Shown one piece after another: positions 1 to 64,000 of a DNA stretch of 64,000 bases. Positions within the stretch are counted from its first letter, which is position 1. Every line of letters begins with the position of its first letter. This DNA comes from Flavitalea sp. (GTDB lineage: Bacteria > Bacteroidota > Bacteroidia > Chitinophagales > Chitinophagaceae). The translations under genes were made by a program, and so were the position numbers. The stretch lies in NCBI GenBank assembly GCA_035489435.1, contig DATHKG010000005.1, one strand, 5' to 3'. The notes under the pieces are model-generated. The model saw nothing but the letters and a program-made list of their open reading frames with translations, had not been told where the DNA came from and did not search any database.

Positions 1-9711: not shown

Positions 9712-10309
9712 CAGCTATGGAATATTCTTTACAGAGATTGGGCAAAAAAATCCTACTTGATGCAAAAGACTTTCATGATATTTTTGATCAGTTCCAGGAT
9801 GCTGAAATAACGAAATATGGCGCCTTTTACTTTGATGATATGATTTATGTGGTGGACTTTGTCGGGATCAAAGCAAGAAGAGGAAAAAAAGATATGTTGC
9901 TCGTTCAATGCCACTACAAGGAATTAGTGATGTGCCTGCGCAATTAGCTTTAAAGCGGCCGGTTATTTGTAGCTTTAAATATGACGAATACTGGTTTGAT
10001 AAAAAAGTTTCAAAAACGGGACTGATTGATTTTGTCATGACTAAAGGGGCCATGCCAGGCGAAACAGTAGGAGTGATAATAAGCTGGAACCCTGTGAATG
10101 AACAAATCAAATTACTTACTCCCTGGGTTAAATGGGGAAACAAAGGAGTAGCGGTGATAACTAAAGACGCCATGGAACATGTACGGCCCCGTAATCTGCG
10201 TGTAATCGAAGCTGTTGAAAAACCTTCTCCATATAGCAAGCCCTTATTGGACCTGTCAAATAAAATGGCTGCAGAAAATCGAAAAAAGCCGCGAAAAGTA
10301 AAAGCATAG
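9699..10309 (+). other. two overlapping short ORFs (GTG-start 82 aa; 133 aa) in different frames downstream of the TIR-like fragment; possibly remnants of the same disrupted gene
   Basis: Consecutive frames 1, 3, 2. A7 homopolymer runs at 9746-9752 and 9884-9890. No confident domain. Confidence 0.25.
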
Positions 10310-10880
10310 CAATTTAGAAGATGGCTTCACCGTTTTATAGTCCTTAATGTTATGTATTCTTTGTGCATTCACTCGTTGTTGTAAACCTTCATACAATAAT
10401 CAATAATCGACTAACCCTTCAATGGCTCCAGCATTTTTGTTCGCTGAGGGTCTTCAATCACAGTATGAGGGAATGGATATAATGCTATGTTTTTTAGAAT
10501 CATTTTTTAAATTAAAAAGAAGGTCGCTGAGTACAAAAAAATGAAAAGCAATTAAGAACTTCACTAACTTTAAATATCACTAATCTAATATCCCATAATC
10601 TCTGCTGCGTAGTATTATCCTGGAAAACCGGGGTTGATTAACATCCCAGAATGATGGGTCGACGTTAATAAAATTTACATTTGATTGCAGACCGGTTATC
10701 CCTCTGATAGTTAAAGCAAAGCATTAGTAGCCGACGAGGGCTAATTCTTAAAAAATAATTTTATTTATCGATTTCCTGATAAGAGAGCTTTTGTATTAGT
10801 ACGAACAGAACATAACTTTTCCCTCTGCATAAAGATTATGCACGGGGCCTTGTCTATAATAAAACCCCCTGACAAATTTT

Positions 10881-13800
10881 ATGGCAGAATTTACTTTTAA
10901 GTTTTATGGTTCGCCTGTTGAAATACCTTCAGAAACCAACCTGCAACTCAGGAGCATACAGCCGGATTTAATCATAACCGAGTACAGAGCCATCACAGTT
11001 CGTTCAGCTGAATCCAAACCGGAAATAATAACAGTCTCAGAAGACACTATTGTGGCCCTTGAGATGAGCAACGATGTTGAATGGCATTACAATAAAGAAG
11101 AATTTGAAGAGTTTCTAGAAAAACAACCTGGTACCCGAAGTGCTGATAATATCCCCGAAGTACCAGGCTTTTTCAGTTCGACGACCAATACCCGGGGATT
11201 CGAAGATATAATTGTGACAAAAGCCTTAAAGGTAATTACTGGCCTGGCAGCAAAGCATACTGCAGAACTCCTGGTAGAAAAAATGGAAGCCAAGCTTGAG
11301 ATAGGCTTACACAGGTTGGATGATAATTTCAAATTTATAAAATTTGATAAGGCAAACATCGAAAACAGCAAACCATACTTGCTGTTTATCCACGGTACTA
11401 ACTCTAACACGAGCGGCGCTTTTAGTGGTTTGAAAAAAAACAAAGCCTTTGATAAGCTATATAAATTCTATGAAGGACGGGTATTGGCATTTGAACACAA
11501 AACCCTTTCAGAGAGCCCGCTGAAGAATGCCACCGATTTATTAACTGCATTGCCGGATCAAATAACACTCGATATTGTTTCTCATTCAAGGGGAGGGCTG
11601 ATTGCGGACCTGCTTGCCCGGTGTAGTAAATCAGGACTCCCATTTGACGACGCCGAACTTAAAATCATCAATGCGAACATGGATTTTCTGCCGCTAAAAA
11701 AGGAAGTAGAAGCAGCTAATCATGCAGCAACTAATAAAAATATCACAGTTCCCAAGATAGTGAGGGTAGCGGCCCCTTCGGCCGGAACGGTGTTGATTGA
11801 CTCGCGGCTTGATAATCTCGTAAATGTATTTTGCAACCTTATAAAACTTATTCCTGGCGCAGCGGCCTGTATGCCTCTGGGACTATTCCTTGATTTTGCC
11901 AGGGCTGTGGTCCGTGAAAGAACGGATATCAATGTATTTCCGGGAGTTGCTGCGCAAATACCCGGTTCGCCGCTTATCAGGCTACTAAATAATCCCAACA
12001 GGGAAATAGAATCTCAATTATTTGTTATTTCAGGCGATGTGGAAGCGAGTGGTATTGTAAAAACCTTGCAGGTAATGTCCACCAACCTTTATTTTGGTGA
12101 AGCGCATGACCTGGTAGTAAACAGCAATTCCATGTTTAAAGGCACTTACAGAAAGACCAATGTTCTTGAACATTTTGAACAGGATCCAGCAGTCAATCAT
12201 TTTAATTACTTTATCAATACCTCCAGCCAGGACGCATTGATTGAGGCTCTTACCGAACCTTCAAAGATCGGAAGCAGCTATCAGAGTCTGGGCATTTCAA
12301 AAACGATTTCAGTTTTTCATGAACGTGGTATAACCGGTAAAAAGCCCCTGGTGTATATCATACCTGGCATTACAAACACCGAGCTGGAATCTACTATTAC
12401 TGATGAAGTTGGCAATACAAGGAATGAAAGATTGTGGATCAATTTTCTTGGAATTGCAACGGGGGCCATTTCCAAACTCAAAGCCGGTAAAGCCGGTATT
12501 AAACCCACTGCAGTGCAGCAGCAGGTATATGGTGAATTGATGAATTATCTGAATACTGATTTTGATGTAAAGCCTTTTCCGTACGACTGGCGACTCGATC
12601 TCGCTGACGCTGGCAATAAGTTGGCTGAGGATATTCAACAGGTGCTTGACAGTAATGAAAGAACCAACAAAGAATTTCACTTTATTACACATTCAATGGG
12701 TGGCCTGGTTCTTAGAGCCATGATTAGTCTACACAACGATCTTTGGAAAACAATCACCGTAAATAAAAAAACAAAAGTGTTGATGCTTGGTGTGCCCAAT
12801 GATGGATCTTATTCGATCATAAGACTCCTCCTGGGAAAGGACGCAGTGATTAAAAAGCTGGCATTGCTTGATTTTGTGCATTCCAAAACTGAGCTGCTGG
12901 AGATTTTTAAGAACTTCACAGGTTTGTTGCAGCTACTGCCCAAAAACGATTCGCGCATATTTGGTGAAGCTTTATGGAAAGAGATGGTTTCAGCCAATAA
13001 CAATGCAGGCGCAGTGCCGTCCGCAGAACAATTAAAAATGGCCGAGGATTTTTTTAACATAATAAAAGATACCGAATTCGACAATGAAATATTCAGGTAT
13101 GTTGCAGGTCAGGCTGACGATACCCCGATAGGTTATACTATTGATAAAATGGAAAACAGAATTTCTTTTATCGGTAGCGCTGAAGGGGACGGAAGGGTTT
13201 TATGGAGCACCATACCGGACGCATTAAAATCAGAAAATGTTTATTACGTCAATACAGACCACGGTAGTATTCCCCAATATGAACAGGGATTTGAAGGTTT
13301 CAGGGATTTGCTACTTAGAGGCAAAACCGATGCGCCGGCATTGTCAAAACAGAGGCCTGTCAATCGGAGCCCTATGGGACCAAAGCAAATGCCCGACAGT
13401 GATTATGTTACCATCCCCAGCGAGTTTGAGTTTACAAATCATCTGCTTAGCAATACAGAACCCGTCAGAAAATCGGTCCCCAAAGATCCCATAGGTGTAA
13501 GCGTTATGAATGGAGACCTGGTGCATTCGAAGTATCCGGTGGTAGTGGGCCATTTTAAAGGAGATGGGATTGTAAACGCAGAAAAGTACCTCGACCAGGC
13601 CCTGGGTTTCAGGTTAAGCGAATATCATTTCATGAATAATTATCCTGGAGAAATCGGAACGCACCTTGTTATCCTGGATGACAACAAAGAAAAAAAGGGC
13701 ACCATGACCTGCGAAGGAGTTGTAGTGGGCCTGGGTGAGTTTGGCGCACTTACAGAAGGCAGGCTCCTGGTCTCTTTAACACAGGCGTTTCTTACACTTG

Positions 13801-16265
13801 CTATCAGGTTCAATGAATTATTGAAGAATAAACAAAATGATCCAAACGATGTGGTCGAGTTTGGTATTTCTGCGCTCACTGTCGGAAGTGATTTTGCCGG
13901 TTTGCGGATAACTACCTCCGTAAAAACAATTTTTCTGGCAGTGCTGCAGGCAAATGAAAAGCTGGATACGATGAGCAGGCGTGAAAGCGCGAAGTTTAAT
14001 TATAAGAAAATCAACCACATTGAAGTGGTTGAAATATACCAGCACAAATCCGTCCAGGTGGGCAGGATCATTGGCGATCTGCTTGTTCAGGACGGGTTTA
14101 ATAATTTCCGTTTTGTGCCACCAGAGATACGCCTGGGATCAGGCGCACTCAGCAGGATTGCAAATGAAAACGTAATGGAAAACTGGCACCGGCTGGAAGT
14201 GACCGTGACTGATAAAAATGATTTCACCAATACCAATAAAAACGATGATGACGATACAGAGAAAAATAGAAAAAGTCCTGCAGGAAATACCTTACCCATC
14301 CGCTTTACCGCACTCACCGATAAGGCCCATGCGGATGAAAATCTATTACCTGCTAACAGGTTGATAGTAGATACACTCATGGAAAGACTTTCAAAACATT
14401 CTAAATGGGACAAAGCATTTTCCCAAACTTTGTATGAATTGCTGATTCCCAATAACTTTAAAGGTTTTGGCTCCAGTTTACATAACCTGGTGCTTATTGT
14501 AGATAAGCATACTGCACGTTACCCCTGGGAATTGCTCCACGATGCTAACGGCATATCAGATAAACCAATGGTGATAAATACCGGTATTGTTCGCCAATTG
14601 AAATCTGGTGAACAACGTGAGAATATTATTATAAACAGTAGTAACCGGGCGTTGGTAATTGGCAACCCTTTTACTGATGGCAGATACCCTTCTCTACCTG
14701 CTGCAGAAATGGAAGCAAAGGCCGTACAGCAAATTTTACTGGACAACGGGCTGGAAACGACACCCAGCATAGCCGAACAGGATATTTACATTATACAGAA
14801 ATTGTTAACCAGGAGTTATAAGATCATTCACATAGCCTCACATGGAATTGTGGGCAAAACCGCCGAAGAAGCTACAGGCGTCATATTTGGCAAGGAAATC
14901 ATTTTTACTGCCGGTGATTTTGACCAGATAAGGGTTGTACCTGAATTTGTATTTATTAACTGTTGCTCATCTGATAAGTACGACCCTGCCATTGCAGAAC
15001 AGATGCAACAGAAGTACCGACTGGCTGCGAGTGTGGGTACTCAATTAATCCAGATGGGCGTAAAAGCTGCGATTGTTACCGGCTGGGAAATTGACGATTC
15101 AGCCGCAAAAACATTTTCTTCATGCTTTTATAAATACATGTTTGAAGGTTATAATTTCGGTGATTCCGTAAGGGAAGCACGTTCGAAAACCTACAGCAAA
15201 CACCCACTTACCAATACCTGGGGCGCTTATCAATGCTACGGAGACCCTTTTTATGCTTTCAAGAATAGCAGCAGTATAAGGAAATTAAAATACAATTTTG
15301 TGTCCCCCATTGAAGTCATTGCTGAAATGGATAATCTGATTGGAGAGATGACCAGCGGATTAAAAAGAAAAGAAAAAAAAGAATGGCAGAAAAAAATTGA
15401 AGACATCATTGATGGCCTGTATTTTTCGTGGCGCCAGAATGCGACAATAATGGAAAAGATTGCATCTGCCTACAGAACGATTGGCTTCTACCAAGATGCC
15501 ATCAAGTACTACGAACAAATTTTTGATCTTGAAAACGCTGTCTATACTGTTAAATCCCTCGAACAGTACTACAATGTAAAAATCCGTTTTGCAATAGATC
15601 AATGGAAGAATAAAAAAATAAATAGTGAGGACGCGTCAAAAATATTTGATAATGCTATTGAGGGATTAAAAAAGTTGAACGGAAACACCCTGGAAAGATA
15701 TAGCCTGATTGCAGCCAGTTACCGTCGTTTTTCTGAAATCAGTAACGACGATATCGCTCACCTGATTGAAGCCGCCAGGTATTATCACCTGGCTTACCAG
15801 CATGGGCTAAAAACAACTGGTTATATCGAGTCTTATCCTTATTTTAACTGGCTGCATTTTGCCATATTACTTGATGGTTACGGCGACGGCGATGATTTCC
15901 TCAAAATACCTGGAAAAAGGGAAGAGCTGGACAAGAAAGCGCTGGACTACGCAAAAAAATCCGATTTGCAAGAACCTAATTTTTCCAAAAAAACAGCAGG
16001 TTCTTCCCATTACATTGCCCTTCTGTTATTAGCCAGCAACGCAGAGGAGATAGACAAATTTTCAACACTAATTATAAATAATTTCGAAGGGGCGTGGAAA
16101 AAGGAAGGCGATGAGAATTCCAGGGATTCTTTTACCAGCTATTTAAGTTCGATCGTTGGGTTAATAAGAAAGCTTAATCCCAAAGAGATGTTGCTCAAAG
16201 AAGAAAAAATGGAATCACTGGAAGCAGTCAAACGCAAGATAGAAACACAATCGCACACCGGCTGA
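10881..16265 (+). CDS. giant multidomain protein: alpha/beta-hydrolase lipase + LCAT-like phospholipase/acyltransferase + CHAT protease + C-terminal helical repeats
   Basis: 1794 aa. Domain 1 (about 11330-11900): LLFIHGTNSNTSGAF oxyanion motif and IVSHSRGG nucleophile elbow. Domain 2 (about 12330-13300): FPYDWRLD plus FITHSMGGLVLR, the LCAT/PGAP1-like signature. CHAT (about 14740-15250): IIHIASHG...FVFINCCSS His/Cys dyad plus LAASVGTQLIQMGVKAAIVTGWEIDD. The C-terminal 350 aa are TPR-like helical. Confidence 0.85.
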   Translation: MAEFTFKFYGSPVEIPSETNLQLRSIQPDLIITEYRAITVRSAESKPEIITVSEDTIVALEMSNDVEWHYNKEEFEEFLEKQPGTRSADNIPEVPGFFSSTTNTRGFEDIIVTKALKVITGLAAKHTAELLVEKMEAKLEIGLHRLDDNFKFIKFDKANIENSKPYLLFIHGTNSNTSGAFSGLKKNKAFDKLYKFYEGRVLAFEHKTLSESPLKNATDLLTALPDQITLDIVSHSRGGLIADLLARCSKSGLPFDDAELKIINANMDFLPLKKEVEAANHAATNKNITVPKIVRVAAPSAGTVLIDSRLDNLVNVFCNLIKLIPGAAACMPLGLFLDFARAVVRERTDINVFPGVAAQIPGSPLIRLLNNPNREIESQLFVISGDVEASGIVKTLQVMSTNLYFGEAHDLVVNSNSMFKGTYRKTNVLEHFEQDPAVNHFNYFINTSSQDALIEALTEPSKIGSSYQSLGISKTISVFHERGITGKKPLVYIIPGITNTELESTITDEVGNTRNERLWINFLGIATGAISKLKAGKAGIKPTAVQQQVYGELMNYLNTDFDVKPFPYDWRLDLADAGNKLAEDIQQVLDSNERTNKEFHFITHSMGGLVLRAMISLHNDLWKTITVNKKTKVLMLGVPNDGSYSIIRLLLGKDAVIKKLALLDFVHSKTELLEIFKNFTGLLQLLPKNDSRIFGEALWKEMVSANNNAGAVPSAEQLKMAEDFFNIIKDTEFDNEIFRYVAGQADDTPIGYTIDKMENRISFIGSAEGDGRVLWSTIPDALKSENVYYVNTDHGSIPQYEQGFEGFRDLLLRGKTDAPALSKQRPVNRSPMGPKQMPDSDYVTIPSEFEFTNHLLSNTEPVRKSVPKDPIGVSVMNGDLVHSKYPVVVGHFKGDGIVNAEKYLDQALGFRLSEYHFMNNYPGEIGTHLVILDDNKEKKGTMTCEGVVVGLGEFGALTEGRLLVSLTQAFLTLAIRFNELLKNKQNDPNDVVEFGISALTVGSDFAGLRITTSVKTIFLAVLQANEKLDTMSRRESAKFNYKKINHIEVVEIYQHKSVQVGRIIGDLLVQDGFNNFRFVPPEIRLGSGALSRIANENVMENWHRLEVTVTDKNDFTNTNKNDDDDTEKNRKSPAGNTLPIRFTALTDKAHADENLLPANRLIVDTLMERLSKHSKWDKAFSQTLYELLIPNNFKGFGSSLHNLVLIVDKHTARYPWELLHDANGISDKPMVINTGIVRQLKSGEQRENIIINSSNRALVIGNPFTDGRYPSLPAAEMEAKAVQQILLDNGLETTPSIAEQDIYIIQKLLTRSYKIIHIASHGIVGKTAEEATGVIFGKEIIFTAGDFDQIRVVPEFVFINCCSSDKYDPAIAEQMQQKYRLAASVGTQLIQMGVKAAIVTGWEIDDSAAKTFSSCFYKYMFEGYNFGDSVREARSKTYSKHPLTNTWGAYQCYGDPFYAFKNSSSIRKLKYNFVSPIEVIAEMDNLIGEMTSGLKRKEKKEWQKKIEDIIDGLYFSWRQNATIMEKIASAYRTIGFYQDAIKYYEQIFDLENAVYTVKSLEQYYNVKIRFAIDQWKNKKINSEDASKIFDNAIEGLKKLNGNTLERYSLIAASYRRFSEISNDDIAHLIEAARYYHLAYQHGLKTTGYIESYPYFNWLHFAILLDGYGDGDDFLKIPGKREELDKKALDYAKKSDLQEPNFSKKTAGSSHYIALLLLASNAEEIDKFSTLIINNFEGAWKKEGDENSRDSFTSYLSSIVGLIRKLNPKEMLLKEEKMESLEAVKRKIETQSHTG

Positions 16266-16396
16266 TAAATTAATCGAGTGTGCTAGAAATCCAACCTGGC
16301 AGGTTAATTTATTATTCAGAGTTTTTACTCAAATGTCCTATTAATGCAATAGTTGTTAAAAGTCTCATGAAAGTAGCAATCACTGTCCAGTCGATA

Positions 16397-17731
16397 CTAT
16401 AGTTTATCGATCGAAATGCTGTAAACATTTTTTTTCCTGTTATTGGTTTGTGTATAAAATGCTTCTGCCTCACAAATGAGTTTGTCGAAATGACAGTAGA
16501 AATTTTCTTTTGAACTATATTCTATGATCGAGTGAACCCATCCATATTTATAATAGTCTACGAACAAGCTAAACGGCTTCGTTTTGCTTTTTTCAGAGCT
16601 CTCAATTATCGGAATAACAGGTATCTGAAATTCACCAACAAAAGCATGTAACTCCTGGGCAATTGATGACGGATCTGTTAGGTCTGCAATGATAAAGCGG
16701 GACATGCCCGCTAATACAGTAATGACTTGTGTGAAGTCTTGGTTCTCACTTTTTTCGAAATCAAAAATTATCGGAATGTATTTTGTCCCGTTTATCTTTT
16801 TATTCGCAAGTTTGTCACGAATATTGTTCAAAAACTCCTTTCTATCATCTCTAAAACGTCCCAATATTAAGACAATTGAAGAATGGGTAGATTTAAAAAC
16901 ATTAGTGAGGTTTTTATTATTTAAGATAAAAAAAAGAAATTGTGCCATACTTAGATCATCCACAGATAAAGTGGTTAACTCCTCATTTTCACTCATTTTG
17001 TAAACTATCTTTAGTTCTTTCTGATCTGCTTGATCCAAATCTTTTATATCCCAGGCTGAGCTCCCGTAAACCTTGCAATTTTTGATTTGAGTTTTCTGGT
17101 CCTGGTCTTTCGTAAACTCCGTCCCAGCGATTTGGCTTCCTTGAAGGTTTGCTCCTGAAAGATTTGCTCCCCAAAGCTTAGTTTTGTAAAAATCCGTTCT
17201 GCAGAAATTTGCTTCTACTAGAGTTGCTTTCATAAGTTTTGCCTCTCCAAGGTTTGCCTCATGAAAGTTTGCCTTTGTAAGATCAACACCCACTAGATTG
17301 GATTGAATGAGATTTGCATTGCTAAAATTAATGCCTTGTAACCCGTTGGATTTAATGCCCTGGTTTTTTTCTTTAATTTTGTCAAAGTTTAGCTCATATA
17401 GAATTGGTCTGATATGAGGATGGTTTACCCGCCATTCGTTCCACGATTGCACACCTCGTGCTAGTTCCTTGATGTGCTTGCGTCGCTTTTTTGCAAACAA
17501 ACATTTTGTGGGATGATTTTTAATGATCTCAATTCCTAAATTGTTGAGGGTTATTCCATGTAAGCCTTTACAAAAATCCTTTTTACCGTCTGCATGAGCA
17601 TAATCATAATAGTATTCCCCATGTTCTTTTATATATGGATATCGTTCCCCTTCGATTTTGATAAAGTTATCATCAAGATCGATAGTTTTTCCTTTATAAT
17701 ATTCTGCCATTTTAAATAATTTTATTATCAA
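16397..17731 (-). CDS. pentapeptide-repeat protein with uncharacterised C-terminal alpha/beta domain
   Basis: 444 aa. Central ANLIQSNLVGVDLTKANFHEANLGEAKLMKATLVEANFCRTDFYKTKLWGANLSGANLQGSQIAGTEF is a pentapeptide repeat. The C-terminal part (IVLILGRF...IPIIFDFEKS...RFIIADLTDPSSIAQEL) alternates beta/alpha like a Rossmann-type fold. Confidence 0.8.
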   Translation of the reverse strand: MIIKLFKMAEYYKGKTIDLDDNFIKIEGERYPYIKEHGEYYYDYAHADGKKDFCKGLHGITLNNLGIEIIKNHPTKCLFAKKRRKHIKELARGVQSWNEWRVNHPHIRPILYELNFDKIKEKNQGIKSNGLQGINFSNANLIQSNLVGVDLTKANFHEANLGEAKLMKATLVEANFCRTDFYKTKLWGANLSGANLQGSQIAGTEFTKDQDQKTQIKNCKVYGSSAWDIKDLDQADQKELKIVYKMSENEELTTLSVDDLSMAQFLFFILNNKNLTNVFKSTHSSIVLILGRFRDDRKEFLNNIRDKLANKKINGTKYIPIIFDFEKSENQDFTQVITVLAGMSRFIIADLTDPSSIAQELHAFVGEFQIPVIPIIESSEKSKTKPFSLFVDYYKYGWVHSIIEYSSKENFYCHFDKLICEAEAFYTQTNNRKKNVYSISIDKL

Positions 17732-18311
17732 TACTGCCGATATTTAGATAATCATATATTGCATAGGGCTTTGCAATGTCTAATCAGTGATAAAAGTCTT
17801 TGTAGTAAGTATAAGAACCCAAACTCCTGATAGATCATTATTAATCAGAACCTATTGCTATGCTCTTCTAAATTCTCAAACGTTTCAAGAAGCTGGCAGA
17901 GCGTTGCATCCATTGCAGTCATTTGATCAGTGGCGGATGTCTCAGAAACCTGGCTCTTTTTTGGATACAGAGGGTCGGATTTTTTTCAATCAGATAAATC
18001 CTACTTTGCAAACAGCGGTATTCGGAAAAATACTTTTTATACACGCTGCCCCTGATATTTAATCAAGCGATCAAAATTCTGTGTCATTTGTTGAAAAATA
18101 ATCATGGTCGAAGGCAAGGACAACGCTATATAATCACAAAGAGGGACGATTATCTTTCGCATATTTGCGGCGGGATAGCGATTTTTCATTTAGGTCATAT
18201 TCATCATTTTTGGTATAAGAGGCATCTTTTCATAGTCAACTACCAGATTGTAAAAATTTATTTGATGTCATGCATTTGCTTCCGCGATCAGTCTATTTTT
18301 CTGTTTAGTGT

Positions 18312-21300
18312 TTATGTGCCGTTGCTAATCGCCTTCGCAATAGCTTCCAAATGCTCGTTAAAGCTACTCAATTGAATAAGCATTTGACCAGAAGTATCAT
18401 TCTGATCCAACCCCCCAAACTTGTTGTTCTTTCGAAAAACTGTTTTGATTTGTTCCCAGCGTTCGAGTTCAGGTGCGGTAATATAACCGCCAAGTTCTTT
18501 TAGCTTAAGCAGGTTTGCCTCAGCATCCGAGGTTAATGTTTGTGATTCACTTTCGTAGTGGGAGAGGATCAGTGTTCGAACCTCTTCGATGTTCATCAAT
18601 GGTACAACTTTGCCGACCATCTTGTTCATGTTCCGATAAGACCCCTGCAATTTAAAAGAGGGCTCTGTGCGATAAGCATCTTTCATGGCAGCGCTTGCGA
18701 TGTATTGCTGGTTCACGCGGATCACAATGTCGCGAATCATTAAGATGGACCGAAGAACAGCGAGCGCATCATCGACTTCCTGGCCCTGGTAATTGCCTTC
18801 AAGAGCGGGCAGCATTTCCGCGGATGTTTCAATGTAGTTGATGAGTTTATGAAGATCCTCAAAGCTTCGGTTTGAGATTTTTTGCAGGTAACGGTTTTCG
18901 GCAACGGCGTTTTCAATTAAGCTAAGGTTGAATAGATGATCGGAAGTGCCAATTACATCACCAAGGTTATAAACATCAGCCCGGTTTGCAAGCATGTCGG
19001 GAATCTTGAATTGCTCACCGCTTTCTGTGTAGGGGTTACCCGCCATTACCACGCAAAAACGTTTTCCGCGCAAATCATAAGTCTTGCTATCACCTTCGAA
19101 GATACCATCCATCTTGCGCTGACCATCGGCCAGGGAGATAAACTTTTGCAGGAACTCGGGACTGCAATGCTGGATATCATCCAGGTAAAGCATAACGTTA
19201 TCGGCCATCTCAAAAGCCAGGTTGATCTTTTTGAGTTCTTCACGGGCACCGGAAGTGGTTGCTTCGACGGGATCGATAGATGTGATACGATGACCAATGC
19301 TTGGCCCATTGATTTTCACGAAATGCAGACCCATCGTTTTGGAGAGGTACTCCATCAAGGTGGTTTTACCATAACCTGGAGGGGAGATCAGGAGTAGCAT
19401 ACCCATACGGGCTGTGCGTTTATCATCACCAGCTGCACCGATCTGCTTTGCGAGATTTGAACCGATCAAAGGAAAATATATTTCATTGATCAGGCGGTTT
19501 CGTACAAATGAACTCAAGACGCGCGGTTCAAACTCACCGATCTTCAAAGCATGTTTGTAGCTTTTTGTAAGGTCGCTCTTGACTTTGTTGAAGGCTTCAA
19601 AAGCGGGAACAACGGTCGAGGTGTAGTTCTCCATCTTTGAAAGGAAAGAATGGAAGTTCAGGTTGTATTGCTGCCCTGAAATGACAGCATGCGTGCCCTT
19701 CAATCCATTAATCTGGCTTGAGTCTGAAGTGGCGCGCTCTTTATAAGGATGGCTCTTGAATAGAAGTAGACAGGCGGCTTCATCAATATAGGTTGCATCA
19801 TACCCGCCTTGCTGCAAAAATGCCTGCAGCCAATTCTTTATAATCTGGAACCGGTCTTCAACACTGAATCCTGCATTTTCTGTATCCTTTGCAAAAACAT
19901 CAAAACGTTTTTGCGCTTGGAGGAATTCATTAAATCCTTTTTTGATGTGGATGGCCTGCTCACTGGCAGTGAAACTTAGGTTTGATGCAAATTCCTCATA
20001 AAGATATTGTGCAACATCATTAATGTGTGCAATGACGTATGTATCGTTAGCTCCGTTAGCTCCGTGAGCGCCGGTAACTCCGGCAACTCCGGCAAGCCCT
20101 ATGGCACCTGCAGTATTTGAAGCATTGAACGTATTTTTGCCATTACCATTATGTGTATTAGTAGAAATGGCATTAACGGTGTTGGATGTAATGGAAGTGC
20201 TTGCAGAATTGCTTCCGTTTGTGTTATTTGAAGCGCTGGTAGTGTCGCCAGTGTTAAGACCTACATAAAGCCTGTACTTATTTACAATCTCATTTACCAC
20301 ATAAGCGGACTGCCTGCTTCCTGGAAAACTTTTCTCAATAGAATGAGCTGCAGATATTAACTGCGACAATTTATTTGTAGCTGCTTCATCTATCTGTAAC
20401 CAAAATAGCTGGGCGGCTACGCGAACTGAAGGCGGATAATTCAGGATACCCAGGCCTTCCCGAAGAGAACGAAGTTGCTCAAATATCAGGATCGCATCAG
20501 TATTATGAACACCTTTTAAATAAGCGGCTGCGTAATCACGCTCGACTTTGTCATTGATATAGCTGATATGATCAAAATTATTTTGACCTGCAGTACCGAT
20601 AGCGCCTGCAGTCCCTGCAGTCCCTGCAGTGCCCGCAGTACCTGAAGTGTCATTGGCACCACCTGTACCATTTGTAACAACTGCGGCATCTGTACTTCGG
20701 TGAATAGTAGATGCCACGCCTGTCAAGGAATTTTCATAAGCCTGATAAGCCTGGTATGCCAGATATTCACCACGGTATACCGACGTGTTCTCCGAAATCA
20801 ACTCCTGCTCCCAGATAAAACGATATTGATATAATGCCTCGGCTTTAACCTCCTTATAAAAACTCGTACCGATCAAATGGAAAAACAGCTTCTCATCTCT
20901 CCGGACTATGCTTAAGTCAAGCACCTGTTTATTCACTACGAACTTATAATCACCTAGTGCAATGATGTTCTGGCCATCCACGAACAAATCGGTCTTGTCT
21001 TTTAAGTTGCGAAGTGCATCTTCCTGTGCAACCTTTAATAAGTTCTCAAGATTTTCGGCTTTTGCAACATCGCCCAGCGCAGCAAGGTCAGCGACAAGAC
21101 CGCGTATTTTGCCAATCATTAAATCAGCTGAGAAAAACGCATATATGCTTTCCTTGCTATCAAACGATCGCGCCTTGTTTTCGACGTTCTTCAGAACACG
21201 TAATCCGATTTGTTCCAATGAAGCAGAACGTTTGTTGATCTGCGCGATCAACATTTCCTTCTTGCCATTAAAGGCCTTGATCACTTCGTCACGCTTATCT

Positions 21301-23504
21301 GCAATCTTCAAAACAAAATCAGAAAAATCAGCAAACTTGCTTTCAAGCTCTTCCACCTGCACACTCACCTTGGTGAAATAATCCTCGCATTTTTCAGGAG
21401 AGGTAGAGAGATCAAGGAAGGAAACTATGCCCTGTTCAAGTAAAGTTAGTTGTGCGTAGAACTCGCCGGTTGCTTCCTTGCTTCGCAATGAGTTCAGCGT
21501 TCGGGCCAGGTCGGCCTTCACCTCGTTCAGCGATGCAAAGATCAGGGAGATCTTTTCAATGATTCGAGTGCTCTGCGTTGTGTCTTCTATTTTCAGGCTG
21601 TTCAGGATATCAATCAACATCTCCAGTTCGCCCGCAATACCTTTTACCGCGGCTTCTATGGCTAAAGCATCAATGGCCTTGGTAACACCGGTAACAGCTG
21701 CCTTTTGGGCGACAACCTTCTGCTCGTATGGTTCCAGTGCCTTGTCTTTTAGCAAAAAGTTTATGGTGTCTTGGGAAAGTGTCGTGTTATAACCATCGAG
21801 CACTTTCTGCAGTTCCTCAACCTTATCGAGCGCAACATATTTTACGTTTCGCAGATCAATCACCGCACCCTGCATGTTGCGGGTGTTTGCAAGCATCTGC
21901 ACCAGTTGATCAAGGGAGGTCACCACATTGTTCTTGATATCAATCACCAGCTGATCAACGCGTTTCTGCATTGTCGCCAATGTCTCGCGTGCATGTTGGC
22001 GCTGTGCCTGCACTTTTGCAAATTCATCAATAGCGGTATTCGCAATGTCTTTTATCGAAGACAACGGTGTAGCTAAATCAAAAGTCGCCGGATCACGTAT
22101 CCAGAAATAAGAATCGATAACATCATTCGCTTTTTTCTGGATGTCTTCATAAAGCCGCGAATAAGAATCCTCCTTGCTCAACAACTGGATGATCTCCTGG
22201 CTCTCAGACATCGCACTCACAATATCCTTGTTCCCGATCTTATACAGCACATTGTCGTGCATGCCATCGTTTTCCTTCAACACAGCTGTATAAGGTGTTT
22301 GCCAGATCTGCACCTGGTGATGACGCACAGCTTCTGCTTCGGTCCGGAAATAAATGAGCTTGCCATCATTAAAAACTGTAAAGCCATTACAGATGATCGG
22401 GGTTTCAACCTGCTGTACAATGATGTTATAAGACATCAGCACATAAGTGTTACTCCGAACCTGGTAAAATATGTAAAGGATGTCTTCACCATTCGGGGAA
22501 GCCACACTGCGGATAAATTCGAGGCCAGTCAGATCGGATTCAAACAATTTATAATCGCCGTTCTGGAGATAATATCCGTTTGGAAAGATTACACCCTGGT
22601 TATCCGGCAACAAAATACCCGCATCAAGCAACATTTTGATTGGCTTCACTTCCCGGGTGCGTGCATTAAATATATAGGAACGCGCCTCTTCCTGGTAAGG
22701 CTTTATCTTCAACGCCACCAGGTTACCAAGATCAGCATAATAATATTCGGCATCATCGAGCTGCTGATCCTTGTTCAACACCGGTTCATGATAGATACCG
22801 CGACCGGATGCGGTATTGTTTTCAACTTTAAAGGTTATATCACCTCCAATGGCTTCAATAAACACCTTGTCGAGAATCGAGATATGCGGGTAAGCACCCA
22901 GGCGACGATCTTCCAAATTTGTTTTGATCCAACGGAAATCATGCTGTGGTGCGCGTTGCACCTCATGGATAGACCGGTCATCTACGTAAGTAAGCTGGTT
23001 GTTTTTGATCAGCCATTTAAACGCCTTTCGATCATCGACCGTTTTCCCGGTCTGAAAAATCATATACAGGTAGTTCCCGCTTTGGAAAAACCTGGCGAAC
23101 AATGAATCGCGGTAATATTTATAGAGATTGGTAAAGTCAGTAACAAAAGCTGCATCATCAATCAGCGTTAAAGGCTGCGGTTCAAAATGATCATTGGCGA
23201 ACTTATAGATACTGAACACATCGCTCAGCTTGATATCTTCCTTCAGACCAAACTGCACATTGTACCCGAATATACAAAGATCGCCCAGGGCAATAATGCC
23301 CCGCGATTCCCCATGATTTTCAGTTGTGATCCTTTGGTTAGCGATCAGCTCAAATCCATCAGAACTGAATACCTCATGCCTGGCTACATTTAGCTTGGCC
23401 AGTCTCGCGGCAAGTTCGATGCGCTGCTCGTTCAGCCTGTTCCGGATAATCTCGTAAGTTCCGGAATCAAGTGCAGATCCCGTCTTTTGCTCTGTTACTG
23501 CCAT
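18312..23504 (-). CDS. giant AAA_5 (MoxR/McrB/dynein-like) ATPase-domain protein with two collagen-like G-X-Y repeat stretches
   Basis: 1730 aa. Walker A LLLISPPGYGKTTLMEY, Walker B VMLYLDDIQH, then RFCVVMAGNPYTESGEQFKIPDMLANRADVYNLGD (AAA_5 pattern). Upstream repeats GTAGTAGTAGTAGAIGTAG and GAIGLAGVAGVTGAHGANGAN. Long coiled-coil centre. The N-terminal 500 aa are unassigned. Confidence 0.85.
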   Translation of the reverse strand: MAVTEQKTGSALDSGTYEIIRNRLNEQRIELAARLAKLNVARHEVFSSDGFELIANQRITTENHGESRGIIALGDLCIFGYNVQFGLKEDIKLSDVFSIYKFANDHFEPQPLTLIDDAAFVTDFTNLYKYYRDSLFARFFQSGNYLYMIFQTGKTVDDRKAFKWLIKNNQLTYVDDRSIHEVQRAPQHDFRWIKTNLEDRRLGAYPHISILDKVFIEAIGGDITFKVENNTASGRGIYHEPVLNKDQQLDDAEYYYADLGNLVALKIKPYQEEARSYIFNARTREVKPIKMLLDAGILLPDNQGVIFPNGYYLQNGDYKLFESDLTGLEFIRSVASPNGEDILYIFYQVRSNTYVLMSYNIIVQQVETPIICNGFTVFNDGKLIYFRTEAEAVRHHQVQIWQTPYTAVLKENDGMHDNVLYKIGNKDIVSAMSESQEIIQLLSKEDSYSRLYEDIQKKANDVIDSYFWIRDPATFDLATPLSSIKDIANTAIDEFAKVQAQRQHARETLATMQKRVDQLVIDIKNNVVTSLDQLVQMLANTRNMQGAVIDLRNVKYVALDKVEELQKVLDGYNTTLSQDTINFLLKDKALEPYEQKVVAQKAAVTGVTKAIDALAIEAAVKGIAGELEMLIDILNSLKIEDTTQSTRIIEKISLIFASLNEVKADLARTLNSLRSKEATGEFYAQLTLLEQGIVSFLDLSTSPEKCEDYFTKVSVQVEELESKFADFSDFVLKIADKRDEVIKAFNGKKEMLIAQINKRSASLEQIGLRVLKNVENKARSFDSKESIYAFFSADLMIGKIRGLVADLAALGDVAKAENLENLLKVAQEDALRNLKDKTDLFVDGQNIIALGDYKFVVNKQVLDLSIVRRDEKLFFHLIGTSFYKEVKAEALYQYRFIWEQELISENTSVYRGEYLAYQAYQAYENSLTGVASTIHRSTDAAVVTNGTGGANDTSGTAGTAGTAGTAGAIGTAGQNNFDHISYINDKVERDYAAAYLKGVHNTDAILIFEQLRSLREGLGILNYPPSVRVAAQLFWLQIDEAATNKLSQLISAAHSIEKSFPGSRQSAYVVNEIVNKYRLYVGLNTGDTTSASNNTNGSNSASTSITSNTVNAISTNTHNGNGKNTFNASNTAGAIGLAGVAGVTGAHGANGANDTYVIAHINDVAQYLYEEFASNLSFTASEQAIHIKKGFNEFLQAQKRFDVFAKDTENAGFSVEDRFQIIKNWLQAFLQQGGYDATYIDEAACLLLFKSHPYKERATSDSSQINGLKGTHAVISGQQYNLNFHSFLSKMENYTSTVVPAFEAFNKVKSDLTKSYKHALKIGEFEPRVLSSFVRNRLINEIYFPLIGSNLAKQIGAAGDDKRTARMGMLLLISPPGYGKTTLMEYLSKTMGLHFVKINGPSIGHRITSIDPVEATTSGAREELKKINLAFEMADNVMLYLDDIQHCSPEFLQKFISLADGQRKMDGIFEGDSKTYDLRGKRFCVVMAGNPYTESGEQFKIPDMLANRADVYNLGDVIGTSDHLFNLSLIENAVAENRYLQKISNRSFEDLHKLINYIETSAEMLPALEGNYQGQEVDDALAVLRSILMIRDIVIRVNQQYIASAAMKDAYRTEPSFKLQGSYRNMNKMVGKVVPLMNIEEVRTLILSHYESESQTLTSDAEANLLKLKELGGYITAPELERWEQIKTVFRKNNKFGGLDQNDTSGQMLIQLSSFNEHLEAIAKAISNGT
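20044..20115 (-). repeat. tandem 9-bp coding repeats (G-X-Y triplets) inside giant ATPase gene, copy 2
   Basis: gttagctcc gttagctcc gtgagcgcc ggtaactcc ggcaactcc ggcaagccc on the plus strand. Confidence 0.7.
20588..20648 (-). repeat. tandem 9-bp coding repeats (GTA)n inside giant ATPase gene, copy 1
   Basis: cctgcagtc cctgcagtc cctgcagtg cccgcagta on the plus strand, encoding (GTA)4 on the minus strand. Confidence 0.7.
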
Positions 23505-23547
23505 ATTAAACCGAGATAAGGAAATTGATATAAATCCGTGATTGGCG

Positions 23548-23706
23548 GATTCAATATTGATTCATTAAAAAACGATGCCAGATGATTTTTTTTGGAATGA
23601 ATGATTTATTGAATGTTACTATTGAACGGTCTTGTTGAATCCTGAATAATTCATTGAATGATACAATTGAATGATCTTATAAATCCTGAATGACCTTATT
23701 GAATCC
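23548..23706. promoter_or_regulatory. upstream region of giant ATPase gene with clustered TTGAAT/CTGAATG motifs, palindrome TCAATATTGA and a T8 tract
   Basis: TTGAAT at 23609, 23635, 23654, 23667 and 23698. CCTGAAT at 23641 and 23685. TCAATATTGA at 23551-23560. T8 at 23586-23593. Confidence 0.35.
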
Positions 23707-23728
23707 GCAAAAATTATAGAACAAACTA

Positions 23729-23765
23729 AACAGTAGCTGCACTCATAAAAAGCTGCAGCTACTGT
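23729..23765 (-). terminator. hairpin (13-bp stem AACAGTAGCTGCA / TGCAGCTACTGTT) downstream of flotillin gene
   Basis: Perfect 13-bp inverted repeat with an 11-nt loop, 17 bp past the flotillin stop. Followed on the minus strand by TTTAGTTTGTTCTAT. Confidence 0.5.
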
Positions 23766-23781
23766 TACTATTTAGAATCTC

Positions 23782-25824
23782 TTATGCACCCAACTTTTTA
23801 TTCGACAAACCAAGACTCTGCGCCAATTTTCCAAGATCCATGATCGCCGGCAGATCGGTGTCCGAACTATTCGCCTGCATCTTCATCAACACTGCAGAGA
23901 TAGTCAGGTTCTTCAGATCATTGGTCGAGATATTGTATTTTGAAGCAAAGGAGCGGATACGTTCCAGCAATTTCCCGTCCCCGTTACCATTGCCATCACC
24001 TATCAAAGCGTTTTTGATATCAGTAGCATGTTCGCTTTCATTGATCAAACGATCGAAGCCCCTGGCATTTGAGATCTGGTTAACAATATTCTGGAAGAAC
24101 ATGGTCTCACCACCAACGATATCGATCCTCGCACTCTTAAGCGCCTCGCCCAAAACGCCAGCCTGGGCCATAGCGATATCTTTATGTATGTTGATACCAG
24201 CAAGTGCAATGTCGCGATCCTTCGCCAATAACAACTTGAACTCTTCGTGATCCTTACCAACACCATCCAGCTTTTTCATCGCTTCAGCCTTATGTTCAAT
24301 ACCCGCAGCTTCAGCAAAAGCTTTTTCCCTGGTGACCTCAGCCTCAGCAAGACCTTGCTTACGACGTGCATCGGCCATTTTTTCAACGATACCGGCATCG
24401 GCCGTACCCTGGCGCTCGGAAGCTTCAGCCTTTGCAATCATTACTTCAGCTTCAGACAAACCAAGCGTTGCATCTTCACGAGCCTGGGCTTCAGCCAGTA
24501 TCTTACGGGCTTCGGCTTCCTTAACTGAAGCTTCTTTTTTCGCTTCAGCATCAATGATGGTTTGTTTACCGCGTTCTTCAGCGGCTTTTTTATCAGCTTC
24601 AGCAGCTTTAACAGTATAGATCAGTTTTTCTTCAGCCATGCGTGTAGCATTGGTAATACCCACACTTTTCTGGCGTTCAACTTCACGGAAAGATTCGATG
24701 TCTTTCATATTCTGTTGTTCTTCCACCACGCCTTTTTCAAGCTTAACCCTTTCGCGGATCACATCCTGGATGTTCTTCTTTTCAACTTCAATATTACGGT
24801 CGCGCTCGATCTGGGCAAGGGTTACGATTTTTTCTCTTTCGGTTGCTTCCAATGCACGATCTTTCTCTACTCTTTCCGTTTCAACCGCATTTGTACGTTC
24901 TTTATTTTTTGCAGCAATGATGATCTGGCGAAGTTTGTTTTCTTCCTGTATGGCCAGGCTTTCATCGGTCTTTATCCGCACTGTTTCTGATTTCAGTCTT
25001 TCTTCTTCACGAACCTTCAGGATCTCTGCCTGTTCGCGTGACTTTACATTATCAATCTCACGTTTTTGTTTTTCTTCTTTTTCGGCTTGTTGTCTTTCCA
25101 GTTCAAGAATGGCTTCACGTGCCTCCACGTTTTGTTTTTTGATCACCTTTTCCTCATCACGACGGATCAGGTTTGCGTGGATATTCTGTGCGGCAGTGAG
25201 TTCAGTAATCTTGCGGATACCCTGTGAATCAAGGATATTACCGGGGCTGAGGAACTTCATTTCAGTTTGTTCGAGATAGTCAATGGCACAGTCGTCCAGG
25301 ATATAACCATTCAGATCTGTACCAATGATACCTAGTATCTCGTCCCTGAATTCACGACGGGCTTCATACAAGGAGATAAAATCAAACTTCTTACCAACTG
25401 TTTTCAAGGCTTCTGAGAACTTTGCTTCAAACAAATTGGTCAGCGTATCCGTATCAGAAGCACGTTCGGTGCCGATGATCTGTGCAACGTTTAATACGTC
25501 TTCCACATTTTTATTTACGCGAACGAAAAACGCGACCTTGATGTCTGCCCGGATATTATCCTTGCATATCAGTCCTTCGAATTCCAGGCGGTCGATTTGT
25601 AACTTCTTAACAGAGATGTCCATGATCTCCATTTTATGAAGAATCGGGATCACATACATACCCTGGTTAAATGCTACTTTACCACCGCCAACACCGGTTC
25701 TCACGATGGCCTTGCCTTGCGGGATCTTTTTATAGAAGCTGGCAAAGGCAGCAAGTAAAATGAAGAGTAAAAACGCGATACCACCAACGATGAGGAGAGT
25801 GATTCCGCCAAGAGATTCTAGCAT
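23782..25824 (-). CDS. flotillin-like SPFH/band-7 protein (FloT/YqiK family)
   Basis: 680 aa. N-terminal TM helix, then an SPFH domain, then a very long E/A/K-rich coiled coil (AEAEVTREKAFAEAAGIEHKAEAMKK...). Confidence 0.85.
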   Translation of the reverse strand: MLESLGGITLLIVGGIAFLLFILLAAFASFYKKIPQGKAIVRTGVGGGKVAFNQGMYVIPILHKMEIMDISVKKLQIDRLEFEGLICKDNIRADIKVAFFVRVNKNVEDVLNVAQIIGTERASDTDTLTNLFEAKFSEALKTVGKKFDFISLYEARREFRDEILGIIGTDLNGYILDDCAIDYLEQTEMKFLSPGNILDSQGIRKITELTAAQNIHANLIRRDEEKVIKKQNVEAREAILELERQQAEKEEKQKREIDNVKSREQAEILKVREEERLKSETVRIKTDESLAIQEENKLRQIIIAAKNKERTNAVETERVEKDRALEATEREKIVTLAQIERDRNIEVEKKNIQDVIRERVKLEKGVVEEQQNMKDIESFREVERQKSVGITNATRMAEEKLIYTVKAAEADKKAAEERGKQTIIDAEAKKEASVKEAEARKILAEAQAREDATLGLSEAEVMIAKAEASERQGTADAGIVEKMADARRKQGLAEAEVTREKAFAEAAGIEHKAEAMKKLDGVGKDHEEFKLLLAKDRDIALAGINIHKDIAMAQAGVLGEALKSARIDIVGGETMFFQNIVNQISNARGFDRLINESEHATDIKNALIGDGNGNGDGKLLERIRSFASKYNISTNDLKNLTISAVLMKMQANSSDTDLPAIMDLGKLAQSLGLSNKKLGA

Positions 25825-25825
25825 G

Positions 25826-25912
25826 GTTAAGAGTTAAGAGGGTGAGTGTTTAGTTATGAGTTATGAGTTAGGAGTGATGAGTGAGTTATGAGTTCTTTGA
25901 GGATGAGTTTGT
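25826..25912. repeat. tandem heptamer-like repeats (GAGTTAT/GAGTTAA/GAGTGAT) in nfeD-flotillin intergenic spacer
   Basis: gttaagagttaagagggtgagtgtttagttatgagttatgagttaggagtgatgagtgagttatgagtt, about 10 degenerate units. Confidence 0.6.
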
Positions 25913-26019
25913 GTTTTATTTGGGATAAGGTTGAATGAAAAAATATAATTATGCGATGATGATAGGAATTAGACGTGATTATGGTTAAAAGGATATCAAT
26001 TGTAGAGGGAAATCATGGG

Positions 26020-26700
26020 TTATACGATGTTATTTAGGGTTATTTCGGGAACCACATAATAAAACCTCCCATCTTTTGATTCATCAGCGATCATAACGTC
26101 GGCGTTGTAATTGATTGTATCGCCGGATTTGGATTTTACGTTTAGGCGGATCACGTCATTGTTGATTACAAGTTCTGCGGCGCCGATCTTGTCGCCGGTT
26201 ACTGAGGAGCGCATTTTTGCTATGCGTCCCAGAAGGTCCAGTGATTCATCTCCGTTATATCCCATGGCTTTATAAACTTTTACTAATGGTTTGGTAACAA
26301 AACGGGTTACAAAAAACGCGAGAGCGAAAACAGGTATTAAGATCAGGGCTGATTTCCAGCCCCAGCTTGCCATTCCGAGAAACACAGAACTAACGAGGGT
26401 GATAATCCAGGCGATAAATTTAAAGGTTGAATATACTACCATGAATGGCACTTTGCCGACATTCACATAGTCCATCGCTTTTGAAAACCATCCTTGCTCA
26501 GCGCTGACTTCACCATCCACATCAACATCGGTATCAGGACTAACATCAACACCGGTATCAACCTCCGGTGCAAAGTCAAGGTCGCCCAGGAAATCACCGG
26601 CTATAAGGGTAAACACCCAGTATAGTGCAGTGATGCCCGTTAGTACGGTCATTATGCCATTTGAAAGCGGGTGAAACAGGAGGTTAAAGAAGTCTGACAT
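26020..26700 (-). CDS. NfeD/YqiJ-like membrane protein (flotillin partner)
   Basis: 226 aa. An acidic stretch, then hydrophobic helices, then a C-terminal OB-like segment. Immediately upstream of flotillin on the same strand, as in yqiJK and yuaFG operons. Confidence 0.6.
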   Translation of the reverse strand: MSDFFNLLFHPLSNGIMTVLTGITALYWVFTLIAGDFLGDLDFAPEVDTGVDVSPDTDVDVDGEVSAEQGWFSKAMDYVNVGKVPFMVVYSTFKFIAWIITLVSSVFLGMASWGWKSALILIPVFALAFFVTRFVTKPLVKVYKAMGYNGDESLDLLGRIAKMRSSVTGDKIGAAELVINNDVIRLNVKSKSGDTINYNADVMIADESKDGRFYYVVPEITLNNIV

Positions 26701-26730
26701 GACAGGTTAAGGTTAATGTTGTTGTCTAAG

Positions 26731-26795
26731 TAATCGGCAAATGTTTGACTAAGTGATCGGTAAATGTTTGTCCAAGTGATTGGCCAAGGGCATAA
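26731..26795. repeat. about 22-bp direct repeat x2.5 (CTAAGTRATCGGYAAATGTTTG) in pspA-nfeD spacer
   Basis: ctaagtaatcggcaaatgtttg actaagtgatcggtaaatgtttg tccaagtgattggccaag. Confidence 0.55.
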
Positions 26796-26811
26796 GGTAA
26801 TAACTGTTTTT

Positions 26812-27528
26812 CTAATTTTCCGGGTTTTGACCCATGCCTAATTTGTTTTTAATGGCGATCAGGTCTGATTCGATGGATAACGTATCATCTTTCAAAATCT
26901 TGTTTAATTCGTCTTTAAGATCGTTTTTTGAATGAGCGATTTCTCCATAGGCTTTTGACAGTGCTTCCTGGTCTTCGACTTTGTCTTTCATACGTTCCAG
27001 CATCGCGATGGTGCCGTTGGTATCGAGTTGAGCCAGTTGTTTATTCACCTGTTGTGTTGCCTTGCTCACTTTTACACGTGCCTTGAGGGTTTTCAGTTCT
27101 TTTTCCCATTTGCCCATGTTTTCTTTCAGGATCTCGATGTTCCTGAGCATGTCCTGCGAACTCTGGTGATGCGTGAGCGCCTGTGAACGCAGGTCCTCGG
27201 CATCAGCATAATATCTGCGACGTAAAGAAAGTGCTTCGCGGGCCAGTTGTTCGGCTTTATTGAGCTCGACGTCACCTTTTTGAGCCTTCTGCATAATCAG
27301 GATGGCTTTTTCGGCATAATTCAATGATTCTTTCTGGCAGGTGGCTTCGTCATTTTCCGTCCGGATAGCGAGGGCTTTCACTTTGGCATATGCTTCGGTG
27401 GCTTCGGCGAGGTCGTCGCGGAGTTCGCGCAGGCCTTGTTCGGTCATCTTAATGGGGTCTTCCATTTTTTCGACAGCAGCATGAATTTCTGCCTGTCCGA
27501 TCCTGAAAATTCTTTTAAATAGGTTCAT
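26812..27528 (-). CDS. pspA: PspA/IM30 (Vipp1) family protein
   Basis: Starting from internal Met, MNLFKRIFRIGQAEIHAAVEKMEDPIKMTEQGLRELRDDLAEATEAYAKVKA matches the PspA N-terminus. The 35-codon extension in the ORF track overlaps the upstream gene and is probably not translated. Confidence 0.8.
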   Translation of the reverse strand: MNLFKRIFRIGQAEIHAAVEKMEDPIKMTEQGLRELRDDLAEATEAYAKVKALAIRTENDEATCQKESLNYAEKAILIMQKAQKGDVELNKAEQLAREALSLRRRYYADAEDLRSQALTHHQSSQDMLRNIEILKENMGKWEKELKTLKARVKVSKATQQVNKQLAQLDTNGTIAMLERMKDKVEDQEALSKAYGEIAHSKNDLKDELNKILKDDTLSIESDLIAIKNKLGMGQNPEN

Positions 27529-27532
27529 AACA

Positions 27533-27928
27533 TTACAGTTTTGAAAAGCTGATGATTTGTTGATAGTATTCGCTGAGCAGGAGCCCGAGTGAATTGATGG
27601 CTCCATCAAATTCGTTGAGATCGATATTGTCAATCTGCATCGTGTACCTGAAAAGCACCTTGTTTCCTTCTTCGTTTATTACAAAGGCACCGTGGATCAT
27701 GTCGCGGTTTTTCTGGAGCAGTTGTTTGAACATGCCGACATTATCTTTTTTAAACGAAAACAGGAAATGTTCCATGATCAGGATAGGGGGTGCGATACCG
27801 ATGATCAGGTTATGAATGCCATCCTCCTCGTTGTCGATTTTCAGGATGCCGTCTTTTTCATTTTTGTAAACGATGCGGCAACCGGAGCTGGTGGCGAAAT
27901 CTTGAATTGTGGACATGAAATCCATCAT
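27533..27928 (-). CDS. YbjN-like small protein upstream of pspA
   Basis: 131 aa. 4-nt spacing to the pspA start. YbjN-family genes commonly accompany pspA. The family call is tentative. Confidence 0.45.
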   Translation of the reverse strand: MMDFMSTIQDFATSSGCRIVYKNEKDGILKIDNEEDGIHNLIIGIAPPILIMEHFLFSFKKDNVGMFKQLLQKNRDMIHGAFVINEEGNKVLFRYTMQIDNIDLNEFDGAINSLGLLLSEYYQQIISFSKL

Positions 27929-27960
27929 TTGGCTTTTGTTTGTCTGATAAAGCTAAAAAA

Positions 27961-28012
27961 TATTTTGTTAAAATGCAAAAAATATTTGCATATTTGTTAA
28001 AATATTTTGCTT
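27961..28012. promoter_or_regulatory. divergent promoter/operator: direct repeat TTTGTTAAAAT x2 flanking an imperfect palindrome TGCAAAAAATATTTGCA
   Basis: Repeats at 27964-27974 and 27993-28003. The palindrome lies between them. Located between ybjN-pspA (minus strand) and the XRE regulator (plus strand). Confidence 0.35.
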
Positions 28013-28024
28013 TATATTTGATCT

Positions 28025-28711
28025 ATGCTCAAAATCGGAACCAACATAAAAAAAATAAGGACCGCCAAAAACCTGAGCCAGCAAGCATTTGCGGATCTTT
28101 TTGAATTAACCAGGGGAAATATCTCGTCTTACGAGGAAAGTCGCGCGGAACCAAAACTGGAATCTGTAATCAAAATTGCAAATTATTTTAGCATTCCGCT
28201 AAATAAATTTGTATCCGAGGTTTTGACAGTAAATGAGATTCTGCAATACAATGGCGATTCCCTGTTAACCGACGAAAACCGGATCACCAACCTGCAGCTT
28301 CGCGAGGTGCCTTTTATAAGTGATGCGATATATATGCGTTGTAGTCATAAGGAGTTAGCCTTTAATGACTGGGCTTCTTTTCCAAAACTCGTTTTGCCCG
28401 AAACCAGTAGCAATAACCTGCTTGCGCTCTCTTTTAATAACAATATCCCGCATCACCAGGCTTTGCCGGATTACCGGATGAATGATGTGTTGGTGTTTGA
28501 AGAACTTACTCGTGAGAATGTGCATTTGTGTGATGGGAAGGCTGGCTTTTTTACGGGCGCTTCAGAAATCATGATCGGGCAGTATCGGTTGTCCGGCAGC
28601 GTTATAGAGTTGGTGTTGAATGATTTTAAGAAATATTCATTTGAGTTTAAGGAAGAAAAGCAGTTCTGGAAGTTGTTCGCGGTTTATGAGCACCTCTACA
28701 ATAAACAATAA
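28025..28711 (+). CDS. XRE-family HTH transcriptional regulator with C-terminal domain
   Basis: N-terminus IKKIRTAKNLSQQAFADLFELTRGNISSYEESRAEPKLESVIKIANYFSIPLNKF is a Cro/C1-type HTH. Confidence 0.7.
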   Translation: MLKIGTNIKKIRTAKNLSQQAFADLFELTRGNISSYEESRAEPKLESVIKIANYFSIPLNKFVSEVLTVNEILQYNGDSLLTDENRITNLQLREVPFISDAIYMRCSHKELAFNDWASFPKLVLPETSSNNLLALSFNNNIPHHQALPDYRMNDVLVFEELTRENVHLCDGKAGFFTGASEIMIGQYRLSGSVIELVLNDFKKYSFEFKEEKQFWKLFAVYEHLYNKQ

Positions 28712-28998
28712 CAATTAACAAGTCTACAATTAACAACACCAATTAACAAGCTAAACCTACTACGATGATTATCCAGCATTTATTATTGTTTGTTTTTCTT
28801 GCTTTCCTTCTCGGTAGAAAACCTAAGCCGAATTATAGAACCCGTTCGCGCGATTATGATGCAGCGTATCGCAGGCCTGCAGAACGAATGTTGGGATCGG
28901 ATACAATAATCGTAAATAAACGGGATGGTCTATACTTTATGCATGTCGCTAAATAGTCATAATATGACGGTGTATTTTTTTAGCTGTAACTGCATTTT

Positions 28999-29871
28999 TT
29001 ACTCCACCACTTCTAACACAGACACCTGCTGATAATTCTGCCGGTAATTTTTTGGCTGGCAGTTCTTAAACTTTTTAAACTGACGGTAAAAAAACGGAAT
29101 GCTTTCAAAGCCTGCCTGGTAACACACCTCGCTAACTTGTTTGTCGGTTTCAAGTAACAACTTGCAGGCCTTATTTATTTTAAACTCATTCAGAAATTCG
29201 AAAAAAGGTTTTTTCATTGTTTTGCTGAAGAATCTTGAAAAATATTCTTCACTCATATTAAGCCTGGACGCAATATCGGCAAGTGTAATTTGCTTCAGAT
29301 AATTTTGTTGTATATAATCATATACCATGTTTATCCGGCCCTTATCCGTATAATTCAAATCGCAGGCAAAACCTTGCTCGCATAAATACCTGGCTGACAT
29401 ATTATATGAAAGATCCTGCAGTATCTGCAACAGGATCATCAGTTTCTCAAAAGGTGATGCCTTTAACAAAGCAAAAAAGCTGCTTTTCAATCCCCGCGCA
29501 ACATTGTCGTCAACCTTGATACCTTTACTCATATTGGTCAGCAGCTTCCTGATGGATTCGAACTCAATGCTCTGTACCCAGGTCGGATCAAAAAACTCCT
29601 CCTTCAAATAAATCACGATAGCAGTCACAGGCTCATCCTTGTTAGTGCTCTGCCAGGAGTGTGGTAAATTCGAACCAAGCAACACAAGATCATCTGCGTA
29701 AAAATTCTCAATTGAGTTACCAACATACCTCACTCCTTTTCCACTAAGTATAAAAGCCAGCTCCAATTCAGGATGATAATGCCAGGGATAATAAAACTCT
29801 TTACTGGTTTCCTGAAACTCAACCTTAAATAATTTCGACTCCGATGGTATCGGTTTAAAATGCGGTTTCAT
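28999..29871 (-). CDS. AraC-family transcriptional regulator with N-terminal cupin domain (RhaR-like PUL regulator)
   Basis: 290 aa. YPWHYHPELELAFILSG is a cupin motif. The C-terminus ITLADIASRLNMSEEYFSRFF...VSEVCYQAGFESIPFFYRQFKK is an AraC-type HTH. Confidence 0.85.
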   Translation of the reverse strand: MKPHFKPIPSESKLFKVEFQETSKEFYYPWHYHPELELAFILSGKGVRYVGNSIENFYADDLVLLGSNLPHSWQSTNKDEPVTAIVIYLKEEFFDPTWVQSIEFESIRKLLTNMSKGIKVDDNVARGLKSSFFALLKASPFEKLMILLQILQDLSYNMSARYLCEQGFACDLNYTDKGRINMVYDYIQQNYLKQITLADIASRLNMSEEYFSRFFSKTMKKPFFEFLNEFKINKACKLLLETDKQVSEVCYQAGFESIPFFYRQFKKFKNCQPKNYRQNYQQVSVLEVVE

Positions 29872-30012
29872 ATTCTAAATATAAGGTAAAACTATTTTTA
29901 GATGATTTTATACCAGCGTTTTTCTAAACGTACGACCACCTGTAAATCCAAGAAATACAAAATAGGATAAAGAATGAGCAAGATTGTGTACTAAACCTGT
30001 CCGCCTAACTAA

Positions 30013-30020
30013 TAGTTTTG
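30013..30020 (+). promoter_or_regulatory. candidate Bacteroidota -7 promoter element TAGTTTTG (TAnnTTTG) upstream of SusC-like gene
   Basis: Sequence match about 55 bp upstream of the ATG at 30076. Confidence 0.25.
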
Positions 30021-30075
30021 GAATGTTAGTTTTTCACTGCTTAACTGCCACTCATACAACCAAAACAAAGAAGCT

Positions 30076-33000
30076 ATGAACTTAAAATCACTAAAACTCT
30101 TATTTCGCGCAAAAATCTTTCTGCTGCAAGGCGTGTTCCTTCTTTTTGCAGCTGACCTTTTTGGCCAGGCAGCATCTACTGTTACCGGTAAGGTAAGTGA
30201 TGCAACGGGTCCGCTGCCCAATGTTTCTGTAATTGTAAAAGAAACCCAACTTGGTACACAAACCGACGAGAAAGGGGTTTTCTCTATCGAAGTCACGTCA
30301 GGTCAAACGCTTGTAGTTTCTCACGAAGGTTTTAGTGAGCAAGTCATCAAAGTGGGTGCGCAGAAAGCTTTCGATATCGTGCTTCAGACTTCGGTTTCGG
30401 GTACACTTAATGATGTTGTGGTTATCGGTTACGGGGTCAAAAGAAAAACATCAGTTACGGCGGCTGTATCAACGTTAAAAGGAAAAGAAATTGCATCACT
30501 TCCAATTTCAAATCTTAGCAATGGCCTCGGAGGCCGGGTTTCAGGGGTGATTGTAAAACAAGGTTCTGGCGAACCCGGAAGAGACGGATCAAGCATCTTT
30601 ATACGGGGGATCTCATCAACAGGCGCTAATCAACCACTGGTGATAGTTGATGGTATTCCAAGAAGCTTTCAACAACTTGATCCAAATTCTATAGAATCGT
30701 TTTCCGTTTTGAAGGATGCGGCCGCAGTGGCGCCTTATGGAGTTGCCGGCGCTAATGGCGTTATCTTAGTGACAACAAAAAAAGGTAAATCGGGTGCACC
30801 AACACTTACCTATAATGGATATGTCGGCTTTCAGAATCCGGTAGTGTTGCCCGATTTTGTAAACTCATTTGAATATGCAACGCTCAGAAATGCAGCAGCA
30901 GTTAATGAAGGCGTTTCTCAACCTTATTCTGCAGAAGATCTCCGCAAGTTCCAGGATGGCTCAGACCCCGATGCTTATCCAACTTTCAAAGATATCTGGG
31001 GCGATATAACCAACAAGAACGCAATTCTTACCAATCACAATATAGAAGTAACTGGTGGCGGCGAAAAAGTAAAATATTATGCCGGTCTTGGTTATCAATT
31101 CCAGGAAGGTATGTGGCCCGCTACCAACTCAAGAAGATATAATTTAACACTTAGTCTTGATGCGCAGGTTACCAAAACCACAACGGTTGCTATAAACATT
31201 AACGGCAGGAATCAGAAAGATCAGTACCCCGCAGTCTCTACAGGACGTATCTTTGAACTGATCGGTTATTTGCATCCGTTATATGGGCCACTCAGATTCA
31301 GTAACGGTATGCCGGGAACATTCCTCACCGGTAGCCTTTTCAACAGCGGTTATCAAAACAATAATAATACTTCACTTTATTCGCAGATCTCTATTGAGCA
31401 AATCATTCCGTTTGTCCCGGGATTGAAAGCTAAGGGAACAGTTGCCTACGATCCTTCTTATGCAATGATAAAAAACTGGACATTGCCGGTGCACAAAGCA
31501 AGTCTTGACAAATCCACAACTCCATATACTATCAACGACGGAATCTGGGGACAAACAAAACCATCTCTTTCCCAGAGTACTGATAATGCGCACCAGCTTA
31601 CATACCAGGCAGGGCTCAACTATGATCGTACTTTCGGAAGGCATGGACTCAGCGTGCTTGGACTGTTTGAAGCAAAAAGCAATTCCCTTGTTAGTCTGGC
31701 TGCATCAAGAAGAAATTTTAACCTTGCTATCGACGAGATAAACATGGGTAGCTCCAGCCAGGCAGATATGAGTACAGGTGGCGCTTCAACGCTTGCCCGC
31801 CAGATGGGCCTGGTATATCGTGTGGCTTATGATTTCGATAAAAAATACATGATCGAAGCGAGTGGTCGATACGACGGCAGTTATTACTTCGCTCCGGATG
31901 ATAGGTTTGGCTTTTTCCCTGCATTCTCAGCAGGCTGGCGCTTATCTGAAGAAAAATTTATGAAGAATAGGTTCAGCTGGTTAAACAATCTGAAGTTAAG
32001 AGCATCCTATGGCGAGGTAGGTGCACTTGCAGGTAGTCCGTTCCAGTATATGAATACATATAATGTATTGGGCACTAACTATGTGTTGGGTGGAAATGCT
32101 GTGCAGGGGATCACTGCAAGGGCAGAACCAAATCCAAATATTACCTGGGAACGTGCAAAGAAAACTGATGTAGGTCTTGAAGTAAATTTATGGAATGGTC
32201 TGTTCAATTTTGAAATAGATTATTTCTATGAAAAACGTTCAAACATGCTGGTCAATCCTGATGTGATTGTGCCTTCAGAATACGGTATTGGGTTAAGCCA
32301 GGTCAATGACGGAATCATGGAGAACCGCGGTTTCGATTTTTCTGCAACTTCTAATTATAACTTTACAAAAGATCTCCAGGTATCATTGGGCGCTACAATG
32401 ACCTATGCAAAAAATAAACTGCTCCAGGTTTTTGAAGGGCCAACTACTAAAAACAATCCTAATCGCAGAATCACGGGAAGATCGCTGGGAACGCAGTTTG
32501 GATACCAATCGCTTGGCTATTTCCAGGCTAGTGATTTTGAATCGGGCGGCGGTCTTAAATCGGGCATTGCTACACAGCCATGGGGCGCAGTTCAGCCTGG
32601 CGACATTCGTTATAATGACATGAACGGCGATGGCAAAATCAATGACAATGATCTCACTGTTATAGGCGAGCCCGTTGCAGCACCACGCATCATCTATGGA
32701 TTTTCTCCATCAATTCGTTACAAAGGAATTGGGTTAGATCTTTTGTTCCAGGGTGCTGCCAAAGCAAGCTGGTATTATCATGGTTCAGCAGTGATGCCGT
32801 TCTGGGAAACAATGCTTCCTTACAGACAGAACTTTGATTACTGGACGCCTCAGAATACAAACGCACCATATCCAAGACTTACATCTTCACCAACAGTGAA
32901 CAACTCACAGGTTTCGTCTTTCTGGGTTGGTGATGCAAGCTACCTGCGTTTGAAAAGTGCCACTCTTTCTTACACAATTCCTTCAGCCGTTATGCAAAAA

Positions 33001-33171
33001 GTAAGGATTCAGAGTGCCAGGATTTTCCTTTCAGGTCAGAACATTTTTACCTGGACCAAGCTGATCAATTATGATCCTGAAATTGGACAAAATAACTCAT
33101 GGATACCAAACGGAAGCTGGGGTTATCCTAATCAAAAGGCAATTTCTGTCGGAGCTAATGTCACTTTTTAA
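30076..33171 (+). CDS. SusC/RagA-family TonB-dependent outer-membrane transporter
   Basis: 1031 aa. Signal peptide, then TVTGKVSDATGPLPNVSVIVK (carboxypeptidase-regulatory-like N-domain), a plug domain, and a C-terminal beta-barrel ending ...SVGANVTF. Confidence 0.9.
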   Translation: MNLKSLKLLFRAKIFLLQGVFLLFAADLFGQAASTVTGKVSDATGPLPNVSVIVKETQLGTQTDEKGVFSIEVTSGQTLVVSHEGFSEQVIKVGAQKAFDIVLQTSVSGTLNDVVVIGYGVKRKTSVTAAVSTLKGKEIASLPISNLSNGLGGRVSGVIVKQGSGEPGRDGSSIFIRGISSTGANQPLVIVDGIPRSFQQLDPNSIESFSVLKDAAAVAPYGVAGANGVILVTTKKGKSGAPTLTYNGYVGFQNPVVLPDFVNSFEYATLRNAAAVNEGVSQPYSAEDLRKFQDGSDPDAYPTFKDIWGDITNKNAILTNHNIEVTGGGEKVKYYAGLGYQFQEGMWPATNSRRYNLTLSLDAQVTKTTTVAININGRNQKDQYPAVSTGRIFELIGYLHPLYGPLRFSNGMPGTFLTGSLFNSGYQNNNNTSLYSQISIEQIIPFVPGLKAKGTVAYDPSYAMIKNWTLPVHKASLDKSTTPYTINDGIWGQTKPSLSQSTDNAHQLTYQAGLNYDRTFGRHGLSVLGLFEAKSNSLVSLAASRRNFNLAIDEINMGSSSQADMSTGGASTLARQMGLVYRVAYDFDKKYMIEASGRYDGSYYFAPDDRFGFFPAFSAGWRLSEEKFMKNRFSWLNNLKLRASYGEVGALAGSPFQYMNTYNVLGTNYVLGGNAVQGITARAEPNPNITWERAKKTDVGLEVNLWNGLFNFEIDYFYEKRSNMLVNPDVIVPSEYGIGLSQVNDGIMENRGFDFSATSNYNFTKDLQVSLGATMTYAKNKLLQVFEGPTTKNNPNRRITGRSLGTQFGYQSLGYFQASDFESGGGLKSGIATQPWGAVQPGDIRYNDMNGDGKINDNDLTVIGEPVAAPRIIYGFSPSIRYKGIGLDLLFQGAAKASWYYHGSAVMPFWETMLPYRQNFDYWTPQNTNAPYPRLTSSPTVNNSQVSSFWVGDASYLRLKSATLSYTIPSAVMQKVRIQSARIFLSGQNIFTWTKLINYDPEIGQNNSWIPNGSWGYPNQKAISVGANVTF

Positions 33172-33174
33172 TTA

Positions 33175-34836
33175 TTGCTAAAACAACTGGTCATGAATAT
33201 TAAATCATTGAAAATAAAATTTTACAGTGCTATAGTACTGTTGGTCTTTTCAGTCTCATTTTCTTCCTGTAAAAAGTTCCTGGAAGTAACACCGAAAGAC
33301 CAGGTGACTGATGCCACACTTTGGTCAAACACCGAAAATGCAGGATTGTTTTTGAATAACATCTATGCCGCGATACCGTCCATGGAAACCAGTGATCCAT
33401 GGGATAATTTTTCTGATAACTCACTTAATGGCCAGGCCGGTAGAGTAAGCACAAATATTTATGGCCCCGGTCTCTATACCGCAAGCAATGCACCGAATGT
33501 GTGGGGACAATACACCAATATCCGTAAATGCAACCTGTTTATACAAAATGTCGCTGCATCTGATTTGTCTGCCAACTGGAAAAAAATTGCCCTGGCAGAA
33601 GCCCGTTATCTCCGCGCATATTTTTATTCTTTGTTATGGAATTTTCATGGTGGAGTTCCAATTATCACAGAAGTGCTGAATCAAACTGAGCAAGGTGATG
33701 AAATTTTCAGGGCAAAAAGCACTTCAGAAGAAACCTTTGCTTTTATACAAAAAGAGCTCACGGAGATTGAAGCAGATCTGCCGGTGTCTGCCGAAACAGG
33801 CCGGGCCACAAAAGGTGCGGCGCTGACATTGAAAGGGTCCTGCGAATTGTTTAACGCAAGTCCATTAAAGAATACCAGCAATGATAAAACAAAATGGGCA
33901 ACTGCAGCAGCTACCTTTAAGAAGGTAATCGATCTGAATAAATACAGCCTTTTCTCTGATTATAACGCTATGTTTTTTGAAGCGAATAACAACAATGTTG
34001 AAGTTATCTTCAGCCGCCAGCACCTGGGAGGAACATCCCTGGCAAATTTCAGGGATGGACAGCTGGGGCCGCGTTTTGTCAGAGGTTCGCTGACAGGCTG
34101 GGGTCATCAGAATCCTACACAGGATATAGTGGATGAATATTCAATGGCCAATGGTTTGCCTATCACTGATCCTGCTTCGGGTTACGATCCGCAGAAGCCT
34201 TATCTCAACAGGGAGAAAAGATTTTATGAGTCGATCGTATATGATGAATCTGTATGGCTCGATGATATATTTGTTATGAAACAGGGCGTTGGTAGCTTAA
34301 ATGCGACGGATCTTAATAACAGTAGTATATCAACCCGTACTGGTTATTATTTACGTAAAGGTGTGAATCCGCAATATGCAAGCGCGCAGAACAATGGTAA
34401 CAGTGCAAACTGGATCATTTTCAGATATGCCGAAGTTTTGTTGAGTTATGCTGAAGCACAAAACGAAGCGGTGGGTCCCGATGCATCTGTAATCGATGCA
34501 GTGAACCAGGTCCGTGATAGATCCGATCTTCCCGATCTTCCTACAGGTTTGTCACAGGCAAATATGAGAATAGCTATTCAAAGAGAAAGAAGAGTTGAAC
34601 TCGCATTTGAAGAAAAGCGGTTGCCTGATTTGCTAAGACTTAAACTTGCTGAAGTGAAGCTTAACGGTACAGTACATGCGATGAAGATAGAGAAGGTAGG
34701 GAATGTCTGGGTTTACACAGTGGTGCCTGCAGGTGGGGGTAACAAAAAGTTTGATCCTGCAAAAAATTATCTATTGCCGATACCACAGTCGGCTATCGAT
34801 AAAAATCCTCAACTTGTTCAGAATCCGAATTACTAG
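33175..34836 (+). CDS. SusD/RagB-family nutrient-binding lipoprotein (signal probably starts at Met 33193)
   Basis: KFYSAIVLLVFSVSFSSCKKFLEVTPKDQVTDATLWSN...NNIYAAIP gives the lipobox Cys and a SusD N-terminus. Immediately downstream of SusC. Confidence 0.9.
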   Translation: MLKQLVMNIKSLKIKFYSAIVLLVFSVSFSSCKKFLEVTPKDQVTDATLWSNTENAGLFLNNIYAAIPSMETSDPWDNFSDNSLNGQAGRVSTNIYGPGLYTASNAPNVWGQYTNIRKCNLFIQNVAASDLSANWKKIALAEARYLRAYFYSLLWNFHGGVPIITEVLNQTEQGDEIFRAKSTSEETFAFIQKELTEIEADLPVSAETGRATKGAALTLKGSCELFNASPLKNTSNDKTKWATAAATFKKVIDLNKYSLFSDYNAMFFEANNNNVEVIFSRQHLGGTSLANFRDGQLGPRFVRGSLTGWGHQNPTQDIVDEYSMANGLPITDPASGYDPQKPYLNREKRFYESIVYDESVWLDDIFVMKQGVGSLNATDLNNSSISTRTGYYLRKGVNPQYASAQNNGNSANWIIFRYAEVLLSYAEAQNEAVGPDASVIDAVNQVRDRSDLPDLPTGLSQANMRIAIQRERRVELAFEEKRLPDLLRLKLAEVKLNGTVHAMKIEKVGNVWVYTVVPAGGGNKKFDPAKNYLLPIPQSAIDKNPQLVQNPNY

Positions 34837-34949
34837 GGGTTTATAAGATGAAAGAGAAAGTTATGAACAAATCCAGGGTGAATAATGCCATGAGAAGCTT
34901 CCTGAAAAACACAGCCTTCGCAGCCGCGGGACGGTTTTGAATCGCAATA

Positions 34950-37781
34950 ATGAAACTATTAATAAACATGTTTAATTTAAAAGAACTTTCAGGAATAATA
35001 TCAGCAGGTCTTTTGATATTTGTGTCACAGTCAGCCTATGCACAGAACGCGGGGCGGCTTGAGGCGGATATACAAATTTCATTTGGTCATACTGCACCAA
35101 AAAAAACTTCCAGATCAATACAATTAAAGGGCTCAACAACTCTTAGCATCTCCAATATTAAAGGAAGCAAGCTCGAAAGAAATGATAAGGCCGGTGAGCA
35201 ATCCGCATTTAATTGCGGCGCAGGCGATGTTGATGAGCTGATTACTCATGTAGCCTGGACAACACCCTCAGCAACACCATTAAAAGTAGCACAACACAAG
35301 GATGACTATTCAATCAACGGTGATGGCATGTGGGGTTATCTTTTAGAAAAGGGATCACCGGGCCAGATAGCTCGCCTGCAGCAGGATCAATGGAATCAGC
35401 CGGATGCGCCAATGTTTACCATACAATTGAATGCAGAAGGCACTGAAGGATTTTCTGTGTCAATGGAAAATCTCTTAAAATACGGCGCCATGTGGCTGCC
35501 GGAGCATGATGTGTTTATTGCTATAGCAGGTAAGGGAACAGATTTTAAAAAGCACCTCGCATCCTTGAAAGGCCAACGTACGCTCGATGTTGTCCGCAGT
35601 TCGCCTGAAGCTTCGCTTGATCAATTCAAAAAACGCTGGGCAGACTTCGGGAATCCAAACGACTGGAAAGCTTCATGGCAAACAAGATACATGGGTACAA
35701 CGGGTCATCTTACAGTTACCGCCGCCACACATGGCTCGATCTATAAGTTTGCAGTTGACCGATGGGCGAACCTGAGACCAGATTTTGCATCACCACATCG
35801 ATTCAGGTTAGACTTCCTGCTGCCCGGCAGCGAATGGAAAGGTCAGAAGATTCAAAACGGATTGCCTGTAGTTGTTACCAATCTTCAAAAAAATGAACAG
35901 CAGTTTGAGGTTGAACAATTCGCATCAACCTTCGGTGATGTATCAGCAGCAATAAGCGGCTATGTACGCAGCGTAATGCTTACCAGGGTGAAGGTTTCCG
36001 GTAAAGCCGGCAATTTGAACTTTGGATTTAGTTTTAACAATGAACAGAAGGATCGTAAGCTTTCAGTTGCTAACCTCAACGGTAAGTGGAACCTGAAAGA
36101 TGATTATACAAATGAAACTTTGCTTTCAGTTGAAGGACCGGGCCTGACAGTTACGACGACACAAAATGGTTTGATAGAAAAAGGACAACAGGTAACTTTT
36201 AATATAACTGGAAACCTGGCGAATGGAGAAACTAAAGAGGTTGTTTTAAAACTGCCTGCTCCCGCGGTTTCTGCACAGGCAACTGCAGTGCTGAATGGAT
36301 TGAAATATGACGCTGAAAAAACAAGAACCATTGCGTATTGGGAACAATGGCTCACCGCCGGTGCGCAGTTTATAGTGCCGGAACAAAAAGTGAACGAGTT
36401 ATATCGCGCCAGCCTTTGGCATTCACTGATACTGCCCCGTCATACTATCAATGATAACAACCAACAACACATGGACCTGCCTTATGCAAACACAGCATAT
36501 GGACAAAAAAAGGCGGACTGGCCAATCAACCAGGCTGTTTATGTTGATTACATGATTTATGGTTTAAGAGGTTATGAAAAAGTTGCCGAAAACGAACTGA
36601 AAGCAATGTTTCAAAGTCAGCAACAGCCCGATGGACGAATCGGTGGGTTTGCTAACTGGGGCGTTTACTCTCCCGGTCACCTGTACACGATAGCGCAGAA
36701 TTATCTGCTCTCAGGGAATAAAGAAGAGTTTGGCCGATTGCTACCACAATCATTAAAAGCACTTGACTGGTGCCTTCGCCAGATTAATAAATCCGATTCT
36801 CAAACCAACAGAACAGGACTGATCTTAGGTGCACTGAACGATCTGACGCATGCTGAACGCGAATGGGCTTTTACCCAGGCTTATTATGTAGCGGGGCTTG
36901 AACAGTTTGCCCGGGCTCTTTCAAGATATGGTCATCAACGCGCGGATGAAGTAAAGCAGGTAGCTGCAAAAATGAAAAAAGATGTAGTCACAGCCTTTGC
37001 AGGCAGTAGTGTAAAATCACCTGTAGTGCAACTGGCTGATGGAAGCTGGACCAATTATGTTCCTACAGATGCAATGACGCCGAGACGCATGATGGAGCAA
37101 TGGTATCCTACCGATGTCGATTGCGGACCCCTACACCTGTCTCGCCTTGGTGTGTTTGAACCATACAGCTGGATGACAACAGCTATGTTGAATGATCATG
37201 AAGACAATCTTTTCCTGCTGAATAACGGGGCAGCAAATGAGCCGGTCTACGTACAACAGGGAAATACTTATTTGCTGCGCGATGATCCCAAAGGAGTAAT
37301 ACGTTCATTCTATAGTATGATGGCTTGCGCTTTCTCTCATGAGCAACTTACTTCACTTGAACATCGATGGGCCTGGGGACAATATTACGGTCCGCCCAGC
37401 ACTGATGGGGCCTGGTTTGAATTATACCGGAGGATGCTGATCAATGAATTCGGAGATGATACGCTGATGATAGGACAGGCTGTTCCGCGGGAATGGTTAA
37501 AGACGGGCAAACAGATCGAGGTTAAAAACGCACCCACTAATTTTGGACCGCTTTCATTAAGCTTCAGGGTTGAAAATGCAAATGAAATTAAAGCAGAAGT
37601 CAACCTTTCAGATCGTAATCCTCCAAAACAATTATTGATCAGATTTCGTCATCAACAGGAAAAATCCATTCGTTCTGTGACGGTGAATGGGAAACCCTGG
37701 AGAAACTTCGATTCAAAAAAAGAGTTTGTAATCATCCCGGAGCCATCTGAAAAGAACTATGTAATATTAGCAAAGTTCTAG
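34950..37781 (+). CDS. secreted 943-aa PUL protein, probable glycoside hydrolase/lyase of unassigned family
   Basis: Signal peptide ...SQSAYAQ. A large beta-rich N-terminal part and a helical-repeat C-terminal part. Sits between SusD and a GH gene. Confidence 0.5.
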   Translation: MKLLINMFNLKELSGIISAGLLIFVSQSAYAQNAGRLEADIQISFGHTAPKKTSRSIQLKGSTTLSISNIKGSKLERNDKAGEQSAFNCGAGDVDELITHVAWTTPSATPLKVAQHKDDYSINGDGMWGYLLEKGSPGQIARLQQDQWNQPDAPMFTIQLNAEGTEGFSVSMENLLKYGAMWLPEHDVFIAIAGKGTDFKKHLASLKGQRTLDVVRSSPEASLDQFKKRWADFGNPNDWKASWQTRYMGTTGHLTVTAATHGSIYKFAVDRWANLRPDFASPHRFRLDFLLPGSEWKGQKIQNGLPVVVTNLQKNEQQFEVEQFASTFGDVSAAISGYVRSVMLTRVKVSGKAGNLNFGFSFNNEQKDRKLSVANLNGKWNLKDDYTNETLLSVEGPGLTVTTTQNGLIEKGQQVTFNITGNLANGETKEVVLKLPAPAVSAQATAVLNGLKYDAEKTRTIAYWEQWLTAGAQFIVPEQKVNELYRASLWHSLILPRHTINDNNQQHMDLPYANTAYGQKKADWPINQAVYVDYMIYGLRGYEKVAENELKAMFQSQQQPDGRIGGFANWGVYSPGHLYTIAQNYLLSGNKEEFGRLLPQSLKALDWCLRQINKSDSQTNRTGLILGALNDLTHAEREWAFTQAYYVAGLEQFARALSRYGHQRADEVKQVAAKMKKDVVTAFAGSSVKSPVVQLADGSWTNYVPTDAMTPRRMMEQWYPTDVDCGPLHLSRLGVFEPYSWMTTAMLNDHEDNLFLLNNGAANEPVYVQQGNTYLLRDDPKGVIRSFYSMMACAFSHEQLTSLEHRWAWGQYYGPPSTDGAWFELYRRMLINEFGDDTLMIGQAVPREWLKTGKQIEVKNAPTNFGPLSLSFRVENANEIKAEVNLSDRNPPKQLLIRFRHQQEKSIRSVTVNGKPWRNFDSKKEFVIIPEPSEKNYVILAKF

Positions 37782-37831
37782 CCCGGCATCGTTGTAATAG
37801 CAAGTCTTTTCACCTGCAAAACTTATTTATT

Positions 37832-39214
37832 TTGAAGCTAAAAGGTTTTTTCTTTTTTTCCCTGCTTATCCTTTCAGGAGTTGCTTCTGCCCAGGAAACA
37901 AATCTTGAAGTTGATTTTTCAAAAGATCTTGGACCAATGCGAATGGAACAGATGGCACTGGGACAGGGTGGTCTCTCTGAAGAGCCAATGCTTGCGAACC
38001 GTACAACCGAAATAAAAGCTTTGCATCCTGCAATAATAAGGCTGTTCGTTAGTGAATATTATGAAGTGCTTCCGCAAAAAGGGAAGTATCATTTTAAAAC
38101 ACTGGATAGCATGGTGAACAATATCCTGGCAACAGGTGCAAAACCCTTTATGAGCTTTTGCTTAAAGCCAAAGGTTTTTTTTCCGGTGATAGACCATGAT
38201 ATTGTTGAGCCAAACGACTATAAAGGCTGGGAAGAGTTTGTATTTAATGTTGTTAAACATTACCTGAATAAAGGGGCGGGCATAAAGTTTTGGGAAGTTG
38301 GTAATGAAGTTGATATCGGCGAAGATGGCGGAACACCATATCGCTTTAAGCCAGAAAACTATGCCAGATATTATAAACATACGGTAGCCGCCATCCGACG
38401 CGCAGATCCTACTGCAAAAGTTGGCGGTCCCGCACTGGCCTGGTTTAAATCACCCATTTTGCCGGAGCTGCTGCGTGTTTGTTCACTGGAAAAAATACCT
38501 TTGGATTTTGTATCCTTTCACAATTATAATAACAGTCCGACCGCGATAAGGGGCCAGATTCAATACGTAAAAGATCTGTTGGCAAAATATCCGGATCTTC
38601 GTGCGGAGACAATCATGAATGAATGGAACGTTGACCTGTTTAACCCCATTCTTGATCCGCGTTTTCAACCCTGCTATGTTGCCGAAACCATCTGGCAAAT
38701 GAAAGATGTCGGACTCGACTGGTCGTGTTACTATCATATCCGCGATTGGTATGTGTCTTATGAAACATTTGCAAAAGTGTTTTCGCCGCAGGGTACAGCA
38801 TTCATGACCCGTTGGTGGAACCGCCAGGCTCAGTTCAGTGGATTAATTGATTATCAGAATAATCTAAGACCAGCATATTTTACGTTCAAACTGCTGTCGA
38901 GAATGGCAGGAAATAAATTGAAGGTAAGTTCTGAAAGCGACAAGGTGCACGGATTTGCGAGTCATGATCCCAGGCTGAATATGCACAACATGATGGTTTG
39001 GAATTTTTCAGACACAGCGAAAAAGGTAAAGATTAGCCTGAAAGATCTACCCAAAAAAATGCGTATCCGTCATATGATTTTGGATGCTACATCCGGCGCA
39101 CAGGACGAAAATCAACGGCTTCGTCCGGATCCTTTTATCAATCTTGAAAAAGGAACAAGGGAAATTTCTTTAACACTTGAACCATGGGCAGTACATTACT
39201 GGTCATTTGAATGA
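37832..39214 (+). CDS. secreted glycoside hydrolase, clan GH-A (GH39/GH5-like)
   Basis: Signal peptide. FWEVGNEVD (NE acid/base motif) and ...IMNEWN... (nucleophile region) typical of (beta/alpha)8 clan A hydrolases. Confidence 0.65.
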   Translation: MKLKGFFFFSLLILSGVASAQETNLEVDFSKDLGPMRMEQMALGQGGLSEEPMLANRTTEIKALHPAIIRLFVSEYYEVLPQKGKYHFKTLDSMVNNILATGAKPFMSFCLKPKVFFPVIDHDIVEPNDYKGWEEFVFNVVKHYLNKGAGIKFWEVGNEVDIGEDGGTPYRFKPENYARYYKHTVAAIRRADPTAKVGGPALAWFKSPILPELLRVCSLEKIPLDFVSFHNYNNSPTAIRGQIQYVKDLLAKYPDLRAETIMNEWNVDLFNPILDPRFQPCYVAETIWQMKDVGLDWSCYYHIRDWYVSYETFAKVFSPQGTAFMTRWWNRQAQFSGLIDYQNNLRPAYFTFKLLSRMAGNKLKVSSESDKVHGFASHDPRLNMHNMMVWNFSDTAKKVKISLKDLPKKMRIRHMILDATSGAQDENQRLRPDPFINLEKGTREISLTLEPWAVHYWSFE

Positions 39215-39243
39215 TAATGCTGACCCTAAAATGAGTTATTGAT

Positions 39244-40107
39244 ATGATTGTTGACATTCACACACATGTGTTCAGGCCGGAACTGGATTTTGGCCCAAAG
39301 TTGCAAGCTGATTTGAAGCGGTGTGGAGTAGATCAAACAGTTTGGGGCGATGTTGAGAAAAGACACCTGGAAGAAACGCAGGCCGCGGATGTAGCCGTCG
39401 TGTTTGGGCTCCAGGCTTCACAAACTGATTGGAACATACCGAATGAAATCGTTGCAGCACATGTTGCAAAGGCACCTGAACGATTATTGTTTTTTGCTTC
39501 TATCGATCCGGCTAAGAAAAACTTTATGGATGAGCTGGAAAAATGTCACCAGGATCTTGGGGCAGTGGGAGTGAAAATGTCTCCGCTCTACCAGAATGTT
39601 CATCCCGCAGATCCGAGATGTTATGATATCTATAGTTATTGTATAAAACATGGGTTACCCGTACTTTTCCATGCGGGCACTTCATTCGTAAGTGGCACAC
39701 CGCTTGACTATTCAAGGCCCGTTCATTTTGATGCGGTTGCAGTAGATTTTCCGGACCTGCATATGGTGCTGGCGCATCTTGGTCATCCATGGGAGGGGGA
39801 AACGATTGCGGTGATACGCCGGCATGCAAATGTTTATGCTGATCTTTCTGCATTGTACTACCGGCCCTGGCAGTTTTATAATTCAATGCGTTTACTGGTA
39901 GAATATGGTGCTTATGCAAAAGTGCTTTTTGGGTCAGACTTCCCTTTTACTACAACACGTAGTTCATTGGAAGGGGTGAGAAATATCAATCATATCATCG
40001 CTAACAGTGGCTTGCCCGGTATCCCTTCAAATGTTATTGAAGGGATTATCAACCGTGATACGTTGACGCTTCTTCAATTACCTAATCCAATGCTTGTAGG
40101 CAGATGA
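39244..40107 (+). CDS. amidohydrolase-2 family metal-dependent hydrolase (sugar-acid lactonase-like)
   Basis: MIVDIHTHVF...; HAGTSF...; HLGHPWEG...; FGSDFPF are TIM-barrel amidohydrolase-2 metal ligands. Confidence 0.7.
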   Translation: MIVDIHTHVFRPELDFGPKLQADLKRCGVDQTVWGDVEKRHLEETQAADVAVVFGLQASQTDWNIPNEIVAAHVAKAPERLLFFASIDPAKKNFMDELEKCHQDLGAVGVKMSPLYQNVHPADPRCYDIYSYCIKHGLPVLFHAGTSFVSGTPLDYSRPVHFDAVAVDFPDLHMVLAHLGHPWEGETIAVIRRHANVYADLSALYYRPWQFYNSMRLLVEYGAYAKVLFGSDFPFTTTRSSLEGVRNINHIIANSGLPGIPSNVIEGIINRDTLTLLQLPNPMLVGR

Positions 40108-41096
40108 AAGAGATACCGCTGAATATGCAGGCATTGCAGCTCCAGGCACTCAATAAACTGGTAAGAGTAACATTGCCGGTGCCAAAGCCAGGCGCTAACG
40201 AAGTTTTGATTCGCACTGCCGCCGCAACTATATGCACATCAGATCTGCATGATATCAGCAGTAATCCTTTTGGCATCGTCTTGCCCCGCGTATTGGGTCA
40301 TGAGGCATCGGGTGTGATCGTGGAATGTGGAGCGGAAGTAAAACATTTATCACCAGGTACCAGGGTAGCAGAACATCCTGTTATACCATGCAAGGAATGT
40401 GTTGAATGCAAAAGAGGGTTTGAACATGTATGTGCCAACATGGGTCATCTTGGATATGATCGTAACGGAACCTTTGCAGGGTATTTTGTACAGCGAGCGG
40501 ACCGGGTAATGGCTTTACCTGACAATTTAACGGCTGCTGAAGGCTCATTACTTGAGCCGGTCGCAGTCTGTCTGCAGGCAATTGCAAGGGCGGGAAATAT
40601 TAAAGATCGCACAGTGTTGATTGTGGGAGATGGCCCCTTTGGAAATATTATAGCAAGGCTGGCTATACGCGCCGGTGCGGGCAAAGTAATTGTTTCGGGT
40701 AAAGAACCTTTCAGGCTTTCGATGATTCCGGGGGTTACTATTGCAACTGAATTGCCTGTTAAGTCGGTAGATGTTGCCATACTCGCTGTTAGTTCAGCTG
40801 AAGCAGCCAGGGATTGTATCGCAGCGCTGAGACCACGTGGCAGGATGGTTATATTCAGTGGCCTTAAAGAGCCGGTTGCTATTGATTTATTTACTATTCA
40901 TCTGTCTGAACTGGAAATTGTCGGTGCATGCAATGATGAGGATAGAATGCAGGAGTCGCTTGAATGTTTAACCGATCCTTCGCTGGCGCTTCATGAAATT
41001 ATAACACACAAGCTGCCTTTTGAAAACTGGGAGCAGGCTTTTGATCTTGCACGTAACGGTCATGATAAAGCGCTGAAGGTTTCGATTATTTTTTAA
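40104..41096 (+). CDS. zinc-dependent medium-chain alcohol/sugar dehydrogenase
   Basis: TSDLHD...LGHEASGVIVECG...CKECVECKRGFEHVC (structural Zn) ...IVGDGPFGN (Rossmann). ATGA overlap with the upstream gene. Confidence 0.8.
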   Translation: MKEIPLNMQALQLQALNKLVRVTLPVPKPGANEVLIRTAAATICTSDLHDISSNPFGIVLPRVLGHEASGVIVECGAEVKHLSPGTRVAEHPVIPCKECVECKRGFEHVCANMGHLGYDRNGTFAGYFVQRADRVMALPDNLTAAEGSLLEPVAVCLQAIARAGNIKDRTVLIVGDGPFGNIIARLAIRAGAGKVIVSGKEPFRLSMIPGVTIATELPVKSVDVAILAVSSAEAARDCIAALRPRGRMVIFSGLKEPVAIDLFTIHLSELEIVGACNDEDRMQESLECLTDPSLALHEIITHKLPFENWEQAFDLARNGHDKALKVSIIF

Positions 41097-41162
41097 ATTG
41101 GAAACTTCAGTTGATTTCAAATCATAAAATAATAAAAGGGCAATGACCTCTAAAAGATAGAA

Positions 41163-42314
41163 ATGAAAATAACAAACGTTGAAGCATTCATATTAGAATC
41201 ACCCTTTGAAATTCGTCCCCCTGAAGGAAGCGATGAAGCACGTGGCGTAAAACATTGCCTGCTGATTAAAGTAAGCACTGACGAAGGTATTATTGGATGG
41301 GCAGATGTAGAAACTGCCCCTCACGTAGGTGCAGCGGCGGTTAACGCCCCTGAAAGCGGTATGGGTGTTTTTGAAGGTCTTAAATCATTGGTTATCGGCG
41401 AGGACCCTTTCGACGTTGAACGTCTTTGGGATAAGATTTATCGGGGTAGCATTTATTATGGCCGCAGGGGCGTAGCGATCCAGGTGCTCTCGGGTTTTGA
41501 TATAGCCTGTCATGATATCATGGGCAAGGCTATCGGCATGCCGGTGCATAAATTATTAGGGGGCGGAAGACGCAATCGCGTCAGGGCCTATGCATCCACG
41601 CTGTTCAGGCCAACACCTGAAGCTATGCGTGATGCCTGTGCATTTTATGTGCAACGCGGATTTACAGCTGTAAAATTTGGCTGGGGAGTTTTTGGGCAGG
41701 ATAAGAAAAAAGATATTAAACTGGTAGAAGCCGCCCGTGATGCACTGGGTCCGGATGTTGAACTGATGGTTGATGCAGGCTGGATGGTTGACAGAAGTGC
41801 TTATGACGCCATCGAACTTTGCCGCGCACTTGAACCTTACAATATATTCTGGCTCGAAGATTTTCTTCATCCTGAAAATTATGAAGGCTATGCAAAAGTA
41901 AAAGCTGCTGGTGTTAAAACCCGTATTGCTGCCGGTGAACAGGAAGCAACTGCCTGGGGTTTCCGCGAGTTGATAGTTCGTGGTGGTGTTGACGTAGCAC
42001 AACCGGATCTTTCGCGCTGCGGAGGTTTTTCACAAGCACGAAAAATCTTGTGGGAAGCGGAACATGCGGGTATTGATGTATGTCCTCATGCCTGGCTCAC
42101 TGATTTGCTGACAGCTGCAAGTCTTCACCTGAATGCAGTACTGCCAAGATCATTGTTCCTGGAATACAATGTTTGCGATAACCCAATGTTAAGGGAAGTG
42201 ATAGAAAACCCGGTTCAGATGGACGCTGATGGTTATATAGCAGTGCCTGGAGGACCGGGCCTGGGAATTAATATAAATGAAAAAGCAGTTAAACGTTTTT
42301 GTGTAAATCTGTAG
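41163..42314 (+). CDS. enolase-superfamily (MR/MLE) sugar-acid dehydratase (rhamnonate/fuconate dehydratase-like)
   Basis: 383 aa. KFGWG...VDAGWM...WLEDF...AGEQE...AQPDLSRCGG is the MR/MLE catalytic pattern. Confidence 0.75.
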   Translation: MKITNVEAFILESPFEIRPPEGSDEARGVKHCLLIKVSTDEGIIGWADVETAPHVGAAAVNAPESGMGVFEGLKSLVIGEDPFDVERLWDKIYRGSIYYGRRGVAIQVLSGFDIACHDIMGKAIGMPVHKLLGGGRRNRVRAYASTLFRPTPEAMRDACAFYVQRGFTAVKFGWGVFGQDKKKDIKLVEAARDALGPDVELMVDAGWMVDRSAYDAIELCRALEPYNIFWLEDFLHPENYEGYAKVKAAGVKTRIAAGEQEATAWGFRELIVRGGVDVAQPDLSRCGGFSQARKILWEAEHAGIDVCPHAWLTDLLTAASLHLNAVLPRSLFLEYNVCDNPMLREVIENPVQMDADGYIAVPGGPGLGININEKAVKRFCVNL

Positions 42315-42336
42315 TTGTCGAAATTAAATTGAACTG

Positions 42337-43095
42337 ATGAAAACTATACTTGAACATAAGCTGACTGAAGCCGAGGCCGCATTGTGGTGGCTGGGCCAGG
42401 CGGGTTATGTGTTGAAGGTTACCGGGCTTACCATTGTGATAGATCCGTATTTATCTGATTCTGCAGCAAATGGCGCTCCTGAATTTTCGCGATTGTATCC
42501 ACCGCCCATAAGCCCCGATGAATTAAAAGCGGATATAATCATCATCACACATAATCATGCTGATCACCTGGATCCTGAAACGCTTTCGCAATACAGGTAT
42601 AAAAACGAAACATGGTTTGTTGCACCCTGGCTAACAGCTGCAGCCCTTGTTAAGGTTGGCATTCCTGCGGAGCGCGTGGTGGTAGTTAATGCAGGACAAA
42701 CGCATAGATTCGGCCAGGCAGAGATTACCGGTGTTTTTGCCTTACCAACAGGAGCTGATGTTTTAGACACCACGGGCTACCTGGTAAGATTTGAAAATGG
42801 CAGAAGTATTTATCATACATCGGACACTCAATTTCATCCCCTTGTTGTTGATGCGGCACCAGCAAAACCAGATATTATGTTAGTGCCTATCAACGGTAAA
42901 TGGGGTAACCCGGGGCCGGAGCAGGCAGCATTTTTTGCCGGTGAAGTGAAACCAAGATTTGTTTTTCCAAATCATTATGATACGATGGCTTTGAATGCTG
43001 AAAATCCCGAAGTCTTCAAATGGTTTTGTGAAAACAAGGACCTCGGGGCAAAATGCATAATATCTGAAAGGATGAAGTCATTTGTGTGGGAATAA
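42337..43095 (+). CDS. MBL-fold metallo-hydrolase
   Basis: IIITHNHADHLD (HxHxDH motif). Confidence 0.7.
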   Translation: MKTILEHKLTEAEAALWWLGQAGYVLKVTGLTIVIDPYLSDSAANGAPEFSRLYPPPISPDELKADIIIITHNHADHLDPETLSQYRYKNETWFVAPWLTAAALVKVGIPAERVVVVNAGQTHRFGQAEITGVFALPTGADVLDTTGYLVRFENGRSIYHTSDTQFHPLVVDAAPAKPDIMLVPINGKWGNPGPEQAAFFAGEVKPRFVFPNHYDTMALNAENPEVFKWFCENKDLGAKCIISERMKSFVWE

Positions 43096-43179
43096 CAACA
43101 ATGCAAACCCTTATTGTCATATGCGAATTAACCAACGATATGTTTATCAAAAATAATTTCTGAACAAATAATTACTGAT

Positions 43180-43857
43180 ATGGAGACAACTGAAATGTTG
43201 ACCGACGAACAAAAATTTAAGTGGATCAAAGAAAACCTTTATGTAGCGCTGGTATGCGATGTCCTCGATAATCTTGGATACCGCAACCAGGCCATGCATC
43301 AACGCCTGCGGCCACTGGATCCCCAAAACAGTACTATGGTTGGTAGGGCAAAAACATTGCGATGGATGGAAACAGATTATATTGAGGACGATGCTTATAC
43401 CCTGGAAATAGAAGCGGTCGATTCATTAACTACAGGTGATGTGGTTGTTCATTCTACCGACTTTGCCGGCACAAATGCTCCCTGGGGTGAATTGATGAGC
43501 ACGATCGCCAAAAGAAACGGTGCTGTTGGTTGTATCTGCGACAGCATGATAAGAGACTGCCGGAAAATCATGGCGATGCAGTTCCCCGTGTTTTATGGCG
43601 GCATAAGGCCCCTGGATAGTTTGGGTAGGGGGAAGGTAATGGCTTATGATGTGCCGGTAAGATGCGGTGATGTAGTTGTGAATCCTGGCGAACTCATCTT
43701 CAGTGATTTTGATGGTATAGTTGTGATCCCACGCGAGGTTGAAGACAAGGTGCTTGAACTGGCATTTGAAAAAGGACATAAAGAAAATCAATCCCGTAAT
43801 GATCTGCTTAATGGGGATTCACTTAAAATAGTGTTTGACCGTTATGGCGTACTTTAA
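43180..43857 (+). CDS. RraA-family protein (putative 2-keto-3-deoxy-sugar-acid aldolase/decarboxylase)
   Basis: 225 aa with the RraA/MenG-like fold pattern (...GDVVVHSTDFAGTNAPWGELM...GCICDSMIRD...). Confidence 0.6.
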   Translation: METTEMLTDEQKFKWIKENLYVALVCDVLDNLGYRNQAMHQRLRPLDPQNSTMVGRAKTLRWMETDYIEDDAYTLEIEAVDSLTTGDVVVHSTDFAGTNAPWGELMSTIAKRNGAVGCICDSMIRDCRKIMAMQFPVFYGGIRPLDSLGRGKVMAYDVPVRCGDVVVNPGELIFSDFDGIVVIPREVEDKVLELAFEKGHKENQSRNDLLNGDSLKIVFDRYGVL

Positions 43858-43869
43858 TTATTCTGTACT

Positions 43870-44577
43870 ATGAACATACTATGTGTGGCCGCCCATCCTG
43901 ATGACATTGAAATTCTTTGTGCGGGCACTTTGATAAAATATGCCAAACAGGGTCACCAGGTTACGATGGCTGTTTTTACGACAGGTAATATGGGCGACAC
44001 TCATATAAAACCACAGGAGCTTGCTGCAATAAGGGAAAAAGAAACACGTGCTGCTGCGGCGATTATTGATGCAAAGCTAATCTGGGCGGGAGTGGATGAC
44101 GAACATGTATTTCCAAATGAAAATCAACGCCGGATCATGATCGATGTTTTGCGCGAAGCTGACCCGGACTTAATATTTACCCATTCACCAAATGATTATC
44201 ATCCCGATCACAGGTATGTGAGCCAACTTGTATTTGATTCTTATTTTCAAAAAGGACTGCCTTTTATTCCCGGTCAATCTTTCCCGGCCTGTCGTTTCGG
44301 GCAGGCCCAGCTATATTATATGGATAATCTTGGTGGGATAGGGTTTCTGCCAACTGAATATGTTGACATCAGCAATGAATTCGAGGTGAAAAAACAAATG
44401 TTGTCCTGCCACGAGAGCCAGGTTGTGGCTATGAAAGAGCTTGCGTTCACGGATATGATTGAAATGATTGAAGTGCAGGCGCGTTTCCGGGGACTAGGTG
44501 CCGGCTGCCGGTTTGCAGAAGGATTTACAAGGCTCGAAGCTTATCAACGGGGCCTTACCAAACGTGTGCTTCCATGA
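43870..44577 (+). CDS. PIG-L/LmbE-family deacetylase
   Basis: MNILCVAAHPDDIEILCAGT...HPDHR. Confidence 0.75.
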   Translation: MNILCVAAHPDDIEILCAGTLIKYAKQGHQVTMAVFTTGNMGDTHIKPQELAAIREKETRAAAAIIDAKLIWAGVDDEHVFPNENQRRIMIDVLREADPDLIFTHSPNDYHPDHRYVSQLVFDSYFQKGLPFIPGQSFPACRFGQAQLYYMDNLGGIGFLPTEYVDISNEFEVKKQMLSCHESQVVAMKELAFTDMIEMIEVQARFRGLGAGCRFAEGFTRLEAYQRGLTKRVLP

Positions 44578-45377
44578 ACCTGAACTACGTAACGTGGAAA
44601 AATTGCAAGGCTGCCAGAATTACCACCACCCATTGTGAACTAATTATCGGCCTTTCCGCAGGTCCAAGAATTCTATCCCTCACATATAACGGCGGAGCCA
44701 ACTTATTATATGAAGATGCTACCGGCTTTGGTGTAGGAGAGTGGCGGCTATATGGCGGTCATCGTTTCACTATTGCGCCTGAAAACGATAGCAGTTATTA
44801 CCCGGATAACGAAACCTGTTCCGTAAATATAGCGGGAGAACTGGCGATTATATCCGCACCTATCCGAACCGATGAATTGCGTTTGTCCATTAAGGTTAGT
44901 GTGCTGGCTGGTGGTTCGGGGTTTGAACTTGTTCATATACTTGAAAACTACGGGAGCATAGCATGGTCCGGGGCTCTTTGGGCCATCACCTGCATACCGG
45001 GATCAGCTAATATCACAGCTTCCTGTTCTACAGAAAATATCGTTTACTGGCCGGGAACGGAAAGCAGGAACTGGCCTTCTTCAGACGGGTTTATGGTTGT
45101 AAAACCAGGTGATTTCCGGGGTAAAGCAGGATGGCATGAAAGCCAGGGTTGGCTATCCGCCGGGCAGGATGGTGGGAAATTAATTATTCAACACCAGGAA
45201 AAGACTGAACCGGCGGATTGTGTGGATAACGGTTGTAACCTGGAAATTTTTGCCTGCAAAGATTGGATAGAACTAGAAACGCTTGGCGCTATGGTTTCAG
45301 TTGCCTCAGGCGGTTTTACGCAGCATGCTCAACACTGGCTTGTTTCGGATAACCGAAGTATAGCGCAACTTATTTAA
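44574..45377 (+). CDS. hypothetical protein
   Basis: 267-aa ORF, 4-nt overlap with the upstream gene. No motif assigned. Confidence 0.5.
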   Translation: MNLNYVTWKNCKAARITTTHCELIIGLSAGPRILSLTYNGGANLLYEDATGFGVGEWRLYGGHRFTIAPENDSSYYPDNETCSVNIAGELAIISAPIRTDELRLSIKVSVLAGGSGFELVHILENYGSIAWSGALWAITCIPGSANITASCSTENIVYWPGTESRNWPSSDGFMVVKPGDFRGKAGWHESQGWLSAGQDGGKLIIQHQEKTEPADCVDNGCNLEIFACKDWIELETLGAMVSVASGGFTQHAQHWLVSDNRSIAQLI

Positions 45378-45402
45378 TACTCTAAAAACCAGGAACCAGT
45401 TT

Positions 45403-47007
45403 ATGGATAAATTCCATCTTTCCGTACTTGATATTATAATAATTGTTGCCGAAACCTTGCTGGTGGTTGTGATAGGCCTTATGGCAGCAAGAAAAGTGAA
45501 ACGGACAGCAGAAGGTTATTTTCTTGCTTCGGGCAATATGCCATGGTACCTGATCGGTGCCGCTTTTGTTTCAACCAGTGTTTCAAGTGAACAGATTGTT
45601 GGTACCATTGGTGCTACCTACAAAGGCGGAATGGCTATAGCAAACTGGGAGTGGTGGGCGCTGCCTACTTATCTCCTGATGATGGTCTTTTTTATTCCCT
45701 TATACCTTCGGAACAAAATCATGACGGTACCGGAATTATTAAACCGTCGTTTCGGACCTGCCTGTGGTGCTATTTACAGCGTTGTAATATTAGTCGGTTA
45801 CCTCTTCGTGTTTTTGCCACCTGTTATTTACGGCGGCAGTATTACTCTTAGTGAATTAACTGGATGGCCCCAGGGTTATGTTATGGCAGGCATTGTGCTG
45901 GTAACAGCAAGTTATACGCTTGTCGGTGGTTTGAGTTCTGTAATGTGGACCGATGCCATTCAATGCGTAATGCTCATTGGTGGTGGTGTGATATTCTTTT
46001 TTGTGGCGCTCGACAAAATACCCGGTGGCTGGGATGCAATGGTATCTGCCAGGCCGGAAAGATTTCATTTATATCGGCCGCCTTCTGATCCGGAAGCGCC
46101 TTTTGCAGGACTGATACTGGCTTCATTTGGTGTGTTTTTATTTTACCAGTCATCTAACCAGGTAATGATACAGCGTATACTGTCTGCCAGGAGTACCTGG
46201 GATGGTATGATGGGTTTGATTTTCTCCGGCTTTATTAATATCATCAGGCCACTAGTAACTTGTTTATTGGGTCTTGTGGTTTATCATTGGTTGGATGTGA
46301 TGCATAAGGGGCCTTCACTACTTCCGGATAACCAGGATAGCACTTTCCCGCTGGCACTTCAACTGTTTGCGCCATCAGGACTAAAGGGGGTGATACTCGC
46401 TGGTTTTTTTGCAGCGGTGATGTCGACTGTTAGTGCCCTGGCGAATTCGATAGCCACTATATTTTCCCTTGATGTCTATAAAAAATATTTTCGCAAGGCA
46501 GCTGGTGACCGGGAGTTGATCATCACAGGCCAGGTTTCCGGTGGTGCGGCATTGTTGTTTTCTTCATTGATCGCCCCACTGGTTGGCAGCGTTGGTTTAT
46601 TTAAATATTTTCAGACAGGTGTAACCTATATGGCAACACCGTTTATTTCTGTTTTGCTACTTGGTGTTTTGTGGAAGAGAACCAGTTATGCGGGAGCTAT
46701 AGCCGGATTGATTGGTGGTGTGGTAATACAGGTAGCCTTAGCCGTTATTTTATTTTCACTTGATATTACGCTGCACTGGCTATATGTGGGTGCGATTGCG
46801 CAGGCATTGACCATGATATTGATTGTCCTGGTCTCGCTATATTCTACTCCGCCTTCCGAGGAGCAGGCAAAGCCGTTCACCTGGCGTTTATCCTGGCTGA
46901 AGAGCCTTGAAGATAAAGGTGTAAAGCACCCCTGGTATAAAAGCATTGCATTTTGGCTGACCTTGTATGCATTTGCCTGGTGTTATATTTATTGGAGGTT
47001 TTGGTAA
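45403..47007 (+). CDS. sodium:solute symporter (SSS family)
   Basis: 534 aa with about 13 TM helices. ...ASGNMPWYLIGAAFVSTSVSSEQIVG... is typical of SSS. Confidence 0.85.
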   Translation: MDKFHLSVLDIIIIVAETLLVVVIGLMAARKVKRTAEGYFLASGNMPWYLIGAAFVSTSVSSEQIVGTIGATYKGGMAIANWEWWALPTYLLMMVFFIPLYLRNKIMTVPELLNRRFGPACGAIYSVVILVGYLFVFLPPVIYGGSITLSELTGWPQGYVMAGIVLVTASYTLVGGLSSVMWTDAIQCVMLIGGGVIFFFVALDKIPGGWDAMVSARPERFHLYRPPSDPEAPFAGLILASFGVFLFYQSSNQVMIQRILSARSTWDGMMGLIFSGFINIIRPLVTCLLGLVVYHWLDVMHKGPSLLPDNQDSTFPLALQLFAPSGLKGVILAGFFAAVMSTVSALANSIATIFSLDVYKKYFRKAAGDRELIITGQVSGGAALLFSSLIAPLVGSVGLFKYFQTGVTYMATPFISVLLLGVLWKRTSYAGAIAGLIGGVVIQVALAVILFSLDITLHWLYVGAIAQALTMILIVLVSLYSTPPSEEQAKPFTWRLSWLKSLEDKGVKHPWYKSIAFWLTLYAFAWCYIYWRFW

Positions 47008-47042
47008 TGGATAAAAAAAAGTTCTGTCGTAATTCATAACAT

Positions 47043-49439
47043 ATGAAAAATATTTTAATCACCTGCATTCTTTTGATCTTCATAAATTTGCTTACGGCAC
47101 AGCAGCTGTTTGTTTCAAACACAAATTCAGGTGTTAACCCGAATCTGTTGCGTAAGCAATGGGCATCAAAATGGATCACCTCCCCGGATAATGACCCAAG
47201 AGCTTATGGTGTTTATCACTTCAGGAATACTATCACTCTCAACACCAGGCCTGCAAAGTTTATCATCCATTTATCGGCCGATAACCGCTATCGGTTTTTT
47301 GTAAATGGTGTGCCGGTTTGCAGTGGACCGGCAAGAGGTGACCTGTATAACTGGTACTTCGAAACGATGGATATTGCTTCTTATCTAAAGCCTGGCGCCA
47401 ATACCCTGGCTGCATTGGTCTGGAACATGGGTACGCTGGCCCCGGTAGCACAGATTTCTAACCAGACTGCTTTCGTAATACAGGGTGATGGTGATGCCGA
47501 AAAAATGGTTAACTCGGGATCTAACTGGAAAGTGATAACAAGTAAAGCTTATGAACCATGTTCAATGGATAACATGGCGCGCATGAAAGCGTATATGGTG
47601 ATTGGACCGGGAGATAAGGTAGATGCATCAAAATATCTCTGGGGATGGGAACAGCCGGGTTTTAATGACAAATCATGGAAGCCGGCTATCACGGTGGCAA
47701 CTCCTTCACCATCCGGAACAGGTACCGATAATCAATGGACTCTCACTCCCCGCAATATTCCATTGATGGAAGAGACGTTGCAACGCATCAACGTTATTCG
47801 ACGCTCTAAAGGTGCTAATGTTTCACAGGAGTTCTTATCCGGCAAAAAAGCGTTAACCATATCGCCAAATAAAAAGGTTACCATCTTACTTGACCAGGAG
47901 TTTAACACGGTGGCCTATCCCGAATTGTTGGTAAGTGGTGGCAAGGGATCTTCGGTGAAGCTCACCTATGCCGAGGCTTTGTTCAACAGTAAGCGGGAAA
48001 AAGGAAATCGCAACGAGGTCGACCAAAAAGAAATCATTGGTAACTACGATATTTTTCTGCCTGATGGCGGCAATAGCCGTTTGTTCAGGCCACTTTGGCT
48101 AAGAACATATCGTTATCTGCAGCTGGATATCAGTACCGCCGACGAAGCATTAACCATAAACGACCTCTATGGTATGTTCAGCACTTATCCTTTCGAAGTA
48201 AAAGCGTCGTTTGCAAGCAACGACACCAGTATGAAGTCGTTATGGGACGTGAGCTGGCGCACAGCCAGGCTTTGTGCGGGTGAAACATATTTTGATTGTC
48301 CTTATTATGAGCAATTGCAGTATGAAGGCGACACCCGCATCCAGGCGCTTATCTCTTTGTATGTAACCGGCGATGACCGGCTGATGCGTAAAGCAATCAT
48401 CGATTTTAATAATTCGCGCGTGCCTGAAGGACTTACCCAGGGCCGCTATCCAAGTAGCAGGCTGCAGCTGATTCCGCCTTATTCCCTTATTTGGGTATCT
48501 ATGGTTTATGATTATTGGATGCACCGGAAAGATGATGCATTTCTGAAACAATTCCTGGTCCCCATTGCGGGTGTATTGAACTGGTACGAGCAAAAAATAG
48601 ACATGGATAAAAAAATGCTTGGACCAATGAACTGGTGGAACTTCGTTGACTACACCAAAGCTTTCAACGATGGTGTTCCTGAGGGTGCAGTAGATGGAAA
48701 TTCTTCGGTTATTACGCTTCAATACATTTATGCACTGAAACATGCTGCAGCTTTATTCAATGCTTTCGATAAAAAATATGAAGCTGCACATTATACTCAG
48801 CTGGCAGACCTGTTGAACACAAATACATATAATAATTGCTTCGATAAAAGCAGGGGTTTAATGGCAAATACACCGGATAAGAAGGTTTTCAGTCAACATG
48901 CGAGTTTACTGGGCGTACTTACCGGGGCAATTCCCGAACAAGATGAAAAGGATGTAATGACAAAAGTGCTGAGCGATCAAAAGATCGGACCGGTTACTTT
49001 TTATTTCCGCTTTTACCTGAACCAGGCTCTGAAAAAAGCGGGCATGGGCAATCTATATTATCAGCAGCTTACTCCATGGCGCCAAATGCTAAAAGTTGGC
49101 CTGACCACTTTTGCTGAAATGCCCGAACCTGCAAGATCCGATTGTCATGCCTGGAGCGCAAGTCCCAACTATGATTTCCTGGCAACCATTTGCGGAGTAG
49201 TTCCTGGTAGTCCTGGCTTTTCGACTGTCGTTATCGCTCCTTCACTGGGTGAATTGACAGAAGTAAACGCTACTGTTCCGCATCCGGAAGGGTCAATAGC
49301 GGTGGCGCTTAAACGAACTGGTGAAAAAGGCGTAAGCGGAACAGTTTCTTTGCCATCAAACATTACCGGGAAGTTTGTGTGGAATGGAAAAGAGATTGTT
49401 TTGAAAGCAGGTGCTCAAACAATATCAATATCAGAATAA
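47043..49439 (+). CDS. GH78-like alpha-L-rhamnosidase (secreted)
   Basis: Signal peptide. The N-terminal domain ...RYRFFVNGVPVCSGPARGDLYNWYFETMD... resembles the rhamnosidase N-domain. ...PARSDCHAWSASP... lies in the (alpha/alpha)6 catalytic domain. Confidence 0.7.
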   Translation: MKNILITCILLIFINLLTAQQLFVSNTNSGVNPNLLRKQWASKWITSPDNDPRAYGVYHFRNTITLNTRPAKFIIHLSADNRYRFFVNGVPVCSGPARGDLYNWYFETMDIASYLKPGANTLAALVWNMGTLAPVAQISNQTAFVIQGDGDAEKMVNSGSNWKVITSKAYEPCSMDNMARMKAYMVIGPGDKVDASKYLWGWEQPGFNDKSWKPAITVATPSPSGTGTDNQWTLTPRNIPLMEETLQRINVIRRSKGANVSQEFLSGKKALTISPNKKVTILLDQEFNTVAYPELLVSGGKGSSVKLTYAEALFNSKREKGNRNEVDQKEIIGNYDIFLPDGGNSRLFRPLWLRTYRYLQLDISTADEALTINDLYGMFSTYPFEVKASFASNDTSMKSLWDVSWRTARLCAGETYFDCPYYEQLQYEGDTRIQALISLYVTGDDRLMRKAIIDFNNSRVPEGLTQGRYPSSRLQLIPPYSLIWVSMVYDYWMHRKDDAFLKQFLVPIAGVLNWYEQKIDMDKKMLGPMNWWNFVDYTKAFNDGVPEGAVDGNSSVITLQYIYALKHAAALFNAFDKKYEAAHYTQLADLLNTNTYNNCFDKSRGLMANTPDKKVFSQHASLLGVLTGAIPEQDEKDVMTKVLSDQKIGPVTFYFRFYLNQALKKAGMGNLYYQQLTPWRQMLKVGLTTFAEMPEPARSDCHAWSASPNYDFLATICGVVPGSPGFSTVVIAPSLGELTEVNATVPHPEGSIAVALKRTGEKGVSGTVSLPSNITGKFVWNGKEIVLKAGAQTISISE

Positions 49440-49706
49440 ATAGTGCAAAAGCTTTTTTGTATCATATATATTTTATATCTTAATTTTTACAATCCCACTC
49501 TGGAAAATTATTCTTTCAATATTGACTGACGCCCTACCAAAACTATTTAGTAATCCCATTTCACCATTTATTGCAATATGCCAGGCTAAAATTAGCGAGC
49601 TGCAAAAAATCAGATCCATAAAATCGAAAGTCAAAGCACAAATTTTATGGACAATGAAGGAATGTATTACTGCAAATATATACCCGACAAATAAACCTAT
49701 ACCTAT

Positions 49707-51320
49707 ATGCTAAGTTCTGCCGAATTACTAATTGAGGTGGAGGTAGAAAACTTCTCAACCATTAAAGATGGTATGACCATCCTTGCGACAAATAATGTTG
49801 CAGCCTCTTTTATTGCGGATCAGGATTTTCCAAAATCGCATACCCTTCCAAAATTTACACCGCTGCCTTTTAACAACTTTGGCCATTTTTATCTATTCGA
49901 CCACCAAAAGTTTCTAAAAATCATCTATCAAACTATCAAAGAACTAAAGCACTGTAATAATAAAAACGGCCAGGACATTAAATGGGTTTGGGGGATCGGG
50001 ACGGTTTTGCTATTTAGCGTTATAATTGTGACTGTAGTGGGGATGGAAAATCTAATCCCAATGCATTTCGCTATTCCTGCCATCATAGGGGCTCTTGCAT
50101 ATTTTATTTCTGTGAATATTTACAATCAAAAAATCAATAAACAAATTGCTGCAAAAAAGGCAGAAGTCCTGGAAAAACTATTGTGCAATACGTTTGAGGA
50201 GAAACAAGATTTTCCGTTTCCCGACCAGCTTAAAAGCTTACTTGCGCTTAGTGGCCAGGGACAAGCAACTAAGGAAACATTCCCTGTACTCGTTGCTTTT
50301 AAAGAGGACCATCCCTTTCCTGGTTTTGGAAGATTACAACTCGAGAATAAATTTTTCTGCCCACCTAAAAACCTGGATAACGTTGTACCTAAAGAGGAGG
50401 AGTATCTAATGCAAACGGTCATTTCCAAACTACAAAATTCATTGCAGGCAGGAGGAATAGAAAACATTGGTTTTGGGAAAGTTATTGTTTTAAACCGCGA
50501 AAGCCTGGATATTGATAGTCCATGGCTTGACGCTAATAAATGCCCGCTTCTTGAGAAAGACATTTACAATTTACAATCCGTTTATGCCGTTGATGAAAAT
50601 GCCTCTGTCAGGCTCTTTTTTATGGTAGAAGTTCTGTTCCCAAAATATGATTCAGCAGCATGTTTCTTTATTCGCATGTTCAGAGCAGGGAACTCTGCCG
50701 GCTGCCAGATAGCATTAACAACTATTGGCCCTCCAAAGCTTGGTAAACCCTACATAAAAAACAGATTGATGAAGTTCAAAATGGGAGAAACTGTCGATGG
50801 ATTTACTGTCAATAATATTTTGGAATCTGATAAAAATGAACAGCTTCTAAAGGAAATCCGGGAAAAGTTCAAGGAGAAATTCCACCACGACATCACAGTT
50901 GACCAATTAGTTGGATTAGACCCACTGAACGAAAAAGGTGAAAATGAAAAAAGTGTTACCTCAAAAAAGGAAGAGATCATCAGCCATGAAACTTCCTGGC
51001 CTGGCCGATACTATTACTACCCATACAATTTACGAGAAGAACAATCCCTGACATTTGGTGGCGACTTCTTTGGTTATCCTGAATTGGTCGGCACTATTTC
51101 CGTAGCCTACGAACAAATCTCTAAGTTGGTACTTGAGTGTATTGAAAGTCATGGATATGATATTTCTAAATACAAAGACAAAGAAGGTAAATATTCAATC
51201 AATGCCGAAAAAATTGAAAAGCTAATTGTTGGAGAAGTAATTCACATGAAAGAGGATAAGAAAGAGGCAGTTGGATCAAACAATAAGACAGCGAACGATA
51301 ACAAAAAGGTTAGTGTATAA
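49707..51320 (+). CDS. membrane protein (2 TM helices near residues 93-141) with large uncharacterised C-terminal domain; upstream partner of TIR gene
   Basis: 537 aa. WVWGIGTVLLFSVIIVTVVG and MHFAIPAIIGALAYFISVNIY are hydrophobic helices. The stop lies 3 nt before the TIR gene start. Confidence 0.6.
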   Translation: MLSSAELLIEVEVENFSTIKDGMTILATNNVAASFIADQDFPKSHTLPKFTPLPFNNFGHFYLFDHQKFLKIIYQTIKELKHCNNKNGQDIKWVWGIGTVLLFSVIIVTVVGMENLIPMHFAIPAIIGALAYFISVNIYNQKINKQIAAKKAEVLEKLLCNTFEEKQDFPFPDQLKSLLALSGQGQATKETFPVLVAFKEDHPFPGFGRLQLENKFFCPPKNLDNVVPKEEEYLMQTVISKLQNSLQAGGIENIGFGKVIVLNRESLDIDSPWLDANKCPLLEKDIYNLQSVYAVDENASVRLFFMVEVLFPKYDSAACFFIRMFRAGNSAGCQIALTTIGPPKLGKPYIKNRLMKFKMGETVDGFTVNNILESDKNEQLLKEIREKFKEKFHHDITVDQLVGLDPLNEKGENEKSVTSKKEEIISHETSWPGRYYYYPYNLREEQSLTFGGDFFGYPELVGTISVAYEQISKLVLECIESHGYDISKYKDKEGKYSINAEKIEKLIVGEVIHMKEDKKEAVGSNNKTANDNKKVSV

Positions 51321-51325
51321 GAAAT

Positions 51326-51892
51326 ATGAAAGTAACAATCAATGCCAAAACTGTAGGTCAGTTAATTAACGGAGATACTGTAAACCTGTATGCTGAGAAT
51401 AAAGAAATTGTTCAAACTATCAGGAAAGTAGAGGCCGAAGCCTTAAAAATTTTCATCTCCTATAGTCACAAGGATAACGAAATCAAAGACAAGTTGATTA
51501 CCCATTTGGCACCGCTTTATCGAAGTGGAAGTATCATTGCATGGAGTGACAGCAATATTTTACCTGGTGAGGAATGGGATTTTAAAATCAGGAAGTCGCT
51601 TGATGAGTCATCAATTATTTTACTTCTGCTTAGTGCAGATTTTATTATATCCGAATACATATGGAAATCCGAAGTCTTGCCGGCAATCGAAAAATATGAA
51701 AAGAAAGAAGCAGTTGTAATACCAATTATGTGTCGAGCCTGTATGTTTGATGAAATGCCTTACGCAAAATTTCAGGGCCTTCCTAAAAATATGATCCCTA
51801 TTGCTGATCATGCAAATATTGACCAGGTATTAACAGAGATTGTGAAGTCAATAAAAATCATAACCAATCAACTAATCCTTCGACAAGCTTAG
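51326..51892 (+). CDS. TIR-domain protein
   Basis: 188 aa. KIFISYSHKDNEIKDKLITHLAPL...IIAWSDSNILPGEEWDFKIRKSLDESSIILLLLSADFIISEYIWKSEVLPAIEKYEKKEAVVIPIMCR gives full TIR strands A to D, including a conserved Glu after the SxW motif. Confidence 0.8.
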   Translation: MKVTINAKTVGQLINGDTVNLYAENKEIVQTIRKVEAEALKIFISYSHKDNEIKDKLITHLAPLYRSGSIIAWSDSNILPGEEWDFKIRKSLDESSIILLLLSADFIISEYIWKSEVLPAIEKYEKKEAVVIPIMCRACMFDEMPYAKFQGLPKNMIPIADHANIDQVLTEIVKSIKIITNQLILRQA

Positions 51893-51944
51893 TATTTTTC
51901 GATGTTCGGCAACACTAAAACAATAAGTCCCCTAATTTTTTTGA

Positions 51945-52271
51945 AATATTCTAACTACTTATTCTTCACTAAGTAATTTCAGTTCGCTTCAAAACCGCAA
52001 TGATGTCGGACAGTTATGGGAACAATATTTTTTATCAGAAAGAATAAAATTCAATAGTTACCGCGGTTACCATCCGCAATATTATTTCTGGCGGACATAT
52101 GACCAGCAGGAACTGGACCTGATTGAAGTAAACAATAACCAGGAGATGGCAGCTTTTGAATGTAAATGGAAACAAGAAAAAATCAAAATTCCTGTTGGGT
52201 TTGCAAAAGCATATCCTGATGCGGGATTTACGGGAATCACTTCATCCAATTACCTGGCTTTCATCACTTAA
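51945..52271 (+). pseudogene. C-terminal remnant of a DUF4143-type AAA+ ATPase gene (N-terminus missing)
   Basis: Open frame encodes ...GQLWEQYFLSERIKFNSYRGYHPQYYFWRTYDQQELDLIEVNNNQEMAAFECKWKQEKIKIPVGFAKAYPD... matching the DUF4143 C-terminal pattern (yfWRt..g.EvDfv....iEvK). There is no start codon or ATPase domain upstream. Confidence 0.55.
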
Positions 52272-52476
52272 ATAATTACGACTTCAGCGACCGAAAGCGA
52301 AAGGCAAAACCATAAATTGTTTTACTTCAAGGGAAAAACCGTAGTAATACTGAGGTTTACTTCGTCAGTTTCCCGTATTTTTCTACGAAAAAATTAGATG
52401 GATTCCAGTGTGGGAATCTGTTGAGGAAGTTCATCGACAGAAAACTCCTAAATAAAACCTTAACTCTTCAATATAG

Positions 52477-53094
52477 ATGATCTCCATCGACGCATTTTCT
52501 ACGCTCCCTGATCAGATTAAAGTTTATAATCTAAAAAGTTTACGAAATAGAATCTCCGGTTCTCACACGAACCTGCTTCACAGGAATTTCAGTGCGATAC
52601 CTATTGACGACCAATTGAACGAATTGTTGGTTCAGATTGCAGATTATTTAAAAGCTCTTGAACCTGGATCCGTTTATAGTTTTTTTTCACGTTACGCTCT
52701 CAAAGTTACATCTCAATGGAGCTGGTTACTGTCTTCGGCCCACTTACATATCCCCAAAGATTCGGGGGAAGAAGAAATCGTGGTTTTTACATATGATCTT
52801 GATTCATTAGGAGACATCAAACCAAGGCTTTACAACGCACTTGAGTCTCAGATTTATTTTCAGGAAAATTTTAATAATGTTTCCAGTCTCACAAGAAAAG
52901 AAAGAGAGATTGTTGGTTTACTGGCAAGCGGTTTAAACAGCCGGGAAATCGCTCAAAAGATTTACATATCAGTTCATACCGTTAATACACATCGTAAGCG
53001 GATAATCGAAAAATTAGGTATCAAAGACCATGTCGGTTTGTTAAAGTATGCCGAGGCTTTTGGATTAAGTCATCAATCAACAACCACACCATGA
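52477..53094 (+). CDS. LuxR-family HTH transcriptional regulator
   Basis: C-terminus LTRKEREIVGLLASGLNSREIAQKIYISVHTVNTHRKRIIEKLGI. Confidence 0.75.
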   Translation: MISIDAFSTLPDQIKVYNLKSLRNRISGSHTNLLHRNFSAIPIDDQLNELLVQIADYLKALEPGSVYSFFSRYALKVTSQWSWLLSSAHLHIPKDSGEEEIVVFTYDLDSLGDIKPRLYNALESQIYFQENFNNVSSLTRKEREIVGLLASGLNSREIAQKIYISVHTVNTHRKRIIEKLGIKDHVGLLKYAEAFGLSHQSTTTP

Positions 53095-53816
53095 GCCGCT
53101 ATATAACAAGCACCGAAATTCAAAAGGCAAACCGCCAGCAGGTATATACCCTCGAAAGAAAAATTTATAATGGTGCCCTTTCTCTTGATGCAATTGGTGA
53201 TTATCTGCCCGGGAACGTGCTCGTAACGGATCTAGGGCGCATGGCAACCGTGTATATGAATAAGAATGGTTGCAACCGCTTAAAGCATAGTATAGAAGAG
53301 TTGGAAGAGAAAGGGCCTCTATATTTCCAACAATTTTTTGTACCGGCAGAAACGGAGATTATTGTGAATACTTATCTCAAAATGCAGCAGGTTCAGGATC
53401 CATCCAAAATTTTCACCTTTGCACACAGGGCTAAAGCTCTCCATGAAAAATCCTTCAAATGGTATTTCGCTTCAGCCAAACTTATGTATACTCCTGGTCA
53501 ACAGGTCTCGGACAAAATATTACTTATAGTGAACGAAGTCAATTCGACCGGACAAATAGCTAACAAGATCAACAGTGTACTGGAAGAAACGGACTGGATG
53601 AAGAAAAACTTTCGAAAGTTCTGTCTACTCACACCACGGGAGAAAATAATAATTTCAATGGTCATCAGTGGCAAAAACAGCTGTCAAATAGCTGACGAGT
53701 TACAAGTCTCCTCACTCACAATTAATACTCATCGCCGAAACATAAATGTTAAACTCGAAACCAGGAGTATTGCCGCGCTATATAAATTTTCCGTTGCATT
53801 TGGGTTGCATAAATAA
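53091..53816 (+). CDS. LuxR-family HTH transcriptional regulator (tandem paralog)
   Basis: C-terminus LTPREKIIISMVISGKNSCQIADELQVSSLTINTHRRNINVKL. 4-nt overlap with the previous gene. Confidence 0.75.
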   Translation: MSRYITSTEIQKANRQQVYTLERKIYNGALSLDAIGDYLPGNVLVTDLGRMATVYMNKNGCNRLKHSIEELEEKGPLYFQQFFVPAETEIIVNTYLKMQQVQDPSKIFTFAHRAKALHEKSFKWYFASAKLMYTPGQQVSDKILLIVNEVNSTGQIANKINSVLEETDWMKKNFRKFCLLTPREKIIISMVISGKNSCQIADELQVSSLTINTHRRNINVKLETRSIAALYKFSVAFGLHK

Positions 53817-53826
53817 ACTCCCATTA

Positions 53827-55830
53827 TCACTGAAATTGATAATCAAAATCTTCTTCTACATCGGGATCTGCATCAGTGTGTAGATGTAACCGATCTTTTC
53901 TTATCGATAAAATTGAAAAGACTACCTCTTTTCCTGTCGGAATCTCCCAAAAATCGACAGGAAATTTTACATCTATTGATTTCGTTTGGCTGTTATATCT
54001 CCAGTTAAATGAAACGGTGGCATAATCTGGCCTGGAATAATTGGTGAGCTTACAATTAAATTCATCTGTTATTTCAGTCCCCCAGTCTACCTGCCAGCGT
54101 TGAAAAATACCAGTTCCATCTGCTTTGAAGGTGATGTGTAGGCTATCCTGAATGTCCCAGTGATATGTTGTCATTTTGCAACGGGGATATTCGTTGGTGT
54201 AGTATGCGGAATCATTAAATATACCACCATCGTCGTCAGTTCCTGCGAAAGCCTTCCAGGTGCCGTGATTTATAATCATGTTCACTGTATCGTTCCCTTG
54301 TAGCTTTGCCTGAAATGTAACAATTCCAATCATAGAACCATCTCCCTTCCTTAATACTGCTTCTACGAGTTGATCTTCTTCTTCCTTATTACCTAATATC
54401 CAGTTTACTTCCGCCAGGCCCTGGGGATCGGTCATTACAAATTTTGAACTTAAAGTGCCGCCACCACTTTTAACCCTGAAATTCACATTAACACCACCCT
54501 GCGGCGAAAGCACTATGTCGTTTACTTTTACAACAAGCGGTTTTTGAAGCTGTTTATCTTTTATACCATCCTGTTCATCACCTGATACTTTTTCGATTTT
54601 GACAGGTGTAGAATAAATCAGGCGTTCTGTATCCCAGGTTTTCGAAGTCTCTACCAACTTCTTCCCGAACACACCAGCATGAGCTCCTATATTTGTCTGC
54701 AACCAGGCTGCGGCGGAAATATCCCAGACCGTACCAGTTTCGGGTTTATCACTACCCGCAACTTTCAATTCCTCCATAAGCGCCAACGAAGCATTTATAC
54801 CAACCATACCATTCAGGGTGACTGTGATAACCGGACTTATTGACATATTCAGGGTTCCGTTTGCCAGGCTCTCTTTACCTCCAGCTCTCACTGATCCCTC
54901 CAACTTCCCATCATAGATTGGCGAGATTGAACCTTTTTCGTATTTGATGCCGAAATCCACTGTACTTGCAGCTTCTGTGTGAAGCGACCTGCTAATTTTG
55001 GCGTTAGCCGAACCGTAAACATTGTATTGTAGATCGATTGTAATCGTTGTAATCAGCGGTACCGGCACAACGCCAACAAATACTACCCGGGGATATATTT
55101 TTTTATATTTTGCGAGCGAACCCTTGATTGCCGGGAGATTTACATTCTTTTCCAGTATAACTTCAAAATCGGCTGTAGCTTTTATGCCAGCATCCTCGCA
55201 GGCAGCCAGGAGATAGCTTAAACTACCGGCCGAAAACTCGTGGTCAAATTTCCAGGTGGCATCGAGATTAACCATTCCTTGATTAAGTTTGATGATCGCA
55301 CCACCTTCGTTATAAAGAATTTTTTCTTGAATGGGAAGATCAACACTATTCATTACTTTCTCATCCTGATCAATACCCTTTTCAGCATCAGGCTGTTTGG
55401 GCAACTTTTTATTATTAGGAATCAGTTCGCTTAAATCAAATTCGTACGAGAATTTCCCCTGGCTAAAAACCTCGTCAAGGGCAGCAGGTTCCGTCTTAAA
55501 CGTTACCTTGTTTCCCTGTGCAACTACGCTCCTGACTCTTCTTATATAACCTTCTCCGGTCGAGCCCACGATAATATCACCGGCTTTAATTGTTATTAAG
55601 TTTTCTGAATGCGTAAATTCATAGTCTCCTTGCTTCAGTAAATTCGTATCGTTGGATAGAATAAATTTTGTAGAATCAATAATTCTTACGTCCCGATGCA
55701 GTGCCATTGTAGTATCCGAGGTGCCTGGAACTTCATTTTCATCATTTTCGGGACCATTTTTCCGGCAATTGGACATGACGATGGTAATGGCGATCAATGC
55801 CAGTAAAGCTGCAGTTTTGGTAGAATTCAT
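53827..55830 (-). CDS. hypothetical lipoprotein (667 aa)
   Basis: Signal peptide plus lipobox (...IAITIVMSNC). Beta-rich. Confidence 0.6.
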   Translation of the reverse strand: MNSTKTAALLALIAITIVMSNCRKNGPENDENEVPGTSDTTMALHRDVRIIDSTKFILSNDTNLLKQGDYEFTHSENLITIKAGDIIVGSTGEGYIRRVRSVVAQGNKVTFKTEPAALDEVFSQGKFSYEFDLSELIPNNKKLPKQPDAEKGIDQDEKVMNSVDLPIQEKILYNEGGAIIKLNQGMVNLDATWKFDHEFSAGSLSYLLAACEDAGIKATADFEVILEKNVNLPAIKGSLAKYKKIYPRVVFVGVVPVPLITTITIDLQYNVYGSANAKISRSLHTEAASTVDFGIKYEKGSISPIYDGKLEGSVRAGGKESLANGTLNMSISPVITVTLNGMVGINASLALMEELKVAGSDKPETGTVWDISAAAWLQTNIGAHAGVFGKKLVETSKTWDTERLIYSTPVKIEKVSGDEQDGIKDKQLQKPLVVKVNDIVLSPQGGVNVNFRVKSGGGTLSSKFVMTDPQGLAEVNWILGNKEEEDQLVEAVLRKGDGSMIGIVTFQAKLQGNDTVNMIINHGTWKAFAGTDDDGGIFNDSAYYTNEYPRCKMTTYHWDIQDSLHITFKADGTGIFQRWQVDWGTEITDEFNCKLTNYSRPDYATVSFNWRYNSQTKSIDVKFPVDFWEIPTGKEVVFSILSIRKDRLHLHTDADPDVEEDFDYQFQ

Positions 55831-56087
55831 TTAAGGAGTGTCTTAATTTTAATCGAAATTTTCTACGGTCAATCATAGTGCTTTGAAGCATCAAAGCTAT
55901 GCGAACCATGCATTGACACCTATACCTACTTGTAGGTAGTTTTAATTCCGCAAAAATGCAGGATTTTTCCTACGGAGCAGTGAAGGCAATTGTTGATTTT
56001 GATGAGATGGAACCGCCGTATACCAAACGTAAGGTAGTGTGAGAGGACAGTCTGAAAATAACCCGCCGTATGATTGAAAGGCTCATA

Positions 56088-57011
56088 TTAGTCAAACAGC
56101 CCTGTGTTAATATATTTCATTCCTGAATCGCAGGCAACGGTTAGCACGTTTTTCCCTTTTCCTAATTTTTTTGCAAGCCGTAATGCCGCCGCAACATTCA
56201 GTCCGGTAGAGGTACCAGCAAATATTCCCTCTTCTTTAGCCAGTCGTTTGGCTATTAATCTTGCTTCTGACTCCTCAATCAGGAGCACTTCATTATACGT
56301 TGAATTACTAAGTAAAGGAGGAACAAATCCGACGCTAATTCCATCAATAGAGTGTGTACCCTTAATCCCTTTTGCAATTAGCGGTGAGGATGAAGGCTCA
56401 ACTATAAATGTCAGTATATTCTCATTTGCTTCGCGAAGGATCTTCGTCATTCCCACGTACATTCCGGCAGTACCCACCGAAGCGCAAAAAGCGTCAACTC
56501 TTCCGGAAAACTGCTTAGTGATTTCAGCGCCCATCACCTCATAGCCACTCAAAGCATCAATGTTTTCAAACTGCCTGGTCCAGTAATATTGCTGTGACAA
56601 ACTTAAGTCCTGTACTTTTTTCATCATTTGGGGGATAAGATCTGGTGTGATCTTTCCTCCGGGAGCAGATACGATTTCCAGCACTGCCCCAAAGACCTTC
56701 ATCGCGCGAAGTTTCTCAGGAGCAAACGCATCACTGGTTATTATTTTTAATGGATATCCTTTCAAGGCACATACGAAGGCAAGAGAGGTACCAGTGCTTC
56801 CTGCTGTGCATTCTATTACAGTCATTCCGCTGCGAAGATCCCCGCGATTCTCTGCTCCGTGAATTATGGCATCTGCCATCCGGTCTTTGTAAGATCCGGT
56901 TGGGTTTAAATATTCAAGTTTAATATAGATGTCAGCATTTTCTGAAGAACCAAGTTTGCTTAGTTTCACAAGCGGCGTATTGCCTATGCATTCGAGGAGC
57001 TTCTCAGCCAT
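56088..57011 (-). CDS. PLP-dependent cysteine synthase / cystathionine beta-synthase family enzyme
   Basis: ...GNTPLVKL...NPTGSYKDRMA... (PLP lysine) ...TAGSTGTSLA... Confidence 0.85.
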   Translation of the reverse strand: MAEKLLECIGNTPLVKLSKLGSSENADIYIKLEYLNPTGSYKDRMADAIIHGAENRGDLRSGMTVIECTAGSTGTSLAFVCALKGYPLKIITSDAFAPEKLRAMKVFGAVLEIVSAPGGKITPDLIPQMMKKVQDLSLSQQYYWTRQFENIDALSGYEVMGAEITKQFSGRVDAFCASVGTAGMYVGMTKILREANENILTFIVEPSSSPLIAKGIKGTHSIDGISVGFVPPLLSNSTYNEVLLIEESEARLIAKRLAKEEGIFAGTSTGLNVAAALRLAKKLGKGKNVLTVACDSGMKYINTGLFD

Positions 57012-57054
57012 ATTTGAAGTTAATAATAAATGTCAAGAGTGGTTATGGCCCTTT

Positions 57055-57993
57055 TTACAATCTAACTCTTTCGGTAATCAAATTTTTGTATTCAATTTTT
57101 CTTTCCTCACTTAAAAAAGAAATATCAATTAGCTCAATTGCCTTAGACAACCACTTGTCAATTCTTTTATACACGGTTTGCACCTGTTTTTCATTTAACC
57201 TCAGTGAGGTAGCAAAGCGCGTAAAATAGGCTCTATTAAAATTAAATTTTTTACCCCCAAGCAGTAATGCCATTTCTTCCTTGTCTTTCGGCAAAATCAT
57301 TTTCACATTAAGTAAATCATATGCCGGAGATAAAACCCATCCCATGGGTAATAGAAACATTGAAAAATTCTTAAGATGCATATCATTGTTGCCAATGAGA
57401 TAATTGAAAATAGTTAGTTCAAAAAAGCGCAGCTTGTCCAATAAAGTATTGGCTGAAAGTTCTCCAATCCTTTTTCCTAATTTTTCCATAGTCCCTTTGT
57501 ATTTATCTTCCAGTTCCAGGATTTGCAGAAAGTCTATCATATGGTTTTTGCTGCCATCGTTATTTCGGTCTATTCGTTTGGTAATAAAGCATAATTCACC
57601 TGAAGCCAGGCGAATCATATTCACCGGCACAATATCAATACCAAATAAGGCTGCCAGTTTCATCGACAAATGCTCGTTCTCCGGCATTTGCGGATAGATT
57701 TTTACCGGTGGTTTTAATATATAATTGCCATCTAAGGCATCCATAATGGTTAACTTGTTTTGGTGTCCATCATTCAATGCTGACTTTAGCCATCCTAAAG
57801 AAAGCTTGGGTTGGACACCCGGTACTGCAACCGAAAGTTCTATGGTTTTCTTAGCTAATTGCTCAATCTCATCCAGGGCAAATAACAATTGAGGAGCTTG
57901 CTCTGTACCAAAAAACTTCCTGGCACAGCTTGGATGATAGTCCTGCTGTCCTTGTTCCAAAGGCAAATAACAGCTTAAACATTTAGCCGGCAT
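57055..57993 (-). CDS. hipT: HipA-C-like Ser/Thr kinase toxin (HipT of a tripartite HipBST module)
   Basis: 312 aa. ...IGNNDMHLKNFSM...SPAYDLLN... is the HipA kinase core. It lacks the HipA N-domain, which is encoded separately upstream. Confidence 0.75.
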   Translation of the reverse strand: MPAKCLSCYLPLEQGQQDYHPSCARKFFGTEQAPQLLFALDEIEQLAKKTIELSVAVPGVQPKLSLGWLKSALNDGHQNKLTIMDALDGNYILKPPVKIYPQMPENEHLSMKLAALFGIDIVPVNMIRLASGELCFITKRIDRNNDGSKNHMIDFLQILELEDKYKGTMEKLGKRIGELSANTLLDKLRFFELTIFNYLIGNNDMHLKNFSMFLLPMGWVLSPAYDLLNVKMILPKDKEEMALLLGGKKFNFNRAYFTRFATSLRLNEKQVQTVYKRIDKWLSKAIELIDISFLSEERKIEYKNLITERVRL

Positions 57994-58318
57994 CTTCGTT
58001 CTTAATTTGATGAATACTTACTGCACCGATGCAACTTTTGCCCACCGCCAGCAACAATCCCATTCTGTCGTTTCGGTTGATACGCCAGCTTTCTATTGTG
58101 ATGTTCAGCAGCCAGCCTTCGGGAATCAAACCATCAAAAAAAGGAAATAACCGCTTGCTTCGATATAGTTGATTATTTACCGGTAGTTGAAAGCTTACGA
58201 ACTGCTGTGGAAAGTTTTTTATATAATCGTCAGAATAAGAGAATGTATATTCCCCATCATCTGTTTCCTGTAACATTCCGGCCTTAATATCTTTATATTT
58301 AACTATTGCCTGTCTCAT
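57983..58318 (-). CDS. hipS: HipA N-terminal-domain-like protein (HipS)
   Basis: 111 aa. ...FPFFDGLIPEGW...SCIGAVSIH resembles the HipA_N subdomain. Overlaps the kinase gene by 11 nt. Confidence 0.65.
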   Translation of the reverse strand: MRQAIVKYKDIKAGMLQETDDGEYTFSYSDDYIKNFPQQFVSFQLPVNNQLYRSKRLFPFFDGLIPEGWLLNITIESWRINRNDRMGLLLAVGKSCIGAVSIHQIKNEDAG

Positions 58319-58517
58319 GATGTTGAATATTTACCGGGCCTAAAGTATGTCCAAACATCAGCAATACCTGGTTCACTTTTGACAGACTCAGGTTTTCTTT
58401 TCCCTGTTCAACCTTACGGATAACTGTTAATGCCACACCTGCCTTTTCAGCAAACTCCTCCTGGGTTATACCTAACTGCTTTCTCCTGGTTTTTACAAAA
58501 TCAGCGATTGGATTCAT
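58299..58517 (-). CDS. hipB: HTH XRE-family antitoxin/regulator (HipB-like)
   Basis: 72 aa. RRKQLGITQEEFAEKAGVALTVIRKVEQGKENLSLSKVNQVL. Overlaps hipS by 20 nt. Confidence 0.7.
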   Translation of the reverse strand: MNPIADFVKTRRKQLGITQEEFAEKAGVALTVIRKVEQGKENLSLSKVNQVLLMFGHTLGPVNIQHHETGNS

Positions 58518-58585
58518 TTTATATGTGTTTGGATATAAAAATAGGCTATTTTCAGAAATTATATGTAAAGGGATATAAAATCACG

Positions 58586-58627
58586 TTCTATAAAAAATTA
58601 TATGTATTTGCATATAATTTTATAGAA
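58586..58627. promoter_or_regulatory. near-perfect 17-19-bp inverted repeat (TTCTATAAAAAATTATATG-tatttg-CATATAATTTTATAGAA), candidate HipB operator
   Basis: Located 70-110 bp upstream of the hipB start. A direct repeat GGATATAAAA lies at 58531 and 58571. Confidence 0.4.
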
Positions 58628-58786
58628 AAGTCGCTGCATCGCAACTTCTTATACATATGGATGTAAGTATGTTGTTGAGCTTGATAAAATAACCGGGCAG
58701 GCAACGAATCTTAGCATGGCTGCTATGTAAGGACCGCCATTGAGCAGGTTAGCTGGTTTCAGAATAAGATATAGATCTGTTAACTT

Positions 58787-64000: not shown

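Follow-up and report, generated by a model that had tools for sequence, protein, structure and literature searches.

A single gene of Flavitalea sp. encodes a 1794-residue protein that combines an N-terminal domain that matches no solved fold, two alpha/beta-hydrolases, a macro-fold domain, a CHAT caspase-fold protease and a C-terminal helical repeat region matching the sensor-type repeat family TPR-S. The combination is not unique to this organism but defines a large, conserved and uncharacterised protein family, which is linked to TIR-domain proteins both by statistics and by direct fusion, and which shows no conserved association with the extracellular contractile injection system (eCIS) encoded next to the Flavitalea gene. 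We judge it an even proposition that the protein is an intracellular conflict effector of a Thoeris-like or caspase-type system, with sensor, protease and two lipase-like enzymes united in a single chain.

The window, that is, the whole stretch of 64,000 nucleotides from contig DATHKG010000005.1 that was analysed, contains the complete gene, which begins with ATG and is the sole long open reading frame at its position (Table 1). An earlier note on this DNA, made from the sequence without database searches, had reported a protein of 1794 residues, and the open reading frame list and translation bear this out; the YDWR, HIASHG and NCCSS motifs are all present in the translation. The identical Flavitalea sp. 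database record is titled 'DUF7379 domain-containing protein'. A hydropathy scan of the protein revealed no N-terminal signal-like or transmembrane stretch, the peak (19-residue mean of 1.63) falling at residue 313 within the first hydrolase; the protein looks cytoplasmic, as had been supposed. PADLOC returned only a spurious HTH match for the protein and NCBIfam no match. A promoter and terminator scan was uninformative (29 sites versus 24 expected), Bacteroidota promoters lying outside the models of the scan.

Table 1. Features of the window discussed in the text; residue numbers refer to the 1794-residue protein
Feature	Position	Strand	Evidence
eCIS tube proteins	1505-3389	-	
eCIS sheath gene	5605-6999	-	
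eCIS Pvc16_N gene	8369-9022	-	
TIR-domain gene remnant, co-oriented with the large gene and 1.17 kb upstream of it	9427..9711	+	TIR profile, E 4.4e-8
Complete gene, 1794-aa protein, ~201 kDa	10881..16265	+	ORF list, translation, 100% identical database entry P0001
N-terminal domain, residues 1-166, mixed beta/alpha, no match among solved folds	10881..11378	+	
Alpha/beta-hydrolase 1 (Pfam DUF7379, PF24096)	11379..12245	+	E 4.4e-40; 138 bits vs cut-off 33
R482 codon (R-G/N motif), variable linker between the two hydrolases	12324..12326	+	R in 99/120 homologues
Alpha/beta-hydrolase 2, LCAT-like	12348..13325	+	Pfam LCAT, residues 563-709
R829 codon (P-V-x-R-G/S motif), linker between LCAT-like and macro-fold domains	13365..13367	+	R in 120/120 homologues
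Macro-fold domain, ~residues 871-1110, candidate ligand-binding regulatory domain	13491..14210	+	
CHAT caspase-fold protease domain	14301..15260	+	Pfam CHAT, E 4.8e-27
C-terminal helical repeat region with Pfam TPR-S (PF20308), residues 1537-1658	15288..16262	+	29.1-30.8 bits vs cut-off 27.6

The N-terminal domain, for which a good structural model was obtained, nevertheless matches no fold in the PDB and no Pfam family. It carries two invariant arginines, R41 and R105, and a near-invariant one, R86, each followed by a small residue and located in a predicted loop. The DUF7379 profile match begins immediately afterwards, at residue 167, and the hydrolase that it marks features HGTNS as its oxyanion motif, and the residues of its putative triad, S236/D410/H440, are found in 120/120 homologues; HGTxS and HSRGG are likewise invariant among the homologues, and a hydrophobic insert at approximately residues 313-345 is conserved. 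In the second hydrolase, the match to Pfam LCAT (PF02450; E 2.1e-8, 34.3 bits against a cut-off of 21) covers profile positions 87-225 of 392, with PGAP1 and DUF676 matching the same nucleophile elbow more weakly. The motifs PGI(T/M)G, YDWR and the elbow THSMGG occur in 120/120 homologues, and S605, D770 and H794 are invariant (120/120) and in the correct order, the Asp and His being putative assignments made by conservation and spacing. Compared with LCAT and lysosomal phospholipase A2 (PF02450), the Flavitalea protein shares the YDWR motif, the nucleophile elbow and the Ser-to-Asp spacing, which is 165 residues here and 164 in LCAT; it differs in that only the central 147 residues align and in its bacterial, multidomain context. 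The two hydrolases are presumed to attack membrane phospholipids, the evidence for a lipid substrate being the Pfam LCAT likeness over those 147 residues.

The macro-fold domain belongs to the Macro domain superfamily by fold, while by sequence it is nearest to the N-terminal domain of M17 leucyl aminopeptidases: Peptidase_M17_N is matched by this domain in 11/30 family members (best E 9e-6), the ADP-ribose-binding Pfam Macro family (PF01661) in 0/30. Two conserved motifs, NGDL...VVGHFxGDGI and LIGSGYGGL, are placed at strand ends, and the glycine-rich loop appears shortened (GDGI) relative to the canonical Macro motifs. The aminopeptidase N-terminal domain is not known to bind ADP-ribose. The CHAT domain is matched over virtually its whole profile (residues 1179-1455 on positions 2-289 of 289; 95.6 bits against a cut-off of 24). 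Its catalytic residues, H1321-G1322 and C1361-C1362, are present throughout the 120 homologues with the exception of C1361, which is found in 118; all three catalytic sets of the protein are thus fully conserved, C1361 itself apart, in homologues that share only ~30% identity. The tail matches TPR-S (Tetratricopeptide Repeats-Sensor) with a score that is marginal in the Flavitalea protein, barely above the cut-off, and the same domain is precomputed for most homologues. Searches by sequence found no solved homologue of either hydrolase or of the CHAT domain and a best E of 0.16 for the macro-like domain, and for the tail the solved-structure matches were designed TPR proteins only.

The lipase, LCAT-like and CHAT assignments of the earlier note are borne out by these Pfam matches, all above cut-off, and its HIASHG...NCCSS protease dyad by the conservation just described. 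Its GXSXG and GHSMGG elbows need correcting, the motifs being SHSRGG and THSMGG (xHSxGG) and neither a strict GXSXG or GHSMGG, and its TPR-like tail can be specified as TPR-S. The macro-fold domain and the separate N-terminal domain were missing from it.

The linker around R482 is otherwise unconserved in the 120 homologues, and that around R829 is variable too, with the residue after R829 being G, S, T or A in 115/120. R482 and R829 are therefore candidate processing sites, and the conserved Arg-Gly/Ser motifs suggest that the CHAT protease may be specific for arginine; the conserved arginines could instead be structural.

Members of the family are present in at least 597 of 185,579 species genomes, distributed over many phyla, and on plasmids; with the macro-like domain as marker, 1438 representative clusters belong to it at E<=1e-10, and the closest relatives of the Flavitalea protein are 59-67% identical to it. 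There are two true architectures and a few rare variants. Besides the full-length form, a stand-alone protein of ~900-990 residues consisting of the macro-like, CHAT and TPR-S domains, the last again precomputed, accounts for 14/141 further representatives, with complete genes confirmed. The C-terminal half is accordingly a separable module that also exists as a protein of its own. Among the variants, P0190 has the macro-like and CHAT domains fused to a TIR_2 domain. A wider picture, in which many types of N-terminal effector sit on a constant C-terminal module, was discarded, most intermediate-length matches being truncated calls of the canonical architecture. Tandem paralogous copies are found in one locus (L061). 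An Azotobacter plasmid copy adjoins type I restriction-modification genes, Fic genes and IS elements, and plasmid-borne copies are also known from clinical Paracoccus yeei isolates. The patchy spread and the plasmid copies fit an accessory, horizontally moving gene. The earlier note could match the domain combination to nothing described, and indeed we found no describing paper, the name 'DUF7379' occurring in none in our literature search; public records do, however, annotate such proteins as 'DUF7379 / CHAT domain-containing protein', and the underlying logic, in which a caspase is joined by an alpha/beta-hydrolase and TPR-S is connected with TIR, has been discussed in comparative genomics. 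A systematic survey of TIR systems mentions the family neither in its text nor in its supplements.

All-against-all clustering of the neighbouring open reading frames of related loci yielded no universal partner, and the neighbours in the window (the pentapeptide protein, a DUF3686 ATPase and a PspA cluster) recur in none of these loci. Of the 136 genes immediately next to family members, 8 belong to TIR_2, more than to any other Pfam family, and an iterated TIR profile detects TIR genes in 18/80 loci, from Bacteroidota, Nitrospirota-type MAGs, Acidobacteriota and Beta-, Gamma- and Deltaproteobacteria. All of the TIR genes with a measurable distance (19/19) lie within 4 kb of the family gene, although 53% of the flanking DNA that was surveyed is more distant (p ~6e-7). 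Intergenic gaps are as short as 4-38 bp in L005, L058 and L055, and several of the pairs have the same orientation. In L005 (Aquimarina agarilytica ZC1) a ThsB-like TIR gene follows the family gene after 4 bp, and L058, from a betaproteobacterium, is a triplet of metacaspase gene, family gene and TIR gene. This clustering, together with the short, co-oriented gaps, argues for operons rather than a loose sharing of islands. PADLOC models of ThsB recognise several of the neighbouring TIR proteins (3.8e-22 and 3.7e-35), others are large TIR-STAND-WD40 or TIR-phospholipase fusions, and a stand-alone module on a Rhizobium plasmid is flanked by two TIR-nSTAND1-WD40 genes. TPR-S recurs in four neighbouring genes of related loci, whose N-terminal region resembles nucleoside deoxyribosyltransferases on motif inspection. 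The domain was introduced by Burroughs and Aravind (J Bacteriol 2020, as cited in a recent preprint that links such repeats to TIR signalling). According to the preprint, ThsI, the effector of type VIII Thoeris, has a TPR domain that presumably perceives cADPR and for which a role in TIR signalling had been predicted.

In the window itself, a profile built from the TIR neighbours of family members (136 positions) identifies a remnant upstream of the large gene. It spans profile positions 4-62, the part with the consensus conserved Glu motif having been lost, and has no Pfam match at E<=10; its best matches, at 39-42% identity, are TIR genes that adjoin family members in L051 and L006. This fragment is the most informative neighbour of the gene and was undervalued in the earlier note, which had listed TIR-like fragments in the plural and a pentapeptide-repeat gene as flanks. 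The latter is confirmed (16397-17731, minus strand), while a single TIR fragment lies nearby. Open reading frames at 9699-10309 were considered as a continuation of the decayed gene and rejected, as they resemble no TIR protein in the loci. The profile has one other match in the window, an intact, ThsB-like TIR gene (51326-51892) that is situated 35 kb from the large gene and paired with another gene; an intact ThsB-like TIR gene in the same operon as the large gene is absent from the window. With its adjacent TIR gene decayed, the Flavitalea protein would work with a TIR protein encoded elsewhere, such as the ThsB-like one, or sense its cue directly.

Taken as a conflict effector, the protein would be divided into a control module, formed by the macro-fold domain, the CHAT protease and the TPR-S repeats of the C-terminal half, and output enzymes, the DUF7379 and LCAT-like hydrolases with their apparently intact Ser-Asp-His triads in the N-terminal half. 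A cue of infection or stress, most likely an ADP-ribose-derived nucleotide made by a TIR protein, would be received by the TPR-S and/or the macro-like domain and would switch on the CHAT protease. Cleavage by the protease would follow arginine residues; the invariant Arg-Gly/Ser sites of the N-terminal domain and of both interdomain linkers are possible targets, as are other proteins of the cell. The cuts would free or activate the hydrolases, and membrane damage would bring the cell to a stop, as in abortive infection or programmed death. In outline this agrees with the earlier note, whose idea of an effector for conflict or abortive infection that is linked to a protease is in keeping with the evidence.

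A rival reading differs in the origin of the cue. In it, the protein is a self-contained abortive-infection or death device whose TPR-S or macro-like domain recognises a phage or stress protein or a metabolite directly, with no TIR signal. We regard this as possible, if somewhat doubtful, and give the same weight to its corollary that nearby TIR genes are independent defence genes or downstream NADase effectors sharing the islands. It would explain why 62 of the 80 related loci (~78%) have no TIR gene within 10 kb and nonetheless keep all catalytic residues intact, why L088 and L089, which hold stand-alone forms, lack a TIR neighbour and why the window holds a TIR remnant only; the aminopeptidase-like sequence of the macro-like domain is in line with it, and in the TIR-STAND-WD40 and TIR-phospholipase neighbours the TIR domain may itself act as effector and not as the source of a signal. 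It sits poorly with the confinement of the TIR genes to the nearest 4 kb, with their short, co-oriented gaps, with the direct TIR fusion and with the small, ThsB-like TIR-only proteins among the partners.

In a fuller form of the main reading, which we put forward tentatively and consider rather unlikely in its full detail, the family is a widespread and previously undescribed TIR-coupled, Thoeris-like effector: the macro-like/TPR-S sensor would bind a TIR-made ADP-ribose derivative and turn on the protease, which would cut its own chain at the Arg-Gly/Ser sites and set free two phospholipase-type enzymes to destroy the membrane. The protein would be a lipase executioner gated by a protease, and in most genomes an orphan receiver of signals from TIR proteins encoded elsewhere. 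Counting against the main reading in general are the majority of loci that lack a TIR gene, the dead TIR fragment of the window, the failure of all 30 members to match Pfam Macro and the marginal TPR-S score. The many housekeeping neighbours, the blindness of PADLOC and NCBIfam to the protein and its absence from the TIR survey count in the same direction.

It is a good deal less probable that the protein is a regulated housekeeping or developmental enzyme with no role in conflict, for example a complex that remodels membrane lipids under the control of proteolysis and of a metabolite held by the macro-like domain. In eukaryotes, enzymes of the LCAT family serve normal lipid metabolism, no defence model recognises the 1794-residue protein, and many neighbours in the related loci are ordinary metabolic or housekeeping genes (PFK, SRP54, ribosomal protein S16, sigma-70, FolB). 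Against a housekeeping role stand the patchy occurrence in unrelated phyla and on plasmids, the tandem paralogues, and the recurrence of TIR, caspase and STAND neighbours together with a TPR-S domain typical of conflict systems. A second caspase-fold protease (C14- or C11-like) is encoded by the adjacent upstream gene in ~13 loci, which suggests protease cascades; the closest relative adjoins further caspase, CHAT and STAND genes, and the neighbours of relatives include a Peptidase_C14-DUF7379 fusion and nSTAND1 genes.

The remaining alternative, that the protein is a toxin loaded into or regulated with the neighbouring eCIS, originates from its position. The gene starts 1858 bp from the eCIS gene nearest to it, the first of the operon, which is on the other strand; the earlier note gave 1.86 kb from the eCIS promoter region. 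Among the known cargoes of eCIS are very large toxins with several enzymes, and the protein resembles those of Afp/PVC-type systems in its size, in its toxin-like enzymatic domains and in its proximity in this one genome. We compared 80 and then 89 related loci, 44 of them with a full 10 kb upstream, with all eCIS proteins of the window (tblastn, phmmer). The tube, Pvc16 and other eCIS proteins have a match in 0/89 loci; a sheath-like gene occurs in 2/89, neither time in an eCIS operon, and in one of these, the distant relative L024, it lies 2.6 kb downstream, alone between oppositely oriented genes. The closest relatives sit among unrelated genes with no eCIS nearby, the family inhabits phyla and plasmids where its neighbourhoods almost never contain CIS genes, the Flavitalea gene is divergent from the operon and placed beyond its 5' end behind gene remnants, and no N-terminal cargo or packaging domain is recognised by Pfam or among solved folds. 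By the refuting condition that the earlier note itself named, wide occurrence away from eCIS genes, the eCIS association proposed there is largely refuted and cargo status highly improbable; the protein should not be counted as eCIS cargo, a negative but useful result for the window.

Among known systems, one of the nearest is type IV Thoeris, where the TIR protein ThsB is coupled to the caspase-like protease ThsE, which is activated by N7-cADPR and was assayed on the Arg-ending peptide EEKAR-AMC. Both use a caspase-fold protease, in our family TIR-coupled in a subset of loci with some partner TIRs matching ThsB models, and the Arg-peptide assay is compatible with the conserved Arg motifs of the family, ThsE being compared by its published description. 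In contrast to ThsE, the CHAT domain is embedded in a 200-kDa chain with two hydrolases, a macro fold and TPR-S, and most members, that of Flavitalea included, have no intact adjacent TIR gene. The effector of type II Thoeris binds His-ADPR through a Macro domain, and ThsI of type VIII joins a CMP-hydrolase to a TPR domain that presumably senses cADPR. The 1794-residue protein has presumed sensors of both kinds, one with a macro fold and one a TPR domain linked to TIR signalling; however, its macro-like domain resembles the aminopeptidase N-terminal domain by sequence, its output domains are entirely unlike, and the ThsI TPR domain, compared by description, may or may not belong to the Pfam TPR-S family.

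Csx29 (TPR-CHAT), the Craspase protease of type III-E CRISPR, also pairs a CHAT protease with controlling TPR repeats. In the Flavitalea protein the TPR region instead follows the CHAT domain, and the neighbours examined include no CRISPR or gRAMP genes. Where conflict systems contain a caspase, an alpha/beta-hydrolase gene is reportedly found with it in every case, and release of the effector by autoproteolysis has been put forward (PMC7159879). The MoxR-vWA-VMAP ternary systems and the EACC1/EACC2 'constant caspase' systems (Kaur, Burroughs, Iyer, Aravind, eLife 2020 and 2021) resemble our family in joining a caspase-superfamily protease with an alpha/beta-hydrolase and in the proposed order of events, sensing followed by auto-proteolysis that frees effectors. 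The family differs by fusing hydrolases and protease in one chain and by adding the macro-like and TPR-S domains, and MoxR AAA+, vWA, VMAP and EACC1 were not found among the neighbours in the window or the 25 Pfam families that are most frequent in the 136 adjacent genes.

If the TIR-coupled model holds, the family would represent a new class of effector for bacterial TIR signalling, pairing caspase-like proteolysis, as in type IV Thoeris, with phospholipid attack, as by the CBASS phospholipases, two outputs that have so far been seen separately. The recurrent pairing of caspases with alpha/beta-hydrolases, noted in comparative genomics yet never explained, would gain a concrete example. With ~1400 representative clusters, its wide species range, plasmid copies, natural two-gene operons and clear mutational targets, the family would then be a priority target.

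The big gene is the only long ORF at its locus in the ORF listing of the window, and the motifs from which the earlier note had read a lipase, an LCAT-like phospholipase and a CHAT protease are present in its translation. Pfam annotation matched LCAT and CHAT as that note had proposed, while the first hydrolase is assigned to DUF7379 instead of the suggested DUF676; DUF676 and PGAP1 match the second hydrolase at its nucleophile elbow and nowhere else. Both hydrolases have serine elbows, but these read SHSRGG and THSMGG rather than GXSXG and GHSMGG, and the predicted TPR-like tail is a repeat tail of the TPR-S family, just over the cut-off. Two stretches of the protein have no Pfam match. The protein consists of six parts, not four: an N-terminal domain, the DUF7379 and LCAT-like alpha/beta-hydrolases, a domain of macro-like fold, CHAT and TPR-S. 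As claimed, it looks cytoplasmic, with no signal-like or transmembrane segment in a hydropathy scan. Across the protein, hydropathy peaks (1.63 over 19 residues) in a conserved hydrophobic insert of the DUF7379 hydrolase, possibly a lid or a loop that contacts the membrane.

Coordinates of features in the big protein, the window and related loci (L handles; nucleotides numbered within each locus)
Feature	Position	Strand	Details
Big gene	10881-16265	+	ATG start, 1794 codons
DUF7379	from residue 167		Pfam, E 4.4e-40
Hydrophobic insert	residues 313-345 (11817-11915)		inside DUF7379 hydrolase
LCAT	residues 563-709		Pfam, 34.3 bits, cut-off 21
CHAT	residues 1179-1455		Pfam, E 4.8e-27, full profile
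TPR-S	residues 1537-1658		Pfam, 29.1 bits, cut-off 27.6
eCIS operon	1505-9022	-	opens with Pvc16_N-type gene
eCIS ORFs without significant Pfam match	7053-8366, 4537-5565, 3422-4495	-	
TIR remnant	9427-9711	+	1.17 kb upstream of big gene, co-oriented
Short overlapping ORFs	9699-10309; 9868-10239	+; -	
Four-gene cluster	18312-27633	-	
Carbohydrate-use region	30076-49439	+	
Two-gene pair	49707-51892	+	GC 0.37-0.385
Intact TIR_2 gene	51326-51892	+	188 aa; PADLOC ThsB 3.5e-35; 35 kb from big gene
Hybrid sensor kinase/AraC regulator	58787-61588	-	
L061, tandem paralogues	1135-15211		Azotobacter chroococcum DSM 2286
L030, TIR-phospholipase fusion	15512-17020		
L081, conflict-type genes	10171-19723		
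L087, stand-alone C-terminal module with two flanking TIR-nSTAND1-WD40 genes	2017-15907		Rhizobium leguminosarum plasmid pRL31b3

Alignments of 28 and then 120 full-length homologues (~30% identity) were used to assess the active sites. Residues H171-G172, S236, D410 and H440 of hydrolase 1, D569-W570-R571, S605, D770 and H794 of hydrolase 2, and H1321-G1322 and C1362 of CHAT are kept in 120/120 homologues, and C1361 in 118/120. Selection therefore acts to keep all three enzymes active.

A Flavitalea sp. database entry, annotated as a DUF7379 domain-containing protein, is identical to the big protein, and the best 120 database relatives (1747-1893 aa) show the same domain set throughout. Scanning one genome per species, we found relatives encoded in at least 597 (of 600 stretches listed). 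Among the matches listed, Bacteroidota predominate, accompanied by Nitrospirales, Methylomirabilis, Acidobacteriota, Chloroflexia, Verrucomicrobiota and Beta-, Gamma- and Deltaproteobacteria, including Azotobacter and Thauera. With the macro-like domain alone, representative clusters number 1704 at E<=1e-3, 1438 at E<=1e-10 and 933 at E<=1e-30. The distribution is accessory and partly mobile, with plasmid-borne copies in Azotobacter, Paracoccus yeei, Ensifer, Burkholderia and Rhizobium. No PADLOC or NCBIfam model covers the protein, and our literature search found DUF7379 named in no paper.

Unbiased clustering of neighbouring ORFs yielded no universal partner gene. TIR_2 is the commonest Pfam family of the 136 immediately adjacent genes (n=8), followed by Peptidase_C14 (n=6). 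Outside Bacteroidota, about 13 loci have a C14 metacaspase-like or C11 clostripain-like protease encoded directly upstream in the same orientation. With an iterated TIR profile, 20 TIR ORFs were found in 18/80 loci, in several phyla and arrangements. Distance was measurable for 19 of these ORFs, every one of them no more than 4 kb from the gene, although 53% of the flanking DNA surveyed is further off (internal control; binomial p ~6e-7 by ORFs, ~1e-6 by loci). Same-orientation gaps are as short as 4 bp (L005), 13 bp (L058) and 38 bp (L055), and these partners look operonic; several TIR partners match PADLOC ThsB models. Metacaspase, family gene and TIR form triplets in L042, L052, L058 and L061. 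Links to TIR and additional caspases, genomic and by fusion, are tight and repeated. In L061, a metacaspase-like gene precedes the first of two tandem paralogues of the big gene and a ThsB-like TIR (PADLOC 3.7e-35) lies between them. In L030, a deltaproteobacterial family member is followed after 337 bp by a TIR-phospholipase fusion, its phospholipase part matching PADLOC 'Effector/Phospholipase' models (2e-48). The closest named relative (67% identity), in L081, has four conflict-type genes beside it. They encode a fusion of Peptidase_C14 and DUF7379 (1178 aa), a CHAT protein of 634 aa, an nSTAND1 NTPase and a second Peptidase_C14 protein. The fusion means that the pairing of DUF7379 hydrolase and caspase occurs in other architectures too.

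The window itself holds one of the TIR-like fragments reported beside the big gene; there is no second nearby. It covers positions 4-62 of the 136-position TIR profile (E 4.4e-8), ending short of the conserved Glu motif region of the consensus, and its best matches in the related loci (39-42% identity) are TIR genes adjoining family members in L051 and L006. We read it as a putative decayed partner gene. Between it and the big gene lie short overlapping ORFs, probably decayed gene remnants, with no Pfam match and no significant match in the related loci. The intact TIR_2 gene is 37% identical to a TIR adjoining an Aquimarina family member. It starts 5 bp after a gene whose 537-aa product has hydrophobic helices and matches neither Pfam nor PADLOC, in a low-GC stretch followed by two LuxR-type regulators; the pair resembles a Thoeris-like system of its own, with a membrane effector of no assigned class.

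As to other window genes, the pentapeptide-repeat neighbour is confirmed. The four-gene cluster encodes a 1730-aa DUF3686-DUF7902-AAA ATPase, a 680-aa protein without Pfam match, a YqiJ-like membrane protein and a PspA/IM30 protein; it is possibly a membrane-stress module, and none of its genes recurs beside relatives of the big protein in the related loci. The ordinary-looking carbohydrate-use region (TonB-dependent receptor with CarboxypepD_reg, sodium:solute symporter, alpha-L-rhamnosidase) and the hybrid regulator are unrelated to the big protein.

Sub-domain profiles were built and run on 141 new representatives. The six-part form predominates, and many apparent intermediate-length forms proved to be truncated gene calls. 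The C-terminal half is separable: 14/141 representatives are stand-alone macro-like-CHAT-TPR-S proteins of ~900-990 aa, with complete genes in L087, L088 and L089. The 936-aa protein of L087 is encoded between two TIR-nSTAND1-WD40 genes (products of 1322 and 1473 aa), and a gene for a GH108 lysozyme-like protein that has a peptidoglycan-binding domain lies downstream of the module gene. The metagenomic representative P0190 (1560 aa) is a direct fusion of module and TIR in one chain, in the order 238-residue N-terminus of no assigned family, macro-like, CHAT, weak trypsin-like match, TIR_2 and NPHP3-like region. TPR-S also occurs in four neighbours of family members (E 1e-9 to 1e-25), whose N-terminal regions resemble nucleoside deoxyribosyltransferases by motif inspection.

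Outside the active sites, several arginines are conserved within loops and linkers that otherwise vary. R41 and R105 (120/120) and R86 (116/120) fall into predicted N-terminal-domain loops, R482 (99/120) into the linker that joins the hydrolases, and R829 (120/120) into a P-V-x-R-G/S motif linking the LCAT-like domain to the macro-like one. The next residue is mostly Gly, Ser or Asn. Arginine is the cleavage residue of many bacterial clan-CD proteases. The assay substrate of the type IV Thoeris protease is an EEKAR peptide (10.64898/2025.12.03.692087). We infer that these arginines are candidate processing sites.

The effector idea of the earlier note survives as an intracellular conflict effector, without the tie to the eCIS, and this reading is much firmer than the details of ligand and cleavage. 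The C-terminal module would act as the sensor, and its most plausible cue, in view of the macro fold, TPR-S and TIR linkage, is an ADP-ribose derivative made by TIR; CHAT, once switched on, would process its own chain at the conserved arginines, perhaps other proteins too, and the two hydrolases would next attack the lipids of the membrane, bringing the cell to a stop. We give this scheme as a whole an even chance. Distinctly less probable is that the cue reaches the same device directly and that TIR genes accompany it independently or act downstream, as the lack of an intact neighbouring TIR in 62/80 loci and in the window would suggest. A housekeeping role in lipid remodelling would suit some neighbourhoods; the patchy distribution with plasmid-borne copies and the company of TIR, caspase and STAND genes speak against it, and it is improbable.

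The minus-strand eCIS noted earlier is present (Pvc16_N, sheath and three tube-family proteins), its first gene starting 1858 bp from the big ORF; its baseplate, spike and cargo genes are out of view because the operon runs past the window start. All eight eCIS proteins of the window and the other window neighbours were searched against the related loci (tblastn, 80 loci, 44/80 including the full 10 kb upstream; phmmer, 89). Matches were limited to a sheath-like gene (L024) and a fragment (L065); tube, Pvc16 and the remaining eCIS proteins had no match. The L024 gene is solitary, flanked by oppositely oriented genes, the preceding one unrelated to Pvc16. The closest relatives lack an eCIS, lying beside copper oxidase, caspase and STAND genes (67% identity) or sigma-70, FolB and peptidase M1 genes (59%). 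The earlier note had itself listed such a result as a refutation, and the proposed eCIS cargo role is therefore rejected as very improbable.

The protein joins known kinds: TIR-coupled effectors, caspase-hydrolase pairs and TPR-gated CHAT proteases. According to Kaur et al. (eLife 2020, PMC7159879), a caspase-superfamily domain in their ternary conflict systems always has an alpha/beta-hydrolase gene beside it, and constant caspase modules are proposed to free effectors via auto-proteolysis; the same group also reported caspase modules joined to macro domains and repeats. In Thoeris, the Macro domain of type II effectors binds His-ADPR, N7-cADPR activates the caspase-like protease of type IV, and the TPR domain of the type VIII effector ThsI is presumed to sense cADPR (2025 preprint, 10.64898/2025.12.03.692087); CHAT, LCAT, TPR-S and their Pfam accessions are absent from the supplementary files searched of that preprint. 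The fusion, its macro-like insert, the family size and the TIR linkage are undescribed in the literature searched, and the family offers a clear and testable candidate for a new effector of TIR-linked protease-lipase type.

What the first reader, a model, noticed from the sequence alone, without database searches (positions are those of the whole stretch)
49707..51892. Translationally coupled membrane protein + TIR-domain gene pair: candidate undescribed anti-phage system
A 188-aa protein with a complete TIR fold signature (FISYSHKD...SEYIWKSEV) directly follows (3-nt gap) a 537-aa protein with two TM helices and a 390-aa unassigned cytoplasmic domain. TIR signal generator plus membrane effector is the logic of Thoeris-type and related NAD-derived-signal immune systems. 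The partner here has no Macro/SIR2/SLOG motif I can see. The pair lies in an accessory patch (TA module, LuxR pair, ATPase remnant) between two PULs.
Basis: partly seen in the sequence, partly recalled or inferred. Interest (0 to 1): 0.75.

Follow-up and report, generated by a model that had tools for sequence, protein, structure and literature searches.

The report
Membrane protein–TIR pair sharing docking motif
A rare, unannotated two-pass membrane protein and the small TIR protein encoded right after it carry the same ~20-residue peptide motif at their facing ends, and in other bacteria the TIR is replaced by other immune-type modules while the motif stays, so this looks like a new motif-coupled (possibly amyloid-like) candidate defence module, not a Thoeris-type small-molecule signalling system.

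Summary
The two ORFs are real: A is 49707-51320 (537 aa, 2 TM helices, no family hit) and B is 51326-51892 (188 aa, TIR). The gap is 5 nt, not 3. A belongs to a rare, isolated family with 157 cluster representatives among 1.84 billion. In 16 intact loci from several phyla, A is always followed by a small gene. That gene's C-terminal module varies: TIR in 9, EAD11 adaptor in 3, trypsin-like peptidase in 1, short helical protein in 3. Its first ~22 residues are constant (MKVxINAxxIGQVINxExxNI) and match the conserved C-terminal tail of A (YSINAEKIxQLVVGExVxI). An HMM built only from B heads finds the A tail in 75 of 79 A proteins. It scored at least 10 bits on 35 of 84 real A proteins and on 0 of 1680 shuffled ones. 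Cognate pairs co-vary (p = 0.004). A has no Macro, SIR2, SLOG or SAVED-like domain. The closest TIR relatives are EAD11-tethered effectors of NLR-like or lectin-type systems. The best reading is that A is a constant membrane-anchored core that recruits and activates swappable effectors through a shared beta-type motif. This resembles bacterial amyloid-signalling (BASS) and EAD coupling. Thoeris-style nucleotide signalling is not supported. Defence function and amyloid behaviour are inferred, not shown.

The parts
49707..51320 (+). Gene A: 537-aa membrane protein. It is the constant core of the module and founds an unannotated family.
   Evidence: ORF. No hit in Pfam, NCBIfam, PADLOC or PHROGs. 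The family has 14 close members and 157 representatives at 50% clustering, all with the same architecture. AF2 model pTM 0.73.
49707..49973 (+). A, N-terminal cytoplasmic helical region (aa 1-89) with the invariant LPxFxPLPFNNFGH loop.
   Evidence: Alignment A1 invariant columns P42, F55, G59. Helices 4-37 and 66-85.
49980..50129 (+). A, transmembrane hairpin (aa ~92-141). The sequence is poorly conserved, the loop is short, and both flanks are K-rich, so the topology is N-in/C-in.
   Evidence: Kyte-Doolittle windows and flank charges of +2/-1/+2. Helices 90-111 and 118-159.
50184..51176 (+). A, conserved cytoplasmic alpha/beta plus helical domain (aa ~160-490). Motifs: PFPGFG, FxCxPK, DSPWLD, FPKYDSAACFF, TTIGPP, WPGRYY, GGDFFG.
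51192..51248 (+). A, C-terminal coupling motif (aa 496-514, YSINAEKIEKLIVGEVIHM).
   Evidence: Combined motif HMM 48.3 bits, E 1.3e-14. The B-head HMM hits this region in 75 of 79 A proteins. Low pLDDT in the monomer model.
51249..51317 (+). A, K/E/N-rich low-complexity tail after the motif (aa 515-537).
   Evidence: pLDDT below 50 for residues 503-537. Tails of 3-39 aa across the family.
51321..51325 (+). 5-nt intergenic spacer (gaaat) between the stop of A and the ATG of B.
51326..51892 (+). Gene B: 188-aa protein made of motif, linker and TIR domain.
51326..51388 (+). B, N-terminal coupling motif (aa 1-21, MKVTINAKTVGQLINGDTVNL), homologous to the A tail motif.
   Evidence: Combined motif HMM 35.3 bits, E 3.2e-10. 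Conserved in all 16 B proteins whatever their C-terminal domain. Low pLDDT in the monomer.
51389..51442 (+). B, variable linker (aa 22-39).
51443..51889 (+). B, TIR domain (aa 40-188). The putative catalytic Glu is E116 (nt 51671-51673).
   Evidence: Pfam TIR_2 3.9e-13. pLDDT above 95. Foldseek top hits are all TIR domains. E116 is at least 90% conserved, and S109 is invariant.

Best explanation
This is a two-gene conflict (probably anti-phage, abortive-infection) module in which the partners are coupled physically through a shared short peptide motif, not through a diffusible nucleotide.

Protein A is the constant core. It is anchored in the inner membrane by a TM hairpin, and both its conserved N-terminal region and its ~330-aa alpha/beta plus helical domain lie in the cytoplasm. 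It ends in a ~20-residue beta-prone motif (YSINAEKIxQLVVGExVxI) followed by a disordered charged tail.

Protein B starts with the same motif (MKVxINAxxIGQVINxExxNI). After a flexible linker it carries a swappable output module: a TIR domain here, and elsewhere an EAD11 adaptor, a trypsin-like peptidase, or a small helical protein with an amphipathic Gly/Ala-rich end.

Proposed mechanism:
1. A stimulus sensed by A at the membrane changes A's conformation or oligomeric state and exposes or clusters its C-terminal motifs.
2. These motifs pair or stack with the matching motif of B, either by beta-augmentation or by amyloid-like templating as in BASS/HET-s systems.
3. B molecules are thereby concentrated.
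4. Because TIR NADase activity requires self-association, clustering switches on NAD+ cleavage through E116, and the infected cell arrests or dies.

Shown: the conserved gene pair, the shared and co-varying motif, module swapping in B, an intact TIR fold with a conserved Glu, and the absence of known signal-receptor domains in A.

Inferred: physical binding of the motifs, the beta or amyloid nature of that binding, A acting as sensor and B as effector, NADase output, and the defence role.
For: - Pair conservation: 16 intact loci across Bacteroidota, SAR324, Acidobacteriota and metagenomes, with B starting -4 to +49 nt after A in 15 of 16. Flanking genes are not conserved.
- Motif homology: an HMM built from 12 B heads places its best hit in the last 3-41 residues of 75 of 79 A proteins. 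It scores at least 10 bits on 35 of 84 real A proteins and on 0 of 1680 shuffled ones, where the maximum was 3.2 bits.
- Motif specificity: among 1312 ORFs from all loci and the whole window, only A tails and B heads hit the motif HMM.
- Co-variation: cognate pairs score higher than non-cognate pairs, BLOSUM 31.5 versus 25.8, permutation p = 0.004.
- Protein-level selection: the two copies are 37% identical in amino acids, and only 29 of 71 identical residues share a codon.
- Disorder: both motif regions have low pLDDT in monomer models.
- B modules: TIR, EAD11, Trypsin_2 or short helical.
- Module swapping among close relatives: A's closest homologue (49% identity) is paired with EAD11.
- TIR clade behaviour: relatives at 38-49% identity are EAD11-TIR or TIR-EAD11 effectors encoded next to an NB-ARC/WD40 STAND protein or an EAD11-lectin protein.
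- TIR structure: it resembles assembly-activated TIRs such as plant NLR TIRs, Cat1, SARM1, SPARTA and AbTir.
- Literature:
  - The gene-pair geometry matches BASS pairs (10.1101/2020.01.06.895854).
  - Amyloid-motif antiphage signalling has been demonstrated for Bab/Agp (10.1101/2024.11.07.622273).
  - The EAD-coupling principle is described in PMC7159879.
Against: - There is no experimental evidence of any kind: no binding, fibril, NADase or phage-protection data.
- Motif composition is only partly amyloid-like. I, V, N and G are enriched and P is nearly absent, but K and E are also common (about 8% each), and Chou-Fasman beta and alpha propensities are about equal.
- AF2 places weak helices in both motif regions.
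- In known amyloid-signalling pairs, the protein with the C-terminal motif is the executioner and the one with the N-terminal motif is the sensor. That is the opposite polarity to the one proposed here.
- A has no recognisable sensor domain or NTPase.
- The window context is an accessory patch, not a dense defence island.
- The co-variation test does not fully control for shared lineage.
Confidence: 0.5

Rival explanations
1. Reversed polarity, the classical amyloid-signalling layout. B, or an upstream sensor reached through EAD11, detects infection. Its N-terminal motif then templates the C-terminal motif of A, and A is the membrane-disrupting executioner, analogous to HET-S, Bell or Bab.
For: - In all described BASS and fungal pairs, the motif sits at the C-terminus of the executioner and the N-terminus of the sensor. 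The executioner gene comes first and the genes are collinear and no more than about 10 bp apart. Here A comes first, carries the motif at its C-terminus and is membrane-embedded.
- Thoeris ThsB TIR proteins are themselves infection sensors (10.64898/2025.12.03.692087), and B hits a PADLOC ThsB model at 3.5e-35.
- EAD11-type B proteins could relay from other EAD11 proteins, such as the one in L001.
Against: - B's variable modules (TIR, trypsin-like peptidase, EAD adaptor, small amphipathic helical protein) are the typical effector repertoire, not sensors (PMC7159879).
- The nearest TIR relatives are tethered effectors.
- A is large and highly conserved, with a ~330-aa globular domain. This is unlike the small pore-forming Bell or Bab domains, and A is already membrane-inserted.
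- L009 has an EAD11-type B but no second EAD11 protein within 13.5 kb.
Confidence: 0.2
2. Thoeris-type signalling. B's TIR senses infection and makes a cADPR-like or other NAD-derived messenger. A's cytoplasmic domain binds it, and A then damages the membrane. The shared motif only keeps the two proteins close together.
For: - TIR plus TM-protein operons are a recurrent Thoeris layout. Twenty-nine putative effector classes, including several TM proteins and DUFs, have been proposed (10.64898/2025.12.03.692087).
- B matches a PADLOC ThsB HMM and keeps the catalytic Glu.
- A's helix-grip/SRPBCC-like subdomain could in principle bind a small ligand.
Against: - 7 of 16 pairs have a B without a TIR domain (EAD11, trypsin-like, helical), while A keeps all of its invariant motifs.
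- A has no Macro, SLOG, SIR2, SAVED or CARF domain.
- Solved ThsB structures are not among the top 50 structural neighbours of B.
- The only feature conserved between the partners is the peptide motif.
Confidence: 0.1
3. Not an immune module. A is a membrane scaffold or housekeeping-type protein that uses a beta-strand docking peptide to anchor assorted accessory proteins at the membrane, for example for signalling or envelope functions.
For: - A has no defence-database hit.
- The window context is sugar-utilisation genes and regulators, not a classic defence island.
- No homologues were found in phage, plasmid or viral collections.
Against: - The distribution is extremely sparse and patchy: 157 clusters among 1.84 billion, scattered across phyla.
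- A is often disrupted by frameshifts or truncation (L005, L012, L013, L017, L020, L026).
- The window shows a low-GC insertion signature.
- Neighbours in other loci include AbiEii, ArdC, a recombinase, a Schlafen/AlbA_2-domain (SLFN_AlbA_2) protein, patatin and RHS.
- The B modules are all hallmark conflict-system domains.
Confidence: 0.07
4. The shared motif is a DNA-level recombination scar that allows downstream cassettes to be swapped onto A, as with polymorphic-toxin orphan modules. It is not a protein interaction element.
For: - The variable B modules sit behind a constant short sequence, which resembles cassette exchange.
- In L012, an in-frame TINVNAKS follows the A tail motif, a possible fusion remnant.
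Against: - Nucleotide identity between the two copies is only 53%, and codons differ for 42 of 71 identical residues.
- None of 62 scored A proteins has a B-type domain fused after the motif. Their tails are 3-39 aa.
- B has its own start codon exactly at the motif in all loci.
Confidence: 0.03

Closest known systems
Bacterial amyloid signalling sequence (BASS) gene pairs: Bell/NLR (BASS1-10; Dyrka et al. 2020) and Bab/Agp (BASS11; Ibarlosa et al. 2024)
   Same: - A ~20-25-aa motif is shared between the C-terminus of the upstream gene product and the N-terminus of the downstream one.
- The genes are collinear and nearly abutting.
- The motif is flanked by disordered segments.
- One partner is membrane-associated.
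- BASS motifs have also been reported on TIR, CHAT and EAD7 proteins.
- An abortive-infection role has been shown for Bab/Agp.
   Different: - There is no NLR/STAND or TPR-GreAB-PIN sensor.
- There is no Bell, HeLo or Bab helical executioner. The C-terminal-motif partner is instead a new 540-aa, constitutively 2-TM protein with a large conserved globular domain.
- The N-terminal-motif partner is a small effector or adaptor.
- The hosts are mostly unicellular Bacteroidota rather than filamentous Actinobacteria and Cyanobacteria.
- Amyloid behaviour is untested.
- Identity with any named BASS family could not be tested because the sequences are not in the texts held.
EAD-coupled conflict systems (Kaur, Burroughs, Iyer, Aravind 2020, PMC7159879), including the membrane-associated EACC1 two-gene system
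   Same: - A constant core component is combined with variable effectors from the adjacent gene, joined by a copy of the same small element on each.
- Adjacent copies co-evolve.
- The effector repertoire is the same (TIR, trypsin-like peptidase, further EADs).
- EAD11 itself appears as a B module.
- EACC1 is likewise a constant membrane component proposed to be a sensor.
   Different: - The coupling element is a ~20-aa beta-prone peptide, not a folded helical or alpha+beta EAD.
- A contains no NTPase (vWA-MoxR, STAND or GTPase).
- A is unrelated to EACC1, which has a single TM helix and short extensions.
Thoeris systems (types I-XI and the further putative types; Yirmiya et al. 2025)
   Same: - Two-gene operon with a small TIR protein that hits a ThsB HMM.
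- The partner has TM helices and a domain of unknown function.
- The expected outcome is abortive infection.
   Different: - The partner association is not TIR-specific.
- There is no recognisable signal-binding domain.
- The partners share a terminal peptide motif, which is not a Thoeris feature.
- The TIR clade is otherwise found as adaptor-tethered effectors.
Assembly-activated TIR NADase effectors (TIR-SAVED/CBASS, SPARTA TIR-APAZ, Cat1, SARM1, AbTir)
   Same: - Canonical TIR fold with a conserved catalytic Glu.
- The proposed activation by induced oligomerisation leads to NAD+ depletion.
   Different: Here oligomerisation would be driven by a short N-terminal motif templated by a membrane protein, not by a fused SAVED, APAZ, CARF or ARM-SAM domain.

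Membership tests
Thoeris | A TIR-domain protein (ThsB) encoded in the operon | tested here: met
   PADLOC ThsB PDLC00420 3.5e-35 and Pfam TIR_2 3.9e-13. TIR fold pLDDT above 95. However, Pfam ThsB_TIR scores only E 0.099, below its cutoff, and no ThsB structure is among the top 50 Foldseek hits.
Thoeris | A partner effector with a domain that binds the TIR-made signal (SLOG, Macro and similar), or membership in a described ThsA/C-L class | tested here: not met
Thoeris | The effector family is specifically associated with TIR genes | tested here: not met
   7 of 16 A-family pairs have a B without a TIR domain: EAD11, Trypsin_2 or short helical.
Thoeris | Phage-triggered production of an ADPR-derived messenger that activates the effector, and phage protection | not testable with these tools
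   Requires LC-MS, lysate-transfer and plaque assays.
BASS / amyloid signalling motif gene pairs | A short (~20-25 aa) motif shared by the C-terminus of one protein and the N-terminus of the protein from the adjacent collinear gene | tested here: met
   Gaps of -4 to +49 nt in 15 of 16 pairs. Geometry as described.
BASS / amyloid signalling motif gene pairs | Amyloid-type composition and beta propensity: N, Q, G, V and I enriched, and P, L and K depleted | tested here: inconclusive
   I 21.5%, V 11.4%, N 10.3%, G 6.4% and P 0.2%, but K 8.3% and E 8.6%. Chou-Fasman beta about 1.1 versus alpha about 1.0-1.1. ArchCandy and AmyloComp are not available.
BASS / amyloid signalling motif gene pairs | The N-terminal-motif partner is an NLR/STAND (NB-ARC or NACHT) or Agp-type sensor | tested here: not met
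   B proteins are 109-301 aa and carry TIR, EAD11, trypsin-like or helical modules.
BASS / amyloid signalling motif gene pairs | The C-terminal-motif partner has a Bell, Bab or HeLo-type helical executioner domain | tested here: not met
   A is a 2-TM protein with an alpha/beta domain and no such hit.
BASS / amyloid signalling motif gene pairs | The motif forms fibrils or prion-like foci and templates its partner | not testable with these tools
   Needs peptides with ThT and EM, GFP-foci assays, or multimer structure prediction.
BASS / amyloid signalling motif gene pairs | Sequence identity of the motif with a named family (BASS1-11) | not tested
   Motif sequences and logos are only in figures that are not held. 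The few BASS11 residues quoted (I87-G88-S89-V90, Q92, D99-N100, Agp N12) do not obviously register with the motif here.
EAD-coupled NTP-dependent conflict systems | The same small element sits on a constant core and on variable effector proteins of the adjacent gene, and adjacent copies co-evolve | tested here: met
   The principle is described.
EAD-coupled NTP-dependent conflict systems | The core contains an NTPase (vWA-MoxR, STAND or GTPase) | tested here: not met
TIR domain superfamily (catalytic type) | A flavodoxin-like TIR fold with a conserved catalytic Glu in the alphaC region | tested here: met
   pLDDT above 95. Foldseek top hits are all TIR domains. S103 and E116 are at least 90% conserved and S109 is invariant. 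Assignment of E116 as the catalytic residue comes from motif position, not from structural superposition.

The most novel reading that the evidence does not exclude
A previously undescribed family of inner-membrane proteins acts as an immune sensor. It signals by prion-like or amyloid templating from its C-terminal motif to motif-tagged effectors: a TIR NADase, a trypsin-like protease, EAD11 adaptors and small membrane-active helical proteins. This would be an amyloid-type signalosome nucleated at the membrane without any NLR/STAND receptor, in mostly unicellular Bacteroidota. It would also show that short beta-motifs and helical EADs are interchangeable plug-and-socket connectors in bacterial immunity.
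Probability: 0.3. Interest if true: 0.8.

Novelty: new variant of a known kind. Interest (0 to 1): 0.62.

Why it matters
If correct, this adds a new core component and a new wiring mode to bacterial TIR immunity. The TIR would be recruited and switched on by a short self-matching peptide presented by a membrane protein, and not by a nucleotide messenger or a fused sensor domain.

It would extend motif-templated (amyloid-like) immune signalling in two ways: beyond NLR/Bell pairs and beyond filamentous bacteria. It would also link that mechanism to the EAD adaptor network, because EAD11 and the motif occur on the same protein.

The system is small, with two genes and a 20-aa motif that has clear mutational targets, so the hypothesis is directly testable.

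There is also a caution for annotation. PADLOC-type ThsB hits next to TM proteins should not automatically be read as Thoeris.

Tried and rejected
- afdb50 fold library: unavailable.
- Sequence search of B against the PDB: no hit at E <= 0.01.
- Census of motif-bearing proteins with the search for homologous proteins:
  - A 40-aa alignment gave 43 candidates and no hit at E <= 10.
- Comparison with BASS1-11: the sequences are not present in the texts or supplements held.
- Checking whether A is among the 29 putative Thoeris effectors: the stored Table S1 is truncated after 'DUF2270', and neither this TIR's sequence strings nor the relevant taxa occur in the part held.
- A third motif-bearing or conserved flanking component: none found.
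- A second EAD11 protein: found only in L001, not in L009.
- DNA-level duplication or cassette-scar explanation: rejected on codon usage and on the absence of fusion proteins.
- Mobile-element signatures: no tRNA, no meaningful flanking repeats, and no homologues in viral contigs, plasmids or phages.
- Promoter and terminator scans: not above the shuffled background.
Full report
**Observation**

The window contains two co-directional ORFs. A is 49707-51320 (537 aa) and B is 51326-51892 (188 aa). They are separated by 5 nt (TAA gaaat ATG), not 3.

B is a TIR protein:
- Pfam TIR_2 scores 3.9e-13 and TIR 4.5e-5, and PADLOC ThsB model PDLC00420 scores 3.5e-35.
- In an AF2 model, residues 40-188 have pLDDT above 95.
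- All top Foldseek hits in the PDB are TIR domains: plant NLR TIRs, Cat1, SARM1, SPARTA, MAL/MyD88 and AbTir. No ThsB structure is among the first 50.
- S109 is invariant, and S103 and E116 are at least 90% conserved among 25 relatives. This fits a catalytically competent TIR. Assigning E116 as the catalytic Glu is an inference from motif position.

A has no hit in Pfam (only a sub-threshold DUF5868 hit at E 0.01), NCBIfam, PADLOC or PHROGs.
- It has a hydrophobic hairpin at about aa 92-141 with K-rich flanks, so both large regions are cytoplasmic.
- The AF2 model (pTM 0.73) shows N-terminal helices, the TM hairpin, an alpha/beta domain (aa 190-340), a helical region (aa 347-481) and a disordered tail (aa 503-537).
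- There is no Macro, SIR2, SLOG, SAVED or CARF domain.

The pair lies in a low-GC patch (0.35-0.39 against about 0.45). On one side is a rhamnosidase gene. On the other are two LuxR/GerE regulators, then a PLP enzyme, a split HipA toxin and a hybrid sensor kinase. The window is from a Flavitalea sp. contig.

**The family and its partner**

A is rare. There are 14 proteins at E <= 1e-3 in the word-indexed 5.8-billion collection. An exhaustive profile search of 1.84 billion representatives gives 157 hits, all full-length proteins of about 500-650 aa or fragments of the same architecture. No other family shares a domain with it. The alignment shows many invariant motifs: LPFNNFGH, PFPGFG, FxCxPK, DSPWLD, FPKYDSAACFF, TTIGPP, WPGRYY and GGDFFG.

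I collected loci by exact-protein look-ups and collection scans. In 16 loci with an intact A, a small gene follows on the same strand. The gap is -4 to +49 nt in 15 of them.

The C-terminal module of the downstream protein varies:

| Module | Loci |
|---|---|
| TIR (9) | window, L002, L004, L016, L018, L024, L025, L028; L008 weakly |
| EAD11 (3) | L001, L009, L026 |
| Trypsin_2 (1) | L017 |
| Short helical protein, 109-125 aa, with an amphipathic Gly/Ala-rich end (3) | L007, L010, L011 |

The closest homologue of the window's A (49% identity, L001) is paired with EAD11, not TIR. Flanking genes are not conserved. In some loci they include AbiEii/DUF6922, ArdC, PRTase-CE, a serine recombinase, patatin, RHS and a Schlafen/AlbA_2-domain (SLFN_AlbA_2) protein.

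Several A copies are frameshifted or truncated (L005, L012, L013, L017, L020, L026). No homologue was found in viral contigs, plasmids or phages.

**The key finding: a shared terminal motif**

Whatever its C-terminal module, every B protein begins with the same ~22 residues, with consensus MKVxINAxxIGQVINxExxNI. Every A ends with YSINAEKI[ED]QL[IV]VGExVxI followed by a 3-39-aa charged tail. In register, the two window motifs read:

    A  KEGKYSINAEKIEKLIVGEVIHMKEDKKE
    B  --MKVTINAKTVGQLINGDTVNLYAENKE

.

The evidence that these are the same motif:
- An HMM built only from 12 B heads places its best hit within the last 3-41 residues in 75 of 79 full-length A proteins.
- That HMM scores at least 10 bits on 35 of 84 real A proteins and on 0 of 1680 shuffled ones, where the maximum was 3.2 bits.
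- A combined motif HMM run over 1312 ORFs, from all loci and the whole 64-kb window, hits only A tails (E 1e-14 to 1e-6) and B heads (E 3e-10 to 7e-3).
- Cognate A/B motifs are more alike than non-cognate ones (mean BLOSUM 31.5 versus 25.8, permutation p = 0.004). For example, GEVIN pairs with G[DE]xIN, and GEKxT pairs with KKxT.
- The similarity is kept at the protein level: 37% amino-acid identity, 53% nucleotide identity, and the same codon for only 29 of 71 identical residues.
- No A protein has a B-type domain fused after the motif.
- Both motif regions are low-confidence in monomer models.
- The composition is rich in I, V, N and G and almost free of P, but it also contains K and E.

**What the TIR clade does elsewhere**

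The nearest relatives of B's TIR domain (38-49% identity) include EAD11-TIR and TIR-EAD11 fusions.
- P0160 is encoded with a 4-nt overlap after an NB-ARC/WD40 STAND protein (L022).
- P0183 precedes an EAD11 plus Fib_succ_major (lectin-type) protein (L021).

None of these relatives carries the motif. In this clade the TIR is therefore typically an adaptor-tethered output module. The same adaptor, EAD11, is what replaces the TIR in some B proteins.

**Interpretation**

The conserved link between A and B is a matching peptide, and the TIR is dispensable for the pairing. This argues against A being a receptor for a TIR-made nucleotide, which is the Thoeris logic.

It argues for direct coupling, as in two described principles:
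- In bacterial amyloid signalling (BASS) pairs, a ~25-aa motif is shared by the C-terminus of one protein and the N-terminus of the adjacent collinear gene's product, usually 10 bp or less apart (10.1101/2020.01.06.895854). Bab/Agp has been shown to confer abortive-infection defence, and BASS11 is also seen on TIR, CHAT and EAD7 proteins (10.1101/2024.11.07.622273).
- In the EAD-coupling principle, a constant core and the variable effectors from the adjacent gene each carry a copy of the same small element, and adjacent copies co-evolve (PMC7159879).

I propose that A is the constant, membrane-anchored core and probably the sensor. Its C-terminal motif would recruit and cluster motif-tagged B proteins. 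For the TIR version, clustering would switch on NADase activity. That TIR NADases need self-association is established knowledge for SARM1, plant TIRs, AbTir, TIR-SAVED and SPARTA. The structural neighbours found are of this kind.

Whether the assembly is amyloid-like or a simple beta-augmentation cannot be decided here. The main rival keeps the motif coupling but reverses the polarity: A would be the executioner, as HET-S, Bell and Bab are, since they too carry the motif at the C-terminus and act on membranes.

**Comparison with known systems, and novelty**

The module fails the Thoeris membership tests that could be run. It has no signal-binding effector domain, and its partner association is not TIR-specific.

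It meets the defining geometry of BASS pairs. It has neither an NLR/Agp-type sensor nor a Bell/Bab-type executioner. Its motif could not be compared with BASS1-11, because those sequences appear only in figures.

It follows the EAD principle but lacks an NTPase core, and it uses a peptide in place of a folded EAD.

I could not establish whether family A is among the 29 putative Thoeris effector classes of Yirmiya et al. The stored Table S1 is truncated, and no '2TM' label or matching TIR string occurs in the part held.

I rate the finding a new variant of a known kind. The core protein family is new and unannotated, and the architecture is new (a membrane protein with a C-terminal motif, paired with motif-TIR, motif-EAD11, motif-trypsin or motif-helical proteins). 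The signalling principle, a paired terminal motif, is already described.

**Limits**

Everything beyond sequence and predicted structure is inference.
- The co-variation test does not fully remove lineage effects.
- The census covers 16 of about 157 family clusters.
- The window context is only weakly defence-like.

Noticed in passing
L005:1862-3824; L012:5983-7772; L013:5845-6195; L017:2159-3815; L020:1124-1852; L026:4762-6319: Many copies of gene A are frameshifted, split or truncated. In L005 the upstream 168-aa ORF carries HEAT repeats and then, in another frame, the conserved N-terminal region of A. In L012 the A tail motif is followed in frame by TINVNAKS, which resembles a B head. Frequent decay is typical of costly or toxic defence genes.
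   Followed up: partly
L024:1-4809 (-) and L027:1-3319 (-): Divergently upstream of two related A genes lies a conserved cluster of unannotated genes of about 473-490, 153 and 471-504 aa, plus a 1160-aa gene in L024. One product has a faint Tubulin_2 hit. This may be a separate neighbouring system, or the synteny may simply reflect close relatedness.
   Followed up: no
window 57055-58318 (-): A HipA-type kinase toxin is split into two ORFs: the HipA N-terminal 'Couple_hipA' domain (111 aa) and HipA_C (312 aa).
   Followed up: partly
window 52477-53816 (+): Two adjacent, overlapping LuxR/GerE-type regulators (205 and 241 aa) with unassigned N-terminal domains lie directly downstream of the A-B pair, within the same low-GC patch. 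Whether they regulate the pair is unknown, and they are not conserved in other loci.
   Followed up: no
L022:560-5073: An NB-ARC/WD40 STAND protein (1259 aa) is followed, with a 4-nt overlap, by an EAD11-TIR protein (P0160). This is the closest relative of the window's TIR domain (49% identity). My crude EAD11 HMM found no EAD11 on the STAND protein.
   Followed up: partly
L021:6001-9144: A TIR-EAD11 protein (P0183) is followed by a 769-aa EAD11 plus Fib_succ_major (lectin-fold) protein. This is an example of the EAD-coupled lectin conflict systems described by the Aravind group.
   Followed up: no
L007:1823-2152; L010:2812-3174; L011:7578-7955: The short B proteins consist of the motif, a helical region, and a C-terminal amphipathic Gly/Ala-rich helix (for example SAGSWALGIAKEIGVPIAAEAIKNAL). 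They could be small membrane-active effectors or another adaptor. L010 and L011 are weakly related (E 0.007), and L010 has a sub-threshold Pepco hit.
   Followed up: partly
L001:1201-5903 and 8045-9236: In the EAD11-type locus L001, the pair is flanked by an EAD11 plus CarboxypepD_reg-like protein, a 373-aa protein, an 878-aa TPR protein, and a patatin-like phospholipase. These may be further components recruited through EAD11.
   Followed up: partly
window 53827-55830 (-): A 667-aa predicted lipoprotein-like protein, with an N-terminal hydrophobic segment followed by a Cys. It has only a weak Big_1 hit and is otherwise unassigned.
   Followed up: no
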